Shown piece by piece: positions 1 through 64,000 of a stretch of 64,000 nucleotides of DNA; within the stretch, counting starts at the first letter, position 1; every line of letters begins with the position of its first letter. Below the pieces are notes generated by a model. The model was not told where the DNA came from, searched no databases, and saw only the letters and a list, made by a program, of their open reading frames with translations. The stretch is taken from positions 388,420-452,419 of the forward strand of contig NZ_PQSP01000002.1 of the NCBI RefSeq assembly GCF_003991585.1. Reading direction: 5' to 3'. The DNA is from Saezia sanguinis. GTDB taxonomy: Bacteria > Pseudomonadota > Gammaproteobacteria > Burkholderiales > Burkholderiaceae_C. Position numbers and translations under genes: made by a program.

Positions 1-82
1 CGTGAAATAAATCATGCTTTTGCCAAAAACACTTATCATGCCTTCTGCTTCCAATCACTAAAAATTACGGGCGTAAGCAATA

Positions 83-367
83 TTATTGAATATGCTTTTT
101 GATCCAGTCACCCTTAAGTTGCCTATCCAGCATCATTTTGATCAGTTGTTGATTGGGAGTCAGGTGAATTTTCCTGACCACCTTGAGCAGCGCGGCATAA
201 ATAAAGCGGTTTCTGGCCTTGCCCTGCACAACCGACTTCACCAGCGTATAACTGCGCCTGGTCTTTTTGGCGATTGCAATAAAATCCACCCTATCGCCGC
301 GAAACGCCTTGATCGTATTCCTGCTCTCGACGAGTTCGGGTGTGTCCTGGCGTTCGGTATAAGACAT
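83..367 (-). CDS. hypothetical small basic protein (94 aa); family not recognised
   Basis: ORF MSYTERQDTPELVESRNTIKAF...KKHIQ, Lys/Arg-rich and possibly DNA-binding. It lies between the window start and cdiA, where a cdiB/tpsB would be expected. No transposase or TpsB motif could be supported. Confidence 0.3.
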   Translation of the reverse strand: MSYTERQDTPELVESRNTIKAFRGDRVDFIAIAKKTRRSYTLVKSVVQGKARNRFIYAALLKVVRKIHLTPNQQLIKMMLDRQLKGDWIKKHIQ

Positions 368-594
368 CCATATCCTTCCAATGAACGCCCTTTAAAACCG
401 GTAGTTTGTCACATGCTCATGTCGGCAAACCACAACAGATAACATACCGCAATGATGGTAAAAATAACCTGTGATTACCATCAGACTTAAAATTTCGGGA
501 TTCCCCTTCATCAGGACGATCCGGCAGTCCGTCCGACTTTGACAAACATTTCAATATCCCGAAGTCTACAGACAAAAGACCTTGGGACAGTGTA

Positions 595-3500
595 TTGCAT
601 AAAAACAAGATCACCATGAAACACCAGAACCCATACTGCCAACACCCGTCTGCTGTGTTGTCACGTCAGCTAACCTGCCTGGCGCTGTCAGTCGCTGTTG
701 CTTTCACGCCTTTGAGTGCTGCTTTTGCCCAGGTGGTGCCTGACCCGAATGCCGGGCAGTACCGTCCTGGTCAGACCAGTGCAGGCAATGGTGTACCTGT
801 TGTCAACATCACTGCGCCCAGCAGCTCGGGCGTGAGCCGCAACCAGTACCACCAGTTCAACGTCCAGCAACAGGGGCTGATCCTTAACAACAGTGTTATT
901 AATACCCAAACCCAGTTAGGCGGCTGGATACAGGGAAATCCTAACCTGCCCTATGGTGCCGCCCGTGTCATATTGAACGAAGTCACCTCCGGCAACCCCT
1001 CGCTGCTGCGCGGCTACATCGAAGTCGGCGGCCAGCGGGCCGAAGTCATCATTGCCAACCCGGCCGGCATTTCAGTCGATGGTGCAGGCTTCATCAACGC
1101 CGCCGGCGTCACCCTCACCACCGGCACGCCCGTCTTTAACAACAGTGGTAACCTCGAATCCTACCGCGTTGGCGGTGGGCGAGTCAGTATTGGTGGGGCG
1201 GGACTGGACACCTCCACTGCCGACTACACCCGCATCATCGCCCGGGCCGTAGAAATCAATTCGGGACTCTGGGCCAATGACCTCAGCATCGCTGCGGGAA
1301 CCGGCACCTTTGCACCGGACGGCACCCCCATCCAACTCACTGAACTCACTGTGGAAGACGCCAGTGGCAAACCCCTGTACGCCATTGACGTGGCCCAACT
1401 GGGTGGCATGTACGCCGGCAAAATCCGCCTCATCGGCACCGAAGCCGGTGTTGGAGTCCGCAATAGCGGACACATCGGGGCCAGCGCCGGGCAGGTCACT
1501 GTCACCGCAGACGGCATGCTTGTCAACAGCGGCACGATTAACAGCAGCCATTCGGTAGCCGGGAGCAGCGGCATCCAGGTCGCTGCGGCCAGTGGCATCA
1601 GCAACACCGGGAGCCTTTACACCCAGGGGCAACTGGTACTCAACAGCAACGGCCAGCTGGATAACCAGGGCACGCTGGCAGCGCTTGGCAACGTCAGCCT
1701 CAATGCGCAAAACATCCACAACACCGCAGACGGACTCATTGCCGCCGGCATGGCAACCGATGGCAGCTTCGACACCCAAGGCCAGCTCAATGCCACGGCA
1801 CAACAGCTACTATCCAACCAGGGCCAGATACTCAGTGGTGCCAACACCACCCTGCAAGCCAATACCCTCACCAACACCAGTGCCACCATCCATGCCGGAA
1901 AAGACCTGAACATCACGGCAGACACCATCCACAACCAGCAGGCCGACCTGCTTGCATCGGGCAACCTGCACATCCAGGGCCTGAACCCGAACACCTCCGT
2001 CAACAGCCAACTCAACAACCAGAACGGCCTCATCTCTGCGGCTGGGCAGGCCCAAATCAGCACCGGCAGCATTGACAACAGCGCTGGCGTCATCATCAGC
2101 GGCGGCAACCTTGCCATCACTACCGGCGACCTCAACGGAGCCGGACAAATCCTCACCGAAGCCAATGCTGACATCACGGTACAAGGCGACTACACCGCTG
2201 AGGCCGGTAACCAGATCATCGCCGATGGCAACCTCCTGCTCAACGTGGACGGGACGCTTACCAATGCCGGAGACATACTCGCTGGTAACACCGCCAGCAT
2301 CACTGCGCACAGCATCGACAACCTGTCCGGTGGCGAAATCAGCGCAGGCACCAATCAGATCACTGCCACCGGCACCAACGCAGGCACCTTCACCAACAGA
2401 GGACTCATCGACGGCATCCTCACCTATATTACTGCCGATGCGCTCACCAACCTGGGCAGCGGACGTATCTACGGCAACCACATCGGCATCCAGGCGGGAA
2501 CGCTCACCAACCGCGACGAGAACAACCAGAGTGCAGTCATTGCCGCGCGTGAGCGCATGGATATTGGCGCTGCAACGCTAACCAATCTGAACAATGCTGT
2601 CATCTTCAGTGCCGGCGACATGTCTATCGGCGGTTCGCTTGATGAGAACCACATTGCGCAAGGCCGTGCAAATTTAGTTTATAACGACGGTGCTGTGATT
2701 GAGGCCCTGGACGACATGCAAATTGCTGCTGCCAGCATCGAGAACCGTAACACCGTCTTCCAGTCCGAGGAACGCGCGCAAAGCTCACAGGACAAATTCA
2801 TCCACATCATCGGCCAATACCTGTTTGATAACGAAGATATTGTCTACTTCAGCGAAGGTGCCTATGGTGACTACAGCTTCCAGATTGTGGGCAAAGGCAG
2901 CGACATCCTCTCCACCATCGCGCTCATTGGTGAAAGCTCACACTACTTCCTCATGCTGCCATCAAGCAAATACCCGATGGCAGACTATCCCTACCTGTAC
3001 CAGCGCGGCGGCCTGCCATTTGCCGCGCTCGATGACGACGGCAACCCTGCCAACTATGAACCCGAAACCACCCAGCTGTGGCAAACCTTCGGCATTCCCA
3101 TACCCAGTGCCAAACCCGGGCAACCCGCCACCATTTGCAACGGCAGCACCACCTGCAACAACGCACAGCAACAAGCCTACGACCAGTACTTAAGCGACTA
3201 TACCGCCTGGCAGGACAGCAACCGCTCCCTGTACCAGCAACTCAACGACAAAATCTTTGACTTCAACGCAGACTTCCTCACCCGCAAAATCAGCATGGAG
3301 AACCTGCGCGAATACACCGAAACCAGATACAGCACCGAAGTCACCGCCAGCAATCCCGGGCAAATCAGCGCTGCGGGCAGCATGCTGCTGGACGGCAACC
3401 TCGTCAACGACAAAAGCCGCATCACCGCAGGCAGCATCATTGCCACCACCGGCAACGTACAAACCATAGACGCCACCGGCGTCAACTACGTCGAGCGCAT

Positions 3501-6500
3501 CGGCAGCGAAATCTCCACCATCCGCACCGCCAGCGGGCGCAGCTGGACACCGCCGGTCGCCGTCAACGAACGCGACGCCGCCAGTCAGTACAGCCTCATC
3601 GTCGCCACCCCACAGCCAAACACCACCGTACAAGGCAGCGGCACGCAGATCGGTAACACACCTGTGGTACAGCTTCCCAATGGCGACCTGATCCAGGCTG
3701 CAAGCCCCAACACCCGCATCCCCGCGAGCAGCCTGTACCAGATCAACCCCGGCAGCAGCAAAAACTACCTCATAGAAACCGACCCACGCTTTGCCAGCTA
3801 CGGCACCTGGCTCACTTCTGACTACATGCTTGCCGCCCTCGGGCTCGATCCGGCGGCCACCCAAAAGCGCCTGGGCGACGGATTCTACGAACAACAACTG
3901 ATCCGCGAGCAGATCGGCCAGCTCACCGGTTATCGTTACCTGGCAGGCTACCTCAGTGATGAAGCACAATACCAGGCGCTGATGAATGCAGGCGTTCAAT
4001 TCGCTCAGGAATACAACCTCACCGTGGGTGTGACGCTCACCGCCGAACAAATGGCGCAACTCACCGGCGACATCGTGTGGCTCGTCAGCACTGAAGTCAC
4101 CCTGCCCGACGGCAGCACAGAAACCGTGCTCGTACCCCAGCTCTACACCCGGGGCGGGACCAGTATGATCACCGCCGGCGGCTCGCTCATCAGCGCCAAC
4201 AACGTCTACATCACCTCAGCAGAAGGCAACCCCATCACCTTGAACAACAACGCCACCATCGCCGGGCGTGAAGGCCTGTTTGTCGATGTCGCCTACCTGC
4301 AAAACCGCATCGGCCAGTTGCACGGCGGCGATGTTGTCTTAAGGTCAGCCACCGACATTGACAACATCGGCGGCACCATCTCAGGGGACAACAGCATCAC
4401 CCTGGCTGCCGCCAGAGACATCAACATCGCCTCCACCGTTGTAGACGGCTACGACATCAACGGCCAGCGCAACGGCATCGGCAACATCGGCAGCGTCTAC
4501 TTAAGCGGCAGGCAAGTGCTTGCTTCTGAGCAGCCGCCCGAACAACAGCCCGCTGCATATAGCGCCCAATCCCGCAGTGTCTCATCTGACACCACGACCG
4601 ATACCACAACCAGTGAACCCTCCGGCAGCAACCAGGGTCAGATCCTGCTGAGCGCCGGGCGCGACATCAACCTGCGTGCGGGTTACATTGGTAATGACGC
4701 CACCGTTTCCACCACCACCGAAGACGGCAGCCAGACCACGGTTGGGGGCAGCACAAACTTGGTCGCCGGGCGCAACATCGACCTGTCCACCGTCACCACC
4801 GAGCACCAGCAAACCCTCAACTTTGACGCCCGCAACAGCCGCGCTCAAGCCAGCCGTGCTGAGGTCGGCAGCCAGATACAAGGCACGGGCGACATCAACC
4901 TCATCGCTGACGGCAACCTGCACCTGCGCGCCTCCGGCGTCCAAAGCGACAGTGGGACTATGAACGCTGCTGCCGACACCATTCATATTGAAGCCGGAGA
5001 AGCGCAGCAAAGCTGGGACGCCTCCTACTATGCCAAATTCAACGGCACCCTGGGTTCCAGCAGCTACGACAACCGCTACAACATCACCGAAGGCAACCTC
5101 ATTGGCTCCACCCTGAGTGCCGAGCAAATCAACCTGCAAAGCCGGGGCGACACCACCATCCAGGCCTCCAGTGTCGTTGCCACGCATGACATCAACCTGT
5201 CTTCCGAGCAAGGCAACATCAACATCGTCTCGGGCACCAGCACCCGCCACACCGAAGCTGACGAAACCACAAAACGCAGCGGTATCTTCACCAGCGGCGC
5301 ATCCCTGACCGTTGGCAACCAAAAAACCGCCACTACTGACACCGTCGACAACAGCTATGCGGTGGCCTCCACCGTCGGCAGCCTGCAAGGTGATGTCAAC
5401 ATCCTGGCCCAACAAGGCAGCTACAACCAGGTAGGCAGCGACCTCCTGGCGCTACAGGGCGACATCAACGTCGTCGCGCAAGACATCAACATCCTTGAAG
5501 CCCGCGAAACCAGCCAGCGCTACCAGACCTACGAATATCAACAAAGCGGCCTCACACTGGGTGTGAGCAGCCCTATCATCAGCGCCGGACAATACACCCA
5601 GCAAATGAGCGATGCGGCAGACCGCACCAGCGACTCACGCATGCAGGCACTGGCCGCCGGTGCTGCGGCCCTGAACATCGCCAACAACGCCAGCGACATC
5701 ATGGACAACGCCCAGGGCATAGGCGATGCCCTCTCCAGCGGCGACATCGGCAGCGCCGGGCTGCAACTCTCCGTGAGCATCGGCAGCACCAAGGCACAAA
5801 GCCAGACCCTGCAACAAAGCGACAGCGCCAAAGGCTCCACCCTAAACGCCGGGGGCAACATCAATCTCATTGCCACAGGCAATCCAAATCCTTCCACAGG
5901 CAAACCAGACACCACGCAAGGCAGTGAAGAAAAACCCACCTACAGCGGCGGCAACATCCTGATCCAGGGAAGTGACATCACAGCCGGGCAAAACATTGTG
6001 CTCGCGGCCAACGACCAGATCAACATCCGTGCGGCTGCCAACACCGCCACAGAAAGCAGCAGCAACAAAAGCAACTCAGGCGCACTGGGTGTGACCATCG
6101 GCAGCAACATCGGGATCACCGCCAGCGCCAGCCAGGGTAGTGGCAACAGTCACACCGCAGACAACAGCTGGACCTACAGCCACGTCAGTGCCGACGACAC
6201 CCTCACCCTCATCAGCGGGGGAGATACCAACATCATCGGCGCCCAGGTCGCCGGCAACACCGTGCGGGCCGACATCGGCGGCGACCTCAACATCCAAACC
6301 CTGCAAGACACCAGCCTGCACCACAGCCAGCAAAGCAGCGGCGGCGGCTCACTGACCATCGGCACCGGGCTCACTGGGATTGGCGGCACCGTCAGCAGCG
6401 GCAAAAGCCATGTCGACGGCAACTACGCCAGCGCACAGGAATACGCCGGCATCATGGCAGGCGACGGCGGCTTTGACATCACCGTCGCCGGCAACACCGA

Positions 6501-8664
6501 CCTCAAAGGCGCCATCATTGCCAGCACGCAAGCAGCGGTAGACGACAACAAAAACCAGTTAACCACCGGCAGCCTCACCATCAGCCAGCTTGCCAACAAC
6601 AGCAACTATGACGCCAAAGGCAGCTCGATTGGCATCGGCTACAACACCAGCAATGCAGACACCAATCTGGCAGACAAACCCGGCATGCAGTCAGCCGTTG
6701 GGGCTCTCTCGGGTAACTCGGTAGGATATGCCAGCGACAGCGGCAGCGACAGCAGCATCACCATCGCCGGCATCAGCACCGGCAGCATCACCATCACCAA
6801 CGAAGAAGAACAGCAACGCAGAACCGGACAGACGGCAGAAGAAGCGATTGCCGCCATCAACGACAGTGTACGCACCGGGCAGAGTGTGAACGGCATAGAC
6901 AAGAACTGGGACGCGCAGCAGCTGATGGATGACATGCAGGCCGGTGCGGAAATTACTGCGGCGTTTGGGCAGCAGGCTTCGCAAGGTGTAGGCAACTTCG
7001 CAACCGCCAAAGTACGACAAGCCCTGTCCATGATGGCCCAGGCCGATCTGCTGGAAGCCACCGATCCACAAGCCGCGACAGAATTACGTACCCAGGCGCA
7101 AGAAATGTACGGCAACTGGAAAGAAGGTGGCGCGTACCGGGTACTGGCGCATACCATTGTTGGGGGTCTCAGTGGCGACTGGAGCGGTGCCGCCGGTGCG
7201 GGCAGCAGCGCCCTCATTGCCGGACAACTCGACGACCTCACAGCTGACCTGCCCCCGGGTGTGAAAGAAGCCGTAGGCGCGGGCGTATCGGCAGGCCTGG
7301 GCTACCTCACGGGGGGAGAACAGGGCGCGACGACAGCGTTCAATACAGACGCCAACAACCGGCAGTTGCACGTAGACGAAATCGCCTGGATCAAACGCCA
7401 CGCACAAGAGTTTGCCAACCAGCAAGGCATCAGTGAAGAAGAAGCCACCAGCATACTGGCACGGCAGGCGCTGATGCAGATCGACTGGGTATGGTACGAA
7501 AAATTCGGCGGCAAAGACGCCTACAACACACAAGCTGCGGCCTTCCTCTCAGGCGCAGGCACCTTGAGCGAAGGCGATGCCACCCAGCAGATGTTTACCG
7601 CCACAGGTGACCAGTATACCCGGCCCTACCTGTTTGCCGAAGATGTACACAATAGCGGCAACTTAAGCTTTTACGAACAGTATGTTATCCGTGACAGCGA
7701 CAAATCCACCTCACAGGTCATGCTCGAAAACGAATGGCGGGGACTCACCGGGCTGCCACAGGGGCTGTGGGACAAATGGAGTGCCTATCAGGGAGAGCGT
7801 GAAGGCGTTGCGTGGCTGCTTTCCGGCCCGACCTTCCTGTTTGACACCCTGTACATGGACGCTATCGGCAAACCGTTTGCCAACGCTGTAGAAAACCCGC
7901 AAGTCATCGCTGAGAGAATACAGGCCGGTGCTGAAGGCGTCAAGGCTATCGGCGGCGAACTCACCCCAGGGCCATCACTGCTCAGCCAGATATATGGCGA
8001 CAACACCGTTCTGCTGTCAGGCAACCTGGCGGTGGCAGATGCAGCACTGCCTGTTGCCGGTATTGTAGGCGTGGGCAAGGCAGGCCAGTTGGTAGGCAAG
8101 GAGTTGCTCAGCAATACGGGCAGCAAGACCGTCAGGCCGAGTGCTTCTTCGGAAAGTACGCCTTCTTCATCGAATGCGAATGCTAGCACAGCGACACCTT
8201 TATATCTGAGTAATTCGACTGCGCCAGAAGTGCAAGCTAGGTTGAATGGTTTGGCGGCTGAAGCACGGCAAGGGTTACCTCCGAACAAAGGAAATGTGGC
8301 TGTGGCAGAAATTAACATTCCAGAGTTGGCAGATCAGCCATTTATAACAAAAGCATTTAGTGGCTATCAAACCGATAAAGATGGATTTGTTGGAAAACCA
8401 TCTGGTAATGTAGATACATGGGCGCTGCAACCACAAAAATCAAGTCCAGAGTTTATTGGCGGTCCGGGGGCGTATTTTAGAGATGTTGATACAGAATTTA
8501 AAATTTTAGAGAATTTAGCGCAAAAACTTGGGCCAAATACAAATGCAACTGGTACAGTTAATTTAATATCAGAAAAAGTCGTTTGTCCTAGCTGTACAAC
8601 CGTCATTATGCAGTTCAGAGAACGTTATCCTAATATCCAACTGAATATATTTACTAGGGATTGA
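595..8664 (+). CDS. cdiA: CdiA / filamentous-haemagglutinin family TpsA exoprotein (2689 aa) with a variable C-terminal toxin domain
   Basis: N-terminal extended signal peptide plus TPS (haemagglutination activity) domain: NPNLPYGAARVILNEVTSGNPSLLRGYIEVGGQRAEVIIANPAGISVDGAGFINAAGVTLTTGTP. This is followed by about 2000 aa of Gly/Asn/Thr-rich FHA-type beta-helical repeats. An AVENP (VENN-like) motif lies near aa 2435. A sharp AT-rich shift over the last ~170 codons (from ~8160) marks a swapped CT toxin. An alternative start is at 616 (MKHQNPY). Confidence 0.85.
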   Translation: MHKNKITMKHQNPYCQHPSAVLSRQLTCLALSVAVAFTPLSAAFAQVVPDPNAGQYRPGQTSAGNGVPVVNITAPSSSGVSRNQYHQFNVQQQGLILNNSVINTQTQLGGWIQGNPNLPYGAARVILNEVTSGNPSLLRGYIEVGGQRAEVIIANPAGISVDGAGFINAAGVTLTTGTPVFNNSGNLESYRVGGGRVSIGGAGLDTSTADYTRIIARAVEINSGLWANDLSIAAGTGTFAPDGTPIQLTELTVEDASGKPLYAIDVAQLGGMYAGKIRLIGTEAGVGVRNSGHIGASAGQVTVTADGMLVNSGTINSSHSVAGSSGIQVAAASGISNTGSLYTQGQLVLNSNGQLDNQGTLAALGNVSLNAQNIHNTADGLIAAGMATDGSFDTQGQLNATAQQLLSNQGQILSGANTTLQANTLTNTSATIHAGKDLNITADTIHNQQADLLASGNLHIQGLNPNTSVNSQLNNQNGLISAAGQAQISTGSIDNSAGVIISGGNLAITTGDLNGAGQILTEANADITVQGDYTAEAGNQIIADGNLLLNVDGTLTNAGDILAGNTASITAHSIDNLSGGEISAGTNQITATGTNAGTFTNRGLIDGILTYITADALTNLGSGRIYGNHIGIQAGTLTNRDENNQSAVIAARERMDIGAATLTNLNNAVIFSAGDMSIGGSLDENHIAQGRANLVYNDGAVIEALDDMQIAAASIENRNTVFQSEERAQSSQDKFIHIIGQYLFDNEDIVYFSEGAYGDYSFQIVGKGSDILSTIALIGESSHYFLMLPSSKYPMADYPYLYQRGGLPFAALDDDGNPANYEPETTQLWQTFGIPIPSAKPGQPATICNGSTTCNNAQQQAYDQYLSDYTAWQDSNRSLYQQLNDKIFDFNADFLTRKISMENLREYTETRYSTEVTASNPGQISAAGSMLLDGNLVNDKSRITAGSIIATTGNVQTIDATGVNYVERIGSEISTIRTASGRSWTPPVAVNERDAASQYSLIVATPQPNTTVQGSGTQIGNTPVVQLPNGDLIQAASPNTRIPASSLYQINPGSSKNYLIETDPRFASYGTWLTSDYMLAALGLDPAATQKRLGDGFYEQQLIREQIGQLTGYRYLAGYLSDEAQYQALMNAGVQFAQEYNLTVGVTLTAEQMAQLTGDIVWLVSTEVTLPDGSTETVLVPQLYTRGGTSMITAGGSLISANNVYITSAEGNPITLNNNATIAGREGLFVDVAYLQNRIGQLHGGDVVLRSATDIDNIGGTISGDNSITLAAARDINIASTVVDGYDINGQRNGIGNIGSVYLSGRQVLASEQPPEQQPAAYSAQSRSVSSDTTTDTTTSEPSGSNQGQILLSAGRDINLRAGYIGNDATVSTTTEDGSQTTVGGSTNLVAGRNIDLSTVTTEHQQTLNFDARNSRAQASRAEVGSQIQGTGDINLIADGNLHLRASGVQSDSGTMNAAADTIHIEAGEAQQSWDASYYAKFNGTLGSSSYDNRYNITEGNLIGSTLSAEQINLQSRGDTTIQASSVVATHDINLSSEQGNINIVSGTSTRHTEADETTKRSGIFTSGASLTVGNQKTATTDTVDNSYAVASTVGSLQGDVNILAQQGSYNQVGSDLLALQGDINVVAQDINILEARETSQRYQTYEYQQSGLTLGVSSPIISAGQYTQQMSDAADRTSDSRMQALAAGAAALNIANNASDIMDNAQGIGDALSSGDIGSAGLQLSVSIGSTKAQSQTLQQSDSAKGSTLNAGGNINLIATGNPNPSTGKPDTTQGSEEKPTYSGGNILIQGSDITAGQNIVLAANDQINIRAAANTATESSSNKSNSGALGVTIGSNIGITASASQGSGNSHTADNSWTYSHVSADDTLTLISGGDTNIIGAQVAGNTVRADIGGDLNIQTLQDTSLHHSQQSSGGGSLTIGTGLTGIGGTVSSGKSHVDGNYASAQEYAGIMAGDGGFDITVAGNTDLKGAIIASTQAAVDDNKNQLTTGSLTISQLANNSNYDAKGSSIGIGYNTSNADTNLADKPGMQSAVGALSGNSVGYASDSGSDSSITIAGISTGSITITNEEEQQRRTGQTAEEAIAAINDSVRTGQSVNGIDKNWDAQQLMDDMQAGAEITAAFGQQASQGVGNFATAKVRQALSMMAQADLLEATDPQAATELRTQAQEMYGNWKEGGAYRVLAHTIVGGLSGDWSGAAGAGSSALIAGQLDDLTADLPPGVKEAVGAGVSAGLGYLTGGEQGATTAFNTDANNRQLHVDEIAWIKRHAQEFANQQGISEEEATSILARQALMQIDWVWYEKFGGKDAYNTQAAAFLSGAGTLSEGDATQQMFTATGDQYTRPYLFAEDVHNSGNLSFYEQYVIRDSDKSTSQVMLENEWRGLTGLPQGLWDKWSAYQGEREGVAWLLSGPTFLFDTLYMDAIGKPFANAVENPQVIAERIQAGAEGVKAIGGELTPGPSLLSQIYGDNTVLLSGNLAVADAALPVAGIVGVGKAGQLVGKELLSNTGSKTVRPSASSESTPSSSNANASTATPLYLSNSTAPEVQARLNGLAAEARQGLPPNKGNVAVAEINIPELADQPFITKAFSGYQTDKDGFVGKPSGNVDTWALQPQKSSPEFIGGPGAYFRDVDTEFKILENLAQKLGPNTNATGTVNLISEKVVCPSCTTVIMQFRERYPNIQLNIFTRD

Positions 8665-8670
8665 TAAACT

Positions 8671-9069
8671 ATGCCTCAGTTTACGAAAACAAGTCAATGG
8701 AAACGATTTGATAATTTTAAAAAAGGGTTGGAGTTTTCAAGAGAAATATATACAGAGGCTATTCAAGAATATGGACTTAATGAATATCAAGCGTTTTCGT
8801 TTTTATATGAGGAAATAGACTCTGAGCTATTTTCGTCGGATAAGATAGAAAGATTTAAAGCCTATACAGCCTTATTTTTTTGTGCTTATGAGCATAAAGT
8901 TGATTTTATTTTAGATGATCCTTTTACTGAAAATGTATTTGATAGATTAAAAAATCTCTATAAAGATTTTTATTCAAATAGTGAGAATTTAAAAAATATT
9001 CCAGACATGCAAGACGAGGAGTCGCAAAAAATTATTAGGATCGTAAAAGAAAACTACGTTAAAAATTAG
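8671..9069 (+). CDS. cdiI: putative CdiI-like immunity protein (132 aa)
   Basis: Small acidic AT-rich ORF that starts 7 nt after the cdiA stop. It has the same low-GC composition as the CdiA-CT. This is the canonical position of a cognate immunity gene, but no family is recognisable. Confidence 0.55.
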   Translation: MPQFTKTSQWKRFDNFKKGLEFSREIYTEAIQEYGLNEYQAFSFLYEEIDSELFSSDKIERFKAYTALFFCAYEHKVDFILDDPFTENVFDRLKNLYKDFYSNSENLKNIPDMQDEESQKIIRIVKENYVKN

Positions 9070-9273
9070 TCATAATAATCTGGCATAAAAGTGGCGATTG
9101 GCCTACCCGACTGATACAAAACATCATGTCAATTTGTGTCCAGTTTCTGCTTTGCCTATATGCCTTACTGATCAGTTTTACATTAGCCTGTATAGTTGCT
9201 TTGGGCATTTGAAAAACTATTAAAACAGATAAGAGAGTTTATTGATTCTAAATTTTAATTTACAGGGAGACAT

Positions 9274-11697
9274 ATGCCGACTTCAGTACAAGAGTTAGTT
9301 AATGATACTATTCCAGAACAAACAGTGTTAATTTTTGGGGCAGGGGCATCAATTCCATCAGGTTCCCCATCCGTTGCTATGCTCATAGAAAAGATCAGCA
9401 CAGAATTTGGTATTCCGCCTGATGGATTAACTTTGGCAGAAATATCTGGACTGGCTGAAAGAAAGCGAAATAGGAAAGAACTGATATCTCTCCTTAGAAA
9501 GGAGTTCAAAAATCTTCGCCCAAAGGGTTCAATCCTTAATTTGCCTCTTTACAATTGGAAAAGTATCTACTCAACAAATTACGATGAATTAGTTGAAGAC
9601 TCTTACAAAAGAGTTGGTAAAAGTCTTATATCATTTTCATCTAATTTTGACTTTACAATTCATGACGACCCAAACGCAACAAAGCTTTTCAAAATTCATG
9701 GAACTATAGCTAAAGACATATCTGATGGGAATGCATCGCGAATAATTTTAACTGACATGGATTATGATCAAACACAGGACTATCGGGAAGCTCTTTATCT
9801 ACGATTGGCGACAGACCTTACGTCAGGCCCGCAAGTTATTATAGTAGGGCAATCATTGGCTGATCCAGATCTTAAGGATATTGTCCAAAAAGCTATTGAG
9901 ACTAATCAGAAGGCAATGGCTGGAGGAAGAATCAGTCTCCTTCTTCACACACAAGATCTGAATCGGGCATTATTATTTGAAGCTCGTGGTTTACGCATTG
10001 CTTTCGGTGGGTTAGATGAATTTTTCGCAGCGTTGTCCTCCAAAGCTCCAGACTATTTAACTGCTCATATTGATACTGGTGACATACTTGATTCATTTCC
10101 ATCGTTGAGACCGGTTTCTTATGTTGTTGCAGACGAATTTGACGCATCTAAAGCAGATGTTAGTGCAATATTCAATGGGTGGCCAGCCAAGTTTGCAGAG
10201 CTTGCAGCTGGTTATACCTTTGATCGTACTATTGCTTCAGAGATTTTTGAATATCTGAAACAAGAAAACAAGGTTTGTGCGGTGCTATTAGGAGCGAGTG
10301 GCGTCGGGAAAACGACTGCTGCTCGCCAAGTTATAGTTAAACTAAAAGCAACCGGATTTTATACATGGGAACACAAAACTGATCATCCGCTCAATGTGAA
10401 TGAGTGGCTAGGTGTTGCGCAACGTCTCTCTTCTTCCCAAAAGTCTGGTGTGCTATTAATTGATGACGCTCATTCTCATCTACACCAAGTAAACGACTTA
10501 ATTGACAGGCTAGCGGCAAACAAACAGAATAGCTTAAAAATTATTTTAACTTCTACTCGCAACCATTGGGTCCCTCGTATAAAGTCTCCAAGTATCTATG
10601 CACTTGGCCAAGAATTTGGGTTATCCAAACTTACAAGTCAGGAAATCGATAGGCTTCTAACTTTAGTACAGTCGGCACCACTGCTTCGTAGTCTAGTTGA
10701 AGCTGGTTTTGGTGGTTTTTCTTTGCATGAACAAAGACGGCGACTAATTGATAGATGTGAAGCGGATATGTTTGTTTGCTTAAAAAACATTTTTGCATCA
10801 GAAAAGTTCGATGATATTATCCTCAGAGAATATGCAAGTTTGGACGAACGAGAACAGGAAGTGTATCGGTCAGTTGCTGCAATGGAATACGCTGGAATCA
10901 GAGTACATAGGCAACTTGTAATTCGTCTTTTAAGTATTCCTACAAACGAAATATCGCACCTTTTAGCGTGCCTAGACGAGATTATCAGCGAATATGAAGT
11001 TAACCGTGTCGAGGGCATTTATGGATGGAGGGTGCGGCACTATGTAATAGCAAGTATTATTGCAAAATATAAATTTTTTGAAACGGGAAAAATTATTGAT
11101 CTTTTCAATAAAGTAATTGATCAAATATCTCCAACGTATGACATTGAGATTAGAACAATTCGAGAGTTGTGCAATATCGAATCTGGACTGTCTGTTATCC
11201 CTGATAAACAGATCCAAAATACGCTTCTTCGCAAAATGATGTCCATCGCTCCTGGAGAACGAGTCCCCCGTCACCGCCTAATCCGAAATCTAATCGAGCT
11301 TGGAGAGTTTGAAAAAGCCGAATCCGAAATTCGAATATTTGAGAAAGATTTTAAACGTGACGGTCCAGTCATTCGATATCGAATCCTTTTGTCAATTGCT
11401 CGTGCAACTCATACAGCTGATCTCCTTCAGGAAGATCGAGTTGCAATATTGGAGCAAGCAAGAGAGTTGGCTGCAACTGCTAGCGTTCAATTCGAAAATA
11501 ACAAATCAGTGCTAGGAGCTTATTGCGAATTAGGTGTTGAGACATTTCGCCTTACCGGATCCCATATGGTTTATGATACTGCCTTAGATTTACTAAAGAA
11601 AGCAGAAGTACGTCTAGGGGATCCAGAGATTACCAAAATGATTATGCGCTATCAGCGACGAATTGCTGCGCATAATATTACAGATGAAGAGTCTTAG
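9274..11697 (+). CDS. SIR2-domain STAND NTPase with C-terminal helical/TPR-like sensor region (807 aa); Avs5-like antiphage candidate
   Basis: N-terminal SIR2-like Rossmann motifs: VLIFGAGASIPSG, IYSTNYDEL (TQNID-like) and FKIHGT (catalytic His). Central P-loop NTPase: Walker A LLGASGVGKTT, Walker B VLLIDDAH, then ILTSTRNHW. C-terminal ~350 aa is helical. The gene is AT-rich. GGAG lies upstream of the ATG. Confidence 0.7.
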   Translation: MPTSVQELVNDTIPEQTVLIFGAGASIPSGSPSVAMLIEKISTEFGIPPDGLTLAEISGLAERKRNRKELISLLRKEFKNLRPKGSILNLPLYNWKSIYSTNYDELVEDSYKRVGKSLISFSSNFDFTIHDDPNATKLFKIHGTIAKDISDGNASRIILTDMDYDQTQDYREALYLRLATDLTSGPQVIIVGQSLADPDLKDIVQKAIETNQKAMAGGRISLLLHTQDLNRALLFEARGLRIAFGGLDEFFAALSSKAPDYLTAHIDTGDILDSFPSLRPVSYVVADEFDASKADVSAIFNGWPAKFAELAAGYTFDRTIASEIFEYLKQENKVCAVLLGASGVGKTTAARQVIVKLKATGFYTWEHKTDHPLNVNEWLGVAQRLSSSQKSGVLLIDDAHSHLHQVNDLIDRLAANKQNSLKIILTSTRNHWVPRIKSPSIYALGQEFGLSKLTSQEIDRLLTLVQSAPLLRSLVEAGFGGFSLHEQRRRLIDRCEADMFVCLKNIFASEKFDDIILREYASLDEREQEVYRSVAAMEYAGIRVHRQLVIRLLSIPTNEISHLLACLDEIISEYEVNRVEGIYGWRVRHYVIASIIAKYKFFETGKIIDLFNKVIDQISPTYDIEIRTIRELCNIESGLSVIPDKQIQNTLLRKMMSIAPGERVPRHRLIRNLIELGEFEKAESEIRIFEKDFKRDGPVIRYRILLSIARATHTADLLQEDRVAILEQARELAATASVQFENNKSVLGAYCELGVETFRLTGSHMVYDTALDLLKKAEVRLGDPEITKMIMRYQRRIAAHNITDEES

Positions 11698-11893
11698 CGT
11701 TCAGTATTGACCTGCCTGAGAAATTCCGACTACTAGGAATCAGAGATTTTGGCCGTGGTTGCTAAATCATAGTTCAGTGTGCCAATGAATTGTCGTGGAG
11801 TAAGGTAATTCGGGCTTGAATGCGGTTTGACGAAAGGTATGACGGTAATCCCCCCGCAAAAGCGTAGGCGAATTCAACTGGTCAGTGCAACAC

Positions 11894-11934
11894 CTGGAGA
11901 GTAGCAATATCTGGAGAGTAGCAATATCTGGAGG
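11894..11934. repeat. 17-bp direct tandem repeat (2.4 copies) ctggagagtagcaatat in an intergenic region
   Basis: cacCTGGAGAGTAGCAATAT CTGGAGAGTAGCAATAT CTGGAGG, read directly from the sequence. Confidence 0.8.
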
Positions 11935-12098
11935 TGTATGATGGTAAGCATTTATGGAGCGATGACACATGAGCGCAAAACCAGAATATGGGAATTGTGG
12001 CGGAAGGGCATTCCCATGAGTTTGATTGCTTGCGATATAGCAAATCCACTTGATCTGGCTTTGGTCTTGTTGTTGTTTCTTCTGCATCGATACATTCC

Positions 12099-13817
12099 TC
12101 AGCTCGCCGCCGTGCTTGTGGCGACGACGAGATTCCAATGGTCTTTGAGGACGCCCACAAGGCGCTTCTGACGTTCGGCCAGAAGCGTGGGCGTCCACTC
12201 GTTCTCTGATCTGACTTCCTGCGTCAGCACGAAGGGCGACGCCTTGCCTTTGCCCTTGAAGTAGGCGTCCTTCTTCTTGGCAAAGTCGTAGTTGCTGGCA
12301 GACGAGTTCTTGTTCCTATCCAGCGGAACCAGATTGGCCAAACGGTGTGTCCAGCCATCGCGCTCGTCTTCATCCGGGAACCACTTGATCCAGTCCGAAC
12401 CGTCGGGCGGGGTTTGCGGCAGAACGTGCTCCAGAGACACGGCATCTTGAAGCTGCACGCCGGGGGCGCGCACCAAGGATTCAAGGCGTAAGACCAGCAC
12501 CATCCGTGCCTTGGGCAGATCGTCGTAAACGTCCCCATCGAGTGCCGCAACGAACTTGCCCTTTTGCGCGTCAGTCAGAACCAGCGTGGTGAGCGCAGCC
12601 AGATCCTCATTGAAGGTCTCCGGTTCGATTTCCTTGGTGAGCGCGGCGTAGGTTTCGATGCGCTCGTTGATGCCCACCTTGGTGACCAGCAGGAAATAGG
12701 TCAGGCGTTCCAGTGACTGGAAAAACTCTGCGAGCAATTTGGGCTGCTGCCGGAAGCGCTTGAAGTAAACCAGTGCCGGGGGCACCCAGTCCTTGAAGTC
12801 CACACGGTTGAGCCAAGACAGGTGCTCGTTGATCGTTTCGGCATGTTCGGTGGCCTCGAAGTCGGCATCGCGCACAAAGTCCCACACTTCAGCATAGGGT
12901 TTGATGACCTTGTCGACGAGGTCGATAGGGGTCTTGTACTCGGTGACGTGCTCCTGGAACTCCTTGACCAGGATGTACTTCTGCTTCTTCTTGGCGTAGA
13001 TGCTGCGGATGTGGCCAAACAGGTCACCGAAGGCGTCGCGTCCCAGTGAGCTTTCGATCCGGCTCCACTCTTTTGCGTAGGCGCGGCTTTTGACGTCGCC
13101 TGCCGTGGTGCGGATCAGGCCCAGCACCTGCGCCTTGATGATGTCGATAGGCGCGAGGTCGAGTCCCCGGTTGTTGAGTACGGAGAAGATGCGGTAGGCG
13201 GCTTCAAGGTCGGGCGTGGAGATGACAACCAGCGAGCAGTCGTTGGCGAGGAACTGCCACAGCGCAATGAGGTCGGCAGGCGGAAGCGCCTTGGCCTTTT
13301 CGAGCAGCAGCGTGGCGTTTTCACGGTAACGCAGACGGCTGTCTTTCAGCTTGTCCGTACTGGCGACCAACTGTGCGATGCCACCCGGCTCTTGAATATT
13401 GGTGCGGAAGAAGTCGGCATCTTCCTCGCGGGCGGTCAGGCGGTACTCGTTTTTCTCGCCAAGACTGACCTTGCCCTTCTTGTAGAGGAAGTCTGTGATG
13501 TCGTCTGCAGCATCCGGCATCACGATGCGCAACACGGCGAACAGCATCGTGAGCGTAGACAGGCGTTGCTGGCCGTCGACCACCGATGACTTAGGGTCCC
13601 GGTCGTTCTTGATCAGAACAATGCTGCCGAGGAAATATTGGCTGCTGGCCCCCGAGACACGCGCGTCCTGCATCGCCGAGTACAGATCATCGAACAGCTC
13701 TGTGGCCTGTTCGGTTGTCCAAGCGTAGGGGCGCTGGTAGTCCGGAATCTCGAACTGGTAGCTGCCTTCGAAGATCTCCCGGATCAGTTTGTCGTGGGCT
13801 TCAAGTGTCTTGGCCAT
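12099..13817 (-). CDS. DUF262 (ParB-like/GmrS N-terminal) plus DUF1524 (HNH-like/GmrD C-terminal) protein; GmrSD-family type IV restriction-like nuclease (572 aa)
   Basis: N-terminal FEIPDYQRPYAWTTEQATELFDD and VVDGQQRLSTL (the DGQQR motif of DUF262). C-terminal LEHVLPQ...RLANLVPLDRNKNSSASNYDF (His-Me/HNH-like DUF1524). The gene is GC-rich compared with neighbour 9274..11697. Confidence 0.75.
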   Translation of the reverse strand: MAKTLEAHDKLIREIFEGSYQFEIPDYQRPYAWTTEQATELFDDLYSAMQDARVSGASSQYFLGSIVLIKNDRDPKSSVVDGQQRLSTLTMLFAVLRIVMPDAADDITDFLYKKGKVSLGEKNEYRLTAREEDADFFRTNIQEPGGIAQLVASTDKLKDSRLRYRENATLLLEKAKALPPADLIALWQFLANDCSLVVISTPDLEAAYRIFSVLNNRGLDLAPIDIIKAQVLGLIRTTAGDVKSRAYAKEWSRIESSLGRDAFGDLFGHIRSIYAKKKQKYILVKEFQEHVTEYKTPIDLVDKVIKPYAEVWDFVRDADFEATEHAETINEHLSWLNRVDFKDWVPPALVYFKRFRQQPKLLAEFFQSLERLTYFLLVTKVGINERIETYAALTKEIEPETFNEDLAALTTLVLTDAQKGKFVAALDGDVYDDLPKARMVLVLRLESLVRAPGVQLQDAVSLEHVLPQTPPDGSDWIKWFPDEDERDGWTHRLANLVPLDRNKNSSASNYDFAKKKDAYFKGKGKASPFVLTQEVRSENEWTPTLLAERQKRLVGVLKDHWNLVVATSTAAS

Positions 13818-13854
13818 TGTGTTTTTCTTTCCCTTTTGCGTACGCCGGGTCCGC

Positions 13855-14772
13855 TCAACTCATCTTGGTTATTGTTTCGGGCTGAACTATTTCTATGACC
13901 TGGAACGTCTTGGATGTGCTTCCCGCAAGGTGAAGCACTACCTCGTCGCCTATGACAGCCCCGAGTATTGCCTGTGCCAGAGGGCGGCTTTCATTCACAA
14001 TCCCGTTGGCAAAGTTATCTTTACCTCTGGTGATCTGGACAGTCATTACGTCGTTAGGACGAGCAAGATCGATGTATCGAACTACGTCACCTACCTCGAT
14101 TTCGAGGTCATCTTCTGTGTCGATCAGTACAGAGCTAATCGCTTCTCGCTCCCTCTCAGCTTGAACAGCGTTCGCAACCGATTCAATTTGCTGAGTCACC
14201 CGGGCAGTGAGTTGTCCAGCACCTTGTCCTTCTTCGATCCAGGCGTCTCCTGATGTGTGCTCGGGCTTCCAGCTCTCGCGCAAATACTCAAGGAAGTTGA
14301 TGAGCTTCTCGGTTTCTTGTCGTGGAGTGCAGAACCAGTCCGTTGACCAGATGCGCCAAATGCGACCACACCAGCCAAGAGCTTCAAGGATCTCTTGACG
14401 GATGCGGTCACGATCGGGAACTGACAAAGCAGAGTGGTAGGTTGCTCCGTCGCATTCGATTGCTGCCAGATACGATCCTGGCGCGTCTGGATGCTTGACG
14501 GCGATGTCAATGCGGTATCCCGCCACACCGAGCTGAGGGGTGACTTCATAGCCACGCATCTTGAGCATGTCCATGACGGAGATCTCGAAATCACTGTCTG
14601 GTTCGCGGTCTGTTTCCTCGATGGTCGGCAACGAGCCTGTGCGGGCGTACTCGAGGTAATTGCGCAGCGCCTTGGTGCCGTCCGGAGTAGTGCCATCCAT
14701 CACGATGTCTTCGGGACGAAGAGATGTGTACAGGGCGATTGACTTCTTGGCGCGGGTGAACAGCACGTTCAT
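13855..14772 (-). pseudogene. 3' remnant of a large SF1 helicase - Vsr-like endonuclease - DUF3320 gene (HheA-like architecture). Only the last ~305 codons are present.
   Basis: Begins at helicase motif VI (NVLFTRAKKSIALYTSL, AAA_12 end) immediately after an in-frame TAA. It then has a Vsr/DUF559-like block (IDIAVKHPDAPGSYLAAIECDGATYHS...DRDRIRQEILEALGWCGRIWRIWSTDWF) and a C-terminal DUF3320-like tail. No upstream helicase N-terminus is present; the integrase remnant abuts instead. Confidence 0.6.
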
Positions 14773-14837
14773 TTACTTGCTCCTGCGTCGCATCACGGGC
14801 GAAATACAGCAGTATCGCATAATTTACGGATAAGTTC

Positions 14838-15605
14838 TTAGTATGGGTCACAAAAGTCAGCCCACTCCTGCATCAGTAATCTGCGTTTTTGCAGCATATC
14901 ACCTCTTTGATAAGCCGCTTCAGCCTTATCTTTGAGTTTATGAGCCAAAGCATGCTCAATGACCTCTCTTGGATAGTGTGTTGTTTCCCCAGCCCAATCC
15001 CTGAAAGTTGACCTGAAGCCATGCATCGTAATACCCTGGTAATCCATTCGTTTAAGCACAGCAGTCAAAGACATATCCGATAAAGCCTTATTTGACCTTG
15101 GCGCAGGAAAAACAAAATCACATCCATCCAGTCGGGGGAGATGATTGAGAAGCCTCATTGCTTTGTCGCATAAAGGAATTCGGTGCTCTTTATCCATCTT
15201 CATACGCCTGGCAGGAATAATCCAAAGCTTTTCCTCAAAATCAATTTCACTCCATAATGCCCCACGGATTTCTCCAGAGCGCGCCACAGTCAAAATAGCA
15301 AATTCAACTGCACGGGCAGAAACACCTTCGCGTTGCTGCAAAAGCTTTATAAACTGTGGTATATCTCTATAATGTAATGCTTTGAAATGCTCAACCCGCT
15401 GAATTTTACTTCTGGCTGGCAACAGCTTATCCATGTGACCTTTCCAGCGCGCAGGGTTCTCGCCTGAGCGGTAATTGCGTGCTGCAGCCCAATCCAAAAT
15501 TAATTCAATACGGTTTCTAACCCGGGTAGCCGTCTCCGTTTTCTCTTGCCAGATAGGCTCCAAAATCTTGAGCAATAAAGGCGTATCTACTAAGTCAACA
15601 GGCAA
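14838..15605 (-). pseudogene. tyrosine recombinase/phage-type integrase, N-terminally truncated (catalytic domain only, TTG-initiated ORF)
   Basis: Catalytic-domain residues: R (TVARSGEIRG), HGFRSTFRDW and the Tyr in AEAAYQRGD. An in-frame stop lies only ~31 codons upstream of the called start. About 120 to 150 aa of the arm-binding/core-binding N-terminus expected for P4-type integrases is therefore missing. Confidence 0.6.
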
Positions 15606-16218
15606 TGTACCAATTACAGGGAAAGCATATGTACTTAACCAGTAATCACTATTGCAAAGCCAGCAAGATAAATGGCTGCTGTAACTATATGTGGGGCTTT
15701 ACATCAATTTGAGTGGCCTAAAAAAACAAAAATGTATTTAAAAACAATAAAAGTCCAATAAAGAATCCATGTGGAACAGGCGATTGATGCGCTGATGATT
15801 AAGGTTGCTATAAGCTTAAAAAAACTTTCTTTCATAGTGGTTGTCCTTCAGTGAAAGTTATCCTAACGCTTTCAGAACCTGTAGCGACTGGTTATGTATA
15901 AAGTACCGTATAACAATGCCAAGGGTACAAAATAACAACTTGAAAGAACTCAGTAGGTAGTCAAAGTCAAAAGACTTTTTCAAGCAGATCAATGACTGGC
16001 CCACAATTCAGACTCTTCCAGTGATTTGTATTACGAATTTTTTTCGTGAGTAAATGAACTGCATTACGCATACGCAGCCAATCCAAAGAAGTATTGCATA
16101 CCTGTTTTGTGCAGCACCTCAGGTTGTGCCTGATAATCGATTCGGCGGGGTATTGCGATATTGAAATAAATCAGTGCTTATGCCGGAAACGCTATACTTC
16201 GTTTCTTTCTGATGAGTT

Positions 16219-17553
16219 TTGCCAGAGTCTATGACCTTCTCTTTGACCTTTAGCCGTATAAAAAGCATTTTGAAAGTGCTGTGTCATGGGTTGGGCTGGT
16301 TGTTTTTGTTTGCTCTGCTGGTGGTGTCCATACATCTGAAAAGCCCTTATCTGTTTGCATACCGCTCGTATGAAACACCGTTTTTACTGCTCATTGCCTG
16401 CGTTCTGATTCCCTTCTGTTTTTTGAAATTCCGTCATATTCGACGTGTTATAAGTCTGACACTGCTGTTGGCTGTGGTGATGTTCACCCTTTGGGGGGAG
16501 GGTGCTTTTCAATATAGGCGCAATGCGGTGATGCGTGTTGATGCTGCTGTAGCAGACCGGTTAGGCCAGCACTTTATTGTGGGGTATGAGGATGTACATG
16601 AATTACAGCCGCTGGTCAGTAAAGGGCTGATTGGCGGGATATTTGTAACGCGTCGCAATACAGAGGGGAAAAGTTTTGAGGCATTGCAGCAGGAAATTGC
16701 AGCGCTGCAGCGTTTACGGGCTGATGCCGGATTGCGTCCCCTGATTGTGGCGACAGATCAGGAAGGTGGCATTGTTTCCCACTTGTCTCCCCCGCTGGAA
16801 AGAATGCCGCCATTGTCTTCAGTTATAGATAACAGTGATACGCAGGAAGCACTGCTTGCAAATGCGCAAGCGTATGGAGAGAGACAGGGGCGTTCTTTGG
16901 CTGCATTGGGGGTTTCGGTCAACTTCAGCCCCGTGGTTGATTTGAAGCTGGAACATACATCCAACTGGCTGGATTTTCACAGCATGATTTCCCAACGGGC
17001 TATTTCAGCTGATCCTGCCATGACAGCCGCTGTAGCCGGTGCTTATGTGAAAGGCCTGCAAAACCAGGGCGTGTTAGCCACACTCAAACATTTTCCTGGG
17101 CTGGGCAGGGTAACAAGTGATACGCACCATTTTTCTGCCAGCTTGAATGTGGCAGCAGATGAACTGCAGCACAATGACTGGGTGCCTTTCAGAGAAGTTG
17201 CTCGCCAGAATGATGTCCTGCTGATGGTGGGGCATGTGATATTGAGCCAGGTAGACCAGAAAAATCCGGCATCTTTCTCAAAAGGAGTGATTCAAGGCAT
17301 TATCCGTAACGGCTGGCAGCATGATGGTGTTTTGATCACCGATGACCTGACCATGCGTGCTGCCTATAGCCATGGTTTTTGCCATGTGACGGTCAGCGCT
17401 TTGAACGCAGGCGTGGACCTGTTGCTGGTTTCATATGATTACGAGAAATATTATGAGATGATGTTCTGCGCTATTCAGGCCTACGAAAGCGGATCGCTTG
17501 ACAAAGATATGCTCCAGCGCAGTGACGCGCGTTTGAGAAGACTGTGGCCGTGA
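16219..17553 (+). CDS. glycoside hydrolase family 3 beta-N-acetylhexosaminidase (NagZ-like) with an N-terminal membrane-spanning extension
   Basis: KHFPGLGRVTSDTHH and GVLITDDLTMRAAY match NagZ/GH3 catalytic motifs. The first ~110 aa contain about three hydrophobic helices. Confidence 0.7.
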   Translation: MPESMTFSLTFSRIKSILKVLCHGLGWLFLFALLVVSIHLKSPYLFAYRSYETPFLLLIACVLIPFCFLKFRHIRRVISLTLLLAVVMFTLWGEGAFQYRRNAVMRVDAAVADRLGQHFIVGYEDVHELQPLVSKGLIGGIFVTRRNTEGKSFEALQQEIAALQRLRADAGLRPLIVATDQEGGIVSHLSPPLERMPPLSSVIDNSDTQEALLANAQAYGERQGRSLAALGVSVNFSPVVDLKLEHTSNWLDFHSMISQRAISADPAMTAAVAGAYVKGLQNQGVLATLKHFPGLGRVTSDTHHFSASLNVAADELQHNDWVPFREVARQNDVLLMVGHVILSQVDQKNPASFSKGVIQGIIRNGWQHDGVLITDDLTMRAAYSHGFCHVTVSALNAGVDLLLVSYDYEKYYEMMFCAIQAYESGSLDKDMLQRSDARLRRLWP

Positions 17554-17609
17554 GTTCTGCGAAATACATATCCTAGCTTATTACGTAGCGGTTTAGGTTT
17601 GTTGCGGGC

Positions 17610-18359
17610 ATGGATGCGGCGCAGTGTATAAAATGCAGGCTGTTTGTATTGGCTCAGACGCGTTGCTGTTCCAGTCGGATACACTGTTGTAGCGAGGGTG
17701 TTTTTTTGACCGAAGATCAATATCAGCAGTTTTCCCCATTCCAGGAGGTTGCCAGACAGCTTATTCCCATTATTGAGGCTAAGCATGTGGATGGCGTGCA
17801 TGGTATTTCTCATGTTCAAAGGGTGTGGAAAAACGCTAGCACGATCATGCGTACCGAGGGTGGCGATGCCGGCATTGTGCTGGCTGCGATCATTCTGCAT
17901 GACTGTGTGGTCGTTGAAAAGAACTCACCTTTACGTAGCCAGGCATCAACGCTAGCTGCACAAGAAGCTACCCGCATACTGACCCGGTTGGACTGGGACC
18001 AGGAACAAATTGAAGATATTGCCCATGCGATTGAGGCGCACAGTTATTCCGCTAAGATCGTGCCGCGAACGCTGGAAGCGAAGATTTTGCAGGATGCTGA
18101 CAGGCTGGATGCCATAGGCATGGTCGGCATTGCGCGCTGCTTTTATATTTCCGGGCGAATTGGCAGTGCCCTGTACGACCGGGAAGATCCCACCGCAATG
18201 TATCGGGGGCTGGATGACCGGCGTTTTGCCATTGATCATTTTTATGCCAAATTGTTGAAACTGTCCTCCGGCTTCCAGACGGAAACCGGGGTGCAGATGG
18301 CGCAATCCAGGCACGAGAAGATTCAATGGTTTTTGCAGGAGTTTCTGGCAGAAATATAG
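17610..18359 (+). CDS. HD-domain phosphohydrolase (YedJ-like)
   Basis: HGISHVQRV ... AIILHDCVV ... QDADRLDAIG form an H...HD...D metal-binding set. The start codon is uncertain and may lie downstream. Confidence 0.65.
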   Translation: MDAAQCIKCRLFVLAQTRCCSSRIHCCSEGVFLTEDQYQQFSPFQEVARQLIPIIEAKHVDGVHGISHVQRVWKNASTIMRTEGGDAGIVLAAIILHDCVVVEKNSPLRSQASTLAAQEATRILTRLDWDQEQIEDIAHAIEAHSYSAKIVPRTLEAKILQDADRLDAIGMVGIARCFYISGRIGSALYDREDPTAMYRGLDDRRFAIDHFYAKLLKLSSGFQTETGVQMAQSRHEKIQWFLQEFLAEI

Positions 18360-18703
18360 CCTGCATACTGTAAGTGTATGTCGTTGCGTAGCCAATGCGA
18401 TTTGGCGTGAAAGACGCATTCAAGGGCTCGCTTTGATTTGCTGAAAAACAACCTTCTTTAATACTTCAACCGGAAGTTTGCCGGTGTATTCTGCTCAGGG
18501 CGTTTGGCCGCTTCATTGGCGTATTACCTTCCTCCTGGCACGTTTCAATCTTTTAGACGACAAGCACATCAGGCGGTTCTGCACTGTTTTTAGTTAAGCC
18601 ACTTTCCCGGGAAATATCTGACTTTTTATATATATGTCCGAAAACAGCCAGAATTAAATGGAGGCGGTGCTATGATTGGTATCCAAGAGGAAAGAGAATA
18701 GCC

Positions 18704-20167
18704 ATGCTGAAAAATGAAAAATCAATTTGGTATGCTGCTTTTAAAGCAAAAGATACGCGATTTGATGGCCGTTTTTTTGTAGGCGTTTCTTCAACAGGAA
18801 TATATTGCCGACCTGTATGCCGCGCCAGATTGCCGAAAGCCGAGAACTGTACTTTTTACAGCACAGCAGCGGCGGCAGAGCAGGCAGGGTTTCGTCCATG
18901 TCTTTTATGCCGGCCGGAACTGGCTCCTGGCGTATCACGGATGGATGCGTCTACCTCGCTTGCCCATCGGGCAGCCAGGTTATTTGAAGAAAACTGCGGC
19001 AGTGAGCACAACATTGAAACATTTGCCAGCCGTCTTGGCTGTACAGATCGCCATTTACGCCGTGTATTTACAGCACAATACAATGTCACGCCCATACAGT
19101 ATCTGCAAACATGCAGGCTGTTGCTTGCCAAAAATCTGCTCACCGACACGGACCTCTCCGTGCTTGATGTGGCAATGACGGCAGGCTTTGGCAGCTTGCG
19201 CCGCTTCAATGATCTTTTTCGAAAGCATTACCGGCTGGCACCAACGGCACTACGCCGGCAGGCTGGAGGCGTGGCGGGGCAAAGCAACAGCGTGACTTTA
19301 ACGCTGGGGTACCGGCCCCCTTACCAGTGGCAGCAAATGATGGATTTTCTGGCCAAGCGAGCCGTACCTGGCGTAGAAACCGTCAGTAACGGGGCTTATC
19401 TGCGCACGGTACATTTAGTGTCCAAAGATCAGAAAAATGTGTATGGCTGGATACAGGTGGCGCATTGCCCGCAGAACAATGCCCTGGCAGTGACAATTGA
19501 TTCAGCTTTGCTGCCGGTGCTGCTTCATGTTTTAGCACGGGTTCGGTGTTTGTTTGATGTGGCGTGCGATCCGGATGCGGTATACGAAACGCTTGACTCC
19601 ATGAACAGCATTCGGCCGGGCCTTTGTGTGCGGGGCGTTCGTCTGCCTGGCAGTTTTGATGCATTTGAGATGTCTGTACGTGCTGTGTTGGGACAGCAGG
19701 TGACCGTGAAAGCGGCAACAACGCTGGCTGCAAGGCTGGCTGCAGCTTATGGCACACCTGTGGCAACAGGAGTGCAAGGGCTGACGCACACGTTTCCAAC
19801 GCCTGATGGCATTCTTGCGTTAGGTGGGCGAATTGGCAATCATCTGGGGCCATTAGGTATCACCTCAAAACGTGCAAACGCTATCTTGGAGCTGGCCCGG
19901 GCGTTTGTTCACAAAGACATTGATTTCAATGTGTGTGCCCAGCCTGAAACAGTGGTTGAAAAACTGATGGATATTCCCGGCGTTGGCATGTGGACAGCGC
20001 AATACATTGTGATGAGAGCTGCCGGGTGGCCTGATGCATTCCCATACACAGACGATGGTGTGAAAAAAGCGCTTGCCCCTCGAACGCTCAAGGAAATACA
20101 AGCCTTGGCTGAAGTATGGCGGCCCTGGCGAAGTTATGCAACCGTTAATTTGTGGAATTCTTTATAA
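18704..20167 (+). CDS. alkA: Ada regulatory domain (Zn-finger methylphosphotriester acceptor plus AraC HTH) fused to AlkA DNA-3-methyladenine glycosylase II
   Basis: The N-terminal Cys4 Ada_Zn_binding motif is FDGRFFVGVSSTGIYCRPVCRAR...FRPCLLCRPE. This is followed by an AraC-type HTH. The C-terminal AlkA_N/HhH-GPD domain ends ...WRSYATVNLWNSL. Confidence 0.8.
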   Translation: MLKNEKSIWYAAFKAKDTRFDGRFFVGVSSTGIYCRPVCRARLPKAENCTFYSTAAAAEQAGFRPCLLCRPELAPGVSRMDASTSLAHRAARLFEENCGSEHNIETFASRLGCTDRHLRRVFTAQYNVTPIQYLQTCRLLLAKNLLTDTDLSVLDVAMTAGFGSLRRFNDLFRKHYRLAPTALRRQAGGVAGQSNSVTLTLGYRPPYQWQQMMDFLAKRAVPGVETVSNGAYLRTVHLVSKDQKNVYGWIQVAHCPQNNALAVTIDSALLPVLLHVLARVRCLFDVACDPDAVYETLDSMNSIRPGLCVRGVRLPGSFDAFEMSVRAVLGQQVTVKAATTLAARLAAAYGTPVATGVQGLTHTFPTPDGILALGGRIGNHLGPLGITSKRANAILELARAFVHKDIDFNVCAQPETVVEKLMDIPGVGMWTAQYIVMRAAGWPDAFPYTDDGVKKALAPRTLKEIQALAEVWRPWRSYATVNLWNSL

Positions 20168-20193
20168 AACATTTCCTATATACGGAGGAAGAC

Positions 20194-20733
20194 ATGTTTT
20201 ACTCAACTCATTATGTGTCGCCAATTGGTGTGATCATGTTAGCAAGCGATGGTGAACGGCTTGTCGGGTTATGGATGGAAGGTCAAAAGTATTTTGGCGG
20301 CACGGTGACAGAACCACTTACAGAAAAAACTGATCTGGCTATTTTTACTGCAGCCAGAAACTGGCTGGATAGGTATTTTGCGGGTAAAACGCCGGCCATC
20401 TCTGAGTTGCCTTTGGCCCCGATTGGAGGGGAATTTCGCAAGGCTGTATGGAATATCCTGTGTGAAATTCCGTATGGAAAATTAACCACCTATGGCGATA
20501 TTGCTAAAAAGGTGGCCAAACGAATGGGGAAAGCGAGCATGTCCAGCCAGGCCGTTGGGGGCGCTGTGGGGCATAACCCCATTTCGATTATCATTCCCTG
20601 CCATCGTGTGATAGGGACAAATGGCAGTTTGACTGGGTACGCCGGCGGTATCAGTAAGAAAATAAAGCTGCTGGAGTTAGAAGGTGCTGATATATCCGGC
20701 CTGTTTATTCCCCGTCAGAGCACAGCCTTGTAG
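20194..20733 (+). CDS. ogt: methylated-DNA--protein-cysteine methyltransferase (Ogt/Ada C-terminal type)
   Basis: PCHRV active-site motif (IIIPCHRVIG). A GGAGGAAGAC ribosome-binding site sits immediately upstream of ATG MFYSTHY. The gene is adjacent to ada-alkA. The ORF-track start at 20152 is probably too far upstream. Confidence 0.8.
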   Translation: MFYSTHYVSPIGVIMLASDGERLVGLWMEGQKYFGGTVTEPLTEKTDLAIFTAARNWLDRYFAGKTPAISELPLAPIGGEFRKAVWNILCEIPYGKLTTYGDIAKKVAKRMGKASMSSQAVGGAVGHNPISIIIPCHRVIGTNGSLTGYAGGISKKIKLLELEGADISGLFIPRQSTAL

Positions 20734-20912
20734 TTAAATGGATGAAACTAGGGGATGGAAGCGACGTTATTTTTTCAACGGATATGCAGGGCAGCAAGTC
20801 GCCAGGCGTGTTATTGATACTACTTTATCAATGACATCACATGAACCATTTGGTTGTTCATTTATGGCATAACATGCTTCCAGCTGATGTGTCATGCTGG
20901 CAATGCTGATGC

Positions 20913-21248
20913 TTATACAGCAGCAGGGCCGTATATCGGCGCATTCTGTATATAGGCGGCAAATGCAATACATGCGATGGAAATCATATATGTCGCTGTT
21001 AGCATGGCTACCCATGTTTTCCGATGGTGGCAGCGATACGCAGCCAAAGCCAGTAGCCAAAAAATGCACGGCAGCCACATGTCCAGCCATTTGAACCTGA
21101 TGAGCATTGCTGTGAGTGTGGGTAACTCCGCCCCAAATGATTCAAAAAGCGCACCCAAATAGGCAAGAAGCGAATAGATAGATACCGCGCTGCTGATGGC
21201 CAACAACAGGCCTATGGCAAACCCGATTTTCTGATTTCTGGTCATCAT
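20913..21248 (-). CDS. hypothetical small membrane protein (111 aa, 3-4 TM)
   Basis: Hydrophobic ORF MMTRNQKIGFAIGLLLAISSAVSIYSLLAYLGALF... with no recognisable family. Confidence 0.35.
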   Translation of the reverse strand: MMTRNQKIGFAIGLLLAISSAVSIYSLLAYLGALFESFGAELPTLTAMLIRFKWLDMWLPCIFWLLALAAYRCHHRKTWVAMLTATYMISIACIAFAAYIQNAPIYGPAAV

Positions 21249-21328
21249 GTTTTCAGTATAACAATTTAATGCCAGACTCTATTTTTCAACAGGTTATGAG
21301 TAGCAGTGCGTTTTTGCGTACAACCTGT

Positions 21329-21402
21329 TGGAGCGGGTGAAGGGAATCGAACCCTCGTCTAAAGCTTGGGAAGCTGCCGTTCTACCATTGAACTACACCC
21401 GC
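21329..21402 (-). tRNA. tRNA-Gly (anticodon CCC)
   Basis: Reverse complement reads GCGGGTGTAGTTCAATGGTAGAACGGCAGCTTCCCAAGCTTTAGACGAGGGTTCGATTCCCTTCACCCGCTCCA. This is near-identical in shape to E. coli glyU, with the anticodon loop UUCCCAA, a 7-bp acceptor stem and an encoded CCA. Confidence 0.85.
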
Positions 21403-21526
21403 TTAAAGTGAGCGCACCGCAAGAGGATGCGAGTGCACATTATAAGGAAAGAATTCTTTTTTTGCATGTATATGAGTAGCATGTGGTGCCAAAGAGCCTG
21501 TTTTGTCTTGTTAGCACTTGGCTGAT

Positions 21527-24500
21527 TCAGGCCAGGCGTTCCAAAATAGCATCTATTGCCACCTGCCGGTCCACAGTCCAGATGCCGTAACTCAATGGCA
21601 GCATTTCGAGGCCGGCACGGGCAAGTATCTGGTAGCGTTCTACGCCCAGGTAATCTTCTCCAGGGCCGGGGTAACCAATCAAGTCAATGGCCAGCATACG
21701 TTCGTCTTTCTGGCAAATCAGGTCAACGATCTGGCCTGCAATAAAAAAGTTTTTCCAGATGCAAATGCCATGAACCTCCAATGCATTGCAGACCTGCTGT
21801 TGGAATTCTGTATGTGGAGTGGCGTCAGGTTGCTGCAAAGCATAACCGGACTGAATGCTTTCCAGATACAGTCTCAACAGGTTATCTGGCGGCAGTGTAT
21901 TTTCATCGCCACTGAAAAGAACGATCTGCTGCTCGCGTGCACGTGTTACGGTCACATTAAACACATCAGGCCGGTTGAGGTAGTAGCTGGCACGCCGGCT
22001 TTCATTGTCCAGCGTAAAGCTCAGAATCATCAGGTCGCGTTCTTCTCCCTGGAAGCCATAGGGGGTGCCGACCAGAATTTTAAAGGCCAGAATGTTGTCT
22101 GCACTGATTTCGCGCATGAGATGCTGGCGGATTGCATCTACCTGGGCGCGAAATGGCGACAGGATGCCGATGCTGGGTTTGGTATCGGCATTCTGATAAG
22201 TATGGATATGTGCCTGTATCAGTTCAAGAGTGCGCTCTACTTCTGCCTGATTGACATTGGTGGATGAGCGTGCGCCTTCTATACGTTCCAGAATCAACGC
22301 GGGCGGTTTTTCTGCCATGCTTTCAGGCGATACCGGCCTTTCTTTCATGACCTTAATGCGGTTATTGTAGAAATGCCGGTTGCTGAATGCAATGAGTTCA
22401 GGGCGGGAGCGAAAGTGCTCATCCAGAAACGTGATGGCGTTGCTGTCTTTGATTTGTGCGTTCACCAGGTCCAGCAGGCTGTTATCACGGTAGCTCCATT
22501 TTTCAAATGTATCTGCAGGCAGGCCGGTTTGTTGAAAAGTGTGTTGTTCCAGTTGACGAGACAAAAATGAAATGTGCCGCAGTTGCTGATAGTCGCCAGT
22601 GACTACAGCACGTTTGCAGCGGAAAAAAGCAGGCAGTGCCGTGGCAATATCGCACTGTGTGGCTTCATCGACGATCAGCAGATCAAACAAATTAGGATGC
22701 AAGGGGAGTACCCGATGCAGGTCGTTGAAAGTCATGATCCATACAGGCAGTGCTTTAAGCATCAGGTGCCACTCTACATGTCCAATTCTCCAGTTTTTGT
22801 AGTCTGTTTCATTGAGTGATTCATCGTATCTCAGAAATTCTTCTCTATGCTCGTTCAGCAGTTTTTGCAGGGTGTCGTGGCGTTTAATGTTCAGGTAGTT
22901 TCGGCTGAGTATTTCACGCTGTTTTTGGCATGCAATCAGTTGGTCCAAAATCTGCCAGTGCTTGGTGCTGCTGCTGATTTTGCGGCGGACAAATGACATT
23001 TGCAATGTCCTTTTCCACCATGGGAGTTTTTTCTGTTCATTGGCAACAATCAGCTGACTTGTATGCAAAGCCAGCGTTCCTTTTTCGGTAAAAGCTTTGC
23101 GCAGGTTCAGCTCTTTTTGGGCACATTTTTTTAATTCATTTTCCACGGATCGGGTGGATGGTGCGGCTGTATTCGGTTCGGGGGCAGACAAATCTATTCT
23201 GGTAAAGAAGTTCAGCTTGTCTTTCAGGGCTGGAACCAGCGTTTTGTTGTAGCCGAAGTTCATGACGCCTTCTGCCAGACCCATGTCAGTGCACAGTTTA
23301 TCGGCAATTACGTTGGCAGCCTGTTCTGAGCCAGTCACAATCAGTACAGTTTCATCGTTGAGTATGCGATCCAGAGCCATGGCCGCAAGGGTATAGCTTT
23401 TGCCGGTTCCGGGTGGGCCGTTAATGATGCTTAAAGGGTATTGAATAGCGTTGTTTAAAGCATTGGCCTGTGCCTGGCTTAATAAAGCGGGTAAGGCATG
23501 AGGTCTGCTTTGTAGAATGGTGGGTGCAGGCGTTGGAAATAGCTGCTCGTTATGATGTTGAATGGAAAAAAGGAGATTCTCTCTATTCTGAACCTCACCC
23601 TTATTACTTGGTTTCTGATGTAGGCTCAGCAATGAGTTGATATATATTTGTTCAAGGAGATAGAGTCTTCTTGATAACAAGCGCCGGGCAATTTTTTGTG
23701 CAATCGGGAATAGTTCCGGTGCATTGGGGTGTTTTTCCTGACATGACACAAAGTATTCATAAAGCTGACGCAATGTGTAAGATGAATCATCAAAATAATA
23801 AGCAGGCATGCCCAGCAGGTTGTAGATTGCGTTGGAAAAACCCGCCTGTTTTGGCAGTTCATTGAGTTCATGCCGGATATTTTGGCTGATGCTTTTTTGT
23901 TTGACGTAGAACAACATGCCGCAGGAATATATTTTCAGATGGTTTTCCTGATCAGGGTTGTCTAAATGTCGTTGTTGGAGATTGGGCTCAAGAGCAGGGA
24001 AGCTGGCCGTGTGAATCACATACCTGATGGCAATGCCTGTTCTGATGGCAATGCCTGTTGCTTTGCGACGTAGGGCTTTTTTTTTGGACTTTCTGGAAAT
24101 TTTGGGGGCTGGTTCAGGCGTGACGGAAGCTGTAACTGTGCCGCCTGAGGTCAGGCCAAACACATGGTCAACATGGTTGGAGGACGTAAAGTAACAATAA
24201 GTTTTAAGCCATTCAGACAATTTTTCCAAATAGCTTCGGGTAATGCCTTCTGCGGGCGTGAGCGTTGGTGCTGTGCTGAGAACAGATGCATCATACTGTT
24301 CACGCAATATTCTTTTTAAAAGGCCTTTGTTGAGCACAGGCATGTGTGCATCAATACTCAAGGTATAAATATCTGTAACGTTATTGTGACCAACAATTGC
24401 TTCATAATAAATCAAAGGGCCTGCAACCCAATAAGGTTCGATTTGATTGCGGTATTGGTTGTATAGCTGTGTCTTTTTCTTTTCGTCACCGTTGGCCTGT

Positions 24501-24880
24501 TGTATCCAGGCCGGTGCGACATATCTGCCTTCGGCGTCACGAAAGCCGTGGATTAAATGTAACAACTCGAGTACCCGCGCATGAGGCGGATAGCCGCAGA
24601 TATAAAACAGGCCGTAGATTAGCTGAGTTTCATGGGCATATAAAGACATTTGGAGACAAAAAGATTTTCCTGTCTCCGTATCCAGCTCAACTGTGGGTGT
24701 AATGCACCTAGCTAATTGTTCTTGCCCTGAAAAAAAGTGAAATTCCTGAGGCTTGGTTTTATCCTGAAAATAGTTGTTCCCGGATTCATTGAGGACTTGG
24801 TCAAGCCTGAGTTCACGGTTTTCTATCTGATAACAGGTACGGTAAAACTGTGTAATGCGTTGGATAAATTCAGTGGGCAT
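21527..24880 (-). CDS. SF1 (Upf1/DNA2-like AAA_11/AAA_12) helicase with a C-terminal Vsr/DUF559-like endonuclease domain and an uncharacterised ~450-aa N-terminus (1117 aa)
   Basis: Walker A INGPPGTGKSYTLAAMA. Helicase motif VI NVTVTRAREQQIVLFS. C-terminal HTEFQQQVCNALEVHGICIWKNFFIAGQIVDLICQ...LAIDLIGYPG matches the Vsr-like fold. Confidence 0.75.
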   Translation of the reverse strand: MPTEFIQRITQFYRTCYQIENRELRLDQVLNESGNNYFQDKTKPQEFHFFSGQEQLARCITPTVELDTETGKSFCLQMSLYAHETQLIYGLFYICGYPPHARVLELLHLIHGFRDAEGRYVAPAWIQQANGDEKKKTQLYNQYRNQIEPYWVAGPLIYYEAIVGHNNVTDIYTLSIDAHMPVLNKGLLKRILREQYDASVLSTAPTLTPAEGITRSYLEKLSEWLKTYCYFTSSNHVDHVFGLTSGGTVTASVTPEPAPKISRKSKKKALRRKATGIAIRTGIAIRYVIHTASFPALEPNLQQRHLDNPDQENHLKIYSCGMLFYVKQKSISQNIRHELNELPKQAGFSNAIYNLLGMPAYYFDDSSYTLRQLYEYFVSCQEKHPNAPELFPIAQKIARRLLSRRLYLLEQIYINSLLSLHQKPSNKGEVQNRENLLFSIQHHNEQLFPTPAPTILQSRPHALPALLSQAQANALNNAIQYPLSIINGPPGTGKSYTLAAMALDRILNDETVLIVTGSEQAANVIADKLCTDMGLAEGVMNFGYNKTLVPALKDKLNFFTRIDLSAPEPNTAAPSTRSVENELKKCAQKELNLRKAFTEKGTLALHTSQLIVANEQKKLPWWKRTLQMSFVRRKISSSTKHWQILDQLIACQKQREILSRNYLNIKRHDTLQKLLNEHREEFLRYDESLNETDYKNWRIGHVEWHLMLKALPVWIMTFNDLHRVLPLHPNLFDLLIVDEATQCDIATALPAFFRCKRAVVTGDYQQLRHISFLSRQLEQHTFQQTGLPADTFEKWSYRDNSLLDLVNAQIKDSNAITFLDEHFRSRPELIAFSNRHFYNNRIKVMKERPVSPESMAEKPPALILERIEGARSSTNVNQAEVERTLELIQAHIHTYQNADTKPSIGILSPFRAQVDAIRQHLMREISADNILAFKILVGTPYGFQGEERDLMILSFTLDNESRRASYYLNRPDVFNVTVTRAREQQIVLFSGDENTLPPDNLLRLYLESIQSGYALQQPDATPHTEFQQQVCNALEVHGICIWKNFFIAGQIVDLICQKDERMLAIDLIGYPGPGEDYLGVERYQILARAGLEMLPLSYGIWTVDRQVAIDAILERLA
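24024..24059. repeat. perfect in-frame 18-bp tandem duplication (ctgatggcaatgcctgtt x2) inside the helicase-nuclease CDS
   Basis: Read directly. On the coding strand it duplicates the hexapeptide TGIAIR (…KATGIAIRTGIAIRYV…). Confidence 0.85.
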
Positions 24881-24925
24881 AGGTTCAGGTTTGACAAATG
24901 CAGAAGTTTTGGCAAAGCACTTCCG

Positions 24926-25486
24926 TTAGGCGCGTTTTTTTCGGTAAATCCAGGCTGTCAGTGTGCCACAGATTACTCCGGCCAGATGGTATTCGATGGA
25001 TACGCCTTCTTTGGGAAGTAGCCCCAGCCATAGCCCGCCGTACAACAGCAATACGATCAGACCGATGACGATGTTGGCGATATTGCGTTGAAAAAAAGCG
25101 CGCGCAATCAACCATGCCCATAAACCAAACAGCCAGCCACTGGCGCCGGCATGGATGCTGTTGCGGCCAAATATCCAGACCAGCAGACCACTGCCCAGGA
25201 TAATCCATACGCTGGCGTGTATAAAGCGTTTGGGTGAGTCCCACATGGCCAGCAGGCTGAAAAGCAGCAGGACCGGCAGGTTGGACCACAGATGCATCCA
25301 GCTGTTATGCAGCCAGGGCGAAAGGATAATACCGGGCAGGCCGCTGAGGTGCCTGGGCCAAAGGCCAAAATCACGTGCCAATATGCCGCCCATGGTGGCA
25401 TTGATGGCTTGCAGCACAATCATCAGTGCCGCTATGGTGAAAAGTATCAGCAGCCGTTTTTCCCACTGGGCTTTACTTGCGGTCAT
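24926..25486 (-). CDS. rhomboid-family intramembrane serine protease (186 aa)
   Basis: Six TM helices, GxSG catalytic motif IHAGASGWLFGL and catalytic His in EYHLAGVICG. The start overlaps the 3' end of the upstream giant gene by 14 nt. Confidence 0.8.
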   Translation of the reverse strand: MTASKAQWEKRLLILFTIAALMIVLQAINATMGGILARDFGLWPRHLSGLPGIILSPWLHNSWMHLWSNLPVLLLFSLLAMWDSPKRFIHASVWIILGSGLLVWIFGRNSIHAGASGWLFGLWAWLIARAFFQRNIANIVIGLIVLLLYGGLWLGLLPKEGVSIEYHLAGVICGTLTAWIYRKKRA

Positions 25487-28400
25487 AGTAATCGCTGGTG
25501 TCGCTGTCTTTCATGGTTTCGATCACCTGTGTGTGTCCCATGAGTGTTGCCAGTTTACGTAAACCATTGGTCAGGTTCACAATGTTTTTCTGTGAGCGCA
25601 GATCTACTTCCAGCTTTTTATCCATCAGCTTCATGACAGGAATAAAGCTCTTCTCCAGTGTGCTTGCCATACCTTGCAGAATTTCGGCCACGCCGGGCTG
25701 GGGCTGGGTCGAAAGGTTCACCGACACATTGGGCGGGGCAGGAGGCTGCTCGAGTTTTTCGAGCTGATCAAAAATCTGCTGCCATGGAATTTGCAGGGGC
25801 GGTGTATCCGGCTTGTTTTCAACAAACTGGGCAAAGCCCTGGAATTCATTGACTAGGTCATTCAACTGAGCCACAACCCGCATGCCGGTATCGGCATCGT
25901 CACCACCCATGGCCTTGATCCGCAGGAAGTCCTGCCTGATCTGCTCCCAGCGTTGCTGTTGTTCTTCGGTCATGCGACCGCGCAGTTCAGAGAGTTTCAG
26001 CAGGTTTTCTTCAGCGCCGGTGGTGAGCAACTGGGCTTCGCCCTGGTAGTGGTCGTTAATGACCTGGGCAATTTCGCCTTCGTTCATGATGGCAGAGATT
26101 TTTTCTGCCATTTTGTTCATGTTGCGGTAGCTGCCCTGCAGTCTGAATGGCGGCTCTGTGCGGTATTTATCGGCCTGTGCAGCGCTGGCAATGTATTGCT
26201 GGTTGACTTTGAGCACCACTTCGCGAATGGTGAACATGCGTTGCAGGGTGCCGACAATTTCATTGATTTCTGCTGCACTGTAGCTGTAGCTGAACTCGTT
26301 GTTGGAAATTTCTTTGCCATCGGCCTTGTCAACAAAGCGGTACACATCGGCCATGTCACGGGTTGCCAAAGGTGCCAGCACGGCATTGGATGTGAGCGAG
26401 TTTTCAATATAGCTCAGTGCAAATGCCTCTTGCATGCCGCCCAGTGTTTCACCCAGGTTATAAATATCGGCACGGTTGGCGAGCATGTCCGGTATTTTGA
26501 ACACTTCGCCTGATTCTGTATAAGGGTTGCCGGCCATGACAACGCAGAACCGGCGCGCGCGCATGTCGTAGGTTTTGGTACGGCCTTTCCATACGCCTTC
26601 GATGCGGCGGGTGCCGTCACACAGTGAAATGAATTTTTGTAAAAACTCCGCATTGGTGTGCTGTATGTCATCGACATACAGCATGACGTTGTTGCCCATT
26701 TCAAGCGCCAGGTTGAGCTTTTCGAGCTCCTGGCGTGATGTGGCGTCAGGTGCCTGGGCCGGGTCCAGTGAGTGAACACGGTGGCCCAATGACGGGCCGT
26801 TGATTTTCATGAAAATCAGCCCCAGCCGGTGCGCCACGTATTCCATCAGCGTGGTTTTGCCATAGCCGGGCGGGGAGATTAGCATCAGCAGGCCCATCAG
26901 GTCAGAGCGTTTGCTCTCCCCGACCGTTCCCATCTGCTTGGCGAGGTTGTCGCCGATAACAGGCAGGTAGACGTCATTGATCAGGCGGTTGCGGACAAAA
27001 GATGTCAGTGGCCTGGGTTTAAACTCCTCCAGCCGCAATGATTCGCGTTCCTGGGCAATGATGTTTTGCCGCAGCAACTGATAGCGGTTCAGTGCCGGCA
27101 GGAATACTTCTGTGTGCTGGCGTACCCGTGCAAAAAAATCATCCACGGATAAATGCATCTGCTGGTTTTCAATGCGCGGGTGTGTACCCATCAGGTCTTT
27201 GACGGTAAAGCGCAGATCCGTTTCGGTAAAGCGCAGCGGGAAGTCTTCGGTCAGCAAAAATAAAACGATGGCTTCCGGAATGTAGCCGGCAATGGCATTC
27301 AGGTTTTGGCTTTCATCAGCCTGACATAAGCCTTGCAGCGCGTTTTCAACCTGCCCCCATTGGGCGTCAGGTCGTTCTCCCAGGCGTTGCAGTGCTTGGC
27401 GGAAGTCATCCCACATGCGCTCGCCCTGCAGGCGCAGTTGCAGGGCGTCCTGCAGTTGTTTGCCGTATTTGCTGAAGGTAAATTCCACACGGTCGGCTGC
27501 CAGAGCCTGCACCAGGTAATCAGCCGCTTCATGTGCGACGGACTGGTCGTAAGAAAGGCCGGTTTTGTCAAACCAGTCCTGTATGGACTGTGCAATTTCC
27601 TGCCGCAACGCAGTGATGCCCTGCGCACGGCCAAACAATAGTTGAATGGATTTGCTGGCGCGTGCGCGTTCTATCCACAAAGCGCTGGCTTCTTCATTGG
27701 CGCGGGTATATTGCCAGAACAGACCGGCCAATGCCCGTGGCAATGGCGAGTAGCGCAGCAACCCGGCACTTTCGGCCAAGGGTAGCAACTGCAAAAGGAG
27801 CAGGGTTGCGTCATGGTCGTGAATGCCTTTTTCGTAGCCTTCTTTGTAACGCGGCGTGGCAAAGTCGCGCACGGTTTTGCCCAGCACATCGGGTTGTGCC
27901 AGCTGGGTTTTGAGCAGGTTCAGTGACAAACCTTCCTGCTGCTGGCTGGCTGCTTTCAGAATTTGCGCCGCCAGATATTCACCGCGGTAAAGCTGCGGGG
28001 TTTCCGATTCGATCGATATTTGCCAGTAATCCCGCAGGTTTTCAAGCTCTGGATTGTTCAGCGGTTCAAAATAGTCGGTACCGGTCAGGTGGATGCATAA
28101 ATGGTTGTCACGCGGCAGCAGGGTCAGGTCCAGCTCCTGCGTATTGACGCTGAAGCGGTGCCTGGGGCCCAGTTTAATGACATTGCCGCCATCTTCAAAC
28201 AGTTCGGTTTTGTCGCGCAATGAGCGCAATGCCTGATCGCGTGCGCTTTTTAAGCGGGCTTCGACGTCATCGGCACGCACACTGTCATGCAGTTCACGCA
28301 GACGGGATACCAGTTCGCGCAGTTTTAAAATCAGAGGATCCGATGCAAAGAATGCATTCATTTCTTCCGGTTTGTTCAGGCGCGCGGTGCGGCGTGGCAA

Positions 28401-30863
28401 TGTATCGAGAATACGGCGGGCGGCATCCTGCACGTTTTGTGCTTTACGCTGACGCTCGTCCAGCAGAGACTGTTTGTGAGACTCAAATGTCTCAAGCACT
28501 TCTTCGCGTTTGGCGAGAATGTCTCCCAGAAATTCTTCATGATCACCGAACTGGCCTTCCAGTTCTTCAAGCTGTACCAGCAGGCGCGATAACTGGTCAT
28601 CGCATTTTTCAGGGTCTTGTGAGAGCGCCAGGGCGTTGACAATGCTCTGGCTGAAAAGGCTGAACTGGGCACCAAACTGCGCTACGGTTTCCGCCGAACC
28701 CAGGCCTTTACGGCGTTGTTCCGCGCGTGCTTTGCTTTGGTTGAGCTTGGCATATACCTCGGAGATGGCCTCGATGATGTGTGTGCGCTGCGTTGCATCT
28801 TCAATCTGGAGTGTGCCCATCAGGCTGGTGAGCATATCCAGGTCATTGGCCATGCTTTGCATGGCTGCCATCGGGATTGACAAGGCGTTGACGGTTTTAG
28901 CCTTCTGTGCCTGTGCGTCCAGTTCCTGCAACTGCGTGGTGAAAGGCAGCAGCGCCGTATCACTGGCTAAAAAGGTGGCGGTGGCTGCTGCCGTGCGCTC
29001 CTGTGCGGCCAGCAGATCGGTTTCCATCTGGTCGATGACAGCGGTATCTATATAGCGGTAGTCACGTATGGTCAGCAGCAGGCCACGCTGAGCGGTAATG
29101 TCGTTCAACGCACCCACATACTGCTGAACGTTGTCCCATCCTTCGGGCAGCAGCAGGTTCAGCAGGTTTTTCTGCTTAGCCTGCGCATCAGCCAGTGCCT
29201 GCGCTGACTGGCTGCGAATGCTTTCAACTTTTTCATATTCGTCCAGCACCATTTCAGCGGTGGCGGTGATTTCGCGCAACAGTGCTGGCAGTTGCTTAAG
29301 CTGCGCATCGCCCAGCCAGTGATAGGCGTCAAACAGGCGGCGTACATGCTGGCACAGCATGGAGTAACGTTGCACAGAGACGGAAGGGGAGGCAATTTCA
29401 CGGCAGAGTTCGTAAAAGTCAGAAATACCACGAACCAGTTCTGCATTACCTACCCGGCCAAAGAAACCGTTACGGGCCGGCTGGCGTGCAGCGTACTCTT
29501 CAGAGTAAAACGGCGTTTGCCAGATTTGCATCGGGTGGATACGTGTCGGTTCATTGCCTTCAGAGTGGAAAATGACCATGCGGCCGTCTTCCAGCCTGGC
29601 ATAACCGTGTCCCAGAACCGGCGGCTCCAGTTGGCGGCTGATGACGTCGTAGGTGAGCAGAACGGAATTGCCTACTTCCGGGTCGTAAAAAATGTACAGC
29701 ACATCTTCGCCGTTGGGCGAGCGTACAGTGCGTTTGAAGCGCATGCCCAACATGGGGATGTCAAACGTTTTGAATTCGCCGTTTTGCAGATAGTACCCAC
29801 CCGGAAAGATAATGCCATGGTCTTCCGGCAGTTGAATACACGCCAGCCCCAGCGCATCTACGCGTGCGATTTTCTGATTCAGCTTGTTGTAAATGTAATG
29901 GCGCCATTGCTGCTCACGGTAGGGCAGGATTTTAAGCAGCAGCAAAGAGCCCAGTTCGGCAAATTCAACCCGCAGGTCGCCAAGCGCCTGGTTTTCGTCT
30001 TCTACTTTTTCCGTGAAGATAATCTGCCCATCGGGGGTGTTGTTTTCAATTTTGAAGGTGAGTGTGCCGCGCCGTTGTTCAATGAACAGGGTGTTGGCAA
30101 TGTTCATATACAGCCTTCGGGCTGTATCGATGATCATCTCGCGCGTGGTGTGAAGCCATTCAAAATCATAAGGGGCGGGCAGCGCAATATCGCGGTCGCC
30201 CCGGTTATCAATGTACTGAATTTGGCTGCTGTCGCCATTGGCAGGCAGTGCCCAGCGGAATACGCGGATATCGGTGTAGCGCTCGCCGATCTGGAAACTG
30301 GCCAGCAGCTTGTTGTCCCGTACCATCAACTGCAGCAGCTTGGTGTCTTTGTAATAAGTGTAAAGTTCGTTGAAGTCTGCAATGAAGCGTGGATGGGTCA
30401 GAAAGCTGCCTTCAGCCGGGCAGGCCTCTACATCGTAGCCTTCTTCTGTTTCTACCAGGCGATACAGGGAGAATACGTCGGAGATGGCGGTTTCTTTTTT
30501 CAGCCCGATAAATACGTTGTAACCAAACAGCAGAAAATCACCAACGCGGACAATGTCGCGTGCGATGCAGTTGTTTTCGGTGCGGATGCGTACCCGTCCG
30601 ATGACTTCCATGTGGCTGTCGCCAAACTCTTTGAGGCGATGCTCATTGAGTTTTTGCGTGATGTCCTTGAGCCGCAGCCCCTGGTCCTGCAGGCGCCGGT
30701 TAAGTACTTCGTAAGCGCCGCCTTCGGCGACGGCTTTATCCACCATATCCTGAGCATCTGGAGTTTCAGCTGGCATGTCTGTCATGTCGATATTCCTGCA
30801 AGTGAGCTCTTCATACCGGTAGAACAAATGCCGCTTGACTGCAAGCGGCCTGATGAAAGGCAA
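25473..30863 (-). CDS. giant (~1770-1796 aa) uncharacterised protein with a C-terminal MoxR/AAA_5-like ATPase module and a long coiled-coil-rich N-terminal region
   Basis: Walker A LISPPGYGKTTLMEYVA, Walker B NNVMLYVDDIQH, sensor VVMAGNPYTE and Arg-finger region LANRADIYNLGE near aa 1290-1500. Upstream are ~1200 aa of helical/coiled-coil sequence with no recognisable family. The likely true start is ATG at 30785, preceded by AGGAA; the ORF-track start is TTG at 30863. Confidence 0.7.
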   Translation of the reverse strand: MPFIRPLAVKRHLFYRYEELTCRNIDMTDMPAETPDAQDMVDKAVAEGGAYEVLNRRLQDQGLRLKDITQKLNEHRLKEFGDSHMEVIGRVRIRTENNCIARDIVRVGDFLLFGYNVFIGLKKETAISDVFSLYRLVETEEGYDVEACPAEGSFLTHPRFIADFNELYTYYKDTKLLQLMVRDNKLLASFQIGERYTDIRVFRWALPANGDSSQIQYIDNRGDRDIALPAPYDFEWLHTTREMIIDTARRLYMNIANTLFIEQRRGTLTFKIENNTPDGQIIFTEKVEDENQALGDLRVEFAELGSLLLLKILPYREQQWRHYIYNKLNQKIARVDALGLACIQLPEDHGIIFPGGYYLQNGEFKTFDIPMLGMRFKRTVRSPNGEDVLYIFYDPEVGNSVLLTYDVISRQLEPPVLGHGYARLEDGRMVIFHSEGNEPTRIHPMQIWQTPFYSEEYAARQPARNGFFGRVGNAELVRGISDFYELCREIASPSVSVQRYSMLCQHVRRLFDAYHWLGDAQLKQLPALLREITATAEMVLDEYEKVESIRSQSAQALADAQAKQKNLLNLLLPEGWDNVQQYVGALNDITAQRGLLLTIRDYRYIDTAVIDQMETDLLAAQERTAAATATFLASDTALLPFTTQLQELDAQAQKAKTVNALSIPMAAMQSMANDLDMLTSLMGTLQIEDATQRTHIIEAISEVYAKLNQSKARAEQRRKGLGSAETVAQFGAQFSLFSQSIVNALALSQDPEKCDDQLSRLLVQLEELEGQFGDHEEFLGDILAKREEVLETFESHKQSLLDERQRKAQNVQDAARRILDTLPRRTARLNKPEEMNAFFASDPLILKLRELVSRLRELHDSVRADDVEARLKSARDQALRSLRDKTELFEDGGNVIKLGPRHRFSVNTQELDLTLLPRDNHLCIHLTGTDYFEPLNNPELENLRDYWQISIESETPQLYRGEYLAAQILKAASQQQEGLSLNLLKTQLAQPDVLGKTVRDFATPRYKEGYEKGIHDHDATLLLLQLLPLAESAGLLRYSPLPRALAGLFWQYTRANEEASALWIERARASKSIQLLFGRAQGITALRQEIAQSIQDWFDKTGLSYDQSVAHEAADYLVQALAADRVEFTFSKYGKQLQDALQLRLQGERMWDDFRQALQRLGERPDAQWGQVENALQGLCQADESQNLNAIAGYIPEAIVLFLLTEDFPLRFTETDLRFTVKDLMGTHPRIENQQMHLSVDDFFARVRQHTEVFLPALNRYQLLRQNIIAQERESLRLEEFKPRPLTSFVRNRLINDVYLPVIGDNLAKQMGTVGESKRSDLMGLLMLISPPGYGKTTLMEYVAHRLGLIFMKINGPSLGHRVHSLDPAQAPDATSRQELEKLNLALEMGNNVMLYVDDIQHTNAEFLQKFISLCDGTRRIEGVWKGRTKTYDMRARRFCVVMAGNPYTESGEVFKIPDMLANRADIYNLGETLGGMQEAFALSYIENSLTSNAVLAPLATRDMADVYRFVDKADGKEISNNEFSYSYSAAEINEIVGTLQRMFTIREVVLKVNQQYIASAAQADKYRTEPPFRLQGSYRNMNKMAEKISAIMNEGEIAQVINDHYQGEAQLLTTGAEENLLKLSELRGRMTEEQQQRWEQIRQDFLRIKAMGGDDADTGMRVVAQLNDLVNEFQGFAQFVENKPDTPPLQIPWQQIFDQLEKLEQPPAPPNVSVNLSTQPQPGVAEILQGMASTLEKSFIPVMKLMDKKLEVDLRSQKNIVNLTNGLRKLATLMGHTQVIETMKDSDTSDYYDRK

Positions 30864-30970
30864 TGGCCTGTCATATCACTGTCCCGGCATTGGTCGTATC
30901 TATACGCTTTGCTGGCGCGGTGCAGCAGCAAAAGCGTTTGCTTTGTTTGCTGCACCGTGTGCACGGGAGA

Positions 30971-33031
30971 TTACTGGTCTTTGGGTGACACAGGCAGATC
31001 GCCAATGACGCTGCCAGTGTTGCCACCTTTACCACTGAGCAGCCTGGTCAGCAGGTCCTGTACCAGCGGGCTCTTCCCAACCACGCCTTCAATGGATTTG
31101 CCAATGGAAAGAGACTTGGCAAACGCATTGAAATAGTCGCCACCGCCGCCCACCAGTTCAACCTTGGCCTTGGACAGCGCTGCGGCCAGCACTTCGGCCT
31201 GTTCTTTGGCGATTTCTTTGTTGGCAGCAATAGCGGCCATGGCTTCGTCAAAGTCTTTTTCAAGCTGCATGCGGAATTCTTCGTGCGCGCGGGTGTTGTC
31301 GGTAAGGGTGTCCATGGCATGGAATTTCTTGGCCAGACCTTCCGATTCGGAATTGAGGCGGTCCAGCAGTGCCTGTGCTTCTGCGGTGCCCAGTTCTTTC
31401 GTGGCTCTGGCTTTGGCAATACCCAGTTGTTCTTCGCCGCGTGCCTGTGCAAACAGTTTTTCTTCCAGCACTTTGGCTTCAGCCAGACCATCTTTTTCTT
31501 TGGCAGCGGCTTTGGCTTCTATGACACGGGCTTCTGCCATGCCTTTTTCCTGCTCGCCCTTGGCTTCGGCAATGATCAGTTCTGCCTGCACCTTGGCCGT
31601 TGCCAGGCCGTCTTTTTCTTTAGCTGCTGCGGTGACTTCCAGCACACGGGCATCGGCCAGGCCGGGGGCAGCACGTTCAGCTTCCACACCCTGTGCCATA
31701 CGGATCTTGGCTTCGGCCTGCTTGGCGGCTGCTTCCAGTTCAGCCTGAGCCATGGTGTTGATTTCAACGGCTTTGTGTTTGGAACGTTCTTCATCAGCCT
31801 GCGCTTTTTTCACCTGCTGCACCAGTTCCTGTTCAGCAATGGCTTCTGCTTCCAGAATAGCGACCTGTTTGTTCCGGTCGGCCTCGGAGACAACACGTAC
31901 TTCTTTGATGCGCTCTTCTTCCTGAGCTACGGTTTTATCCACAGCGACACGTTCACGAATGACGTTGGCAATGTTTTTGCGTTCTTCTTCAAGTGCCTTT
32001 TCTTTGTCAATGCGTTGCAGTTCCACATCGCGTTCGCGTGCAACAACTTCCAGATCACGGGCACGGGTGACTTTTTCAACTTCAATGACAACGGCACGCT
32101 GGCGGTTTTGTTCGGCAATTTCAACTTCGCGCTGCTGGTTTTGCAGGCGCACGTCAATCTGTTCCTGGGCGGCAATGCGGGCTTCTTCCGAACGCAGGCG
32201 CTGCTGTTCTTTGACCAACTGGGTTTCAGCTTCTTCACGCGCCTGGGTGCTTTCAATTTCACGCTTTTGCTGCGCTTCGGCAACGGCCTGTTGGCGGTCC
32301 AGCGCCAGTGATTTTTCTTTGGCCTCGACGTTTTCTTTCTGTTTGGTCAGCTCTTCATAGCGCTGAATGCGGTTGGTTTCAATGCTTTCTTTGGCTGTGC
32401 GGTCGGTAATTTTACGGATACCTTCGGAATCCATGATGTTGTTGGGATCCAGGAATTCAACTTTAGTTTGCTCCAGGTAGTCAATTGCAACATCTTCCAG
32501 CACATAGCCATTGAGGCCTTCGATGACGATTTTGATTTCGTCGCGGAATTGCAGCCGTTTTTCAAACAGTTCTTCCAGGTTGAATTTTTTCCCGGCGGTT
32601 TTTAATGCTTCGGAAAATTTGGCGTTGAAGAGCTGATCCAGCGCACGGTGGTCAGAGGCACGCTCCACACCAACCGACTGTGCAACCTGCAGCACATCCT
32701 CCGAGGTTTTGTTCACGCGCATATAAAATGAAACGCTGATGTCTGCACGCAGATTGTCTTTACAGATCAGCCCGTCTTTGCCCCGGCGTTCAATTTGCAG
32801 GGTGACCAGGGAGATTTTCATCAATTCCTTGATATGCAGCACAGGGAAGACGAACGACCCGGTAAAACTGACTTTAGGTTGTCTGTGCATCAGACCGTTT
32901 CTGATCAAAGCCGTGCCTTGCGGTACTTTGGTGTAAAAAGCTTTGAGTACTGCAAATATAACCAAAATGAAAACGACAAGAGAGACAAGTACCACCCCAA
33001 TTGTCGTGATGAGCGTGCCAGTAACATTCAT
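30971..33031 (-). CDS. flotillin / SPFH (band-7) family protein with long Glu/Ala/Lys-rich coiled coil (YqiK/FloT-like, 686 aa)
   Basis: N-terminal TM helix plus SPFH domain (FYTKVPQGTALIRNG...ISLVTLQIERRGKDGLICKDNLRADISVSFYMRV). This is followed by an ~350-aa EA-rich coiled coil. Confidence 0.85.
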   Translation of the reverse strand: MNVTGTLITTIGVVLVSLVVFILVIFAVLKAFYTKVPQGTALIRNGLMHRQPKVSFTGSFVFPVLHIKELMKISLVTLQIERRGKDGLICKDNLRADISVSFYMRVNKTSEDVLQVAQSVGVERASDHRALDQLFNAKFSEALKTAGKKFNLEELFEKRLQFRDEIKIVIEGLNGYVLEDVAIDYLEQTKVEFLDPNNIMDSEGIRKITDRTAKESIETNRIQRYEELTKQKENVEAKEKSLALDRQQAVAEAQQKREIESTQAREEAETQLVKEQQRLRSEEARIAAQEQIDVRLQNQQREVEIAEQNRQRAVVIEVEKVTRARDLEVVARERDVELQRIDKEKALEEERKNIANVIRERVAVDKTVAQEEERIKEVRVVSEADRNKQVAILEAEAIAEQELVQQVKKAQADEERSKHKAVEINTMAQAELEAAAKQAEAKIRMAQGVEAERAAPGLADARVLEVTAAAKEKDGLATAKVQAELIIAEAKGEQEKGMAEARVIEAKAAAKEKDGLAEAKVLEEKLFAQARGEEQLGIAKARATKELGTAEAQALLDRLNSESEGLAKKFHAMDTLTDNTRAHEEFRMQLEKDFDEAMAAIAANKEIAKEQAEVLAAALSKAKVELVGGGGDYFNAFAKSLSIGKSIEGVVGKSPLVQDLLTRLLSGKGGNTGSVIGDLPVSPKDQ

Positions 33032-33086
33032 GCCTGATATCCCCTTAAAAGCAAATAAACCCAGAACAGTTTTTGTGATGAATTAT

Positions 33087-33758
33087 TCAATAGCCTTTAA
33101 ATTCATCTTCGCTGATGACCCGATAGGTTCTTGAATCTTCCAGATATTCGATTAAAACAACCCGATCACCGCGTTTGATCCCTTTTGATGCGTCGGCAAC
33201 AATATCCAATATCATCCCAGCTTCACCATCATTTAACACCGCTTCTCCAAAACGCTCGTTCACGTAAGAACTGCGAACGGTGACGGTTTGACCAAGGAAT
33301 GAGCGGTTGGACGGCGCATCCTGGTTTTTAAACACGATTCTGCGCAGCGGTTTGCATACCTGCGCAGTGAGCCAGACCGAGGCCGCAAATGCAGCAATGA
33401 AGACAACGATGCCGGCTGGATAGTAGATGATAGCGATATGAATATGACTCAGCAGCAAAGCCTGAGCGATGTAGGAGACCATCCATCCAAAAAGCGACAA
33501 CAGGGAGACAACCAGCGTAATCGGAATACCATTAAGGCCAAAGCGCGACAGGAAGCCTACCGCCTCTCCGGTTGTGTGCATCCCATGGTCAAGGTGGCTA
33601 CCGACATCTCCGGCGTCTATGTCCAAACCCCCGGCATCCCCTGCATCAACGTCAAACAAGCCAAAAATAGTCAGCAACCCGAGTATCAGTGACAAGCACA
33701 GGAAGAAAGTAAAGATGACCGTTGGAAACAACAGAAAATTTGCAAAAAATGCAGCCAT
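33087..33758 (-). CDS. NfeD-like (YqiJ/DUF1449-type) membrane protein with C-terminal OB-fold-like soluble domain
   Basis: N-terminal polytopic membrane region, an acidic Asp/Gly loop and a C-terminal beta-rich domain (GQTVTVRSSYVNERFGEAVLNDGEAGMILDIVAD...RVVLIEY). It sits in the canonical partner position immediately upstream of flotillin, as in E. coli yqiJK. Confidence 0.6.
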   Translation of the reverse strand: MAAFFANFLLFPTVIFTFFLCLSLILGLLTIFGLFDVDAGDAGGLDIDAGDVGSHLDHGMHTTGEAVGFLSRFGLNGIPITLVVSLLSLFGWMVSYIAQALLLSHIHIAIIYYPAGIVVFIAAFAASVWLTAQVCKPLRRIVFKNQDAPSNRSFLGQTVTVRSSYVNERFGEAVLNDGEAGMILDIVADASKGIKRGDRVVLIEYLEDSRTYRVISEDEFKGY

Positions 33759-33862
33759 TAACCTTTCTCCTTTGCTTTTATAGTATGCCCCAAAGGGGAG
33801 CTTGCTTCCTTGATGGCTGTATGCCAGGTGCGGCAGTAAGCGGCACCTGGCTCAATCGCAGT

Positions 33863-34558
33863 TTATGAATCGGCCTTTTCCTTCAAGCGGGCCAATACGT
33901 TGGCAGCGCTGTGTTCTTCAGGAATAATGCCCGCAGTGCGCAGCTTGTTTTCCAGCAGCGTGTCCTGATCTTCCTGGGCAGCCAGCTCGTTGCTTGCGTC
34001 GATTTTTGCTGCACGCTCAGCCTGTCTTTTCTTGATGCGCTCCAGCGATTCCAGTGCCGTGTGCATTTTGGCCTGCGAGCCGCCATAACGTTGAGAAACC
34101 GCCATCTGTGCTTTTTGTACGTTTTCGGTTGCCCGTACGGTATCAGCCTGCTGCTTCACACGTTTGATGTGCGTTTCTATTTGAGAGACAGCGCGGCGCA
34201 GTTGCTCAACGCTGCGGGCATAGCCGCCAGCCTGCGTCTGGGATTCTGAGAGTCCGATTTCCAGATTGGCGATTTTCCCAGCAACCTCTTTGGCCAGCTC
34301 TTCATTGTTGGCTTCCAGCGCTTTCAGGGCATACTGCTCGTATTCGGCGATTTTGTCCTCAATTTTTTTGACATCGGCATCGGCCAGCTTCTGCTTGGCC
34401 ATGATTTCCGCCAGTGCTTCCTTGGAACGGCGCAGTTCCTCGTCTGCATCACGAATTTCCTGATCCAGGATGCGCAGTGCCTGGCTGTCAACGATGGATT
34501 CACCCATTTCGTGGGCTCCGCCGCGTAACGCCGTGATCATTTTGCTCCAGATACTCAT
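33863..34558 (-). CDS. PspA/IM30 (phage-shock protein A / Vipp1 / YjfJ) family protein (231 aa)
   Basis: MSIWSKMITALRGGAHEMGESIVDSQALRILDQEIRDADEELRRSKEALAEIMA is the typical PspA N-terminal amphipathic helix. The protein is coiled-coil throughout. Confidence 0.8.
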   Translation of the reverse strand: MSIWSKMITALRGGAHEMGESIVDSQALRILDQEIRDADEELRRSKEALAEIMAKQKLADADVKKIEDKIAEYEQYALKALEANNEELAKEVAGKIANLEIGLSESQTQAGGYARSVEQLRRAVSQIETHIKRVKQQADTVRATENVQKAQMAVSQRYGGSQAKMHTALESLERIKKRQAERAAKIDASNELAAQEDQDTLLENKLRTAGIIPEEHSAANVLARLKEKADS

Positions 34559-34579
34559 TTCATTTCTCCTTGATAAGGC

Positions 34580-35203
34580 TCAGACGCTCTCTTTAAGATG
34601 GTCTTGGTAGGCTTCAGTGGCCTTGATGATATTGTCAGCCAGCACTTCAATTTCCAGCACCACGTTTTCCAGTTTGGAAGTCGCGCTCAAGGCGCCAAAC
34701 ATGGTGTAGTAACTGGGACCTTCTGGCGGTGTTTCCAATGCAATGCTCGACAGGGGAAACAGTTTGTGCGTGCGCAAAATGGCGTCGTTAAATTTAACAA
34801 CGTCTTTGACATCGTCCGTAGACCACAGGGTGCCTTCAATGACAATCTGATCACCCGAGACCGCAACAAACAAGGGTAACTCGCCATAATCATGCATCTC
34901 AATGTGCAGACTCGAATCCGCTCCTTGCAGCAACTCTACGGCAGCACGCCCTTCTGCGAACAGGGGGGTGGTTGCCAAAGCCGCATATAGCGAATTTGCA
35001 GTCCAGACCTGAGGTGTTGTATTCATCCCATTCTCCTTTTCTGTGAGCACTGCCCCAGATTGAGGCAAGCGTAATTGACGCTCAATATGGCTCAGTGCCT
35101 TCGCATGCTCCGGCAATATCCATATCTCCTTTTTTACCAAACCTTGCTCACGCAGGCGTTGTCTGTAAAGGCGCTGGTAGTAGGCAGAAGATTTGCTTTT
35201 CAT
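34580..35203 (-). CDS. YjfI-like (DUF2170-type) protein; first gene of the PspA-flotillin operon
   Basis: It lies directly upstream of the PspA paralogue, as yjfI-yjfJ do in E. coli. An internal ATG at 35026 (MNTTPQVW…) is preceded by a strong AAAAGGAGAATGGG Shine-Dalgarno and would give a 149-aa product of DUF2170-like size. The first 59 codons may be an extension or a leader. Confidence 0.45.
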   Translation of the reverse strand: MKSKSSAYYQRLYRQRLREQGLVKKEIWILPEHAKALSHIERQLRLPQSGAVLTEKENGMNTTPQVWTANSLYAALATTPLFAEGRAAVELLQGADSSLHIEMHDYGELPLFVAVSGDQIVIEGTLWSTDDVKDVVKFNDAILRTHKLFPLSSIALETPPEGPSYYTMFGALSATSKLENVVLEIEVLADNIIKATEAYQDHLKESV

Positions 35204-35945
35204 ATGCGTATATTAACCTCATGTTAGTAACATGTCAATAAATGACATGTGTAATTCAGGTGTGTTTGTGGAAAAGATACAATAGAAGATACAACTTACA
35301 TAGCAGACATATTAACTGAAAAATTCTTACATGTTTAAACATTAATGTAAGCCAATTTCACGATAGATGATAATTAATTGGGAAAAAGCCAAATAAGACA
35401 CATTTTTTGATGGCATTTTGCCTGAATAAAGTATGCGTGATGGCACTGGCGTATGTATTCAAAATGAATTGGTCTTGTTTTTATCTGTGAAGATACTGAA
35501 ATTTTGGAATTGACATGTTATTTGTCTGTGTGAGAACGGCAGGCCACAAAAAGCGGCTGGCACCTGAAAGGTGCAGCAAACGGTATGAATACTTCAACGG
35601 ACTGCAAATCCAAGGCGTGGTATGGGTAAAAAAGAGTGAAAAAACAATGCTCCTATCAGGTGTATTTGCCTTTATTTTCTGCAACTGAAATAAAAATTAT
35701 TTTTATCTGAAGTTGTTGATATTTGAGCAGTTTTTCGTAGCAACCGCTCCGCAGCGCTTGTCAAATAGGGTAAAACCCCTGCACGATGCAAATACCCTGG
35801 TGATACACTCGCTTTCGTGTCAGCATTTGCTGCTGTTTGTGTTTTTGAACAAACCAACTCAGGCATTGACACTAAAAGTATTAAAAATGAGATGGGTTGA
35901 GGCCAGACTCAATCTGACCCCCTAATAATTCAACTGAGGTATCAG

Positions 35946-36872
35946 ATGAAGAAAACCAGGTTTTGTCGCTGGTTGTTGTTTCTGTGGGCGACGTTCGCGT
36001 TAACCGGATGCAGCAAATTGGTTCTGTTTGATTCAAAGGGCCCGGTGGGTATTGCAGAGCGTAACATCATCATCATGGCATTTGTCGCAATGCTGATTGT
36101 TGTGATTCCTGTCATCATCATGTCGGTATGGTTTGCCTACCATTACCGCGAGGGCAATGAAAAGGCCAAATATGACCCGGGCTTTACGCACTCGACCAAG
36201 ATCGAGTTTTTTGTCTGGGGCATTCCCATTGTCATCATTATTTTTCTGGCTTATCTGGCGTATCGGGGGTCGCACGACCTGGACCCGTACAAGCCGCTGG
36301 CCTCAGAGGAAAAGCCGGTCACGATTCAGGCGGTGGCGCTGAATTGGAAGTGGCTGTTCATTTACCCTGAGCAGGGGATTGCCACGGTCAATGAAATTTA
36401 TTTTCCCAAAGATGTGCCGGTGAATTTCCGCATCACTTCCGATGCGCCGATGAATTCGTTTTTCATTCCCCAACTGGGCGGGCAGATTTATGCCATGGCC
36501 GGCATGCAGACGCAGTTGCATCTGATGGCGCATGAGACGGGGACTTTCCGCGGCATGTCTTCCAACTACAGCGGGGCCGGTTTTGCCGGGATGCATTTCA
36601 CAGCGGTAGCCACTGAAGACAGAAATGCGTTTGATGCCTGGGTCGAAAAAGTCCGCAGCGAAGGGCAGTCATTGGATGACATTCGCTACAGCCAGTTGGC
36701 ACAGGACAGCAAGTTTGATCCGGTGGCGTATTTTTCGCAGGTGAAACCGGGGCTGTTCCAGCAGATCATGCATCAGTACAATTCCAAGCGCACCATGAAC
36801 CATGCCGGACATGTGATGACATCTGGGGATGAGGCGCAGATGATGCACAACAACCATATGCAGCAATTTTAA
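35946..36872 (+). CDS. cyoA: cytochrome bo3 ubiquinol oxidase subunit II
   Basis: Lipoprotein signal (LTGCS), two TM helices and a CuA-less quinol oxidase subunit II domain. It is first in the cyoABCDE order. Confidence 0.9.
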   Translation: MKKTRFCRWLLFLWATFALTGCSKLVLFDSKGPVGIAERNIIIMAFVAMLIVVIPVIIMSVWFAYHYREGNEKAKYDPGFTHSTKIEFFVWGIPIVIIIFLAYLAYRGSHDLDPYKPLASEEKPVTIQAVALNWKWLFIYPEQGIATVNEIYFPKDVPVNFRITSDAPMNSFFIPQLGGQIYAMAGMQTQLHLMAHETGTFRGMSSNYSGAGFAGMHFTAVATEDRNAFDAWVEKVRSEGQSLDDIRYSQLAQDSKFDPVAYFSQVKPGLFQQIMHQYNSKRTMNHAGHVMTSGDEAQMMHNNHMQQF

Positions 36873-36881
36873 AAACGGGGC

Positions 36882-38897
36882 ATGGACATGTTTGGCAAAT
36901 TAAGTTTAGAGGCAATTCCTCTGCATGAACCCATCATCATGGTGGTGATGGGGTTTGTGATTTTAGGCGGTATTGCTGTAATGGGGCTGATGACTTATTA
37001 CGGCAAGTGGGGCTGGCTGTGGAAGAACTGGCTGACCACCACCGACCATAAAAAAATCGGTGTCATGTACTGTATTGTGGCGATTCTGATGCTGGTGCGG
37101 GGCTTTGCCGATGCCATCATGATGCGGGCCCAGCAGGCCATGGGGTATGCGGCAGCCAGTGCGCCCGATCCGGGTTATCTGCCGGCACACCATTACGACC
37201 AGATTTTTACCGCGCATGGCGTGATCATGATCTTTTTCATGGCAATGGCCTTGCTGACCGGGTTGATGAACCTGATTGTGCCGTTGCAGATCGGCGCGCG
37301 CGATGTGGCGTTCCCATTTCTGAATAACCTGAGCTTTTGGCTGCTTTGCTCGGGCGTGGTGTTGATCATGGTGTCGATGTTTATCGGTGAATATGCCAAA
37401 ACCGGCTGGCTGGCGTATCCGCCGCAGTCGGGGCTGGAGTTCAGCCCGGATGTGGGGGTGGACTATTACATCTGGGGGCTGCAGTTATCGGGGCTGGGGT
37501 CGTTGCTGACCGGGGTGAACTTCCTGGTGACGATTTTCAAATGCCGCACCCCCGGCATGAAGCTGATGCAAATGCCGATCTTCACCTGGACGGTGCTGAT
37601 TGCCTCGCTGATGATTGTGGCAACGTTCCCGATGCTGACGGTATCTTTACTGCTGCTGAGTCTGGACCGTTATCTGGACATGCACTTTTTCACCAATGCA
37701 GGTGGCGGCGACCCGATGCTGTATGTGAACATGATCTGGACCTGGGGCCACCCGGAAGTCTATATTTTGGTGCTACCGGCGTTTGGTATCTACTCGGAAG
37801 TGGTGGCCACGTTTGCCCGCAAAGCATTGTTTGGCTATAAGACCATGGTGTGGGCAACGGTGTCGATTGCGGTGCTGTCCACCGTGGTGTGGGTGCACCA
37901 TTTCTTCACCATGGGCGCTGGGGCCAACGTCAATGCGTTCTTTGGCATCATGACGATGATCATTGCCGTGCCAACCGGTGTAAAGATGTTCAACTGGCTG
38001 TTCACCATGTATCGCGGACGTATCCGGTTTTCGGTACCGATGCTGTGGACCATTGGTTTTCTGGTGACATTTGCCATTGGCGGCATGACCGGCGTGCTGA
38101 TGGCGGTGCCGCCGGCAGATTTCCTGGTGCACAACAGCCTGTTCCTGGTGGCGCACTTTCATAACACCATCATTGGCGGCGTTGTGTTTGGCTACCTGGC
38201 GGGTGTGGTGTACTGGTTCCCGAAAGCGTTTGGTTTCAAACTCAGTGAAAAATGGGGCAAGCGCGCATTCTGGTTCTGGCTGACAGGTTTTTATGTGGCC
38301 TTCATGCCGCTGTATGTGCTGGGCTTCATGGGCATGACGCGGCGTCTGTACCGCTACGATAACCCGGACTGGCAGTTGCCGCTGATCATTGCCTCCATTG
38401 GGGCCGTGCTGATTCTGCTGGGCATTGTGTGTACGGTGCTGTCTATTCTGGTGGGTATTTTGGAGCGCAAGAAAAATCTGGATCTCACGGGCGATCCTTG
38501 GGATGGGCGTACGTTGGAGTGGGCAACCTCTTCACCACCACCGGTGTATAACTTTGCCAAACTGCCCGAAGTGCACGGACTGGACCAGTTCTGGGAAGAC
38601 AAACAAAAAGGCAAGGTGCACCAGTTCAGTGAGCATTATGAACCGATTCACATGCCGCGCAATACCGGCGTGGGCCTGATCATCGGGCTGGTGTTGGGTA
38701 CGGCATTTGGTTTTGCGATGACCTGGCATATCTGGTGGCTGGCGATTGTGGGGCTGGCGGGCATGATCATTTCATATGTGGTGCATACGTTCAATACCGA
38801 TACAGACTACTACATTCCCGCAGACGAAGTGGCCCGTACAGAGAAGGCATTCCAGGAAAAACTGGCGCAGGCCGAACAGCAGGGCATAAAGGTATAA
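36882..38897 (+). CDS. cyoB: cytochrome bo3 ubiquinol oxidase subunit I
   Basis: 671-aa polytopic haem-copper oxidase subunit I ([27 protein letters not shown]). Confidence 0.95.
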
Positions 38898-38901
38898 GGT
38901 T

Positions 38902-39534
38902 ATGACAACAACAACGATGACTTCACAAGAGGCTCATGCTGCCCATGCCGGGGCGCACGAGCATCACGATCAGAGTGATAAAACCGTTTTCGGGTTCTGG
39001 CTGTACCTGATGACTGACCTGATTTTGTTTGGCGGGCTTTTCATTGCCTATGTGGTGCTGCATGGCAATGTGGTCGATGGTCCCGGCACGCACGATATTT
39101 TTCAGCTTGGGTTTGTGCTGGTGGAAACCTTTTTGCTGCTGGTGAGTAGCTGCACATTTGGTTTTGCCATGCTGGCGCTCAGCCGCAAACAGATTGCCCA
39201 GGTCAAAATGTGGCTGCTGGTGACTTTTGCATTGGGCGCATGCTTTGTCGGGATGGAGGTGTATGAGTTTCATCACCTGGTGGCAGAAGGCTATGGCCCG
39301 AGCCGCAGCGCTTTTCTTTCGGCGTTCTTTACACTGGTGGGCACCCATGGTATTCACGTGACGGTGGGGCTGGTGTGGATACTGGTGATGCTGGTGCAGG
39401 TGAGCAAATGGGGCATCAACGCCAGAACCACGGTGCGGCTGACCTGCCTGAGCCTGTTCTGGCACTTTCTGGACATTGTCTGGATTTGCGTGTTCACTGT
39501 GGTGTACCTGATGGGCAAGCTGCCCGTTGCGTGA
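38902..39534 (+). CDS. cyoC: cytochrome bo3 ubiquinol oxidase subunit III
   Basis: 210 aa with five TM helices. Position and size match CyoC. Confidence 0.9.
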   Translation: MTTTTMTSQEAHAAHAGAHEHHDQSDKTVFGFWLYLMTDLILFGGLFIAYVVLHGNVVDGPGTHDIFQLGFVLVETFLLLVSSCTFGFAMLALSRKQIAQVKMWLLVTFALGACFVGMEVYEFHHLVAEGYGPSRSAFLSAFFTLVGTHGIHVTVGLVWILVMLVQVSKWGINARTTVRLTCLSLFWHFLDIVWICVFTVVYLMGKLPVA

Positions 39535-39546
39535 TAGGAAAAAAAG

Positions 39547-39942
39547 ATGAGTCATTCAACAATTGATCCCCATACCGGCGCCGGTCACGGCAGTGTCAAG
39601 TCATACGCCATCGGGCTGGTGATTTCGATTGCGCTGACCTTGCTGGCATTTGGTGCGCTGATGGCTGACGGCCATTTCGGCCTGGGCCGTACCGCATTGA
39701 TGGTGCTGATTGCCGTGTGTGCAGTGGCGCAGATTCTGGTGCAGTTGATCTGCTTTATGCACATGGGGTCTTCCGACCAGTGGTGGAACCGTACCTCGTT
39801 TATCTTCACCATACTGACCATTGCCATTTTGCTGGGCGGTTCTTTATGGGTCATGCATCACCTGCATGCCAATATGCATCCGGATATAAATCATGTCATA
39901 CAACAAAGCCACACTGTCCCTGCAGCGCCCAGCTCATATTAA
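39547..39942 (+). CDS. cyoD: cytochrome bo3 ubiquinol oxidase subunit IV
   Basis: 131 aa with three TM helices. Position matches CyoD. Confidence 0.85.
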   Translation: MSHSTIDPHTGAGHGSVKSYAIGLVISIALTLLAFGALMADGHFGLGRTALMVLIAVCAVAQILVQLICFMHMGSSDQWWNRTSFIFTILTIAILLGGSLWVMHHLHANMHPDINHVIQQSHTVPAAPSSY

Positions 39943-40855
39943 GAGCTATCTGCAGATTACCAAGCCGGGCATCATTTTTGGTAACCTGGTTTCTGTCATG
40001 GGCGGCGCGCTGCTGGCAGCGCAAGGCCATGTACAACTGGGGGTATTGCTGGCAACCCTGTTGGGCGTGGCGTGTGTGATTGCCTGTGGCTGTGTGCTGA
40101 ACAATTACATTGACCGCGATATTGACAGCCGTATGGAGCGTACGCGCAACCGTGCTTTGGTCAGAGGTGAAATTACCCCCCGGGCTGCGCTGGTGTATGC
40201 CAGTGTTTTAGGTGTGGTCGGGCTGGTGCTGCTTTATACCCAGACTACCCGGCTGGCGGCGGTGTGTGCTGTTTTAGGGCTGCTGATTTATGTCGGGGCT
40301 TACAGCCTGTACTTCAAGCGCCATTCGGTTCACGGTACGTTCATTGGCAGCTTTTCAGGTGCATTTCCGCCGGTGATTGGTTACTGTGCTGTATCGGGGC
40401 AGTTTGATCTGGCGGCGGTGATACTGTTTGTGATGTTCAGCCTGTGGCAGATGCCACACTCTTATGCCATTGCGATCTTCCGGCAGGGTGACTATGCGCG
40501 GGCACAACTGCCTGTGCTGCCGCTGGTGCGTGGCATTACCAATGCCAAGTGGCAGATTGCTATTTACATTGTGCTGTTTACCGTGGCTGCGGCCCTGCTT
40601 TCGCTGCTGGGGTATACCGGGTATGCGTATCTGGTATGCGTTTCTGTTGTGGGAGTCATCTGGTTTTATCTGGCACTCAAAGGGTTTGACGTGTCGGACC
40701 ATAAGGCATGGGCGAAGAAAGTGTTTGCATTTTCAATCATGGTGGTGATTGTGCTGAGTACCGGCATGGCACTGGATTACCGTGCGCAAAATACAGTGCA
40801 TGCTTCTGTGCCTTCCATTCAAGGGCTGGTTTTTTTACCGCAGCCTAAAGTCTAG
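39893..40855 (+). CDS. cyoE: protohaem IX farnesyltransferase (haem O synthase)
   Basis: YLQITKPGIIFGNLVSVMGG and NNYIDRDIDSRMERTRNRAL are UbiA-family motifs. The called start overlaps cyoD. Confidence 0.85.
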   Translation: MSYNKATLSLQRPAHIKSYLQITKPGIIFGNLVSVMGGALLAAQGHVQLGVLLATLLGVACVIACGCVLNNYIDRDIDSRMERTRNRALVRGEITPRAALVYASVLGVVGLVLLYTQTTRLAAVCAVLGLLIYVGAYSLYFKRHSVHGTFIGSFSGAFPPVIGYCAVSGQFDLAAVILFVMFSLWQMPHSYAIAIFRQGDYARAQLPVLPLVRGITNAKWQIAIYIVLFTVAAALLSLLGYTGYAYLVCVSVVGVIWFYLALKGFDVSDHKAWAKKVFAFSIMVVIVLSTGMALDYRAQNTVHASVPSIQGLVFLPQPKV

Positions 40856-40893
40856 TGCCTATTGGCAACGCGTTATTTAAAACCGCAGCGCAG

Positions 40894-40923
40894 TAAAAAA
40901 AGCAGGGTGTTTTAAACCCTGCT
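40894..40923 (-). terminator. rho-independent terminator for mgtA-mgtC: 8-bp GC stem (AGCAGGGT/ACCCTGCT), then a U7 tract on the minus strand
   Basis: aaaaaaAGCAGGGTgttttaaACCCTGCT read directly. On the minus strand the hairpin is followed by TTTTTTT. Confidence 0.7.
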
Positions 40924-40953
40924 GTGAGATGCGGTGACACAACGTGATTCATC

Positions 40954-41670
40954 TTAGGTGGTGGTGCTCGGGCTCCAGAATGCCTGGTGTACGTAACTGG
41001 TACCGCCCATGCGCTGCATGATGTTGTCCAACCGCTCACCCTGAACAGACGTGGCGACCAATGTGGTTTTTATTTCCACCTCGCTGTCGCTGAATGCATT
41101 GACATGCCAGTCTTTCGCCGGAAAACTGTTGCGTTCCAGTTCTGCGTCCAGCATGGCCATAACGGGTTTCTGATGGGCTTTGTCACAGATGACGGAAATC
41201 ATGTGCGTGACTTCAGCCGATTCGTTGTCCAATGGTTTTTCGTTGAGTGCATTGACAATCGGGCGCAGCAGTGTATTGGCTGCCAGCACAAACAGCGTTG
41301 CCATGATGGCTTCGGCAATTTTGCCGGCCCCTGCACAAGCGCCGATGGCTGCCGTTCCCCAAAGGGTTGCCGCGGTGTTGATGCCACGCACGCCGCTGCC
41401 CTCACGCATAATGACGCCAGCGCCCAAAAAACCAATGCCTGAAACCACATAGGCAATGACCCGGGTGGTTCCCTCATCGTTGCCGATACTGCCTGCCAGG
41501 CTGACAAAAATGGCAGACCCCAGCGCGACCAGCGCATTGGTGCGCAGGCCGGCTGTGCGTTGCCTGTACTGGCGTTCAAACCCGACAAGGCTCCCCAGGA
41601 TAAAAGCGGCAGCCAGAGCCAAGAAGGATGATAGCAATGCGGCCGGGTTGAAGTTGTGAATGGTTTGCAT
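40954..41670 (-). CDS. mgtC: MgtC/SapB family membrane protein
   Basis: ILGSLVGFERQYRQRTAGLRTNALVALGSA is the MgtC signature. The gene lies immediately downstream of mgtA. Confidence 0.85.
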   Translation of the reverse strand: MQTIHNFNPAALLSSFLALAAAFILGSLVGFERQYRQRTAGLRTNALVALGSAIFVSLAGSIGNDEGTTRVIAYVVSGIGFLGAGVIMREGSGVRGINTAATLWGTAAIGACAGAGKIAEAIMATLFVLAANTLLRPIVNALNEKPLDNESAEVTHMISVICDKAHQKPVMAMLDAELERNSFPAKDWHVNAFSDSEVEIKTTLVATSVQGERLDNIMQRMGGTSYVHQAFWSPSTTT

Positions 41671-41687
41671 GATGCGCTCCTTTTTTG

Positions 41688-44462
41688 CTACCAGCCATAG
41701 CGGCGAATGTAAATGCCTTTAAGCGCCTGGGTTAAAAGCATGTAACCCAGCAGGATCAGTGGCAGAAAAACGAAATACAGCGGCGGCAGTGCCTGCAGCT
41801 TGAGGTAGCTGGCCAGCGGCCCCATCGGCAGCCAGATGCCAACTGCCATGATGACAGCGGTCATGGTGAGCAGTGGCACAGCGGCACGGCTTTGGATAAA
41901 AGGTATTTTGGGTGTGCGGATCATGTGCACGATCAAAGTCTGTGTGAGCAGCCCGACGACAAACCAGCCTGACTGGAAAAGTGATTGGTTTTCCGGTGTA
42001 TTGGCTGCAAAAACAAACCACATCATGGCAAAGGTCAGGATGTCGAAAATAGAGCTGATCGGCCCGAAAAAGATCATGAAACGCCCGATTTCTGCGGGCT
42101 TCCAGTGCTGCGGTTTTTTCAGCAGTTCTTCATCCACGTTGTCAAATGGAATAGCTGCCTGCGAGGTGTCGTACAGCAGGTTCTGAATGAGCAGGTGAAT
42201 CGGCAGCATCGGCAGGAACGGAATAAAGGCGCTGGCAACCAGCACGGAAAATACATTGCCGAAATTGGAGCTGGCAGTCATCTTGATGTATTTGAGCAGG
42301 TTGGAGAATGTACGGCGGCCTTCGCGCACGCCTTCTTCCAGCACCATCAGGCTTTTTTCGAGCATGATGATGTCTGCCGCTTCTTTGGCAATGTCTACGC
42401 CGGTGTCTACCGAAATGCCAATGTCTGCCGTGCGCAGTGCGGCGGCATCGTTGATGCCGTCTCCCATAAAACCGACGACGTGTCCGTTTTCTTTCAGCAA
42501 ACGGACAATGCGGGCTTTATGCGATGGTGTCAGGCGCGCAAATACAGTGGTTTTTTCGACCAGCCTGGACAGTTGTGCATCGTCAAGACGCTCAATGACG
42601 GAGCCGCACAGGATATCTTCAGCGTTAAACTGCAGGCCGACATCGTGACAGACTTTTTCAGCCACCAGTTCATTATCCCCGGTGAGTACCTTCACGGTAA
42701 TGCCATGCTCGGTCAGTGCCCTGATGGCCTGGACCGCGCTGTCTTTGGGCGGATCGAGAAATGCCAGGTAACCTTCCAGCACCATGTCTTTCTCATCGAT
42801 CCGGCTGTAGGTATCCTGCCATTCGCGGGTAGTTTTGGTGGCAACAGCAACCACGCGCATGCCTTCTTCATTCAGGTCTGCGCAGGTCTGCCTGATGTTC
42901 CAGAGTGTCTGCTCATCAAGTGCGGTGGTGACGCCATTGTGCCGAATGTTTGTGCAGACGGCCAGAATTTCTTCGACGGCCCCTTTGGTGATGAGCAGGT
43001 GGGCGTCATCCGGCGTCTGTACCACAACGGTCATACGGCGGCGCTCAAAGTCAAACGGGATTTCGTCAACTTTCTGGTATGCCATTCGGGTGTCTTCGGC
43101 TTGGACGGTTTGTCCGTGCTCAAGCACTGCCACATCCAGCAGGTTTTTCAGGCCACTTTGGTAATAGCTGTTCAGGTAGGCCAGTTGCAGCGTATATTCA
43201 CAGGGGTTGCCATTGACATCCAGGTGCCGTTCAAGCACGATTTTGTCCTGGGTCAGTGTTCCGGTTTTATCGGTGCACAGCACATCCATTGCGCCGAAAT
43301 TCTGAATGGCATCCAGCCGTTTGACAATGACTTTCTTGCGTGACATGGTGACCGCACCTTTGGCCAGTGTGGCGGTGGCAACCATCGGCAGCATTTCGGG
43401 CGTTAATCCTACCGCAACAGACAGGGCGAACAGCAGTGCCTCCACCCAGTCGCCTTTGGTAAAGCCGTTAATGAACAGCACCAGAGGAACCATGACCAGC
43501 ATGAAGCGGATCAACAGCCAACTGACTTTGTTGACGCCGATCTGAAAAGATGTGGGAGCACGGTCGGTTGCCGTGACCCTTTGGGCAAGCTCGCCAAAAT
43601 AGGTCCGGTCTCCGGTGGACAGAACAATGGCTCTGGCAGTCCCCGAGACTACGTTGGTACCCATGAATACAATGTTGCTCAGTTCCAGCGGGTTCAGGGT
43701 CAGGGCATTGGTCAGGTGATCATACTTTTCCACCGGCATGGATTCGCCTGTCATCGCGGCCTGGGCAACAAACAGATCTTTTGTGCTCAATAGCCGGCAA
43801 TCTGCAGGGACCATGTCACCGGCAGAAAGGGCAATGATATCGCCGGGAACCAGCTCCCGTATTGGGACTTCCTGCTGCAAAGCCATGGATCCCAGGCTCA
43901 GGGGTGTTTGTGAAGAGGTGGTTTCTTCTTGCTGCTGTTGCTGGCGTATCACGGTCGCGGTATTGCTGACCATGGCTTTCAGCTTATCTGCAGCTTTGTT
44001 GGCGCGTGCCTCCTGCACAAAGCGCAGCCACGTTGAAAGTGCAACCATGGTGGCGATGATGACGGTTGCCGTCATGTCGTCCGTGAGAAACGAAATGATG
44101 GCCAGCAGCGTCAGCAGCAGATTAAAAGGGTTGCGATACGATAGCCACAGATGTGTCCACCAGGGCAATGGCTTGTCATGCTCGACTTCGTTCAGGCCAA
44201 ACTGTTCCCTGAGTTGGGTTACCTGGGTTTGGGACAGTCCCTGCTGACCCGACCCGTATTGCTGCAACAGGCTATCTTTATTGCTGGCCGCGACGGATTG
44301 GAGTTTTTGGCTCAGACCGGCCGGGACCTCGCGGTTCAGCCCGGTTTTAGGCAATGTGTCCAGAATCAGCAGCCGGCGGAAGTGGCGCACAATGCGGCGC
44401 GGGAATACACTGAGGATAAATCTTTTCATTTTCATGGGTGTGCCCTCCTGTGTCCGATACAA
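41688..44462 (-). CDS. mgtA: Mg2+-importing P-type ATPase
   Basis: CTDKTGTLT phosphorylation motif, MGDGINDAAAL and TGES. The N-terminus aligns with E. coli MgtA. The true start is probably the downstream MKMKRF ATG. Confidence 0.9.
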   Translation of the reverse strand: MYRTQEGTPMKMKRFILSVFPRRIVRHFRRLLILDTLPKTGLNREVPAGLSQKLQSVAASNKDSLLQQYGSGQQGLSQTQVTQLREQFGLNEVEHDKPLPWWTHLWLSYRNPFNLLLTLLAIISFLTDDMTATVIIATMVALSTWLRFVQEARANKAADKLKAMVSNTATVIRQQQQQEETTSSQTPLSLGSMALQQEVPIRELVPGDIIALSAGDMVPADCRLLSTKDLFVAQAAMTGESMPVEKYDHLTNALTLNPLELSNIVFMGTNVVSGTARAIVLSTGDRTYFGELAQRVTATDRAPTSFQIGVNKVSWLLIRFMLVMVPLVLFINGFTKGDWVEALLFALSVAVGLTPEMLPMVATATLAKGAVTMSRKKVIVKRLDAIQNFGAMDVLCTDKTGTLTQDKIVLERHLDVNGNPCEYTLQLAYLNSYYQSGLKNLLDVAVLEHGQTVQAEDTRMAYQKVDEIPFDFERRRMTVVVQTPDDAHLLITKGAVEEILAVCTNIRHNGVTTALDEQTLWNIRQTCADLNEEGMRVVAVATKTTREWQDTYSRIDEKDMVLEGYLAFLDPPKDSAVQAIRALTEHGITVKVLTGDNELVAEKVCHDVGLQFNAEDILCGSVIERLDDAQLSRLVEKTTVFARLTPSHKARIVRLLKENGHVVGFMGDGINDAAALRTADIGISVDTGVDIAKEAADIIMLEKSLMVLEEGVREGRRTFSNLLKYIKMTASSNFGNVFSVLVASAFIPFLPMLPIHLLIQNLLYDTSQAAIPFDNVDEELLKKPQHWKPAEIGRFMIFFGPISSIFDILTFAMMWFVFAANTPENQSLFQSGWFVVGLLTQTLIVHMIRTPKIPFIQSRAAVPLLTMTAVIMAVGIWLPMGPLASYLKLQALPPLYFVFLPLILLGYMLLTQALKGIYIRRYGW

Positions 44463-45360
44463 GATCAGCAGGCCATGGCAGGGCCTGTCCGAAGTATTCA
44501 GACATTTCAGTGGTTATCAATTTGCGATGAGCGTGCAGATTGCAGCGGCGGTTTCACTGCATCAAACTGGATGCGGAATTGCCGGCCTGCACGAGACGAT
44601 CTTCGGTAAGCTGGATAAAAAGCAGCAGTGCTTTTCTATCTGTGGCAACCGGTTCAGCAGGGGCACGAGGGTGGCTTGAGCGACAGGTCAAAGTCCAGCA
44701 TGTGAGCCTGTGATGCGCTATGCTGCTGGCAAACGGCATAGAAACGGGTGCCCCATGAACGGATGTCATAGGATACAGAATCGGGTCTGTCTGTCCGGTA
44801 CATGAGGCCTCCATTAAAAATGTATTCAGCCAGGTAACATTGAATATGCCGCAGAAGCGGCATCATCTGTACTGATGCGCAAAGCCGTGTCAGGCTCTGC
44901 GACAAATACAGTCTGATGCACAGGCATTTTCAGACCTGAACCGTTACCTGCCTTTTATAAAAAGCAGGTCAGTTGAAATAAAAACAGGTAGCGATCATGT
45001 ACAATCGTATTGATACGCTGCTGTCCCGTTATCTACCAGATAACTGTGGCAGCAGGTTGAAATGCTGCGAATTATCTGGCCGATGCGATGCCGGCTTTAT
45101 TTGCCGGACAACTACTGTCACTCGAACCATTGCCCATTGTCAGGGTCTCCGCTATTGAACTTGGCGTCATTCTATGACAAATTAAATATCAGGGAAAGCT
45201 TTGCGGGCGCATGACAGGGCCTGATGTGGCGTAAGTTACACGGTATGTATCATGATCACGGCAGTCAGAAGTGTCAGAGCCGCAATGTCCCTATGTTATA
45301 TAAATGGAAGCAGTTGCCGCGCCAAGGGCGTAAGCGGATTCCTTTTACAATACAGTCATC

Positions 45361-46239
45361 ATGGCCCATTCACTTTCTCTTGATATAACGCTCAATGCCG
45401 ATCTGCATTGCCACTCAACCATTTCAGATGGAACGCTCACACCCGAAGAGCTGGCGCAGCGGGCCCAAGCCAATGGTGTGCAGTTATGGGCCTTGACCGA
45501 TCATGACGAAGTCAGCGGCATCGAGCGTGCGGCGGTTGCTGCGCATGGCCTGGGATTGCCGTTTTTGGCTGGTGCAGAGCTCTCTGTATCTTTTGCCAAA
45601 GAAACCGTGCATATTGTCGGGATGGGGATGGACCCTTGTAACCAGACGCTGATCGACGGGTTGAAGAAAATCAGGTCAGGCCGTTTGCAGCGTGCGCAGG
45701 AAATGGGTGAAAGCCTGGCAAAGGCCGGAATTGAAGGGGCTTTTGAAGGCGCGCTTCAATATGTAGGCAACCGCGATTTGATTTCCCGTACGCATTTTGC
45801 GCGTTTTCTGGTTGAAAAAGGCGTGTGCAAAGACACCGGGGAAGTGTTCCGCAGGTATCTGACAGAGGGAAAGCCGGGCTATGTGGCGCACGAATGGGCT
45901 ACGCTAGAGGAGGCAGTGGCGTGGATTCATGGTGCCGGTGGCATGGCGATCATTGCCCACCCGGGGCGTTATAAACGCTTGAGAGCCAGTGAGGAACATG
46001 CGTTGTTCACAGAGTTCTACGCGCTGGGCGGGCAGGGGGTTGAAGTTATCACAGGCAGCCATACGCCTGCAGATGCGCAAAAATATGCGCAGGTAGCCAA
46101 GGATTTTCATCTGCTGGCTTCCCGGGGGTCGGATTTTCATTCTCCGGAAGAAAGCCGCATCGATCTGGGGGCATTGCCCTTGCTGGGCGCAGCAGTGGAG
46201 CCTGTCTGGGCGCATCTGGCCGACCGTATCCTCTATTGA
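45361..46239 (+). CDS. yciV: PHP-domain phosphoesterase (YciV/TrpH, RNase AM-like)
   Basis: LHCHSTISDGTLTPEEL...ALTDHDEVSGI is the PHP metal-binding His motif. It is followed by yciO, as in E. coli. Confidence 0.8.
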   Translation: MAHSLSLDITLNADLHCHSTISDGTLTPEELAQRAQANGVQLWALTDHDEVSGIERAAVAAHGLGLPFLAGAELSVSFAKETVHIVGMGMDPCNQTLIDGLKKIRSGRLQRAQEMGESLAKAGIEGAFEGALQYVGNRDLISRTHFARFLVEKGVCKDTGEVFRRYLTEGKPGYVAHEWATLEEAVAWIHGAGGMAIIAHPGRYKRLRASEEHALFTEFYALGGQGVEVITGSHTPADAQKYAQVAKDFHLLASRGSDFHSPEESRIDLGALPLLGAAVEPVWAHLADRILY

Positions 46240-46421
46240 GGCTGTTGAATGTAACGCCACTGTTTTATGGCTGCGACAAAAGCCACAAACAGTACGCACA
46301 TCTGATTTAATTTATAGCAGATTCCCTGATTTGAACAGAATCAGGCACAATAACCGGTTATGCATTGATTTGAGATTTGAGCAGGCACCTTCGGGCTGCG
46401 CAGAAGTATTGTTGACACACC

Positions 46422-47060
46422 ATGGCTTTACATATTTATATTCACCCACAGGATCCGCAGCCCAGGCTGATTCGCCAGGCCGTGCAGATGCTGCGCGACG
46501 GTGATGTGCTGGCCATTCCGACCGATACCAGCTATGCGCTGGTATGCCAGTTGGATGACAAAAACGCAGTGGATCACATGCGCAAGATTCGCGGACTGGA
46601 TGCCAAACAGCATCCGTTTTCGCTGCTGTGTGCCGATCTGTCGCAACTGGCGTCTTATGCCAAAGTGGATAACCGGCAGTATCGCCTGTTGAAATTGGGG
46701 ACGCCGGGGCCATTTACCTTTATTCTGGAAGCAACCAAAGATGTGCCGCGCCGGGTCAGTCATCCGCAGCGGCGTACCATCGGTTTGCGTGTGCCGGGGA
46801 TGCGCGTCACCCAGGCCCTGCTGGATGAAATGGGCGAACCCCTGCTGGCGACCACGATGATTCCCCCTGGTGAGACCGATGCCTTGAACGATGCGCAGGA
46901 GATTGCCGAGCAGTTTGCCCACCAGATTCAGGCGGTGCTGGATGCCGGTGCCTGCCCGAGTGAGCCCAGTACCGTGATTGATCTGAGTCAGGGTGATCCG
47001 GTACTGGTGCGCCGCGGGCTGGGCGATCCGGCGCAACTGGGTTTGCAGTTGGATGACTGA
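46422..47060 (+). CDS. yciO: YrdC/Sua5-family L-threonylcarbamoyladenylate synthase-like protein
   Basis: YIHPQDPQPRLIRQAVQMLRDGDVLAIPTDTSYALVCQLDDKNAVDHMRKIRGLD is collinear with E. coli YciO. Confidence 0.85.
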   Translation: MALHIYIHPQDPQPRLIRQAVQMLRDGDVLAIPTDTSYALVCQLDDKNAVDHMRKIRGLDAKQHPFSLLCADLSQLASYAKVDNRQYRLLKLGTPGPFTFILEATKDVPRRVSHPQRRTIGLRVPGMRVTQALLDEMGEPLLATTMIPPGETDALNDAQEIAEQFAHQIQAVLDAGACPSEPSTVIDLSQGDPVLVRRGLGDPAQLGLQLDD

Positions 47061-47122
47061 TATACCTGCAAAAAAACGATGCAGGATGGTGGTATTTTTG
47101 AATTGATGAAAACGGGCGTTAA

Positions 47123-47818
47123 ATGGACATTGACATAGCCAACCTGATCCGATCCATTGCGGTATATGCAATTCCGGTGTTGTTTGCCATCACGGTGCAT
47201 GAGGCGGCACACGGTTATGTGGCACGCCGTTTTGGCGATATGACGGCAGCAGCGCAGGGGCGGCTGAGCCTGAATCCTTTCAGGCATATTGATCCGGTCG
47301 GGACTGTTTTGCTGCCCTTGTTTTTGCTGGTTGCAACCAAAGGACAGTTTGTTTTTGGCTATGCCAAGCCGGTGCCGGTGAACATGGCTTATCTGCGCAA
47401 CCCCAAACGTGACATGATCTGGGTGGCGCTGGCTGGCCCGATGTCGAATTTTGTGCAGGCAATTATCTGGGCTTTCTTATATATTGCCCTTGATGCCATA
47501 AGTATTCATACTCCAGGTCTGGGCGCTGCGGGCAACTTTTTTGAGAGTATGGCATTTGCAGGGATAGCGGTGAATCTGGTGCTGTGTATGCTGAATCTGT
47601 TTCCGATTCCGCCGCTGGATGGCGGGCGCATTGTCACCGGGCTGCTGCCTTATAACCTTGCCCGCACTTTTGCACAGATAGAACCGTTCGGGTTCCTGAT
47701 CGTGATTGCACTGCTGTTCACCGGTTTTATTTCCAATTACTGGATATGGCCGCTGTTCCAGTTCGGCATGAAAGTCGTGTGGTGGATTCATTCGCCGCTG
47801 ATCTGGTTGCTTTCGTAA
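47123..47818 (+). CDS. site-2 protease family (peptidase M50) membrane metalloprotease
   Basis: HEAAHGYVARRFGD (HExxH) lies in the first TM helix. The protein is polytopic. Confidence 0.8.
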   Translation: MDIDIANLIRSIAVYAIPVLFAITVHEAAHGYVARRFGDMTAAAQGRLSLNPFRHIDPVGTVLLPLFLLVATKGQFVFGYAKPVPVNMAYLRNPKRDMIWVALAGPMSNFVQAIIWAFLYIALDAISIHTPGLGAAGNFFESMAFAGIAVNLVLCMLNLFPIPPLDGGRIVTGLLPYNLARTFAQIEPFGFLIVIALLFTGFISNYWIWPLFQFGMKVVWWIHSPLIWLLS

Positions 47819-47845
47819 TTTTGAATTTGTCTTAAGCGTTAAAGG

Positions 47846-49183
47846 TTGAATAAGAAGATGCATACACGGGTACTTACCGGTATTACGCCCAGCGGCACAC
47901 CGCACTTGGGGAATTATCTGGGGGCGATTCGCCCAGCCATTCTGGCCAGCAGGCAAAAAGATGTCGACAGTTTTTATTTTCTGGCGGATTTGCATGCATT
48001 GATCAAATGCTGTGGCCAGCCCGATCGCATTCACCGCTCAACACTGGAAATTGCCGCAACCTGGCTGGCTGCGGGGCTGGACCCGGAACATGTGACTTTT
48101 TATCGCCAGTCTGATATTCCTGAAATCCCCCAACTGAACTGGGTGCTGACGTGTGTGACCAGCAAGGGGCTGCTGAACCGAGCACACGCCTACAAAGCGG
48201 CGGTGGATAAAAATAATGAATCCGGGGAAGACCCGGATGCCGGTGTGAGCGCTGGGCTGTACATGTACCCGGTGCTGATGGCGGCCGATATTCTGATGTT
48301 CAAAAGCAATTTTGTGCCGGTCGGGCGTGACCAGATTCAGCATGTGGAAATGGCGCGTGATATTGCCGAGCGTTTTAATTATTACTATGGTGCCGATCTG
48401 CTGGTGCTGCCTGAAGCCCAGATTGACGAACAGGTAGCGACTTTGCCAGGGTTGGATGGGCGCAAGATGAGCAAGAGCTATAACAATACCATTCCGCTGT
48501 TCTCTGCGTCTGATGAAATGCGCCGTTTGATCAACAGCATTGTGACCGATGCCAAAGCACCCGGAGAACCAAAAAGCACGGAAGGCTCGGCGCTGTTTGA
48601 GATTTACCAGGCGTTTGCCACTGAGGCCGAAACCCAGGCCATGCGGCAGGCCTATGCCGATGGCATTGCGTGGGGTGAAGCCAAACGTATATTGTTTGAA
48701 CGTGTGGAGCAGGAAATCGGGCCAATGCGCGCCCGGTATGAGCAGTTGATGGCCAATCCGGCACAGATTGAAGATATTTTGATTGAAGGCAGCAAGCGTG
48801 CCCGCCAGATTGCCACGCCGCTGCTGGCGCAGTTGCGCGAGGCGGTGGGATTGCGGTCACTGCTCAAGCCGACAAAAACAGCCGCAGATGACGCGCAGGA
48901 TGCATTGCCAACGGTGCAGGCAGTTGCGGTTTTTAAACAGTACCGCGAAAACGATGGCCTGTTTTACTTCAAACTGGTGGCCGATAACGGCAAAGGCCAG
49001 TTGCTGCTGCAAAGCAAGGGACTGCCTTCGGGGCGGGATGCCGGCCAGCGGGTGGCACTGTTCAAAAAAGATCCGCAGACAGCATTGGCACAGTTCAAGG
49101 CAGATTTCGAGTACCCCGAAGGGGTGACGCCAGAACAGGTGCTGGCAGCATTACAGCAGATGCAGGCAGCGCAGGACGCCTAG
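47846..49183 (+). CDS. trpS: tryptophan--tRNA ligase with ~110-aa C-terminal DUF1508 (YegP-like) extension
   Basis: Class-I HIGH motif ([14 protein letters not shown]) and KMSKS. The C-terminus [37 protein letters not shown] resembles a DUF1508/YegP repeat. Confidence 0.9.
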
Positions 49184-49202
49184 CGGCGTAAACGGTTTGC
49201 GG

Positions 49203-50165
49203 TTACGGCTGGCGTTGCTCGCCAGCGTCAGCAGGAGTTTTGGCATCTGCTGTTTCCGGTGCCGCTGAATTCTGCTGCGGTAATGCGGCAGCCAGCTTGT
49301 TTTTGGCCTTTTCCAGCCTGCGCATCTGAATGCTGGCGGCCAGTTCTGCACCATAGAGAAAAATGGATGCGGAAAAATAGACCCACAGCATCAGCAGCAC
49401 CACGGAACTGGCGGCACCATAGACCGATGCGGCAACGGCGCGTGCCAGGTAAAAGCTCATCAGCGCTTTTCCGACATGAAACAGCACTGCCGCAACAAAC
49501 GCCCCCGGCAATATGCAGCGCCGTGGTGGCCGGTGTGCCGGCAGCCACATCATCACAATATAGAAAAAGAATGTGGTGGTGGTGATGGTAAACAACGGAT
49601 CCAAGAAACGAGATACCGGAAAGATACCGGGTGTATGGGCGACCAGCCAGGCGTTGGCGACAGAAAAATAGGTGGAAATAAAGAGCGAGGCCAGGATCAG
49701 GAAACCGATCAGCACCACCATCAGCAGTGTAAAGAGCCTGACCAGAATGATGCGCAGAATCTGGGTCCAGATGGTGGGCGGGTCTTCTTTTTCCTGCGCA
49801 AAGCCCCAGACGGTATTGAGCGCGTAACGCAGCTCCACCAGCACACCGGTGGCGCCAATCAAGAAAATGAATAAAGCAATGAATGAGGCAAAAATGCTCT
49901 GGAAAGGCCGCGATGCCGAAACGATGAGGCTGTTGACCACCTGGGCAATCTGCGGGCCCAGGATGCCCTGCACCTGCTCAACCAGCCGCAGGCGTGCATC
50001 GCCTTCATATACCAGGCCGACAACCGCTACAATAATGACCAGCAAAGGTGCCAGACTGAATACCGTGTAATAAGATAGCGAAGCGGCAAAACGCTGGCAA
50101 TTGTCTTGCGACCATTTGTAACCAGCATTAAAAAACAGGGACCAGAGCGTCTGCAGCCATTTCAT
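49203..50165 (-). CDS. yihY: YihY/BrkB family inner-membrane protein
   Basis: MKWLQTLWSLFFNAGYKWSQDNCQRFAASLSYYTVFSLAPLLVIIVAVVG is the typical YihY N-terminus. The ORF-track start at 50576 adds 137 unrelated codons; ATG at 50165 fits. Confidence 0.8.
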   Translation of the reverse strand: MKWLQTLWSLFFNAGYKWSQDNCQRFAASLSYYTVFSLAPLLVIIVAVVGLVYEGDARLRLVEQVQGILGPQIAQVVNSLIVSASRPFQSIFASFIALFIFLIGATGVLVELRYALNTVWGFAQEKEDPPTIWTQILRIILVRLFTLLMVVLIGFLILASLFISTYFSVANAWLVAHTPGIFPVSRFLDPLFTITTTTFFFYIVMMWLPAHRPPRRCILPGAFVAAVLFHVGKALMSFYLARAVAASVYGAASSVVLLMLWVYFSASIFLYGAELAASIQMRRLEKAKNKLAAALPQQNSAAPETADAKTPADAGEQRQP

Positions 50166-50315
50166 GAGCAAAATAACTTTTGTTCCATACAAGTGAGGAT
50201 TGTAGTTGCGAAAGTGCGATTGTGATATGGAAAAGAGGATTATCCGCATGGATACTGGCACACCCTGGATTTTTTGCGCATGTATCGGATTTGTTGAGAA
50301 AGGATAGGCACAAGC

Positions 50316-51473
50316 ATGGGTACTCCTGTGACGTGTATTGAGGATTTGCGCGTTTTGGCCCACAAACGGGTGCCACGTATGTTTTACGAGTATGTGGATA
50401 CCGGTTCGTATACAGAAAGCACTTACCGTGCGAATGCAGAGGATTTTCAGCCGATCAAGTTCCGCCAGCGTGTCGCGGTGAATATGGCTGACCGCAGCCT
50501 GCGCACGCAGCTCATTGGCGAGGATGTTGCAATGCCGGTGGCGCTGGCGCCTACCGGGTTGGTGGGTATGCAGCATGCCGATGGTGAAATTCTGGTGGCT
50601 CGTGCGGCCGAGAAGTTTGGTGTGCCGTTTACGTTGTCAACGATGAGCATTTGCTCTATTGAAGACGTGGCCGAGCATACCAGCAGGCCGTTCTGGTTTC
50701 AGTTGTATATGATGAAAGACCGCGAATTCATGAAAAGCCTGATCCGGCGCGCCAGAGATGCAGGGTGCTCGGCGCTGGTGCTGACGCTGGACCTGCAATT
50801 GCATGGGCAGCGCCATAAGGATATTAAAAACGGCCTTTCTGCACCCCCCAAGCCGACGCTGCGCAACTGGATCAACCTGGCGACCAAGCCGCGCTGGTGC
50901 TGGAAGATGCTGGGCACCAAGCGCCGCTATATGGGCAATATTGTGGGGCATGTGCAGGGGGTGTCGGATATGACGTCGCTGTCCAGCTGGTCTGCCGAGC
51001 AGTTTGACCCGACGCTGACCTGGGACGATGTGGCCTGGGTGCGTGACCAGTGGGGTGGCAAGCTGATTCTTAAAGGCATTATGGATGCGGAAGATGCGCT
51101 TTTAGCAGCGCAAAGCGGGGCGCAGGCCATGGTGATCTCCAACCACGGTGGCCGCCAGTTGGATAGTGCGCCTTCTACCATCTCGGTACTGCCTGAAATT
51201 GTGCAGGCGGTTGGCGATAAAATAGATGTCTGGGTGGATGGCGGCATGACGACCGGACAGCAGGTGCTCAAGGCGTTGGCTTTGGGTGCCAAAGGCACCA
51301 TGATCAGCCGGGCTTATGTATATGGCCTGGGGGCGATGGGTGAAGCCGGGGTGACCAGGGCACTGGAAATTATCGCGAAAGAGCTGGATGTGACGATGGC
51401 ATTTTGCGGGCATACCGATATCAGAAAAGTCAACGCTGATATTCTGTGGAAACCTTCGTTGCGTGGTGGTTGA
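50316..51473 (+). CDS. lldD: FMN-dependent L-lactate dehydrogenase
   Basis: Alpha-hydroxy-acid oxidase fold (PFTLSTMS, SNHGGRQLD). Its length and ends align with E. coli LldD. Confidence 0.85.
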   Translation: MGTPVTCIEDLRVLAHKRVPRMFYEYVDTGSYTESTYRANAEDFQPIKFRQRVAVNMADRSLRTQLIGEDVAMPVALAPTGLVGMQHADGEILVARAAEKFGVPFTLSTMSICSIEDVAEHTSRPFWFQLYMMKDREFMKSLIRRARDAGCSALVLTLDLQLHGQRHKDIKNGLSAPPKPTLRNWINLATKPRWCWKMLGTKRRYMGNIVGHVQGVSDMTSLSSWSAEQFDPTLTWDDVAWVRDQWGGKLILKGIMDAEDALLAAQSGAQAMVISNHGGRQLDSAPSTISVLPEIVQAVGDKIDVWVDGGMTTGQQVLKALALGAKGTMISRAYVYGLGAMGEAGVTRALEIIAKELDVTMAFCGHTDIRKVNADILWKPSLRGG

Positions 51474-51539
51474 TCCCTTATAGGTGTGTATCGGCGATAA
51501 AGTAAACTTCACTGAATATCAATGGATTAGGCAGGTTCT

Positions 51540-53786
51540 GTGGTGATGACTGTAATCTGGCGCAGGTGTATGCGCCTACTGATCTTAGGCGGGCTGTGGC
51601 TGGCACTGTATGCGGGTGCACAGGCTGCGCTGCCGTGGGATGCTGCGCCACGAAACCAGTCTGTTGTACAGACAGACCATGTGCGGGCCGAGTTGCTGGT
51701 GTATGCCCCGCAGGGGATAGAGCCGGGGGCTACCGTGTGGCTGGGGCTGAAAATGGCACACCAGCCGCAATGGCATACCTACTGGGATAATCCGGGCGAT
51801 ACGGGGCTGCCGACCAGCCTGACGTGGCAATTGCCAGCCGGCGTGACTGCTGGTGATGTGCAGTGGCCAGCGCCCAAGCAGCTTCCTATTCAAGAGGGGC
51901 TGGTGAACTATGGCTATGACGGTACGGTATTGCTGCCGGTACAACTGGCGATAGGGCCTGAATTTCAGGGTTCACAACTGGATATCAGCCTGCGCGCAGA
52001 GTGGCTGGCATGCCGTGTCGAGTGCATCCCGGAGAGCGGGGATTTTCGCCTGGCCGTTCCGGTGCAACAGTCCACCATCTCCGAGATTGGTATTTTCGAG
52101 TCGACCTGGGAAAACATCCCGCAAACGGATGATGCGGTTACCGCGCAGGCACACGTCAGCATGGAGCCCGGTGCAGGCACATTGCAATGGCGTATTCAGG
52201 GGCTGCCTGAATCCATGCAGAGGCGCGATCTGTTGCTGTTCCCGCAGCAAGGTGGGGTAATGGCCAATTCCGGCCCGCTCAGCAGCCATTGGGAAGGGGA
52301 TGTGTGGACGGCTGTTTATCCCCTGCTTGAGCAAAGGCTGGAAAGCCCGGACAGCATGCGTGCGGTGCTGACAGTCGCAGTGGCTGATCAGGAAACGACC
52401 GTCTCGTCAAAGACACCTGCCCTGTGGATTGAAGCGCAGGTGCAAGGTCAGTGGCCGGCCGAATGGCAGCCCAGCGGTATTCCGCCTGCGTTGCAGGCCG
52501 GTATTGATGCAGACCGCGCGGCGGCTCAGGCACAGGCACCTGGCGCAGCCATGGGTACATCGTCATGGCTGGGCGCATTGCTGTTGGCGTTTGCCGGCGG
52601 GTTGTTGCTGAACCTGATGCCATGTGTGTTTCCGGTGCTCTCGATCAAAGCGCTGACGTTTGCCCAATCGGGCGGGCATACACGCGGCATGCACATTGCC
52701 ACCGGGCTGGCTTATGGGCTGGGTGTTGTTATTACCATGTTAATTCTGGCTGGTGTCATGCTGGCATTGCGCGCAACGGGTTCGGGGCTGGGCTGGGGGT
52801 TTCAGTTGCAGTCGCCGGTGTTTGTGGCGCTGCTGGCGGTGCTGTTTACGCTGATCGGCCTGAACCTGCTGGGTGTTTTTCAGGTATTAACGGTATTGCC
52901 GGGCCGCATCAGCGACATCAGAGGCAAGACGCCTTCGGTGGATGCGTTTTTTTCCGGCATTGTGTCGGTGCTGATTGCCACCCCTTGTACCGCGCCATTC
53001 ATGGGGGCGGCGCTGGGGGTTGCCCTGGTGCTGCCGGCATGGCAGGCGCTGAGCATTTTTCTGGCCTTGGGCATTGGTCTGGCTCTGCCGCTGATGCTGC
53101 TGGCCTGTATGCCTGCACTGGCACAGTGGCTGCCTAAACCAGGCGCGTGGATGGAAACCTTCCGCAGGTTCATGGCATTTCCGATGCTGGCCACAGTGCT
53201 GTGGCTGGTGTGGGTGATTGGCCTGCAAACCAGTGTGGACGGTGCTGTCGGGTTGCTGGCTATTTTGCTGGCACTGGCTTTGCTGATGTGGGTGTGGGGC
53301 TGGAGCCAGCAACACCGTGCACAAACGCAGGGCCGTAGCTGGCGCAGAATTGCGGTGGCATTGAGTGTATTGCTGTTGGCGGGGGTGACTTTCTGGGCAG
53401 CTCCCTCCTGGCGTGCGGTGTCTGTCGCTGCGCCAGCAGCAGTCAGTAGCGGTTGGCAGCCCTGGTCGGTTGAGCGGGTGCAGCAATTGCAGGCACAAGG
53501 CCAGCCGGTGTTCATTGACTTCACAGCAGCATGGTGCATGACCTGTCAGGTTAATAAGCGCACAACGTTAACCCAGCCCGATGTGTTGAAGGCGTTTGCC
53601 GATAAGGGTGTGGTTTTGTTGCAGGCGGACTGGACACGCCCCGATCCCGCCATTGCGGCCGAGTTGCAGCGCTTGGGGCGCAGCGGCCTGCCGGTTTATG
53701 TGCTGCTGGTGCCGGGACAGGCGCCGCAGTTGCTGCCGGAAGTGCTGACGCCCGGTATTGTTTACCAGGCGCTGGATACCATTTAA
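51540..53786 (+). CDS. dsbD: thiol:disulfide interchange protein DsbD
   Basis: N-terminal periplasmic domain, a central 8-TM domain with FAGGLLLNLMPCVFPVLSIK, and a C-terminal thioredoxin WCMTCQ. Confidence 0.9.
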   Translation: MVMTVIWRRCMRLLILGGLWLALYAGAQAALPWDAAPRNQSVVQTDHVRAELLVYAPQGIEPGATVWLGLKMAHQPQWHTYWDNPGDTGLPTSLTWQLPAGVTAGDVQWPAPKQLPIQEGLVNYGYDGTVLLPVQLAIGPEFQGSQLDISLRAEWLACRVECIPESGDFRLAVPVQQSTISEIGIFESTWENIPQTDDAVTAQAHVSMEPGAGTLQWRIQGLPESMQRRDLLLFPQQGGVMANSGPLSSHWEGDVWTAVYPLLEQRLESPDSMRAVLTVAVADQETTVSSKTPALWIEAQVQGQWPAEWQPSGIPPALQAGIDADRAAAQAQAPGAAMGTSSWLGALLLAFAGGLLLNLMPCVFPVLSIKALTFAQSGGHTRGMHIATGLAYGLGVVITMLILAGVMLALRATGSGLGWGFQLQSPVFVALLAVLFTLIGLNLLGVFQVLTVLPGRISDIRGKTPSVDAFFSGIVSVLIATPCTAPFMGAALGVALVLPAWQALSIFLALGIGLALPLMLLACMPALAQWLPKPGAWMETFRRFMAFPMLATVLWLVWVIGLQTSVDGAVGLLAILLALALLMWVWGWSQQHRAQTQGRSWRRIAVALSVLLLAGVTFWAAPSWRAVSVAAPAAVSSGWQPWSVERVQQLQAQGQPVFIDFTAAWCMTCQVNKRTTLTQPDVLKAFADKGVVLLQADWTRPDPAIAAELQRLGRSGLPVYVLLVPGQAPQLLPEVLTPGIVYQALDTI

Positions 53787-53798
53787 TCAAAAAATTTT

Positions 53799-54155
53799 TT
53801 GCAGGAGAGCATCATGCCTGTGTGGTTGATCACAGCTTCCATGTTGGTGGTGTCTAATGTGTTCATGACGTTTGCCTGGTACGGGCATTTGAAGAACCTC
53901 AACAGCAAACCCTGGATTTATGCAGCGCTGATCAGCTGGATGATTGCATTAGGCGAGTACCTGATTCAGGTGCCGGCCAACCGCATTGGCTATACGGCGC
54001 TTTCGCTGGGGCAATTGAAGATCATGCAGGAGGTGATCACGCTGCTGGTGTTTGTGCCTTTCAGTGTGTATTTCATGAACCAGCCGTTAAAGCTCGATTA
54101 TCTTTGGGCCGGGCTGTGCATGCTGGGTGCGGTGTATTTTATTTTCAGGAGCTGA
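53799..54155 (+). CDS. small DMT-superfamily (DUF486-type) 4-TM membrane protein
   Basis: LVVSNVFMTFAWYGHLKNL motif. 118 aa with four predicted TM helices. Confidence 0.6.
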   Translation: MQESIMPVWLITASMLVVSNVFMTFAWYGHLKNLNSKPWIYAALISWMIALGEYLIQVPANRIGYTALSLGQLKIMQEVITLLVFVPFSVYFMNQPLKLDYLWAGLCMLGAVYFIFRS

Positions 54156-54165
54156 TCATAATAGA

Positions 54166-54200
54166 AAAGCCGCGTTTTGATTAACTCACCGCGGCTTTTT
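54166..54200. terminator. bidirectional rho-independent terminator between convergent DUF486 gene and lysS
   Basis: aaaaGCCGCGttttgattaactcacCGCGGCttttt. A 6-bp GC stem is flanked by an A-run and a T-run. The 15-nt loop makes it a weak hairpin. Confidence 0.5.
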
Positions 54201-54220
54201 GAAAGGATGCTGGCTGGCGT

Positions 54221-55780
54221 TTACTGTTCTTCAACCTTACGCAACGCCGGGAACAGAATCACATCGCGAATGCTGGGTGAATCGGTCAGCAACATCATCA
54301 GGCGGTCAATGCCGATACCGCAGCCACTGGCGTAGGGCATGCCGTATTCCAGCGAGCGGATAAAGTCGGCATCGTAATACATGGCCTCGTCATCGCCGGA
54401 GTCTTTGGCGTCTACCTGGGCTTTAAAGCGGGCGGACTGATCTTCGGCATCGTTCAGCTCAGAGAAAGCATTGCCGAATTCACGCCCGGTCACATACAGC
54501 TCAAACCGTTCGGTGATCAGCGGGTTGCTGTCCGAGGCGCGTGCCAGTGGTGATATTTCTGTGGGGTGCTCCATGATGAACGTGGGGTTCCACAGCTTTT
54601 CTTCCACGGTTTCTTCAAAGTATTTCACCTGTAGCGATGCCAGGCTTTCGGTGGCCTTGGTTTCAATCTTGCGCCTGGCAAGCTGCTGTTGCAGCCATTC
54701 CACGCTGTCAACATTGTCCGGTGTAACGCCTTCGTTGTATTGCAGGATGGCATTGCGGATGGTCAGGCGTGCAAAAGGCTGGCTGAGGTCAACCGTTTTT
54801 CCCTGATAGGTCAGCACGGCAGAGCCTGTGGTTTCAATGGCGACATGGCGTATCAGCTCTTCGATGAAGTTCATCTGATCCTGGTAATTCCAGTACGCCG
54901 CGTAATACTCCATCATGGTGAATTCAGGGTTATGGCGTACGCTGATGCCTTCATTGCGGAAGTTGCGGTTGATCTCAAACACCCGCTCAAACCCGCCAAC
55001 CAGCAAACGCTTGAGGTAGAGCTCCGGTGCAATGCGCAGGTACATGTCCTGATCGAGCGCATTGTGGTGTGTGACAAAAGGTTTGGCATTGGCACCACCG
55101 GGAATCGGGTGCAGCATGGGGGTTTCCACTTCCAGAAAGTCATGGTTCAGCATGAACTGGCGAATGCTGGCAATGGCTTTGGAGCGGAGCACAAACCGCT
55201 TGCGGGCCTGCTCGTCGGTAATCAGGTCGACATAGCGCTGGCGGTATTTGATCTCCTGGTCGGCAATGCCGTGAAACTTGTCCGGCAGCGGGCGCAGGCT
55301 TTTGGTGATCATGTGCAATTGGTTGACCTTGACCGACAGTTCGCCGGTTTTGGTTTTAAACACCACGCCTTCAGCGCCGATGATATCGCCCAGGTCCCAC
55401 TGCTTGAATTCGGCATAAGCCTCTTCACCAATACCGTCGCGGGTGATGTAAAGCTGAATGCGCCCACCGGTCGGACCGAATGAACCATCCTGAATGGTGG
55501 CAAAGCTCGCTTTGCCCATAACGCGCTTGAGCATCATGCGGCCGGCCACCTTGCACGGGATAGCCTGTTCGTTCAGCGCATCGTGTTCAATATGGTCATA
55601 AGTTTCGTGCAACTGCGCGGCATGGTGAGTTGGTTTAAAATGATTCGGAAAAGCAGGGGCGCCGCCATCTGCCTGAATCTGGCGCAGACGTTTGAGTTTT
55701 TCACGCCGCTCTGCAATCAGTTGGTTTTCTTCTGGTGCAGCTACATCCGTAGCGGGAGACGCGGGTGTTTCGTTTGTCAT
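54221..55780 (-). CDS. lysS: lysine--tRNA ligase
   Basis: Class-II aaRS. It aligns along its length with E. coli LysS (…[19 protein letters not shown]…, …[19 protein letters not shown]…). Start chosen at MTNETP, which has an AAAGG RBS. The ORF track extends to a TTG at 55798. Confidence 0.9.
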
Positions 55781-56062
55781 GAAATGCCTTTGGTACAAAA
55801 AATCAAATACAAACTACTGATTTTACGGATTTCACCCGCTTCAGGTGCAAGTGGGTTTGAAATACAGGCAATACAGGTGCATTTGATCCTGCACATTTGT
55901 GGGCAGGGAAATGGCCGGATGCACAACAGATAGGCCAGATTTTGAGGGAAATACGTCTTATTTTGTCGAATTTGGCCACATTTGTGGAACATTTCACTGA
56001 CAGCGGGACTCAAAACGCAGTACGATGAAAAGTTATTGAGCGAATTTTTAAAAGGATCACAT

Positions 56063-57535
56063 TTGGAAACCTCTTTTTTCAGTCTGGCATTGGCAGACTC
56101 TTTGCAAAAAGCCATCAAGGAGATGGGCTATACCAGTATGACCCCGATCCAGGCCAAAGCCATACCGATGGTGCTGGACAATCATGATGTGATGGGGGCT
56201 GCACAGACCGGAACAGGAAAAACCGCCGCGTTTTCCCTGCCGCTGTTGCAAAAAATGCTCAAGCATGAGAACAGCAGCATGTCGCCTGCACGCCATCCGG
56301 TGCGGGCAGTGGTGTTGTTGCCAACACGTGAACTGGCTGATCAGGTAGCAGAATCGGTTCGCGCTTATGCCAAGCACACCAAGCTGAAAATCGCCTGTGT
56401 GTTTGGCGGTATGGATATGAAACCGCAGGCCGCGGAGCTCAAAGGCGGGGTGGAAGTGCTGATTGCCACCCCTGGGCGCCTGCTGGACCATATTGAAGCG
56501 CGCAACTGCGTGCTCAACCAGGTGGAATACGTGGTGCTGGATGAGGCCGACCGCATGCTGGACATCGGGTTTCTGCCGGATTTGCAGCGCATTTTGAGCT
56601 ATCTGCCAAAACAGCGGCAGACATTGCTGTTTTCTGCCACGTTTTCTCCGGAAATCAAAAGGCTGGCGCAAAGCTACCTGCATGATCCGCAACTGGTGGA
56701 AGTGGCGCGTCCCAATGCAACGGCAACCAATATTGAGCAACGTGTGATCGAGGTGGCCGACAGCGATAAGCGACGGGCATTGGTCAAGCTGCTGCGTGAT
56801 GAAAATATCACGCAGGCGATTGTTTTTAGCAACAGCAAAATCGGGACTTCGCGGCTGGCACGCGCTTTGGAGCGTGATGGATTTAAAACAGCCGCGCTGC
56901 ATGGTGACAAGTCGCAGGATGAGCGCCTGAAAGCGCTGGAAGCTTTCAAGCAAGGAGAGGTAACACTGCTGGTAGCTACAGACGTGGCGGCGCGTGGGCT
57001 GGACGTGAGCGATTTGCCTGCCGTGTTCAATTATGATCTGCCGTTCCACGCAGAGGATTACGTGCACCGCATTGGCCGTACCGGCCGTGCCGGAGCCAAG
57101 GGGATGGCGGTATCTTTTGTAGAGCCCGGACAGCGTAAACTGCTGGCAGAAATTGAGCGTCTGGTGAAAAAAACGTTTACGCTGGAGCGCATTGAGCTGG
57201 CGGACGAACATGCCAGACCCCACCGTACGCGGGAACGGGCCTCTGATGAGGGTGAGCGCAGAAGCTCACAGCGCAATCGTGGCTACAAGGAACGGTTGGA
57301 GCGGGAGCCATCTGCCGATGCCAGTGAGGTGGGCTATGCCCTGCCACAAGGCAAACGCAGCAGTGACCCGCTGTTTGACCAACCGTACCAGGAACCCGAA
57401 AACACCACTGAGCAGGCGGCATGGGACGTGAGCCTGCCGGCACTGTCTTCGCAGAAAAACTTTTTATCAAGGTATATCAAGCCCAAACGCAAACAGGTTG
57501 CTGCGCTGTTGGGTGGTAACGAAAGCAATAAATAA
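56063..57535 (+). CDS. rhlE: ATP-dependent DEAD-box RNA helicase (RhlE-like) with basic C-terminal tail
   Basis: Q-motif TPIQAKAIP, AQTGTGKTAAF, DEAD, SAT and HRIGRTGRAG. Start chosen as TTG at 56063, preceded by AAAGGA, because the N-terminus then aligns with RhlE (SFFSLALADSLQKAIKEMGY). The ORF track begins at 55982. Confidence 0.75.
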   Translation: METSFFSLALADSLQKAIKEMGYTSMTPIQAKAIPMVLDNHDVMGAAQTGTGKTAAFSLPLLQKMLKHENSSMSPARHPVRAVVLLPTRELADQVAESVRAYAKHTKLKIACVFGGMDMKPQAAELKGGVEVLIATPGRLLDHIEARNCVLNQVEYVVLDEADRMLDIGFLPDLQRILSYLPKQRQTLLFSATFSPEIKRLAQSYLHDPQLVEVARPNATATNIEQRVIEVADSDKRRALVKLLRDENITQAIVFSNSKIGTSRLARALERDGFKTAALHGDKSQDERLKALEAFKQGEVTLLVATDVAARGLDVSDLPAVFNYDLPFHAEDYVHRIGRTGRAGAKGMAVSFVEPGQRKLLAEIERLVKKTFTLERIELADEHARPHRTRERASDEGERRSSQRNRGYKERLEREPSADASEVGYALPQGKRSSDPLFDQPYQEPENTTEQAAWDVSLPALSSQKNFLSRYIKPKRKQVAALLGGNESNK

Positions 57536-57606
57536 CGCTGCTTTGTTAAGACTAAAGCTGCCAGGTGCGTGCTTTGGCTGTTCAACTGCTGATTTCATTT
57601 CTTGAC

Positions 57607-57639
57607 AACATGCCGCATTTTTATGCGGCATGTTTTTTA
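57607..57639 (+). terminator. rho-independent terminator after the DEAD-box helicase gene
   Basis: ACATGCCGCAtttttATGCGGCATGTtttttat is a perfect 11-bp stem followed by a T-run. Confidence 0.75.
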
Positions 57640-57837
57640 TGTGCAATCAATGTGTTGCTTGGAAAAGGCGGCAAATGTTTTGCCCGGTGCATTAGTCTGT
57701 GCCGGATAAAGGATTGAAGCATAACTTTTCCCTGGGGGGTAATTACAAAACCAGTGTCTTTTCCTGGCAGATTGGCTGCCATAGGGAGTGTATGGCTATA
57801 TACTGCATATGCGCGAACATGAACCATCAGGTAAAGG

Positions 57838-58836
57838 ATGCACATGGGAGGTTTTTTTGATAACTTCATTGCAAATATGTATGGCCCCCACTTTTTGGTT
57901 TTTTATCTTTTCTGGATAATCGCCATTTCTGTGCTGACATGGTTTGCCGTCAAAAAACTTTCACAGGTTTACTTTCAACCGGTTTTGCTTTCAGGGAATG
58001 TCAACCCGTATGAAGTGGCGACCTTGCGGGGAATTGACAGCCTGTTAAGTGTGATTGTTTTCAGACTGCTGCATCTGGGTTTCCTGATGCCTGTATCAGA
58101 TCAGCCGCAGGAGCTGGTTAAAAACTTCAATAAGAGTGAACAGCATAAACAGGCACTTTCGGAGTTGGAAAGAAAGTTGCTCAAACACTTTCGCACGCCT
58201 TCGGCGATGACCACTGCGCGCGAGCATGTACAGCCGGCGTTTTTTCATAATCTGCGGCTGCTACAAAATGACAGCCTGATGGTTTCTGCCGGCAATATGT
58301 ACCTGATACGTTTTTTTGCCTGGTTTGGTTTTGCCGCTATTTTAGGCATAGGTTTTTACAAACTGGTTGCAGCGCTGACAACCGGGCATGACAACGTTAT
58401 TTTTCTATGCATCATGATGTTGGTGAGCGGCATCATTTATTACAAAATGGTACTGAGCAGAAAAGGTGGCTTTCTGCACCAGCAGAGGGCGTTACTGACC
58501 AATAAAGGCATCAGCCTGATCAAACACCTGATGCGTACATTGGGGGTGCTCAGAAAAGATAAACAGGCACTTGAGAAGGTGGTGCAGCATAAGGATGAAA
58601 ATACCCTGCTGCTGATGTTTGCGTTGTTTGGTCTTGCTGCCATAGATATTGCCCAGGTGCGTGAGTATTCACCATTGTTTCCTAAAGAGATGTTGTTTCC
58701 TTATGCGATAGGCACATTGTCTGCAGCGAATGCACGTGCAGTCTCAACCGGGGGGTGTGGCGGCGGGGTCGGATGCAGTGGCGGTGGGAGTGGATGCGGC
58801 AGCGGTTGCGGCGGTGGATGTGGTGGCTGTGGCTGA
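57838..58836 (+). CDS. polytopic membrane protein with C-terminal Gly/Cys-rich tail (TIGR04222-like, radical-SAM-partnered)
   Basis: Several TM helices. The extreme C-terminus is GGCGGGVGCSGGGSGCGSGCGGGCGGCG. A radical-SAM/SPASM gene lies immediately downstream. Confidence 0.65.
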   Translation: MHMGGFFDNFIANMYGPHFLVFYLFWIIAISVLTWFAVKKLSQVYFQPVLLSGNVNPYEVATLRGIDSLLSVIVFRLLHLGFLMPVSDQPQELVKNFNKSEQHKQALSELERKLLKHFRTPSAMTTAREHVQPAFFHNLRLLQNDSLMVSAGNMYLIRFFAWFGFAAILGIGFYKLVAALTTGHDNVIFLCIMMLVSGIIYYKMVLSRKGGFLHQQRALLTNKGISLIKHLMRTLGVLRKDKQALEKVVQHKDENTLLLMFALFGLAAIDIAQVREYSPLFPKEMLFPYAIGTLSAANARAVSTGGCGGGVGCSGGGSGCGSGCGGGCGGCG

Positions 58837-58864
58837 TACGCATGCAAATGTTTCTGATGCGGGT

Positions 58865-59893
58865 ATGAGGTATCGCCCTCAAAGGTTGACCGTGCAGTGG
58901 CACATCACGGACCGCTGCAATCTGCGTTGTCACCATTGCTATCAGGACAGTTATACGCATGCAGGGCAAGATCTAAAAACACTGCAAGCCATTGCAACAC
59001 AGGTGTTTGCGTTGCATGAGGAATGGGAAGAAAGTGGAGCCAGAATTCCTCTGAGTTTTACCATTACAGGCGGTGAACCCTGTGTGCATCCTGCATTCAG
59101 AGAGTTGTTGTGCTTTTTGTCTGCTTACCCAAGCAAACCTGCATTGGGCATTTTAAGTAACGGCAGTCTGATTGATACCGGGCTGGCGCAGTTTTTTTCA
59201 CGCCTTCCGGTGGCGTATGTCCAGCTCAGTGTGGATGGCAAGCCTGCCACGCATGATTTGATTCGCGGGCAGGGGCATTTTGAGCAAGTGATTCAAGCGA
59301 CTCAGATTTTGCGTCAGGCTGATGTTCGTGTTGTCTGGTCTTTTACGGCGCATCAGGGTAATTTTCATGAGTTTGCCGAAGTGGTGCGCTTGGCCAGAAA
59401 GCACAAAGTCAGTCGTATCTGGTCGGACCGGATGATTCCTTCTGGTGGTGACAATGGGCTCAAGGCCTTGAATGCTAAGCAGACTTCGCAGTATCTGATG
59501 CATATGCGGCAGGCATGGGGTGAAGCGTCCAGGCCAAGACACAACGTGACAGAGGTTGCCTTACACCGTGCGCTGCAGTTTCAGGCGCAGGGAAATGGTC
59601 CTTACCACTGCAAGGCAGGCGAGGAACTGGTGACGATTATGCCCGATGGAACGTTGTATCCGTGCCGGCGGCTTCCGGTCAGCGTAGGCAATGTATTGCA
59701 TACACCGCTGAAAACGCTTTATGACATGCCTTTGATGCAGGACCTGAGGGATTTTGAAGGGCCGCAGTCATGTAACCCCTGTGTCTATAAAAGCCTGTGT
59801 AAGGGAGGGCTCAGGTGCCTGGCCCATGCCGTCAATGGCGATATGTTCAGTGCCGATCCGGGTTGCCAGGCGCTGCAAAGGCTACTTCACTGA
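58865..59893 (+). CDS. radical SAM protein with C-terminal SPASM-type Cys cluster (peptide/protein-modifying maturase-like)
   Basis: CNLRCHHCY is the CxxxCxxC radical-SAM motif. The C-terminus has CRRLP...CNPCVYKSLCKGGLRC...C. Start taken at MRYRPQRL; the ORF-track start at 58730 overlaps the upstream gene. Confidence 0.8.
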   Translation: MRYRPQRLTVQWHITDRCNLRCHHCYQDSYTHAGQDLKTLQAIATQVFALHEEWEESGARIPLSFTITGGEPCVHPAFRELLCFLSAYPSKPALGILSNGSLIDTGLAQFFSRLPVAYVQLSVDGKPATHDLIRGQGHFEQVIQATQILRQADVRVVWSFTAHQGNFHEFAEVVRLARKHKVSRIWSDRMIPSGGDNGLKALNAKQTSQYLMHMRQAWGEASRPRHNVTEVALHRALQFQAQGNGPYHCKAGEELVTIMPDGTLYPCRRLPVSVGNVLHTPLKTLYDMPLMQDLRDFEGPQSCNPCVYKSLCKGGLRCLAHAVNGDMFSADPGCQALQRLLH

Positions 59894-60754
59894 AAACGGG
59901 TCTACAGATTGCGAGCACATCACCTGAGAAATGGTGACCGGTGTGCGCGTGTCTGTGCCTGTTACTGCAGGGGCGGTACCAGCCGAGTCAATTCGGGCGG
60001 CGCTTAACTGACCCCCCCACAGGCAGCCGGTATCGAGTGCCAGCAGGTTGGGGCGGTTGATCAGCCCCAGTACAGACCAGTGTCCGAACGCGATGGGGGT
60101 GTTTTCGGTTTTTCTCCCCGGCACTTCAAACCAGGGCATCAGGTCGGGTTCGGGCGATGTGGCCTGGCCTTTGATGGTAAAGTTAAGTGTGCCATCGGCT
60201 TTGCAAAAGCGGATGCGGGTCAATGCATTGACAATAAAGCGCAGGCGGTCCATGCCGGTGAGTGTGTCTGACCAGCGCTCGGGCTCATTGCCGAACAACT
60301 CCTGCATAAACGCTTTGATATCTGAAGAGCGGAGAACAGCCTCCACTTCGTGTGCATAGGCAAGTGTTTGCGGCAGATCCCATTGGGGCACAACGCCGGC
60401 GTGTACCATCAGCCAGCCGTGCTGATACAAAGCCATGTGCTGATGGCGCAGCCAGTCGATGTAGTACCACAGATAAGGGGATTTCAGAAGAGGTGTCAAT
60501 GTGTCATGACGCCTGACTTTGCGCACACCGTAGGCAACCCCCATCAGATGCGTATCGTGATTGCCGATCAGTGAGGTGACTGCATTGCCAAGCTGTACAA
60601 CCGCCTCAAGCGTTTCGAGCGACTGCGGGCCACGGTTGACAATATCCCCCAGCAAAATCAGGTGATCGCGCGAGGGGCTGAAGTCGATCAGCTTTAAAAG
60701 CTGCTGGAAAGGCTGATAACATCCTTGCAGATCACCAATCAAATAAAGGGCCAT
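59882..60754 (-). CDS. apaH: bis(5'-nucleosyl)-tetraphosphatase (symmetrical)
   Basis: MALYLIGDLQGCYQPFQQLL...LILLGDIVNRGPQSLETL (GDxHG/GDxxDRG metallophosphatase motifs) aligns with E. coli ApaH. Confidence 0.9.
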   Translation of the reverse strand: MALYLIGDLQGCYQPFQQLLKLIDFSPSRDHLILLGDIVNRGPQSLETLEAVVQLGNAVTSLIGNHDTHLMGVAYGVRKVRRHDTLTPLLKSPYLWYYIDWLRHQHMALYQHGWLMVHAGVVPQWDLPQTLAYAHEVEAVLRSSDIKAFMQELFGNEPERWSDTLTGMDRLRFIVNALTRIRFCKADGTLNFTIKGQATSPEPDLMPWFEVPGRKTENTPIAFGHWSVLGLINRPNLLALDTGCLWGGQLSAARIDSAGTAPAVTGTDTRTPVTISQVMCSQSVDPFSVK

Positions 60755-60941
60755 GTTTGTGAGACGGAAAGTAAGGCAAAATGGGGTTCGAACGGTCCGC
60801 TTGCGCAGACGCCGAATGGTTGGAGTATAAGAGATGGGATGTTTTCATTTCAGATGTGCATGCTAAATTCATGTTTGGTGCATAGTTGTTCCATGCAGGT
60901 TTAGAAAATAAAGAAAAATGTGAGAGTTGCTGTAAAAAAGG

Positions 60942-61790
60942 TTGATTAACGCTATGACAATGGAGTTTTCTGCTTCACCTGCTCAGTCTGAAGAATTTGC
61001 GCAATGGTTATACGGCTTGCAGCGCAGTTGCCAGCAGCCGCCATTAAAGCCACGTATGCCGCTTTATATCGGGGGGGCGCACGTGGGCTCTGTGGAGGAA
61101 GGCGTTGCCCAGCGCTTGTTGCAGCAGCATTTTTTCCGGCAAGAGGCCGGGCAGCTTGTTTTGGCACCGGATTCAGCAACCATGGTTTTGCAGGATGTAG
61201 CATTGTGGCTGCGTGAAAACGGGCTGGCGGCCAAATGGCGTAACGAACAACTGGCCGTGCTGGATGGCAGTGGTCAAACCCATGCAACAGTTGAGCGTGC
61301 CGTGATCCGTACGCTGGGGATGACAAGCGTGGCAGTACATCTGTTTGGCTGGCTGGCGGATGGCCGCATCTGGCTGCAACGCCGGGCGCTGGATAAGGCG
61401 ACCGACCCGGGCAAGCTGGATACGCTGGCCGGCGGGCTGGTTGCTGCGCATGAGCCTTTGGATGTGGCGCTGGAGCGCGAAACCTGGGAAGAGGCCGGGG
61501 TACGCTGGCCGCAGGTGAAGAATGTCCACAAAGGGGAAATGTTTGTGGTGCAGTGCCCGATTGATGAACGTATTGGCGGGTATATGATTGAACAATGCCA
61601 TTGGTATACCGCGCAACTGGCTGATGATGTGTTGCCGGTGAACCAGGATGGCGAGGTGGCGGAATTTGCCTTGTTGTCACCAGAGGATATGGTGCAGGCC
61701 ATGCTGGCAGGGGATTGTGCCGCAGAGGCGGCATTGATTTTTGCACGTGTGATGGGTATGGAAACAAACCGGAGCCATGGTAAAGGCTAA
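60942..61790 (+). CDS. NUDIX hydrolase with N-terminal DUF4743-like domain
   Basis: GGLVAAHEPLDVALERETWEEAGV is the Nudix box (Gx5Ex7REUxEExGU). Confidence 0.75.
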   Translation: MINAMTMEFSASPAQSEEFAQWLYGLQRSCQQPPLKPRMPLYIGGAHVGSVEEGVAQRLLQQHFFRQEAGQLVLAPDSATMVLQDVALWLRENGLAAKWRNEQLAVLDGSGQTHATVERAVIRTLGMTSVAVHLFGWLADGRIWLQRRALDKATDPGKLDTLAGGLVAAHEPLDVALERETWEEAGVRWPQVKNVHKGEMFVVQCPIDERIGGYMIEQCHWYTAQLADDVLPVNQDGEVAEFALLSPEDMVQAMLAGDCAAEAALIFARVMGMETNRSHGKG

Positions 61791-61820
61791 GCCTGCTTTT
61801 AAATTCTCTGGTAGCAAAAG

Positions 61821-62339
61821 CTAGGCGGCAGAGGGGTCGTTGTGTTCTGCTTGTGTTTTTGTATCGCTCTGGGTTTGTTCCGTTTGGGCAATCTGTCCGA
61901 TATAGCGGGCAAAGTCGGGGTCTTCGCCTTCCAGAAGGCGTGGCAATGCAGCGCTGAAATCACTCCGACGGCACCACTGGCGGATAAAGTCTTCCCACGA
62001 GTACCAGAGCTGCCGGCGTCGTTGTGACATGCGTTTTCTGCACAGCAGCAGATAGGCCCGCTCAAAGATAGAGATCAGTATCTCAAACAGGGCATTGCGG
62101 CGCATGAGCTGCTCATCATTGAGTTCTGGATGAACCTTTTCAGACAGCAGGTAGAGATCCGAGTTGCCGATTACCTGTTTAAGAAAATCGGTATAGGCGT
62201 TGGAAAGCGTGTCGTGAATTTCGAATTCTTCGTTTTCCCTGGCGCGTATGAAGTTCCAGGCGAACACGCCTACAGCAAACAGCAGGCTGAGAACTTTGGC
62301 TGTTTCGCCAACAATGGTGATAAGGGCTGTTTCAGTCAT
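61821..62339 (-). CDS. hypothetical protein with one N-terminal TM helix (173 aa)
   Basis: MTETALITIVGETAKVLSLLFAVGVFAWNF... The ORF-track N-terminal extension to 62849 is not supported. Confidence 0.4.
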   Translation of the reverse strand: MTETALITIVGETAKVLSLLFAVGVFAWNFIRARENEEFEIHDTLSNAYTDFLKQVIGNSDLYLLSEKVHPELNDEQLMRRNALFEILISIFERAYLLLCRKRMSQRRRQLWYSWEDFIRQWCRRSDFSAALPRLLEGEDPDFARYIGQIAQTEQTQSDTKTQAEHNDPSAA

Positions 62340-62693
62340 AAAGGGCCGGTTGTGGCAAGATGTGCCTGTAGCGGGGCTTGTCCCCGCAACTGACCGTAGT
62401 ATAGCGATTCCGAAAAGGAATGGTTCAGGTGTACGGTTCAATACGCTTTTTAGGATGTACCAACAAGAGGGTTTGTGGAAAACCAAGGTTTTACTGCGGA
62501 GACCGCCCGGGTTACTGCTAAAAGGAGCCGAGTTCATTAGAATATCCCCTGGTTCTGATGAGGATGGCATGTTTGCCGGTCTGTGCAGAACCGATGACCG
62601 GCGCAGAAACCTGGACCCAAGTAATGTGTCAGCCATGCGCTTTGATAAAGCGTACTGCATGCCGGTGTTTGGTATTTCTATAGAATAAATTTC

Positions 62694-64000
62694 ATGTCCT
62701 CCATACCTGCTGAAGTCAAGCGTCGGCGTACGTTTGCCATTATTTCTCACCCCGATGCGGGGAAAACAACGCTCACAGAAAAGCTGCTGCTGTTTTCTGG
62801 CGCGATCCAGATTGCCGGTTCGGTCAAGGCGCGCAAGGCCAGCCGCCATGCCACTTCGGACTGGATGGAAATTGAAAAGCAGCGTGGTATTTCGGTGGCA
62901 TCATCTGTGATGCAGATGGAGTACCGCGATTGCGTGATCAATCTGCTGGATACTCCGGGGCACCAGGACTTTTCCGAAGATACGTACCGTGTGCTGACGG
63001 CAGTGGACGCTGCGTTGATGGTGATTGACGCGGCCAATGGCGTTGAGCCACAAACCCGCCGCTTGCTGCAGGTATGCCGGGCACGTAACACGCCGATCCT
63101 GACGTTTGTGAACAAGATGGACCGTGAGGTGCAGGAGCCTTTGGATGTGCTTGATGAAATCGAGCGTGAGCTGGGCATGACGGTAACACCGTTCACATGG
63201 CCGGTGGGCATGGGCAAGCGTTTCCATGGCGTGATGGATTTACGCGAGCAGCAGATGCGTGTATTCACACCGGGTGAAGACCGGCATCATGATGACGACG
63301 AGATCATCAGCGGGCTGGATAATCCGGCGCTGGCACAGCGCTTTGGCGCGGAATATGAGCAGGCTGCGCAGGAAATTGAATTGTTGCAAGAGGCTGCTGT
63401 TCCGTTTGATGAAGCTGAATTTCTGGCGGGTAAACAGACGCCGATGTTTTTTGGCTCGGCCATCAATAATTTTGGTGTGCGTGAAGTGCTGGATGCACTG
63501 GTTGACCTGGCACCGCCGCCGGAGGCCAGGCCGGCCATTCAGCGTGTGGTGGATCCGCAGGAGAACAAGTTCACCGGGGTGGTGTTTAAAATCCAGGCAA
63601 ACATGGACCCGGCGCATCGTGACCGGATTGCATTTGTGCGGGTGGCCTCAGGGCACTTTACCCGTGGCATGCGGTTAAAGGTGGTGCGCTCGGGCAAGGA
63701 GTTGCGTCCCAACACGGTGGTGTCTTTTCTGAGCCAGCGCCGAGAATTGCTGGATGAGGCGTATGCCGGCGATATCATTGGTATTCCCAACCATGGGGTG
63801 TTGCAATTGGGCGATACACTGACCGAAGGTGAGCAACTGCAATTTACCGGCCTGCCGTTTTTTGCGCCGGAAATGTTCCGTACCGTGGAGGTGGCCGACC
63901 CTCTCAAGACCAAGCAGTTGCGGGCCGGGCTGACCCAGCTAGGTGAAGAGGGTGCCATTCAGGTTTTCCGTCCGGTAGCCGGCAGTTTGCTGTTGTTAGG
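62694..64000 (+). CDS. prfC: peptide chain release factor 3 (GTPase), 3' end beyond the window
   Basis: [25 protein letters not shown] (G1), DTPGHQDF (G3) and NKMD (G4). It aligns with E. coli PrfC and has no stop before the window end. Confidence 0.9.

Follow-up and report, generated by a model that had tools for sequence, protein, structure and literature searches.

Is the glycine- and cysteine-rich tail of a Saezia sanguinis membrane protein the substrate of the radical SAM (rSAM) enzyme encoded next to it, and if so, what would the enzyme do to it? We approached this question in a 64-kb window of the Saezia sanguinis chromosome (64,000 nucleotides, the whole stretch of DNA that was analysed). 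The two genes and their features are the following:

57607..57634, + strand: terminator-like hairpin after rhlE, 12-bp stem followed by a T run (found by consensus scan only)
57776..57804, + strand: sigma-70-like promoter candidate, CTGCCA-17-TATACT, ~35 nt upstream of the start codons
57838..58836, + strand: gene for a TIGR04222-family polytopic membrane protein, ORF of 332 aa from the first ATG
57895..57951, + strand: TM1, residues 20-38 (hydropathy 2.36; AF2 helix 16-42)
57952..58299, + strand: soluble region, residues 39-154, helix/beta-hairpin units with motif NPYEVATLRG
58300..58452, + strand: TM2-loop-TM3 hairpin, residues 155-205, conserved motif YKL..A...GH.NV.FL
58603..58659, + strand: fourth hydrophobic segment, residues 256-274 (KD 2.04; family mean 1.39)
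58750..58833, + strand: coding region of the 28-residue Gly/Cys/Ser tail (AF2 pLDDT below 50, disordered)
58865..59893, + strand: gene for the radical SAM/SPASM enzyme, 342 aa from the ATG at 58865, ORF open from 58730
58916..58939, + strand: CX3CX2C radical SAM cluster motif, C18/C22/C25, invariant in 20 family members
59609..59866, + strand: SPASM region with seven invariant cysteines (C249, C267, C303, C306, C312, C318, C334)

The second ATG of the upstream ORF, at 57844, is its likely start and gives a 330-aa product with 100% identity to WP_162615265.1 (Saezia sanguinis, CUZ56_01254), which RefSeq also names a TIGR04222 domain-containing membrane protein. The TIGR04222 model matched at 59.8 bits against an NCBIfam cut-off of 43, over profile positions 1-227 of 229, and we found four hydrophobic segments (residues 20-38, 155-178, 187-205 and 256-274). 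The initial annotation, which had described a polytopic TIGR04222 protein of 332 aa, was thus right apart from the two residues removed by the likely start. A PDB sequence search with the membrane protein returned no match. The AF2 model (pLDDT 82) shows only short helices at residues 256-274. Whether this segment spans the membrane decides on which side the tail lies; if it does, the tail would be periplasmic and any modification would have to precede translocation. Residues 39-154 are predicted to be cytoplasmic.

The C-terminal 28 residues read GGCGGGVGCSGGGSGCGSGCGGGCGGCG and consist solely of Gly (18), Cys (6), Ser (3) and Val (1). This composition had been correctly reported, but with eight cysteines instead of the actual six; the whole protein has seven. 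Gly precedes all six tail cysteines, so that the tail carries six Gly-Cys units, and three of the six lie in a GGCG context, the Cys form of the GG(U/C)G motif recognised in substrates of the rSAM enzyme SbtM (PMC9204691). The tail ends in a family-invariant GCGGCG, and its terminal CGGGCGGC combines CX3CX2C spacing with a CxxC motif, CGGC. It contains neither Pro nor Arg, and no sulfatase motif (C/S-x-P/A-x-R). GGCG is also the commonest Cys context in the tails of the family (327/721), where Gly stands before Cys in 71% of cases.

Is the tail itself under conservation? Taking residues 1-301, the domain stripped of its tail, as the query against 1.84 billion representatives, we examined the 143 best matches: 133 carried at least two cysteines among their last 30 residues and 118 had CGGC inside the last 14, the ten exceptions to the first count being mostly incomplete fragments. 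The loss or frameshifting in close relatives that the initial annotation had named as an objection did not appear: near and remote relatives alike keep an intact tail, across phyla. A slippage-prone microsatellite or annotation artefact was rejected on the same protein-level conservation across phyla, the DNA repeats being weak and the Gly and Cys codons mixed. A MYXO-CTERM or GlyGly-CTERM sorting signal was also rejected, because neither a hydrophobic helix nor a basic cluster follows the motif and the protein terminates in ...CGGCG.

The likely start of the enzyme is the ATG at 58865, where the N-termini of homologues align; the upstream extension of its ORF (from 58730) is an alternative frame of the tail codons. 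As the initial annotation had proposed, this gene encodes a radical SAM enzyme with a SPASM domain: Pfam PF04055 matched at 57.8 bits (gathering cut-off 29.5) and SPASM PF13186 at 33.4 bits (cut-off 21.5), and the partial TIM-barrel fold of the enzyme model agrees with the radical SAM superfamily. The SPASM region is expected from its cysteines to hold two auxiliary [4Fe-4S] clusters. Only 17 residues precede CX3CX2C, which leaves no room for an N-terminal RRE, and we propose that the enzyme is cytoplasmic. These matches and invariant residues establish the anatomy and family memberships of both genes.

The enzyme reached no curated family cut-off in NCBIfam. Its top match was ACGX TIGR04340 (138 bits against 400), and SbtM TIGR04082 gave 123.6 bits against 350, covering positions 196-514 of 516 only. 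Across 20 members of the clade, SbtM (best E 3.6e-50) and ACGX (best E 1.2e-47) were the top curated families, as they were in four of five sampled distant tail-associated rSAMs (three from Firmicutes, one from Zixiibacteriota), the fifth scoring best on TIGR04053; for the window enzyme the margins over NirJ, AhbD and TIGR04053 were modest. Scores for the sulfatase maturase anSME (TIGR03942, 68.3 bits against 349), AlbA (55 against 850), SkfB (65 against 300), StsB (70 against 625) and PapB (89 against 340) were lower still, and membership of the anSME, PqqE, MftC, NirJ or AhbD families was rejected on scores far under the cut-offs. The housekeeping identity that might have undone the initial proposal, such as a sulfatase maturase, thus does not hold. 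The measures of similarity gave different rankings: the best global superposition was with anSME (TM 0.76-0.78) and the fold also matches PqqE and SuiB, whereas the best PDB sequence match was SkfB (E 6e-14), then CteB, and SkfB also led the Foldseek E-value ranking, with TigE and SuiB high. A plasmid search with the rSAM protein gave no match at E 1e-30 or better.

The locus consists of two genes only, between the terminator-like hairpin, which marks the upstream boundary of the unit, and a convergent apaH gene that overlaps the 3' end of the rSAM gene by 12 nt. The promoter candidate is weak, since shuffled sequence is expected to hold just as many such sites. The neighbours (lysS, rhlE, apaH and a Nudix gene) are all housekeeping genes, with no metal-homeostasis gene among them adjoining the pair. 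A DsbD gene lies ~4 kb upstream, a proximity we judge coincidental because the surroundings of the pair differ in a relative (67% enzyme identity), where other housekeeping genes flank it; the two genes move together. We found neither a leader peptide nor a protease or exporter at the locus, and no protease or transporter is conserved in the related loci among the matches listed. The locus thus looks like a case of whole-protein modification; the leader/core precursor and the release by protease and/or exporter that generally define a RiPP cluster are absent, and the label 'RiPP-like' given initially fits only loosely.

To what extent is the enzyme tied to the tail? Among the matches listed, we collected 160 loci of the enzyme family (~1.2 Mb; the closest relatives, in Saezia MAGs, Pragia and Chania, left out) and counted adjacency in those with at least 1 kb on both flanks. 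A Cys/Gly/Ser-tailed ORF adjoined the enzyme in 9/10 of the listed loci at 42% enzyme identity or more, 12/16 at 35-42%, 4/38 at 30-35% and 0/44 below 30%. All 32 tailed ORFs in the 160 listed loci adjoin the enzyme and none lies elsewhere, and at 42% identity or more the TIGR04222 HMM found a gene in every listed locus except L045. The enzyme-tail pairing is conserved and specific, and not a product of chance; the neighbourhood analysis that the initial annotation had called for came out in its favour. In loci of more distant enzymes the tailed neighbour is a DUF2207, TPM or zinc-ribbon protein or is unclassified, and a CxxC-repeat tail is the only element that these carriers have in common. 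The tail, which had initially been called a plausible substrate, is therefore likely to be the substrate of the rSAM enzyme. When the flanks of the distant rSAMs were examined for small ORFs of Cys-rich precursors, only noise resulted, the actual neighbours being large tailed proteins. The loci among the matches listed share no further conserved gene that is a candidate for the substrate.

The partner of TIGR04222 in published work is an MNIO (DUF692) enzyme (PMC12452194). A 2025 survey in Microb Genom proposed subsets of TIGR04222 proteins as MNIO substrates, placed the linked MNIOs close to the bufferin/oxazolin enzymes and reported no MNIO gene in 490/1,372 TIGR04222-bearing genomes, a third; no product of these MNIO-type systems has been characterised, and the survey does not mention a radical SAM partner (PMC12452194). 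No paper describing the rSAM-TIGR04222 pairing was found in the searchable literature. Among seven sampled distant TIGR04222 homologues with CGGGCGGCG-type tails, from a small partner-type sample of a dozen proteins, six had an MNIO neighbour and one an rSAM of this type, so that rSAM pairing is a minority alternative. The TIGR04222/rSAM arrangement named by the initial annotation is thus conserved, but is not the usual one for the family.

An HMM built from the six MNIO neighbours detected no MNIO ORF anywhere in the 64-kb window, nor in the rSAM-type loci among the matches listed. Clusters of the MNIO-TIGR04222 kind are recognised by a PF05114 gene adjoining the TIGR04222 gene, and none does so here; the Saezia locus also lacks their PME-type 2 / SCO6045_C partner gene, and its radical SAM/SPASM enzyme has no relationship to MNIO and needs no O2. 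Both arrangements nevertheless share the substrate family, the type of tail, an enzyme gene immediately downstream of the TIGR04222 gene and an optional NTase-like accessory gene, which is common to rSAM-type loci L003, L004, L005, L007 and L091 and MNIO-type loci L088 and L089 (E 7e-51 and 3e-37). Consistent with exchange at one position, rSAM-type and MNIO-type TIGR04222 proteins are intermixed in a neighbour-joining tree computed without support values. The rSAM and MNIO enzymes are therefore, on balance, probably functional analogues. Saezia encodes a haem-copper oxidase, so that a division between anaerobes with rSAM and aerobes with MNIO would not be strict. anSME and FGE offer a precedent for one modification being made by either an O2-independent or an O2-dependent enzyme.

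What could the mechanism be? The reading we favour, and to which we give about an even chance, is a self-contained two-gene operon in which an O2-independent rSAM maturase turns cysteines of a membrane-tethered tail into heterocycles. The TIGR04222 inner-membrane protein would supply the disordered C-terminal tail with its six Gly-Cys units, and the anSME-shaped, RRE-less rSAM/SPASM enzyme would be its dedicated maturase, taking without O2 the role that the O2-dependent MNIO has beside most TIGR04222 genes. The 5'-deoxyadenosyl radical would abstract a hydrogen from the Cys C-beta while an auxiliary cluster holds the thiolate; the oxidised Cys would cyclise onto the carbonyl of the preceding Gly, and a second oxidation would give a 5-thiooxazole with a shift of -4 Da for each Cys, which is the SbtM reaction on GG(C/U)G. 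Carried out at one tail Cys after another, it may yield a membrane-tethered chelator for soft metals, probably copper. We regard the thiooxazole chemistry as tentative, with somewhat less than an even chance, and a metal-binding role of the modified tail as doubtful. A synthetic peptide such as GSGCGSGCGGGCGGCG is one example of a test substrate for the enzyme.

Several known systems resemble parts of this scheme. SbtM makes a thio(seleno)oxazole from the Gly-Cys of a GG(U/C)G motif, with a shift of -4 Da and absorbance at 304 nm, and its author likened the chemistry to anSME thiol oxidation (PMC9204691). SbtM/SbtMa (TIGR04082; PMC9204691, PMC11002830) is also an rSAM/SPASM enzyme and the highest or second-highest curated family for the clade, and its substrate motif agrees with the GGCG of the tail. 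Unlike the window enzyme, SbtM bears an extra N-terminal region of ~195 residues, and it acts on a small selenopeptide found in Geobacter and Desulfobacteria, whereas the substrate of the window system would be a polytopic membrane protein with many target sites. The ACGX rSAM (TIGR04340) has the same RRE-less length, its 341-residue profile matching at 3-337, and is linked to a Cys-Gly repeat peptide, judging by its name; this partner is small, in contrast to the 332-aa membrane protein next to the window enzyme. We know of no characterisation of the ACGX product.

Bufferins provide the parallel for metal binding: Buf1 carries Cys-derived thiooxazoles that bind copper (PMC11626156). Bufferins/oxazolins (Buf1, Buf2, Buf_EGKCG; PMC11626156) have Cys, often in a Cys-Gly context, turned into thiooxazole for copper chelation; they are modified in the cytoplasm before export, and their MNIOs are the closest to those found beside TIGR04222. 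They differ in being soluble and periplasmic, as peptides or proteins that carry a Sec signal peptide, whereas the window protein is membrane-tethered, and the enzyme is an MNIO with a DUF2063 partner (BufB/BufC) instead of an rSAM; copper binding in the Saezia system is hypothetical.

Could the same pair carry out a different chemistry? Sactionine- or ranthionine-type thioether cross-links could knot the tail, the sulfur of a tail Cys being bonded to the alpha or beta carbon of a nearby Gly or Ser; thioether formation was among the modifications that the initial annotation suggested on sequence alone. The synthases of such links (SkfB, AlbA, CteB, PapB; SCIFF) are rSAM/SPASM or twitch enzymes with Cys-rich ribosomal substrates, a full SPASM domain is typical of them, and the sequence match to SkfB and CteB and the Foldseek ranks of SkfB, TigE and SuiB all fall on this side. 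These synthases differ in having RRE domains and leader peptides, both absent here, and in acting on short, secreted substrates; their curated models, including AlbA, StsB and PapB, score under SbtM and ACGX on the window enzyme. The tail offers only Gly or Ser as acceptors, and no thioether has been reported for the analogous MNIO partner. Thioethers are thus possible but unlikely, and the evidence leans to Cys oxidation of the SbtM/anSME type. Within that type, the product could be an anSME-like formylglycine, an epimerised residue or another modification as yet unseen, which we consider quite unlikely. anSME (PDB 4K36-4K39) is the best global structural match, is likewise an RRE-less rSAM with a full SPASM domain and acts on Cys of whole proteins, and SbtM is thought to use the same thioaldehyde-type intermediate (PMC9204691). 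However, the anSME model scores far under its cut-off, the tail lacks the sulfatase motif together with Pro and Arg, anSME is usually not tied to one adjacent substrate gene, and cyclisation onto the carbonyl of Gly agrees with the invariant Gly-Cys context.

A different kind of explanation is that the tail stays unmodified, its thiols binding a metal or Fe-S cluster or relaying redox equivalents, while the membrane protein serves as anchor, chaperone or electron/cluster partner and the rSAM acts on something else. The CX3CX2C spacing and CxxC of the terminus would suit such a role, and the N-terminal domain and TM core show conservation of their own; over a quarter of TIGR04222 proteins have no Cys near the C-terminus (PMC12452194). 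This would leave unexplained why DUF2207, TPM and zinc-ribbon carriers beside related rSAMs have only the tail in common, why a non-homologous peptide-modifying MNIO takes the same position beside the same tails, and why the listed matches hold no other conserved candidate substrate gene, and we consider it very unlikely. Finally, the enzyme might be a housekeeping rSAM and the tail mere low-complexity sequence brought together by coincidence, given that every flanking gene is housekeeping and that the enzyme is annotated automatically as PqqE-like or AlbA-like. Coincidental adjacency is effectively refuted: among the matches listed, adjacency tracks enzyme similarity and the tailed ORF never lies away from the enzyme, the pair can move from one genomic setting to another, conservation of the tail extends across phyla, and no housekeeping family cut-off is reached.

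Returning to the maturase reading, the pair may be one face of a widespread undescribed class, an extension that we offer as a possibility, and as less than even. The CxxC-repeat Gly/Ser tails of unrelated membrane proteins (TIGR04222, DUF2207, TPM-domain proteins and others) would be turned into poly-heterocyclic metal-binding or redox-active tethers, for example poly-thiooxazoles, by an rSAM/SPASM enzyme when O2 is low or an MNIO when O2 is present, two non-homologous enzymes in parallel to the anSME/FGE pair. Bacteria very commonly encode Gly-rich-tailed TIGR04222, DUF2207 and TPM proteins, for which no function is known to us. If the wide class is real, it would provide a first functional handle on these tails. 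A dedicated rSAM/SPASM partner could explain part of the 490/1,372 genomes that lack an MNIO, and predicts that the same modified tail can also be reached by a second route, one that needs no O2. The range of SbtM-like chemistry would widen from one rare selenopeptide to abundant membrane proteins, and a product that chelates copper or another soft metal at the membrane would represent a new type of device for sensing metals or defending against them. Since the system comprises two genes only and is present in culturable hosts, the Enterobacterales Pragia, Citrobacter and Leminorella as well as Saezia, the prediction is directly testable.

The pair consists of a membrane-protein gene and the radical SAM (rSAM) gene that directly follows it.

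57838-58836, + strand: ORF, TIGR04222 membrane protein, 332 aa
58730-59893, + strand: ORF, rSAM/SPASM enzyme, directly after the membrane-protein ORF
57607-57634: strong terminator-like hairpin after rhlE
57776-57804: weak promoter-like site

As initially annotated, the membrane protein belongs to TIGR04222 (59.8 bits against the curated cut-off of 43); a Pfam search returned no family at E 0.01. Counted from the second ATG (57844), it is 100% identical to WP_162615265.1 of Saezia sanguinis. It contains four hydrophobic segments (residues 20-38, 155-178, 187-205 and 256-274) and ends in the 28 residues GGCGGGVGCSGGGSGCGSGCGGGCGGCG (G18, C6, S3, V1), which hold six Cys and not the eight counted earlier. 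The tail (residues 293-332) is disordered in the AF2 model (pLDDT 82), and its coding DNA shows no more than weak repeats, with mixed codons. The second gene does encode an rSAM protein with a SPASM domain (PF04055, 57.8 bits; PF13186, 33.4 bits), and C18, C22 and C25 (CX3CX2C) plus seven C-terminal Cys are invariant in an alignment of 20 family members. Because the N-termini of homologues align at ATG 58865 (342 aa), and the upstream extension (58730-58864) is the tail's Gly/Cys codons in an alternative frame, the RefSeq/GenBank models (385 or 369 aa), which begin within the tail-coding region of the membrane-protein gene, are probably overlong.

Genes around the pair are housekeeping (lysS, rhlE, apaH and a Nudix gene), and the window ApaH is identical to a Saezia sanguinis protein. 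Given the hairpin after rhlE, the promoter-like site and the convergent apaH (12-nt overlap with the rSAM gene), the two genes, separated by a 28-nt spacer, appear to form an operon of their own. A DsbD thiol:disulfide interchange protein (51540-53786, +) is encoded about 4 kb upstream; we judged this proximity coincidental because relatives carry the pair in other contexts. Elsewhere in the window, a giant ORF (595-8664, +; 2,689 aa) resembles CdiA-like contact-dependent toxins: it has haemagglutinin repeats, a TPS secretion domain and, at its C-terminus, a deaminase toxin domain of the BURPS668_1122 type. A low-GC island (8001-12000; 0.38-0.41 vs about 0.55 around) carries an 807-aa SIR2-like and STAND NTPase ORF (9274-11697, +) of defence-system-like architecture. 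A block of large genes (21527-33031, −), adjoined by a tRNA gene (21332-21402, −), is a possible mobile or defence island. Its products include a 1,117-aa AAA_11/AAA_12 helicase, a 1,796-aa DUF3686 ATPase that also has DUF7902 and AAA_5 domains, and a 686-aa protein without a Pfam match.

A word-indexed homology search yielded 401 relatives of the membrane protein, and nearly all of the best 120 of these terminate in ...CGGGCGGCG(G); GCGGC is invariant in an alignment of 28 family sequences. Since such a search may be biased by common tail words, we repeated it without the tail (residues 1-301, phmmer, 1.84 billion cluster representatives) and obtained 422 matches at E ≤ 1e-3. Among the best 143 of these 422, 133 carried at least two Cys within the last 30 residues and 118 carried CGGC within the last 14; the 10 lacking two terminal Cys were mostly truncated fragments. 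Across the tails of 120 homologues, 71% of 721 Cys are preceded and 81% followed by Gly, and GGCG is the commonest quadruplet (327/721). In the window tail Gly precedes 6/6 Cys, 3/6 lying within GGCG.

What does the enzyme family follow? Scanning the rSAM alignment against genome and metagenome collections gave at least 160 loci (L-numbers), at 26-48% identity to the window enzyme among the matches listed. With a TIGR04222-domain HMM built without tails, a TIGR04222 gene was found to adjoin the enzyme in L001-L008, L014, L025 and L091-L094 of the loci listed. All those listed at ≥42% enzyme identity have such a neighbour except L045, where only an accessory-gene remnant lies upstream of the enzyme. 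This locus (5748-7038; rSAM at 42% identity, on a contig assigned by binning to Methanophagales) lacks a tailed neighbour, its 71-aa remnant sitting between the rSAM and a recQ-like gene, and may be decayed or a binning artefact. We also applied a family-independent tail test (an ORF with ≥3 Cys and ≥14 Gly+Ser in its last 25 residues) to those listed loci that extend 1 kb or more beyond the enzyme on each side.

Loci with an adjacent tailed ORF, by enzyme identity to the window enzyme
≥42%: 9/10
35-42%: 12/16
30-35%: 4/38
<30%: 0/44

Among the matches listed, all 32 tailed ORFs in scanned loci adjoin the enzyme, most on the same strand and ending 0-100 nt upstream of it. The two genes move as one unit: in a relative whose enzyme is 67% identical, the pair is flanked by genes for an RNase T-family and a Lon-substrate-binding-domain protein, and Budviciaceae carry it in yet another context. 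Two tandem TIGR04222 paralogues, each with a Cys-Gly tail, accompany one enzyme gene in L003 (7024-8952, −) and L089 (3941-6692).

Strict anaerobes (Ruminococcus, Oscillospiraceae, Lachnospiraceae, Erysipelotrichaceae) are the main source of enzymes at 31-40% identity, and the tailed neighbours of these enzymes (285-720 aa) are not TIGR04222 but DUF2207, TPM-domain, zinc-ribbon or unclassified proteins ending in (CSS)n...CGGGGAD, ...GGSSSF or CGGGGSW. A CxxC-repeat tail on a Gly/Ser background is the sole element common to all enzyme neighbours, which argues most strongly for the tail as the likely substrate. Judged from these sequences, the enzyme family tracks the tail and not the carrier protein, and tail maturation looks like a much wider system than the TIGR04222 pair. 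Tailed proteins of these carrier classes, with (CSS)n or (CGG)n tails, lie directly beside related rSAM/SPASM genes of anaerobic Firmicutes and others at L009, L011-L018, L021-L024, L027, L029, L031, L041, L043, L095 and L097. A Cys-rich precursor peptide of the conventional kind may be encoded by a small ORF ending in ...GGRFCLQCSSCHGCK (L026:7347-7490), which is downstream of a distantly related rSAM (33% identity, Thermoplasmatota).

The only substantive TIGR04222 literature found proposes that these proteins are acted on by MNIO (DUF692) enzymes, one third of TIGR04222-bearing genomes being without any MNIO gene (PMC12452194). A radical SAM partner is not mentioned in its text or the supplements examined, and our literature search found no paper describing the rSAM-TIGR04222 pairing. 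The putative maturase-substrate pair of the initial annotation holds in outline, adjacency tracking enzyme identity, but its partner and scope had to be revised, since the known partner is MNIO and other tailed membrane proteins are paired too. In our sample, an MNIO gene lies immediately beside, or three genes from, six distant homologues that carry the same type of tail (P0007, P0010, P0041, P0093, P0104, P0109); downstream of four of them an SCO6045_C protein is also encoded (Pfam match confident in three, faint in one), with none recorded for the other two. In P0016 and P0106, a window-type rSAM stands in place of the MNIO, and searches of the rSAM-type loci and of the full 64-kb window found no MNIO ORF. 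An NTase-like accessory gene (about 245-300 aa), weakly similar to nucleotidyltransferases (ANT/MntA) and absent from the Saezia window, occurs in rSAM-type loci and is homologous to TIGR04222-flanking genes of MNIO-type L088 and L089 (E 7e-51 and 3e-37).

Accessory gene, rSAM-type: L003:8937-9674(-); L004:3173-3982; L005:2554-3459; L007:7848-8594(-); L091:3-671
Accessory gene, MNIO-type: L088:3235-3993; L089:4973-5749

An NJ tree of the TIGR04222 domain, without support values, intermixes rSAM-type and MNIO-type proteins (for example, L007 with L088 and P0106 with L084). The absence of MNIO from rSAM loci, the common accessory gene and the intermixed tree link the two locus types, and the simplest reading would be a single system whose enzyme was exchanged several times between two non-homologous types. 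The rSAM type was seen in Enterobacterales, Syntrophobacteraceae, Anaerolineales, Thiotrichaceae and Firmicutes; the sole MNIO-type sample with a source name is Pyrinomonadaceae, and most TIGR04222 proteins have been placed in Actinomycetota (PMC12452194). A division by oxygen availability fits but is not strict, because Saezia encodes a haem-copper oxidase (subunit I, 36882-38897, +) and can thus respire O2, which tempers an anaerobe-only reading of the rSAM enzyme. A P-type cation ATPase is encoded at 41688-44462 (−).

What chemistry would the enzyme perform? The window enzyme reached no curated NCBIfam cut-off, its top matches being ACGX-system rSAM (138 bits vs 400) and SbtM (123.6 vs 350). 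For 20 clade members SbtM ranked first (E 3.6e-50) and ACGX second (1.2e-47), and these families lead in four of five tail-associated enzymes sampled from distant loci (L009, L013, L021, L041); the fifth (L018) matches TIGR04053 best and ACGX second. SbtM turns the Cys/Sec of a conserved GG(U/C)G motif into a thio(seleno)oxazole, the preceding Gly contributing its carbonyl to the ring, with a product at −4 Da that absorbs at 304 nm and retains alkylation (PMC9204691; PMC11002830); its first step has been likened by the author to anSME thiol oxidation (PMC9204691). This motif resembles the commonest Cys context of the window-family tails. The enzyme's AF2 model (pLDDT 85) gives its best overall superposition on anSME (TM 0.76-0.78), which, like the window enzyme as proposed, is without an RRE and active on whole proteins. 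MNIOs beside TIGR04222 are reportedly close to bufferin/oxazolin enzymes (PMC12452194), and bufferin Buf1 contains Cys-derived thiooxazoles, which bind copper very tightly (PMC11626156).

Together, the SbtM/ACGX scores, GGCG contexts, anSME fold and bufferin precedent lead us to favour multiple Cys-to-5-thiooxazole conversions, by which the rSAM/SPASM enzyme would modify several Cys of the predicted substrate tail. Thioether links, among the chemistries first suggested, would agree with the thioether synthase SkfB as first-ranked structural match by E-value, but on the comparisons made SbtM/anSME-like Cys oxidation appears likeliest. Other Cys oxidations on the tail compete with the favoured 5-thiooxazole.

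Where would the tail be modified? Over 121 TIGR04222 family members, the loop that links TM3 to the fourth hydrophobic segment has a net charge of +3.9, so it should be cytoplasmic, and the N-terminus −1. The positive-inside rule predicts a cytoplasmic location for the soluble regions. The tail, predicted elsewhere to be periplasmic (PMC12452194), would be so only if segment 256-274 spans the membrane; this segment averages 1.39 in hydropathy across the family and forms only short helices in the AF2 model. The enzyme would have to act in the cytoplasm, either on a resident tail or before tail translocation. The pair would join the rSAM/SPASM and MNIO maturation systems of Cys-rich ribosomal substrates, and the proposed tail modification is a sharp prediction for a two-gene system.
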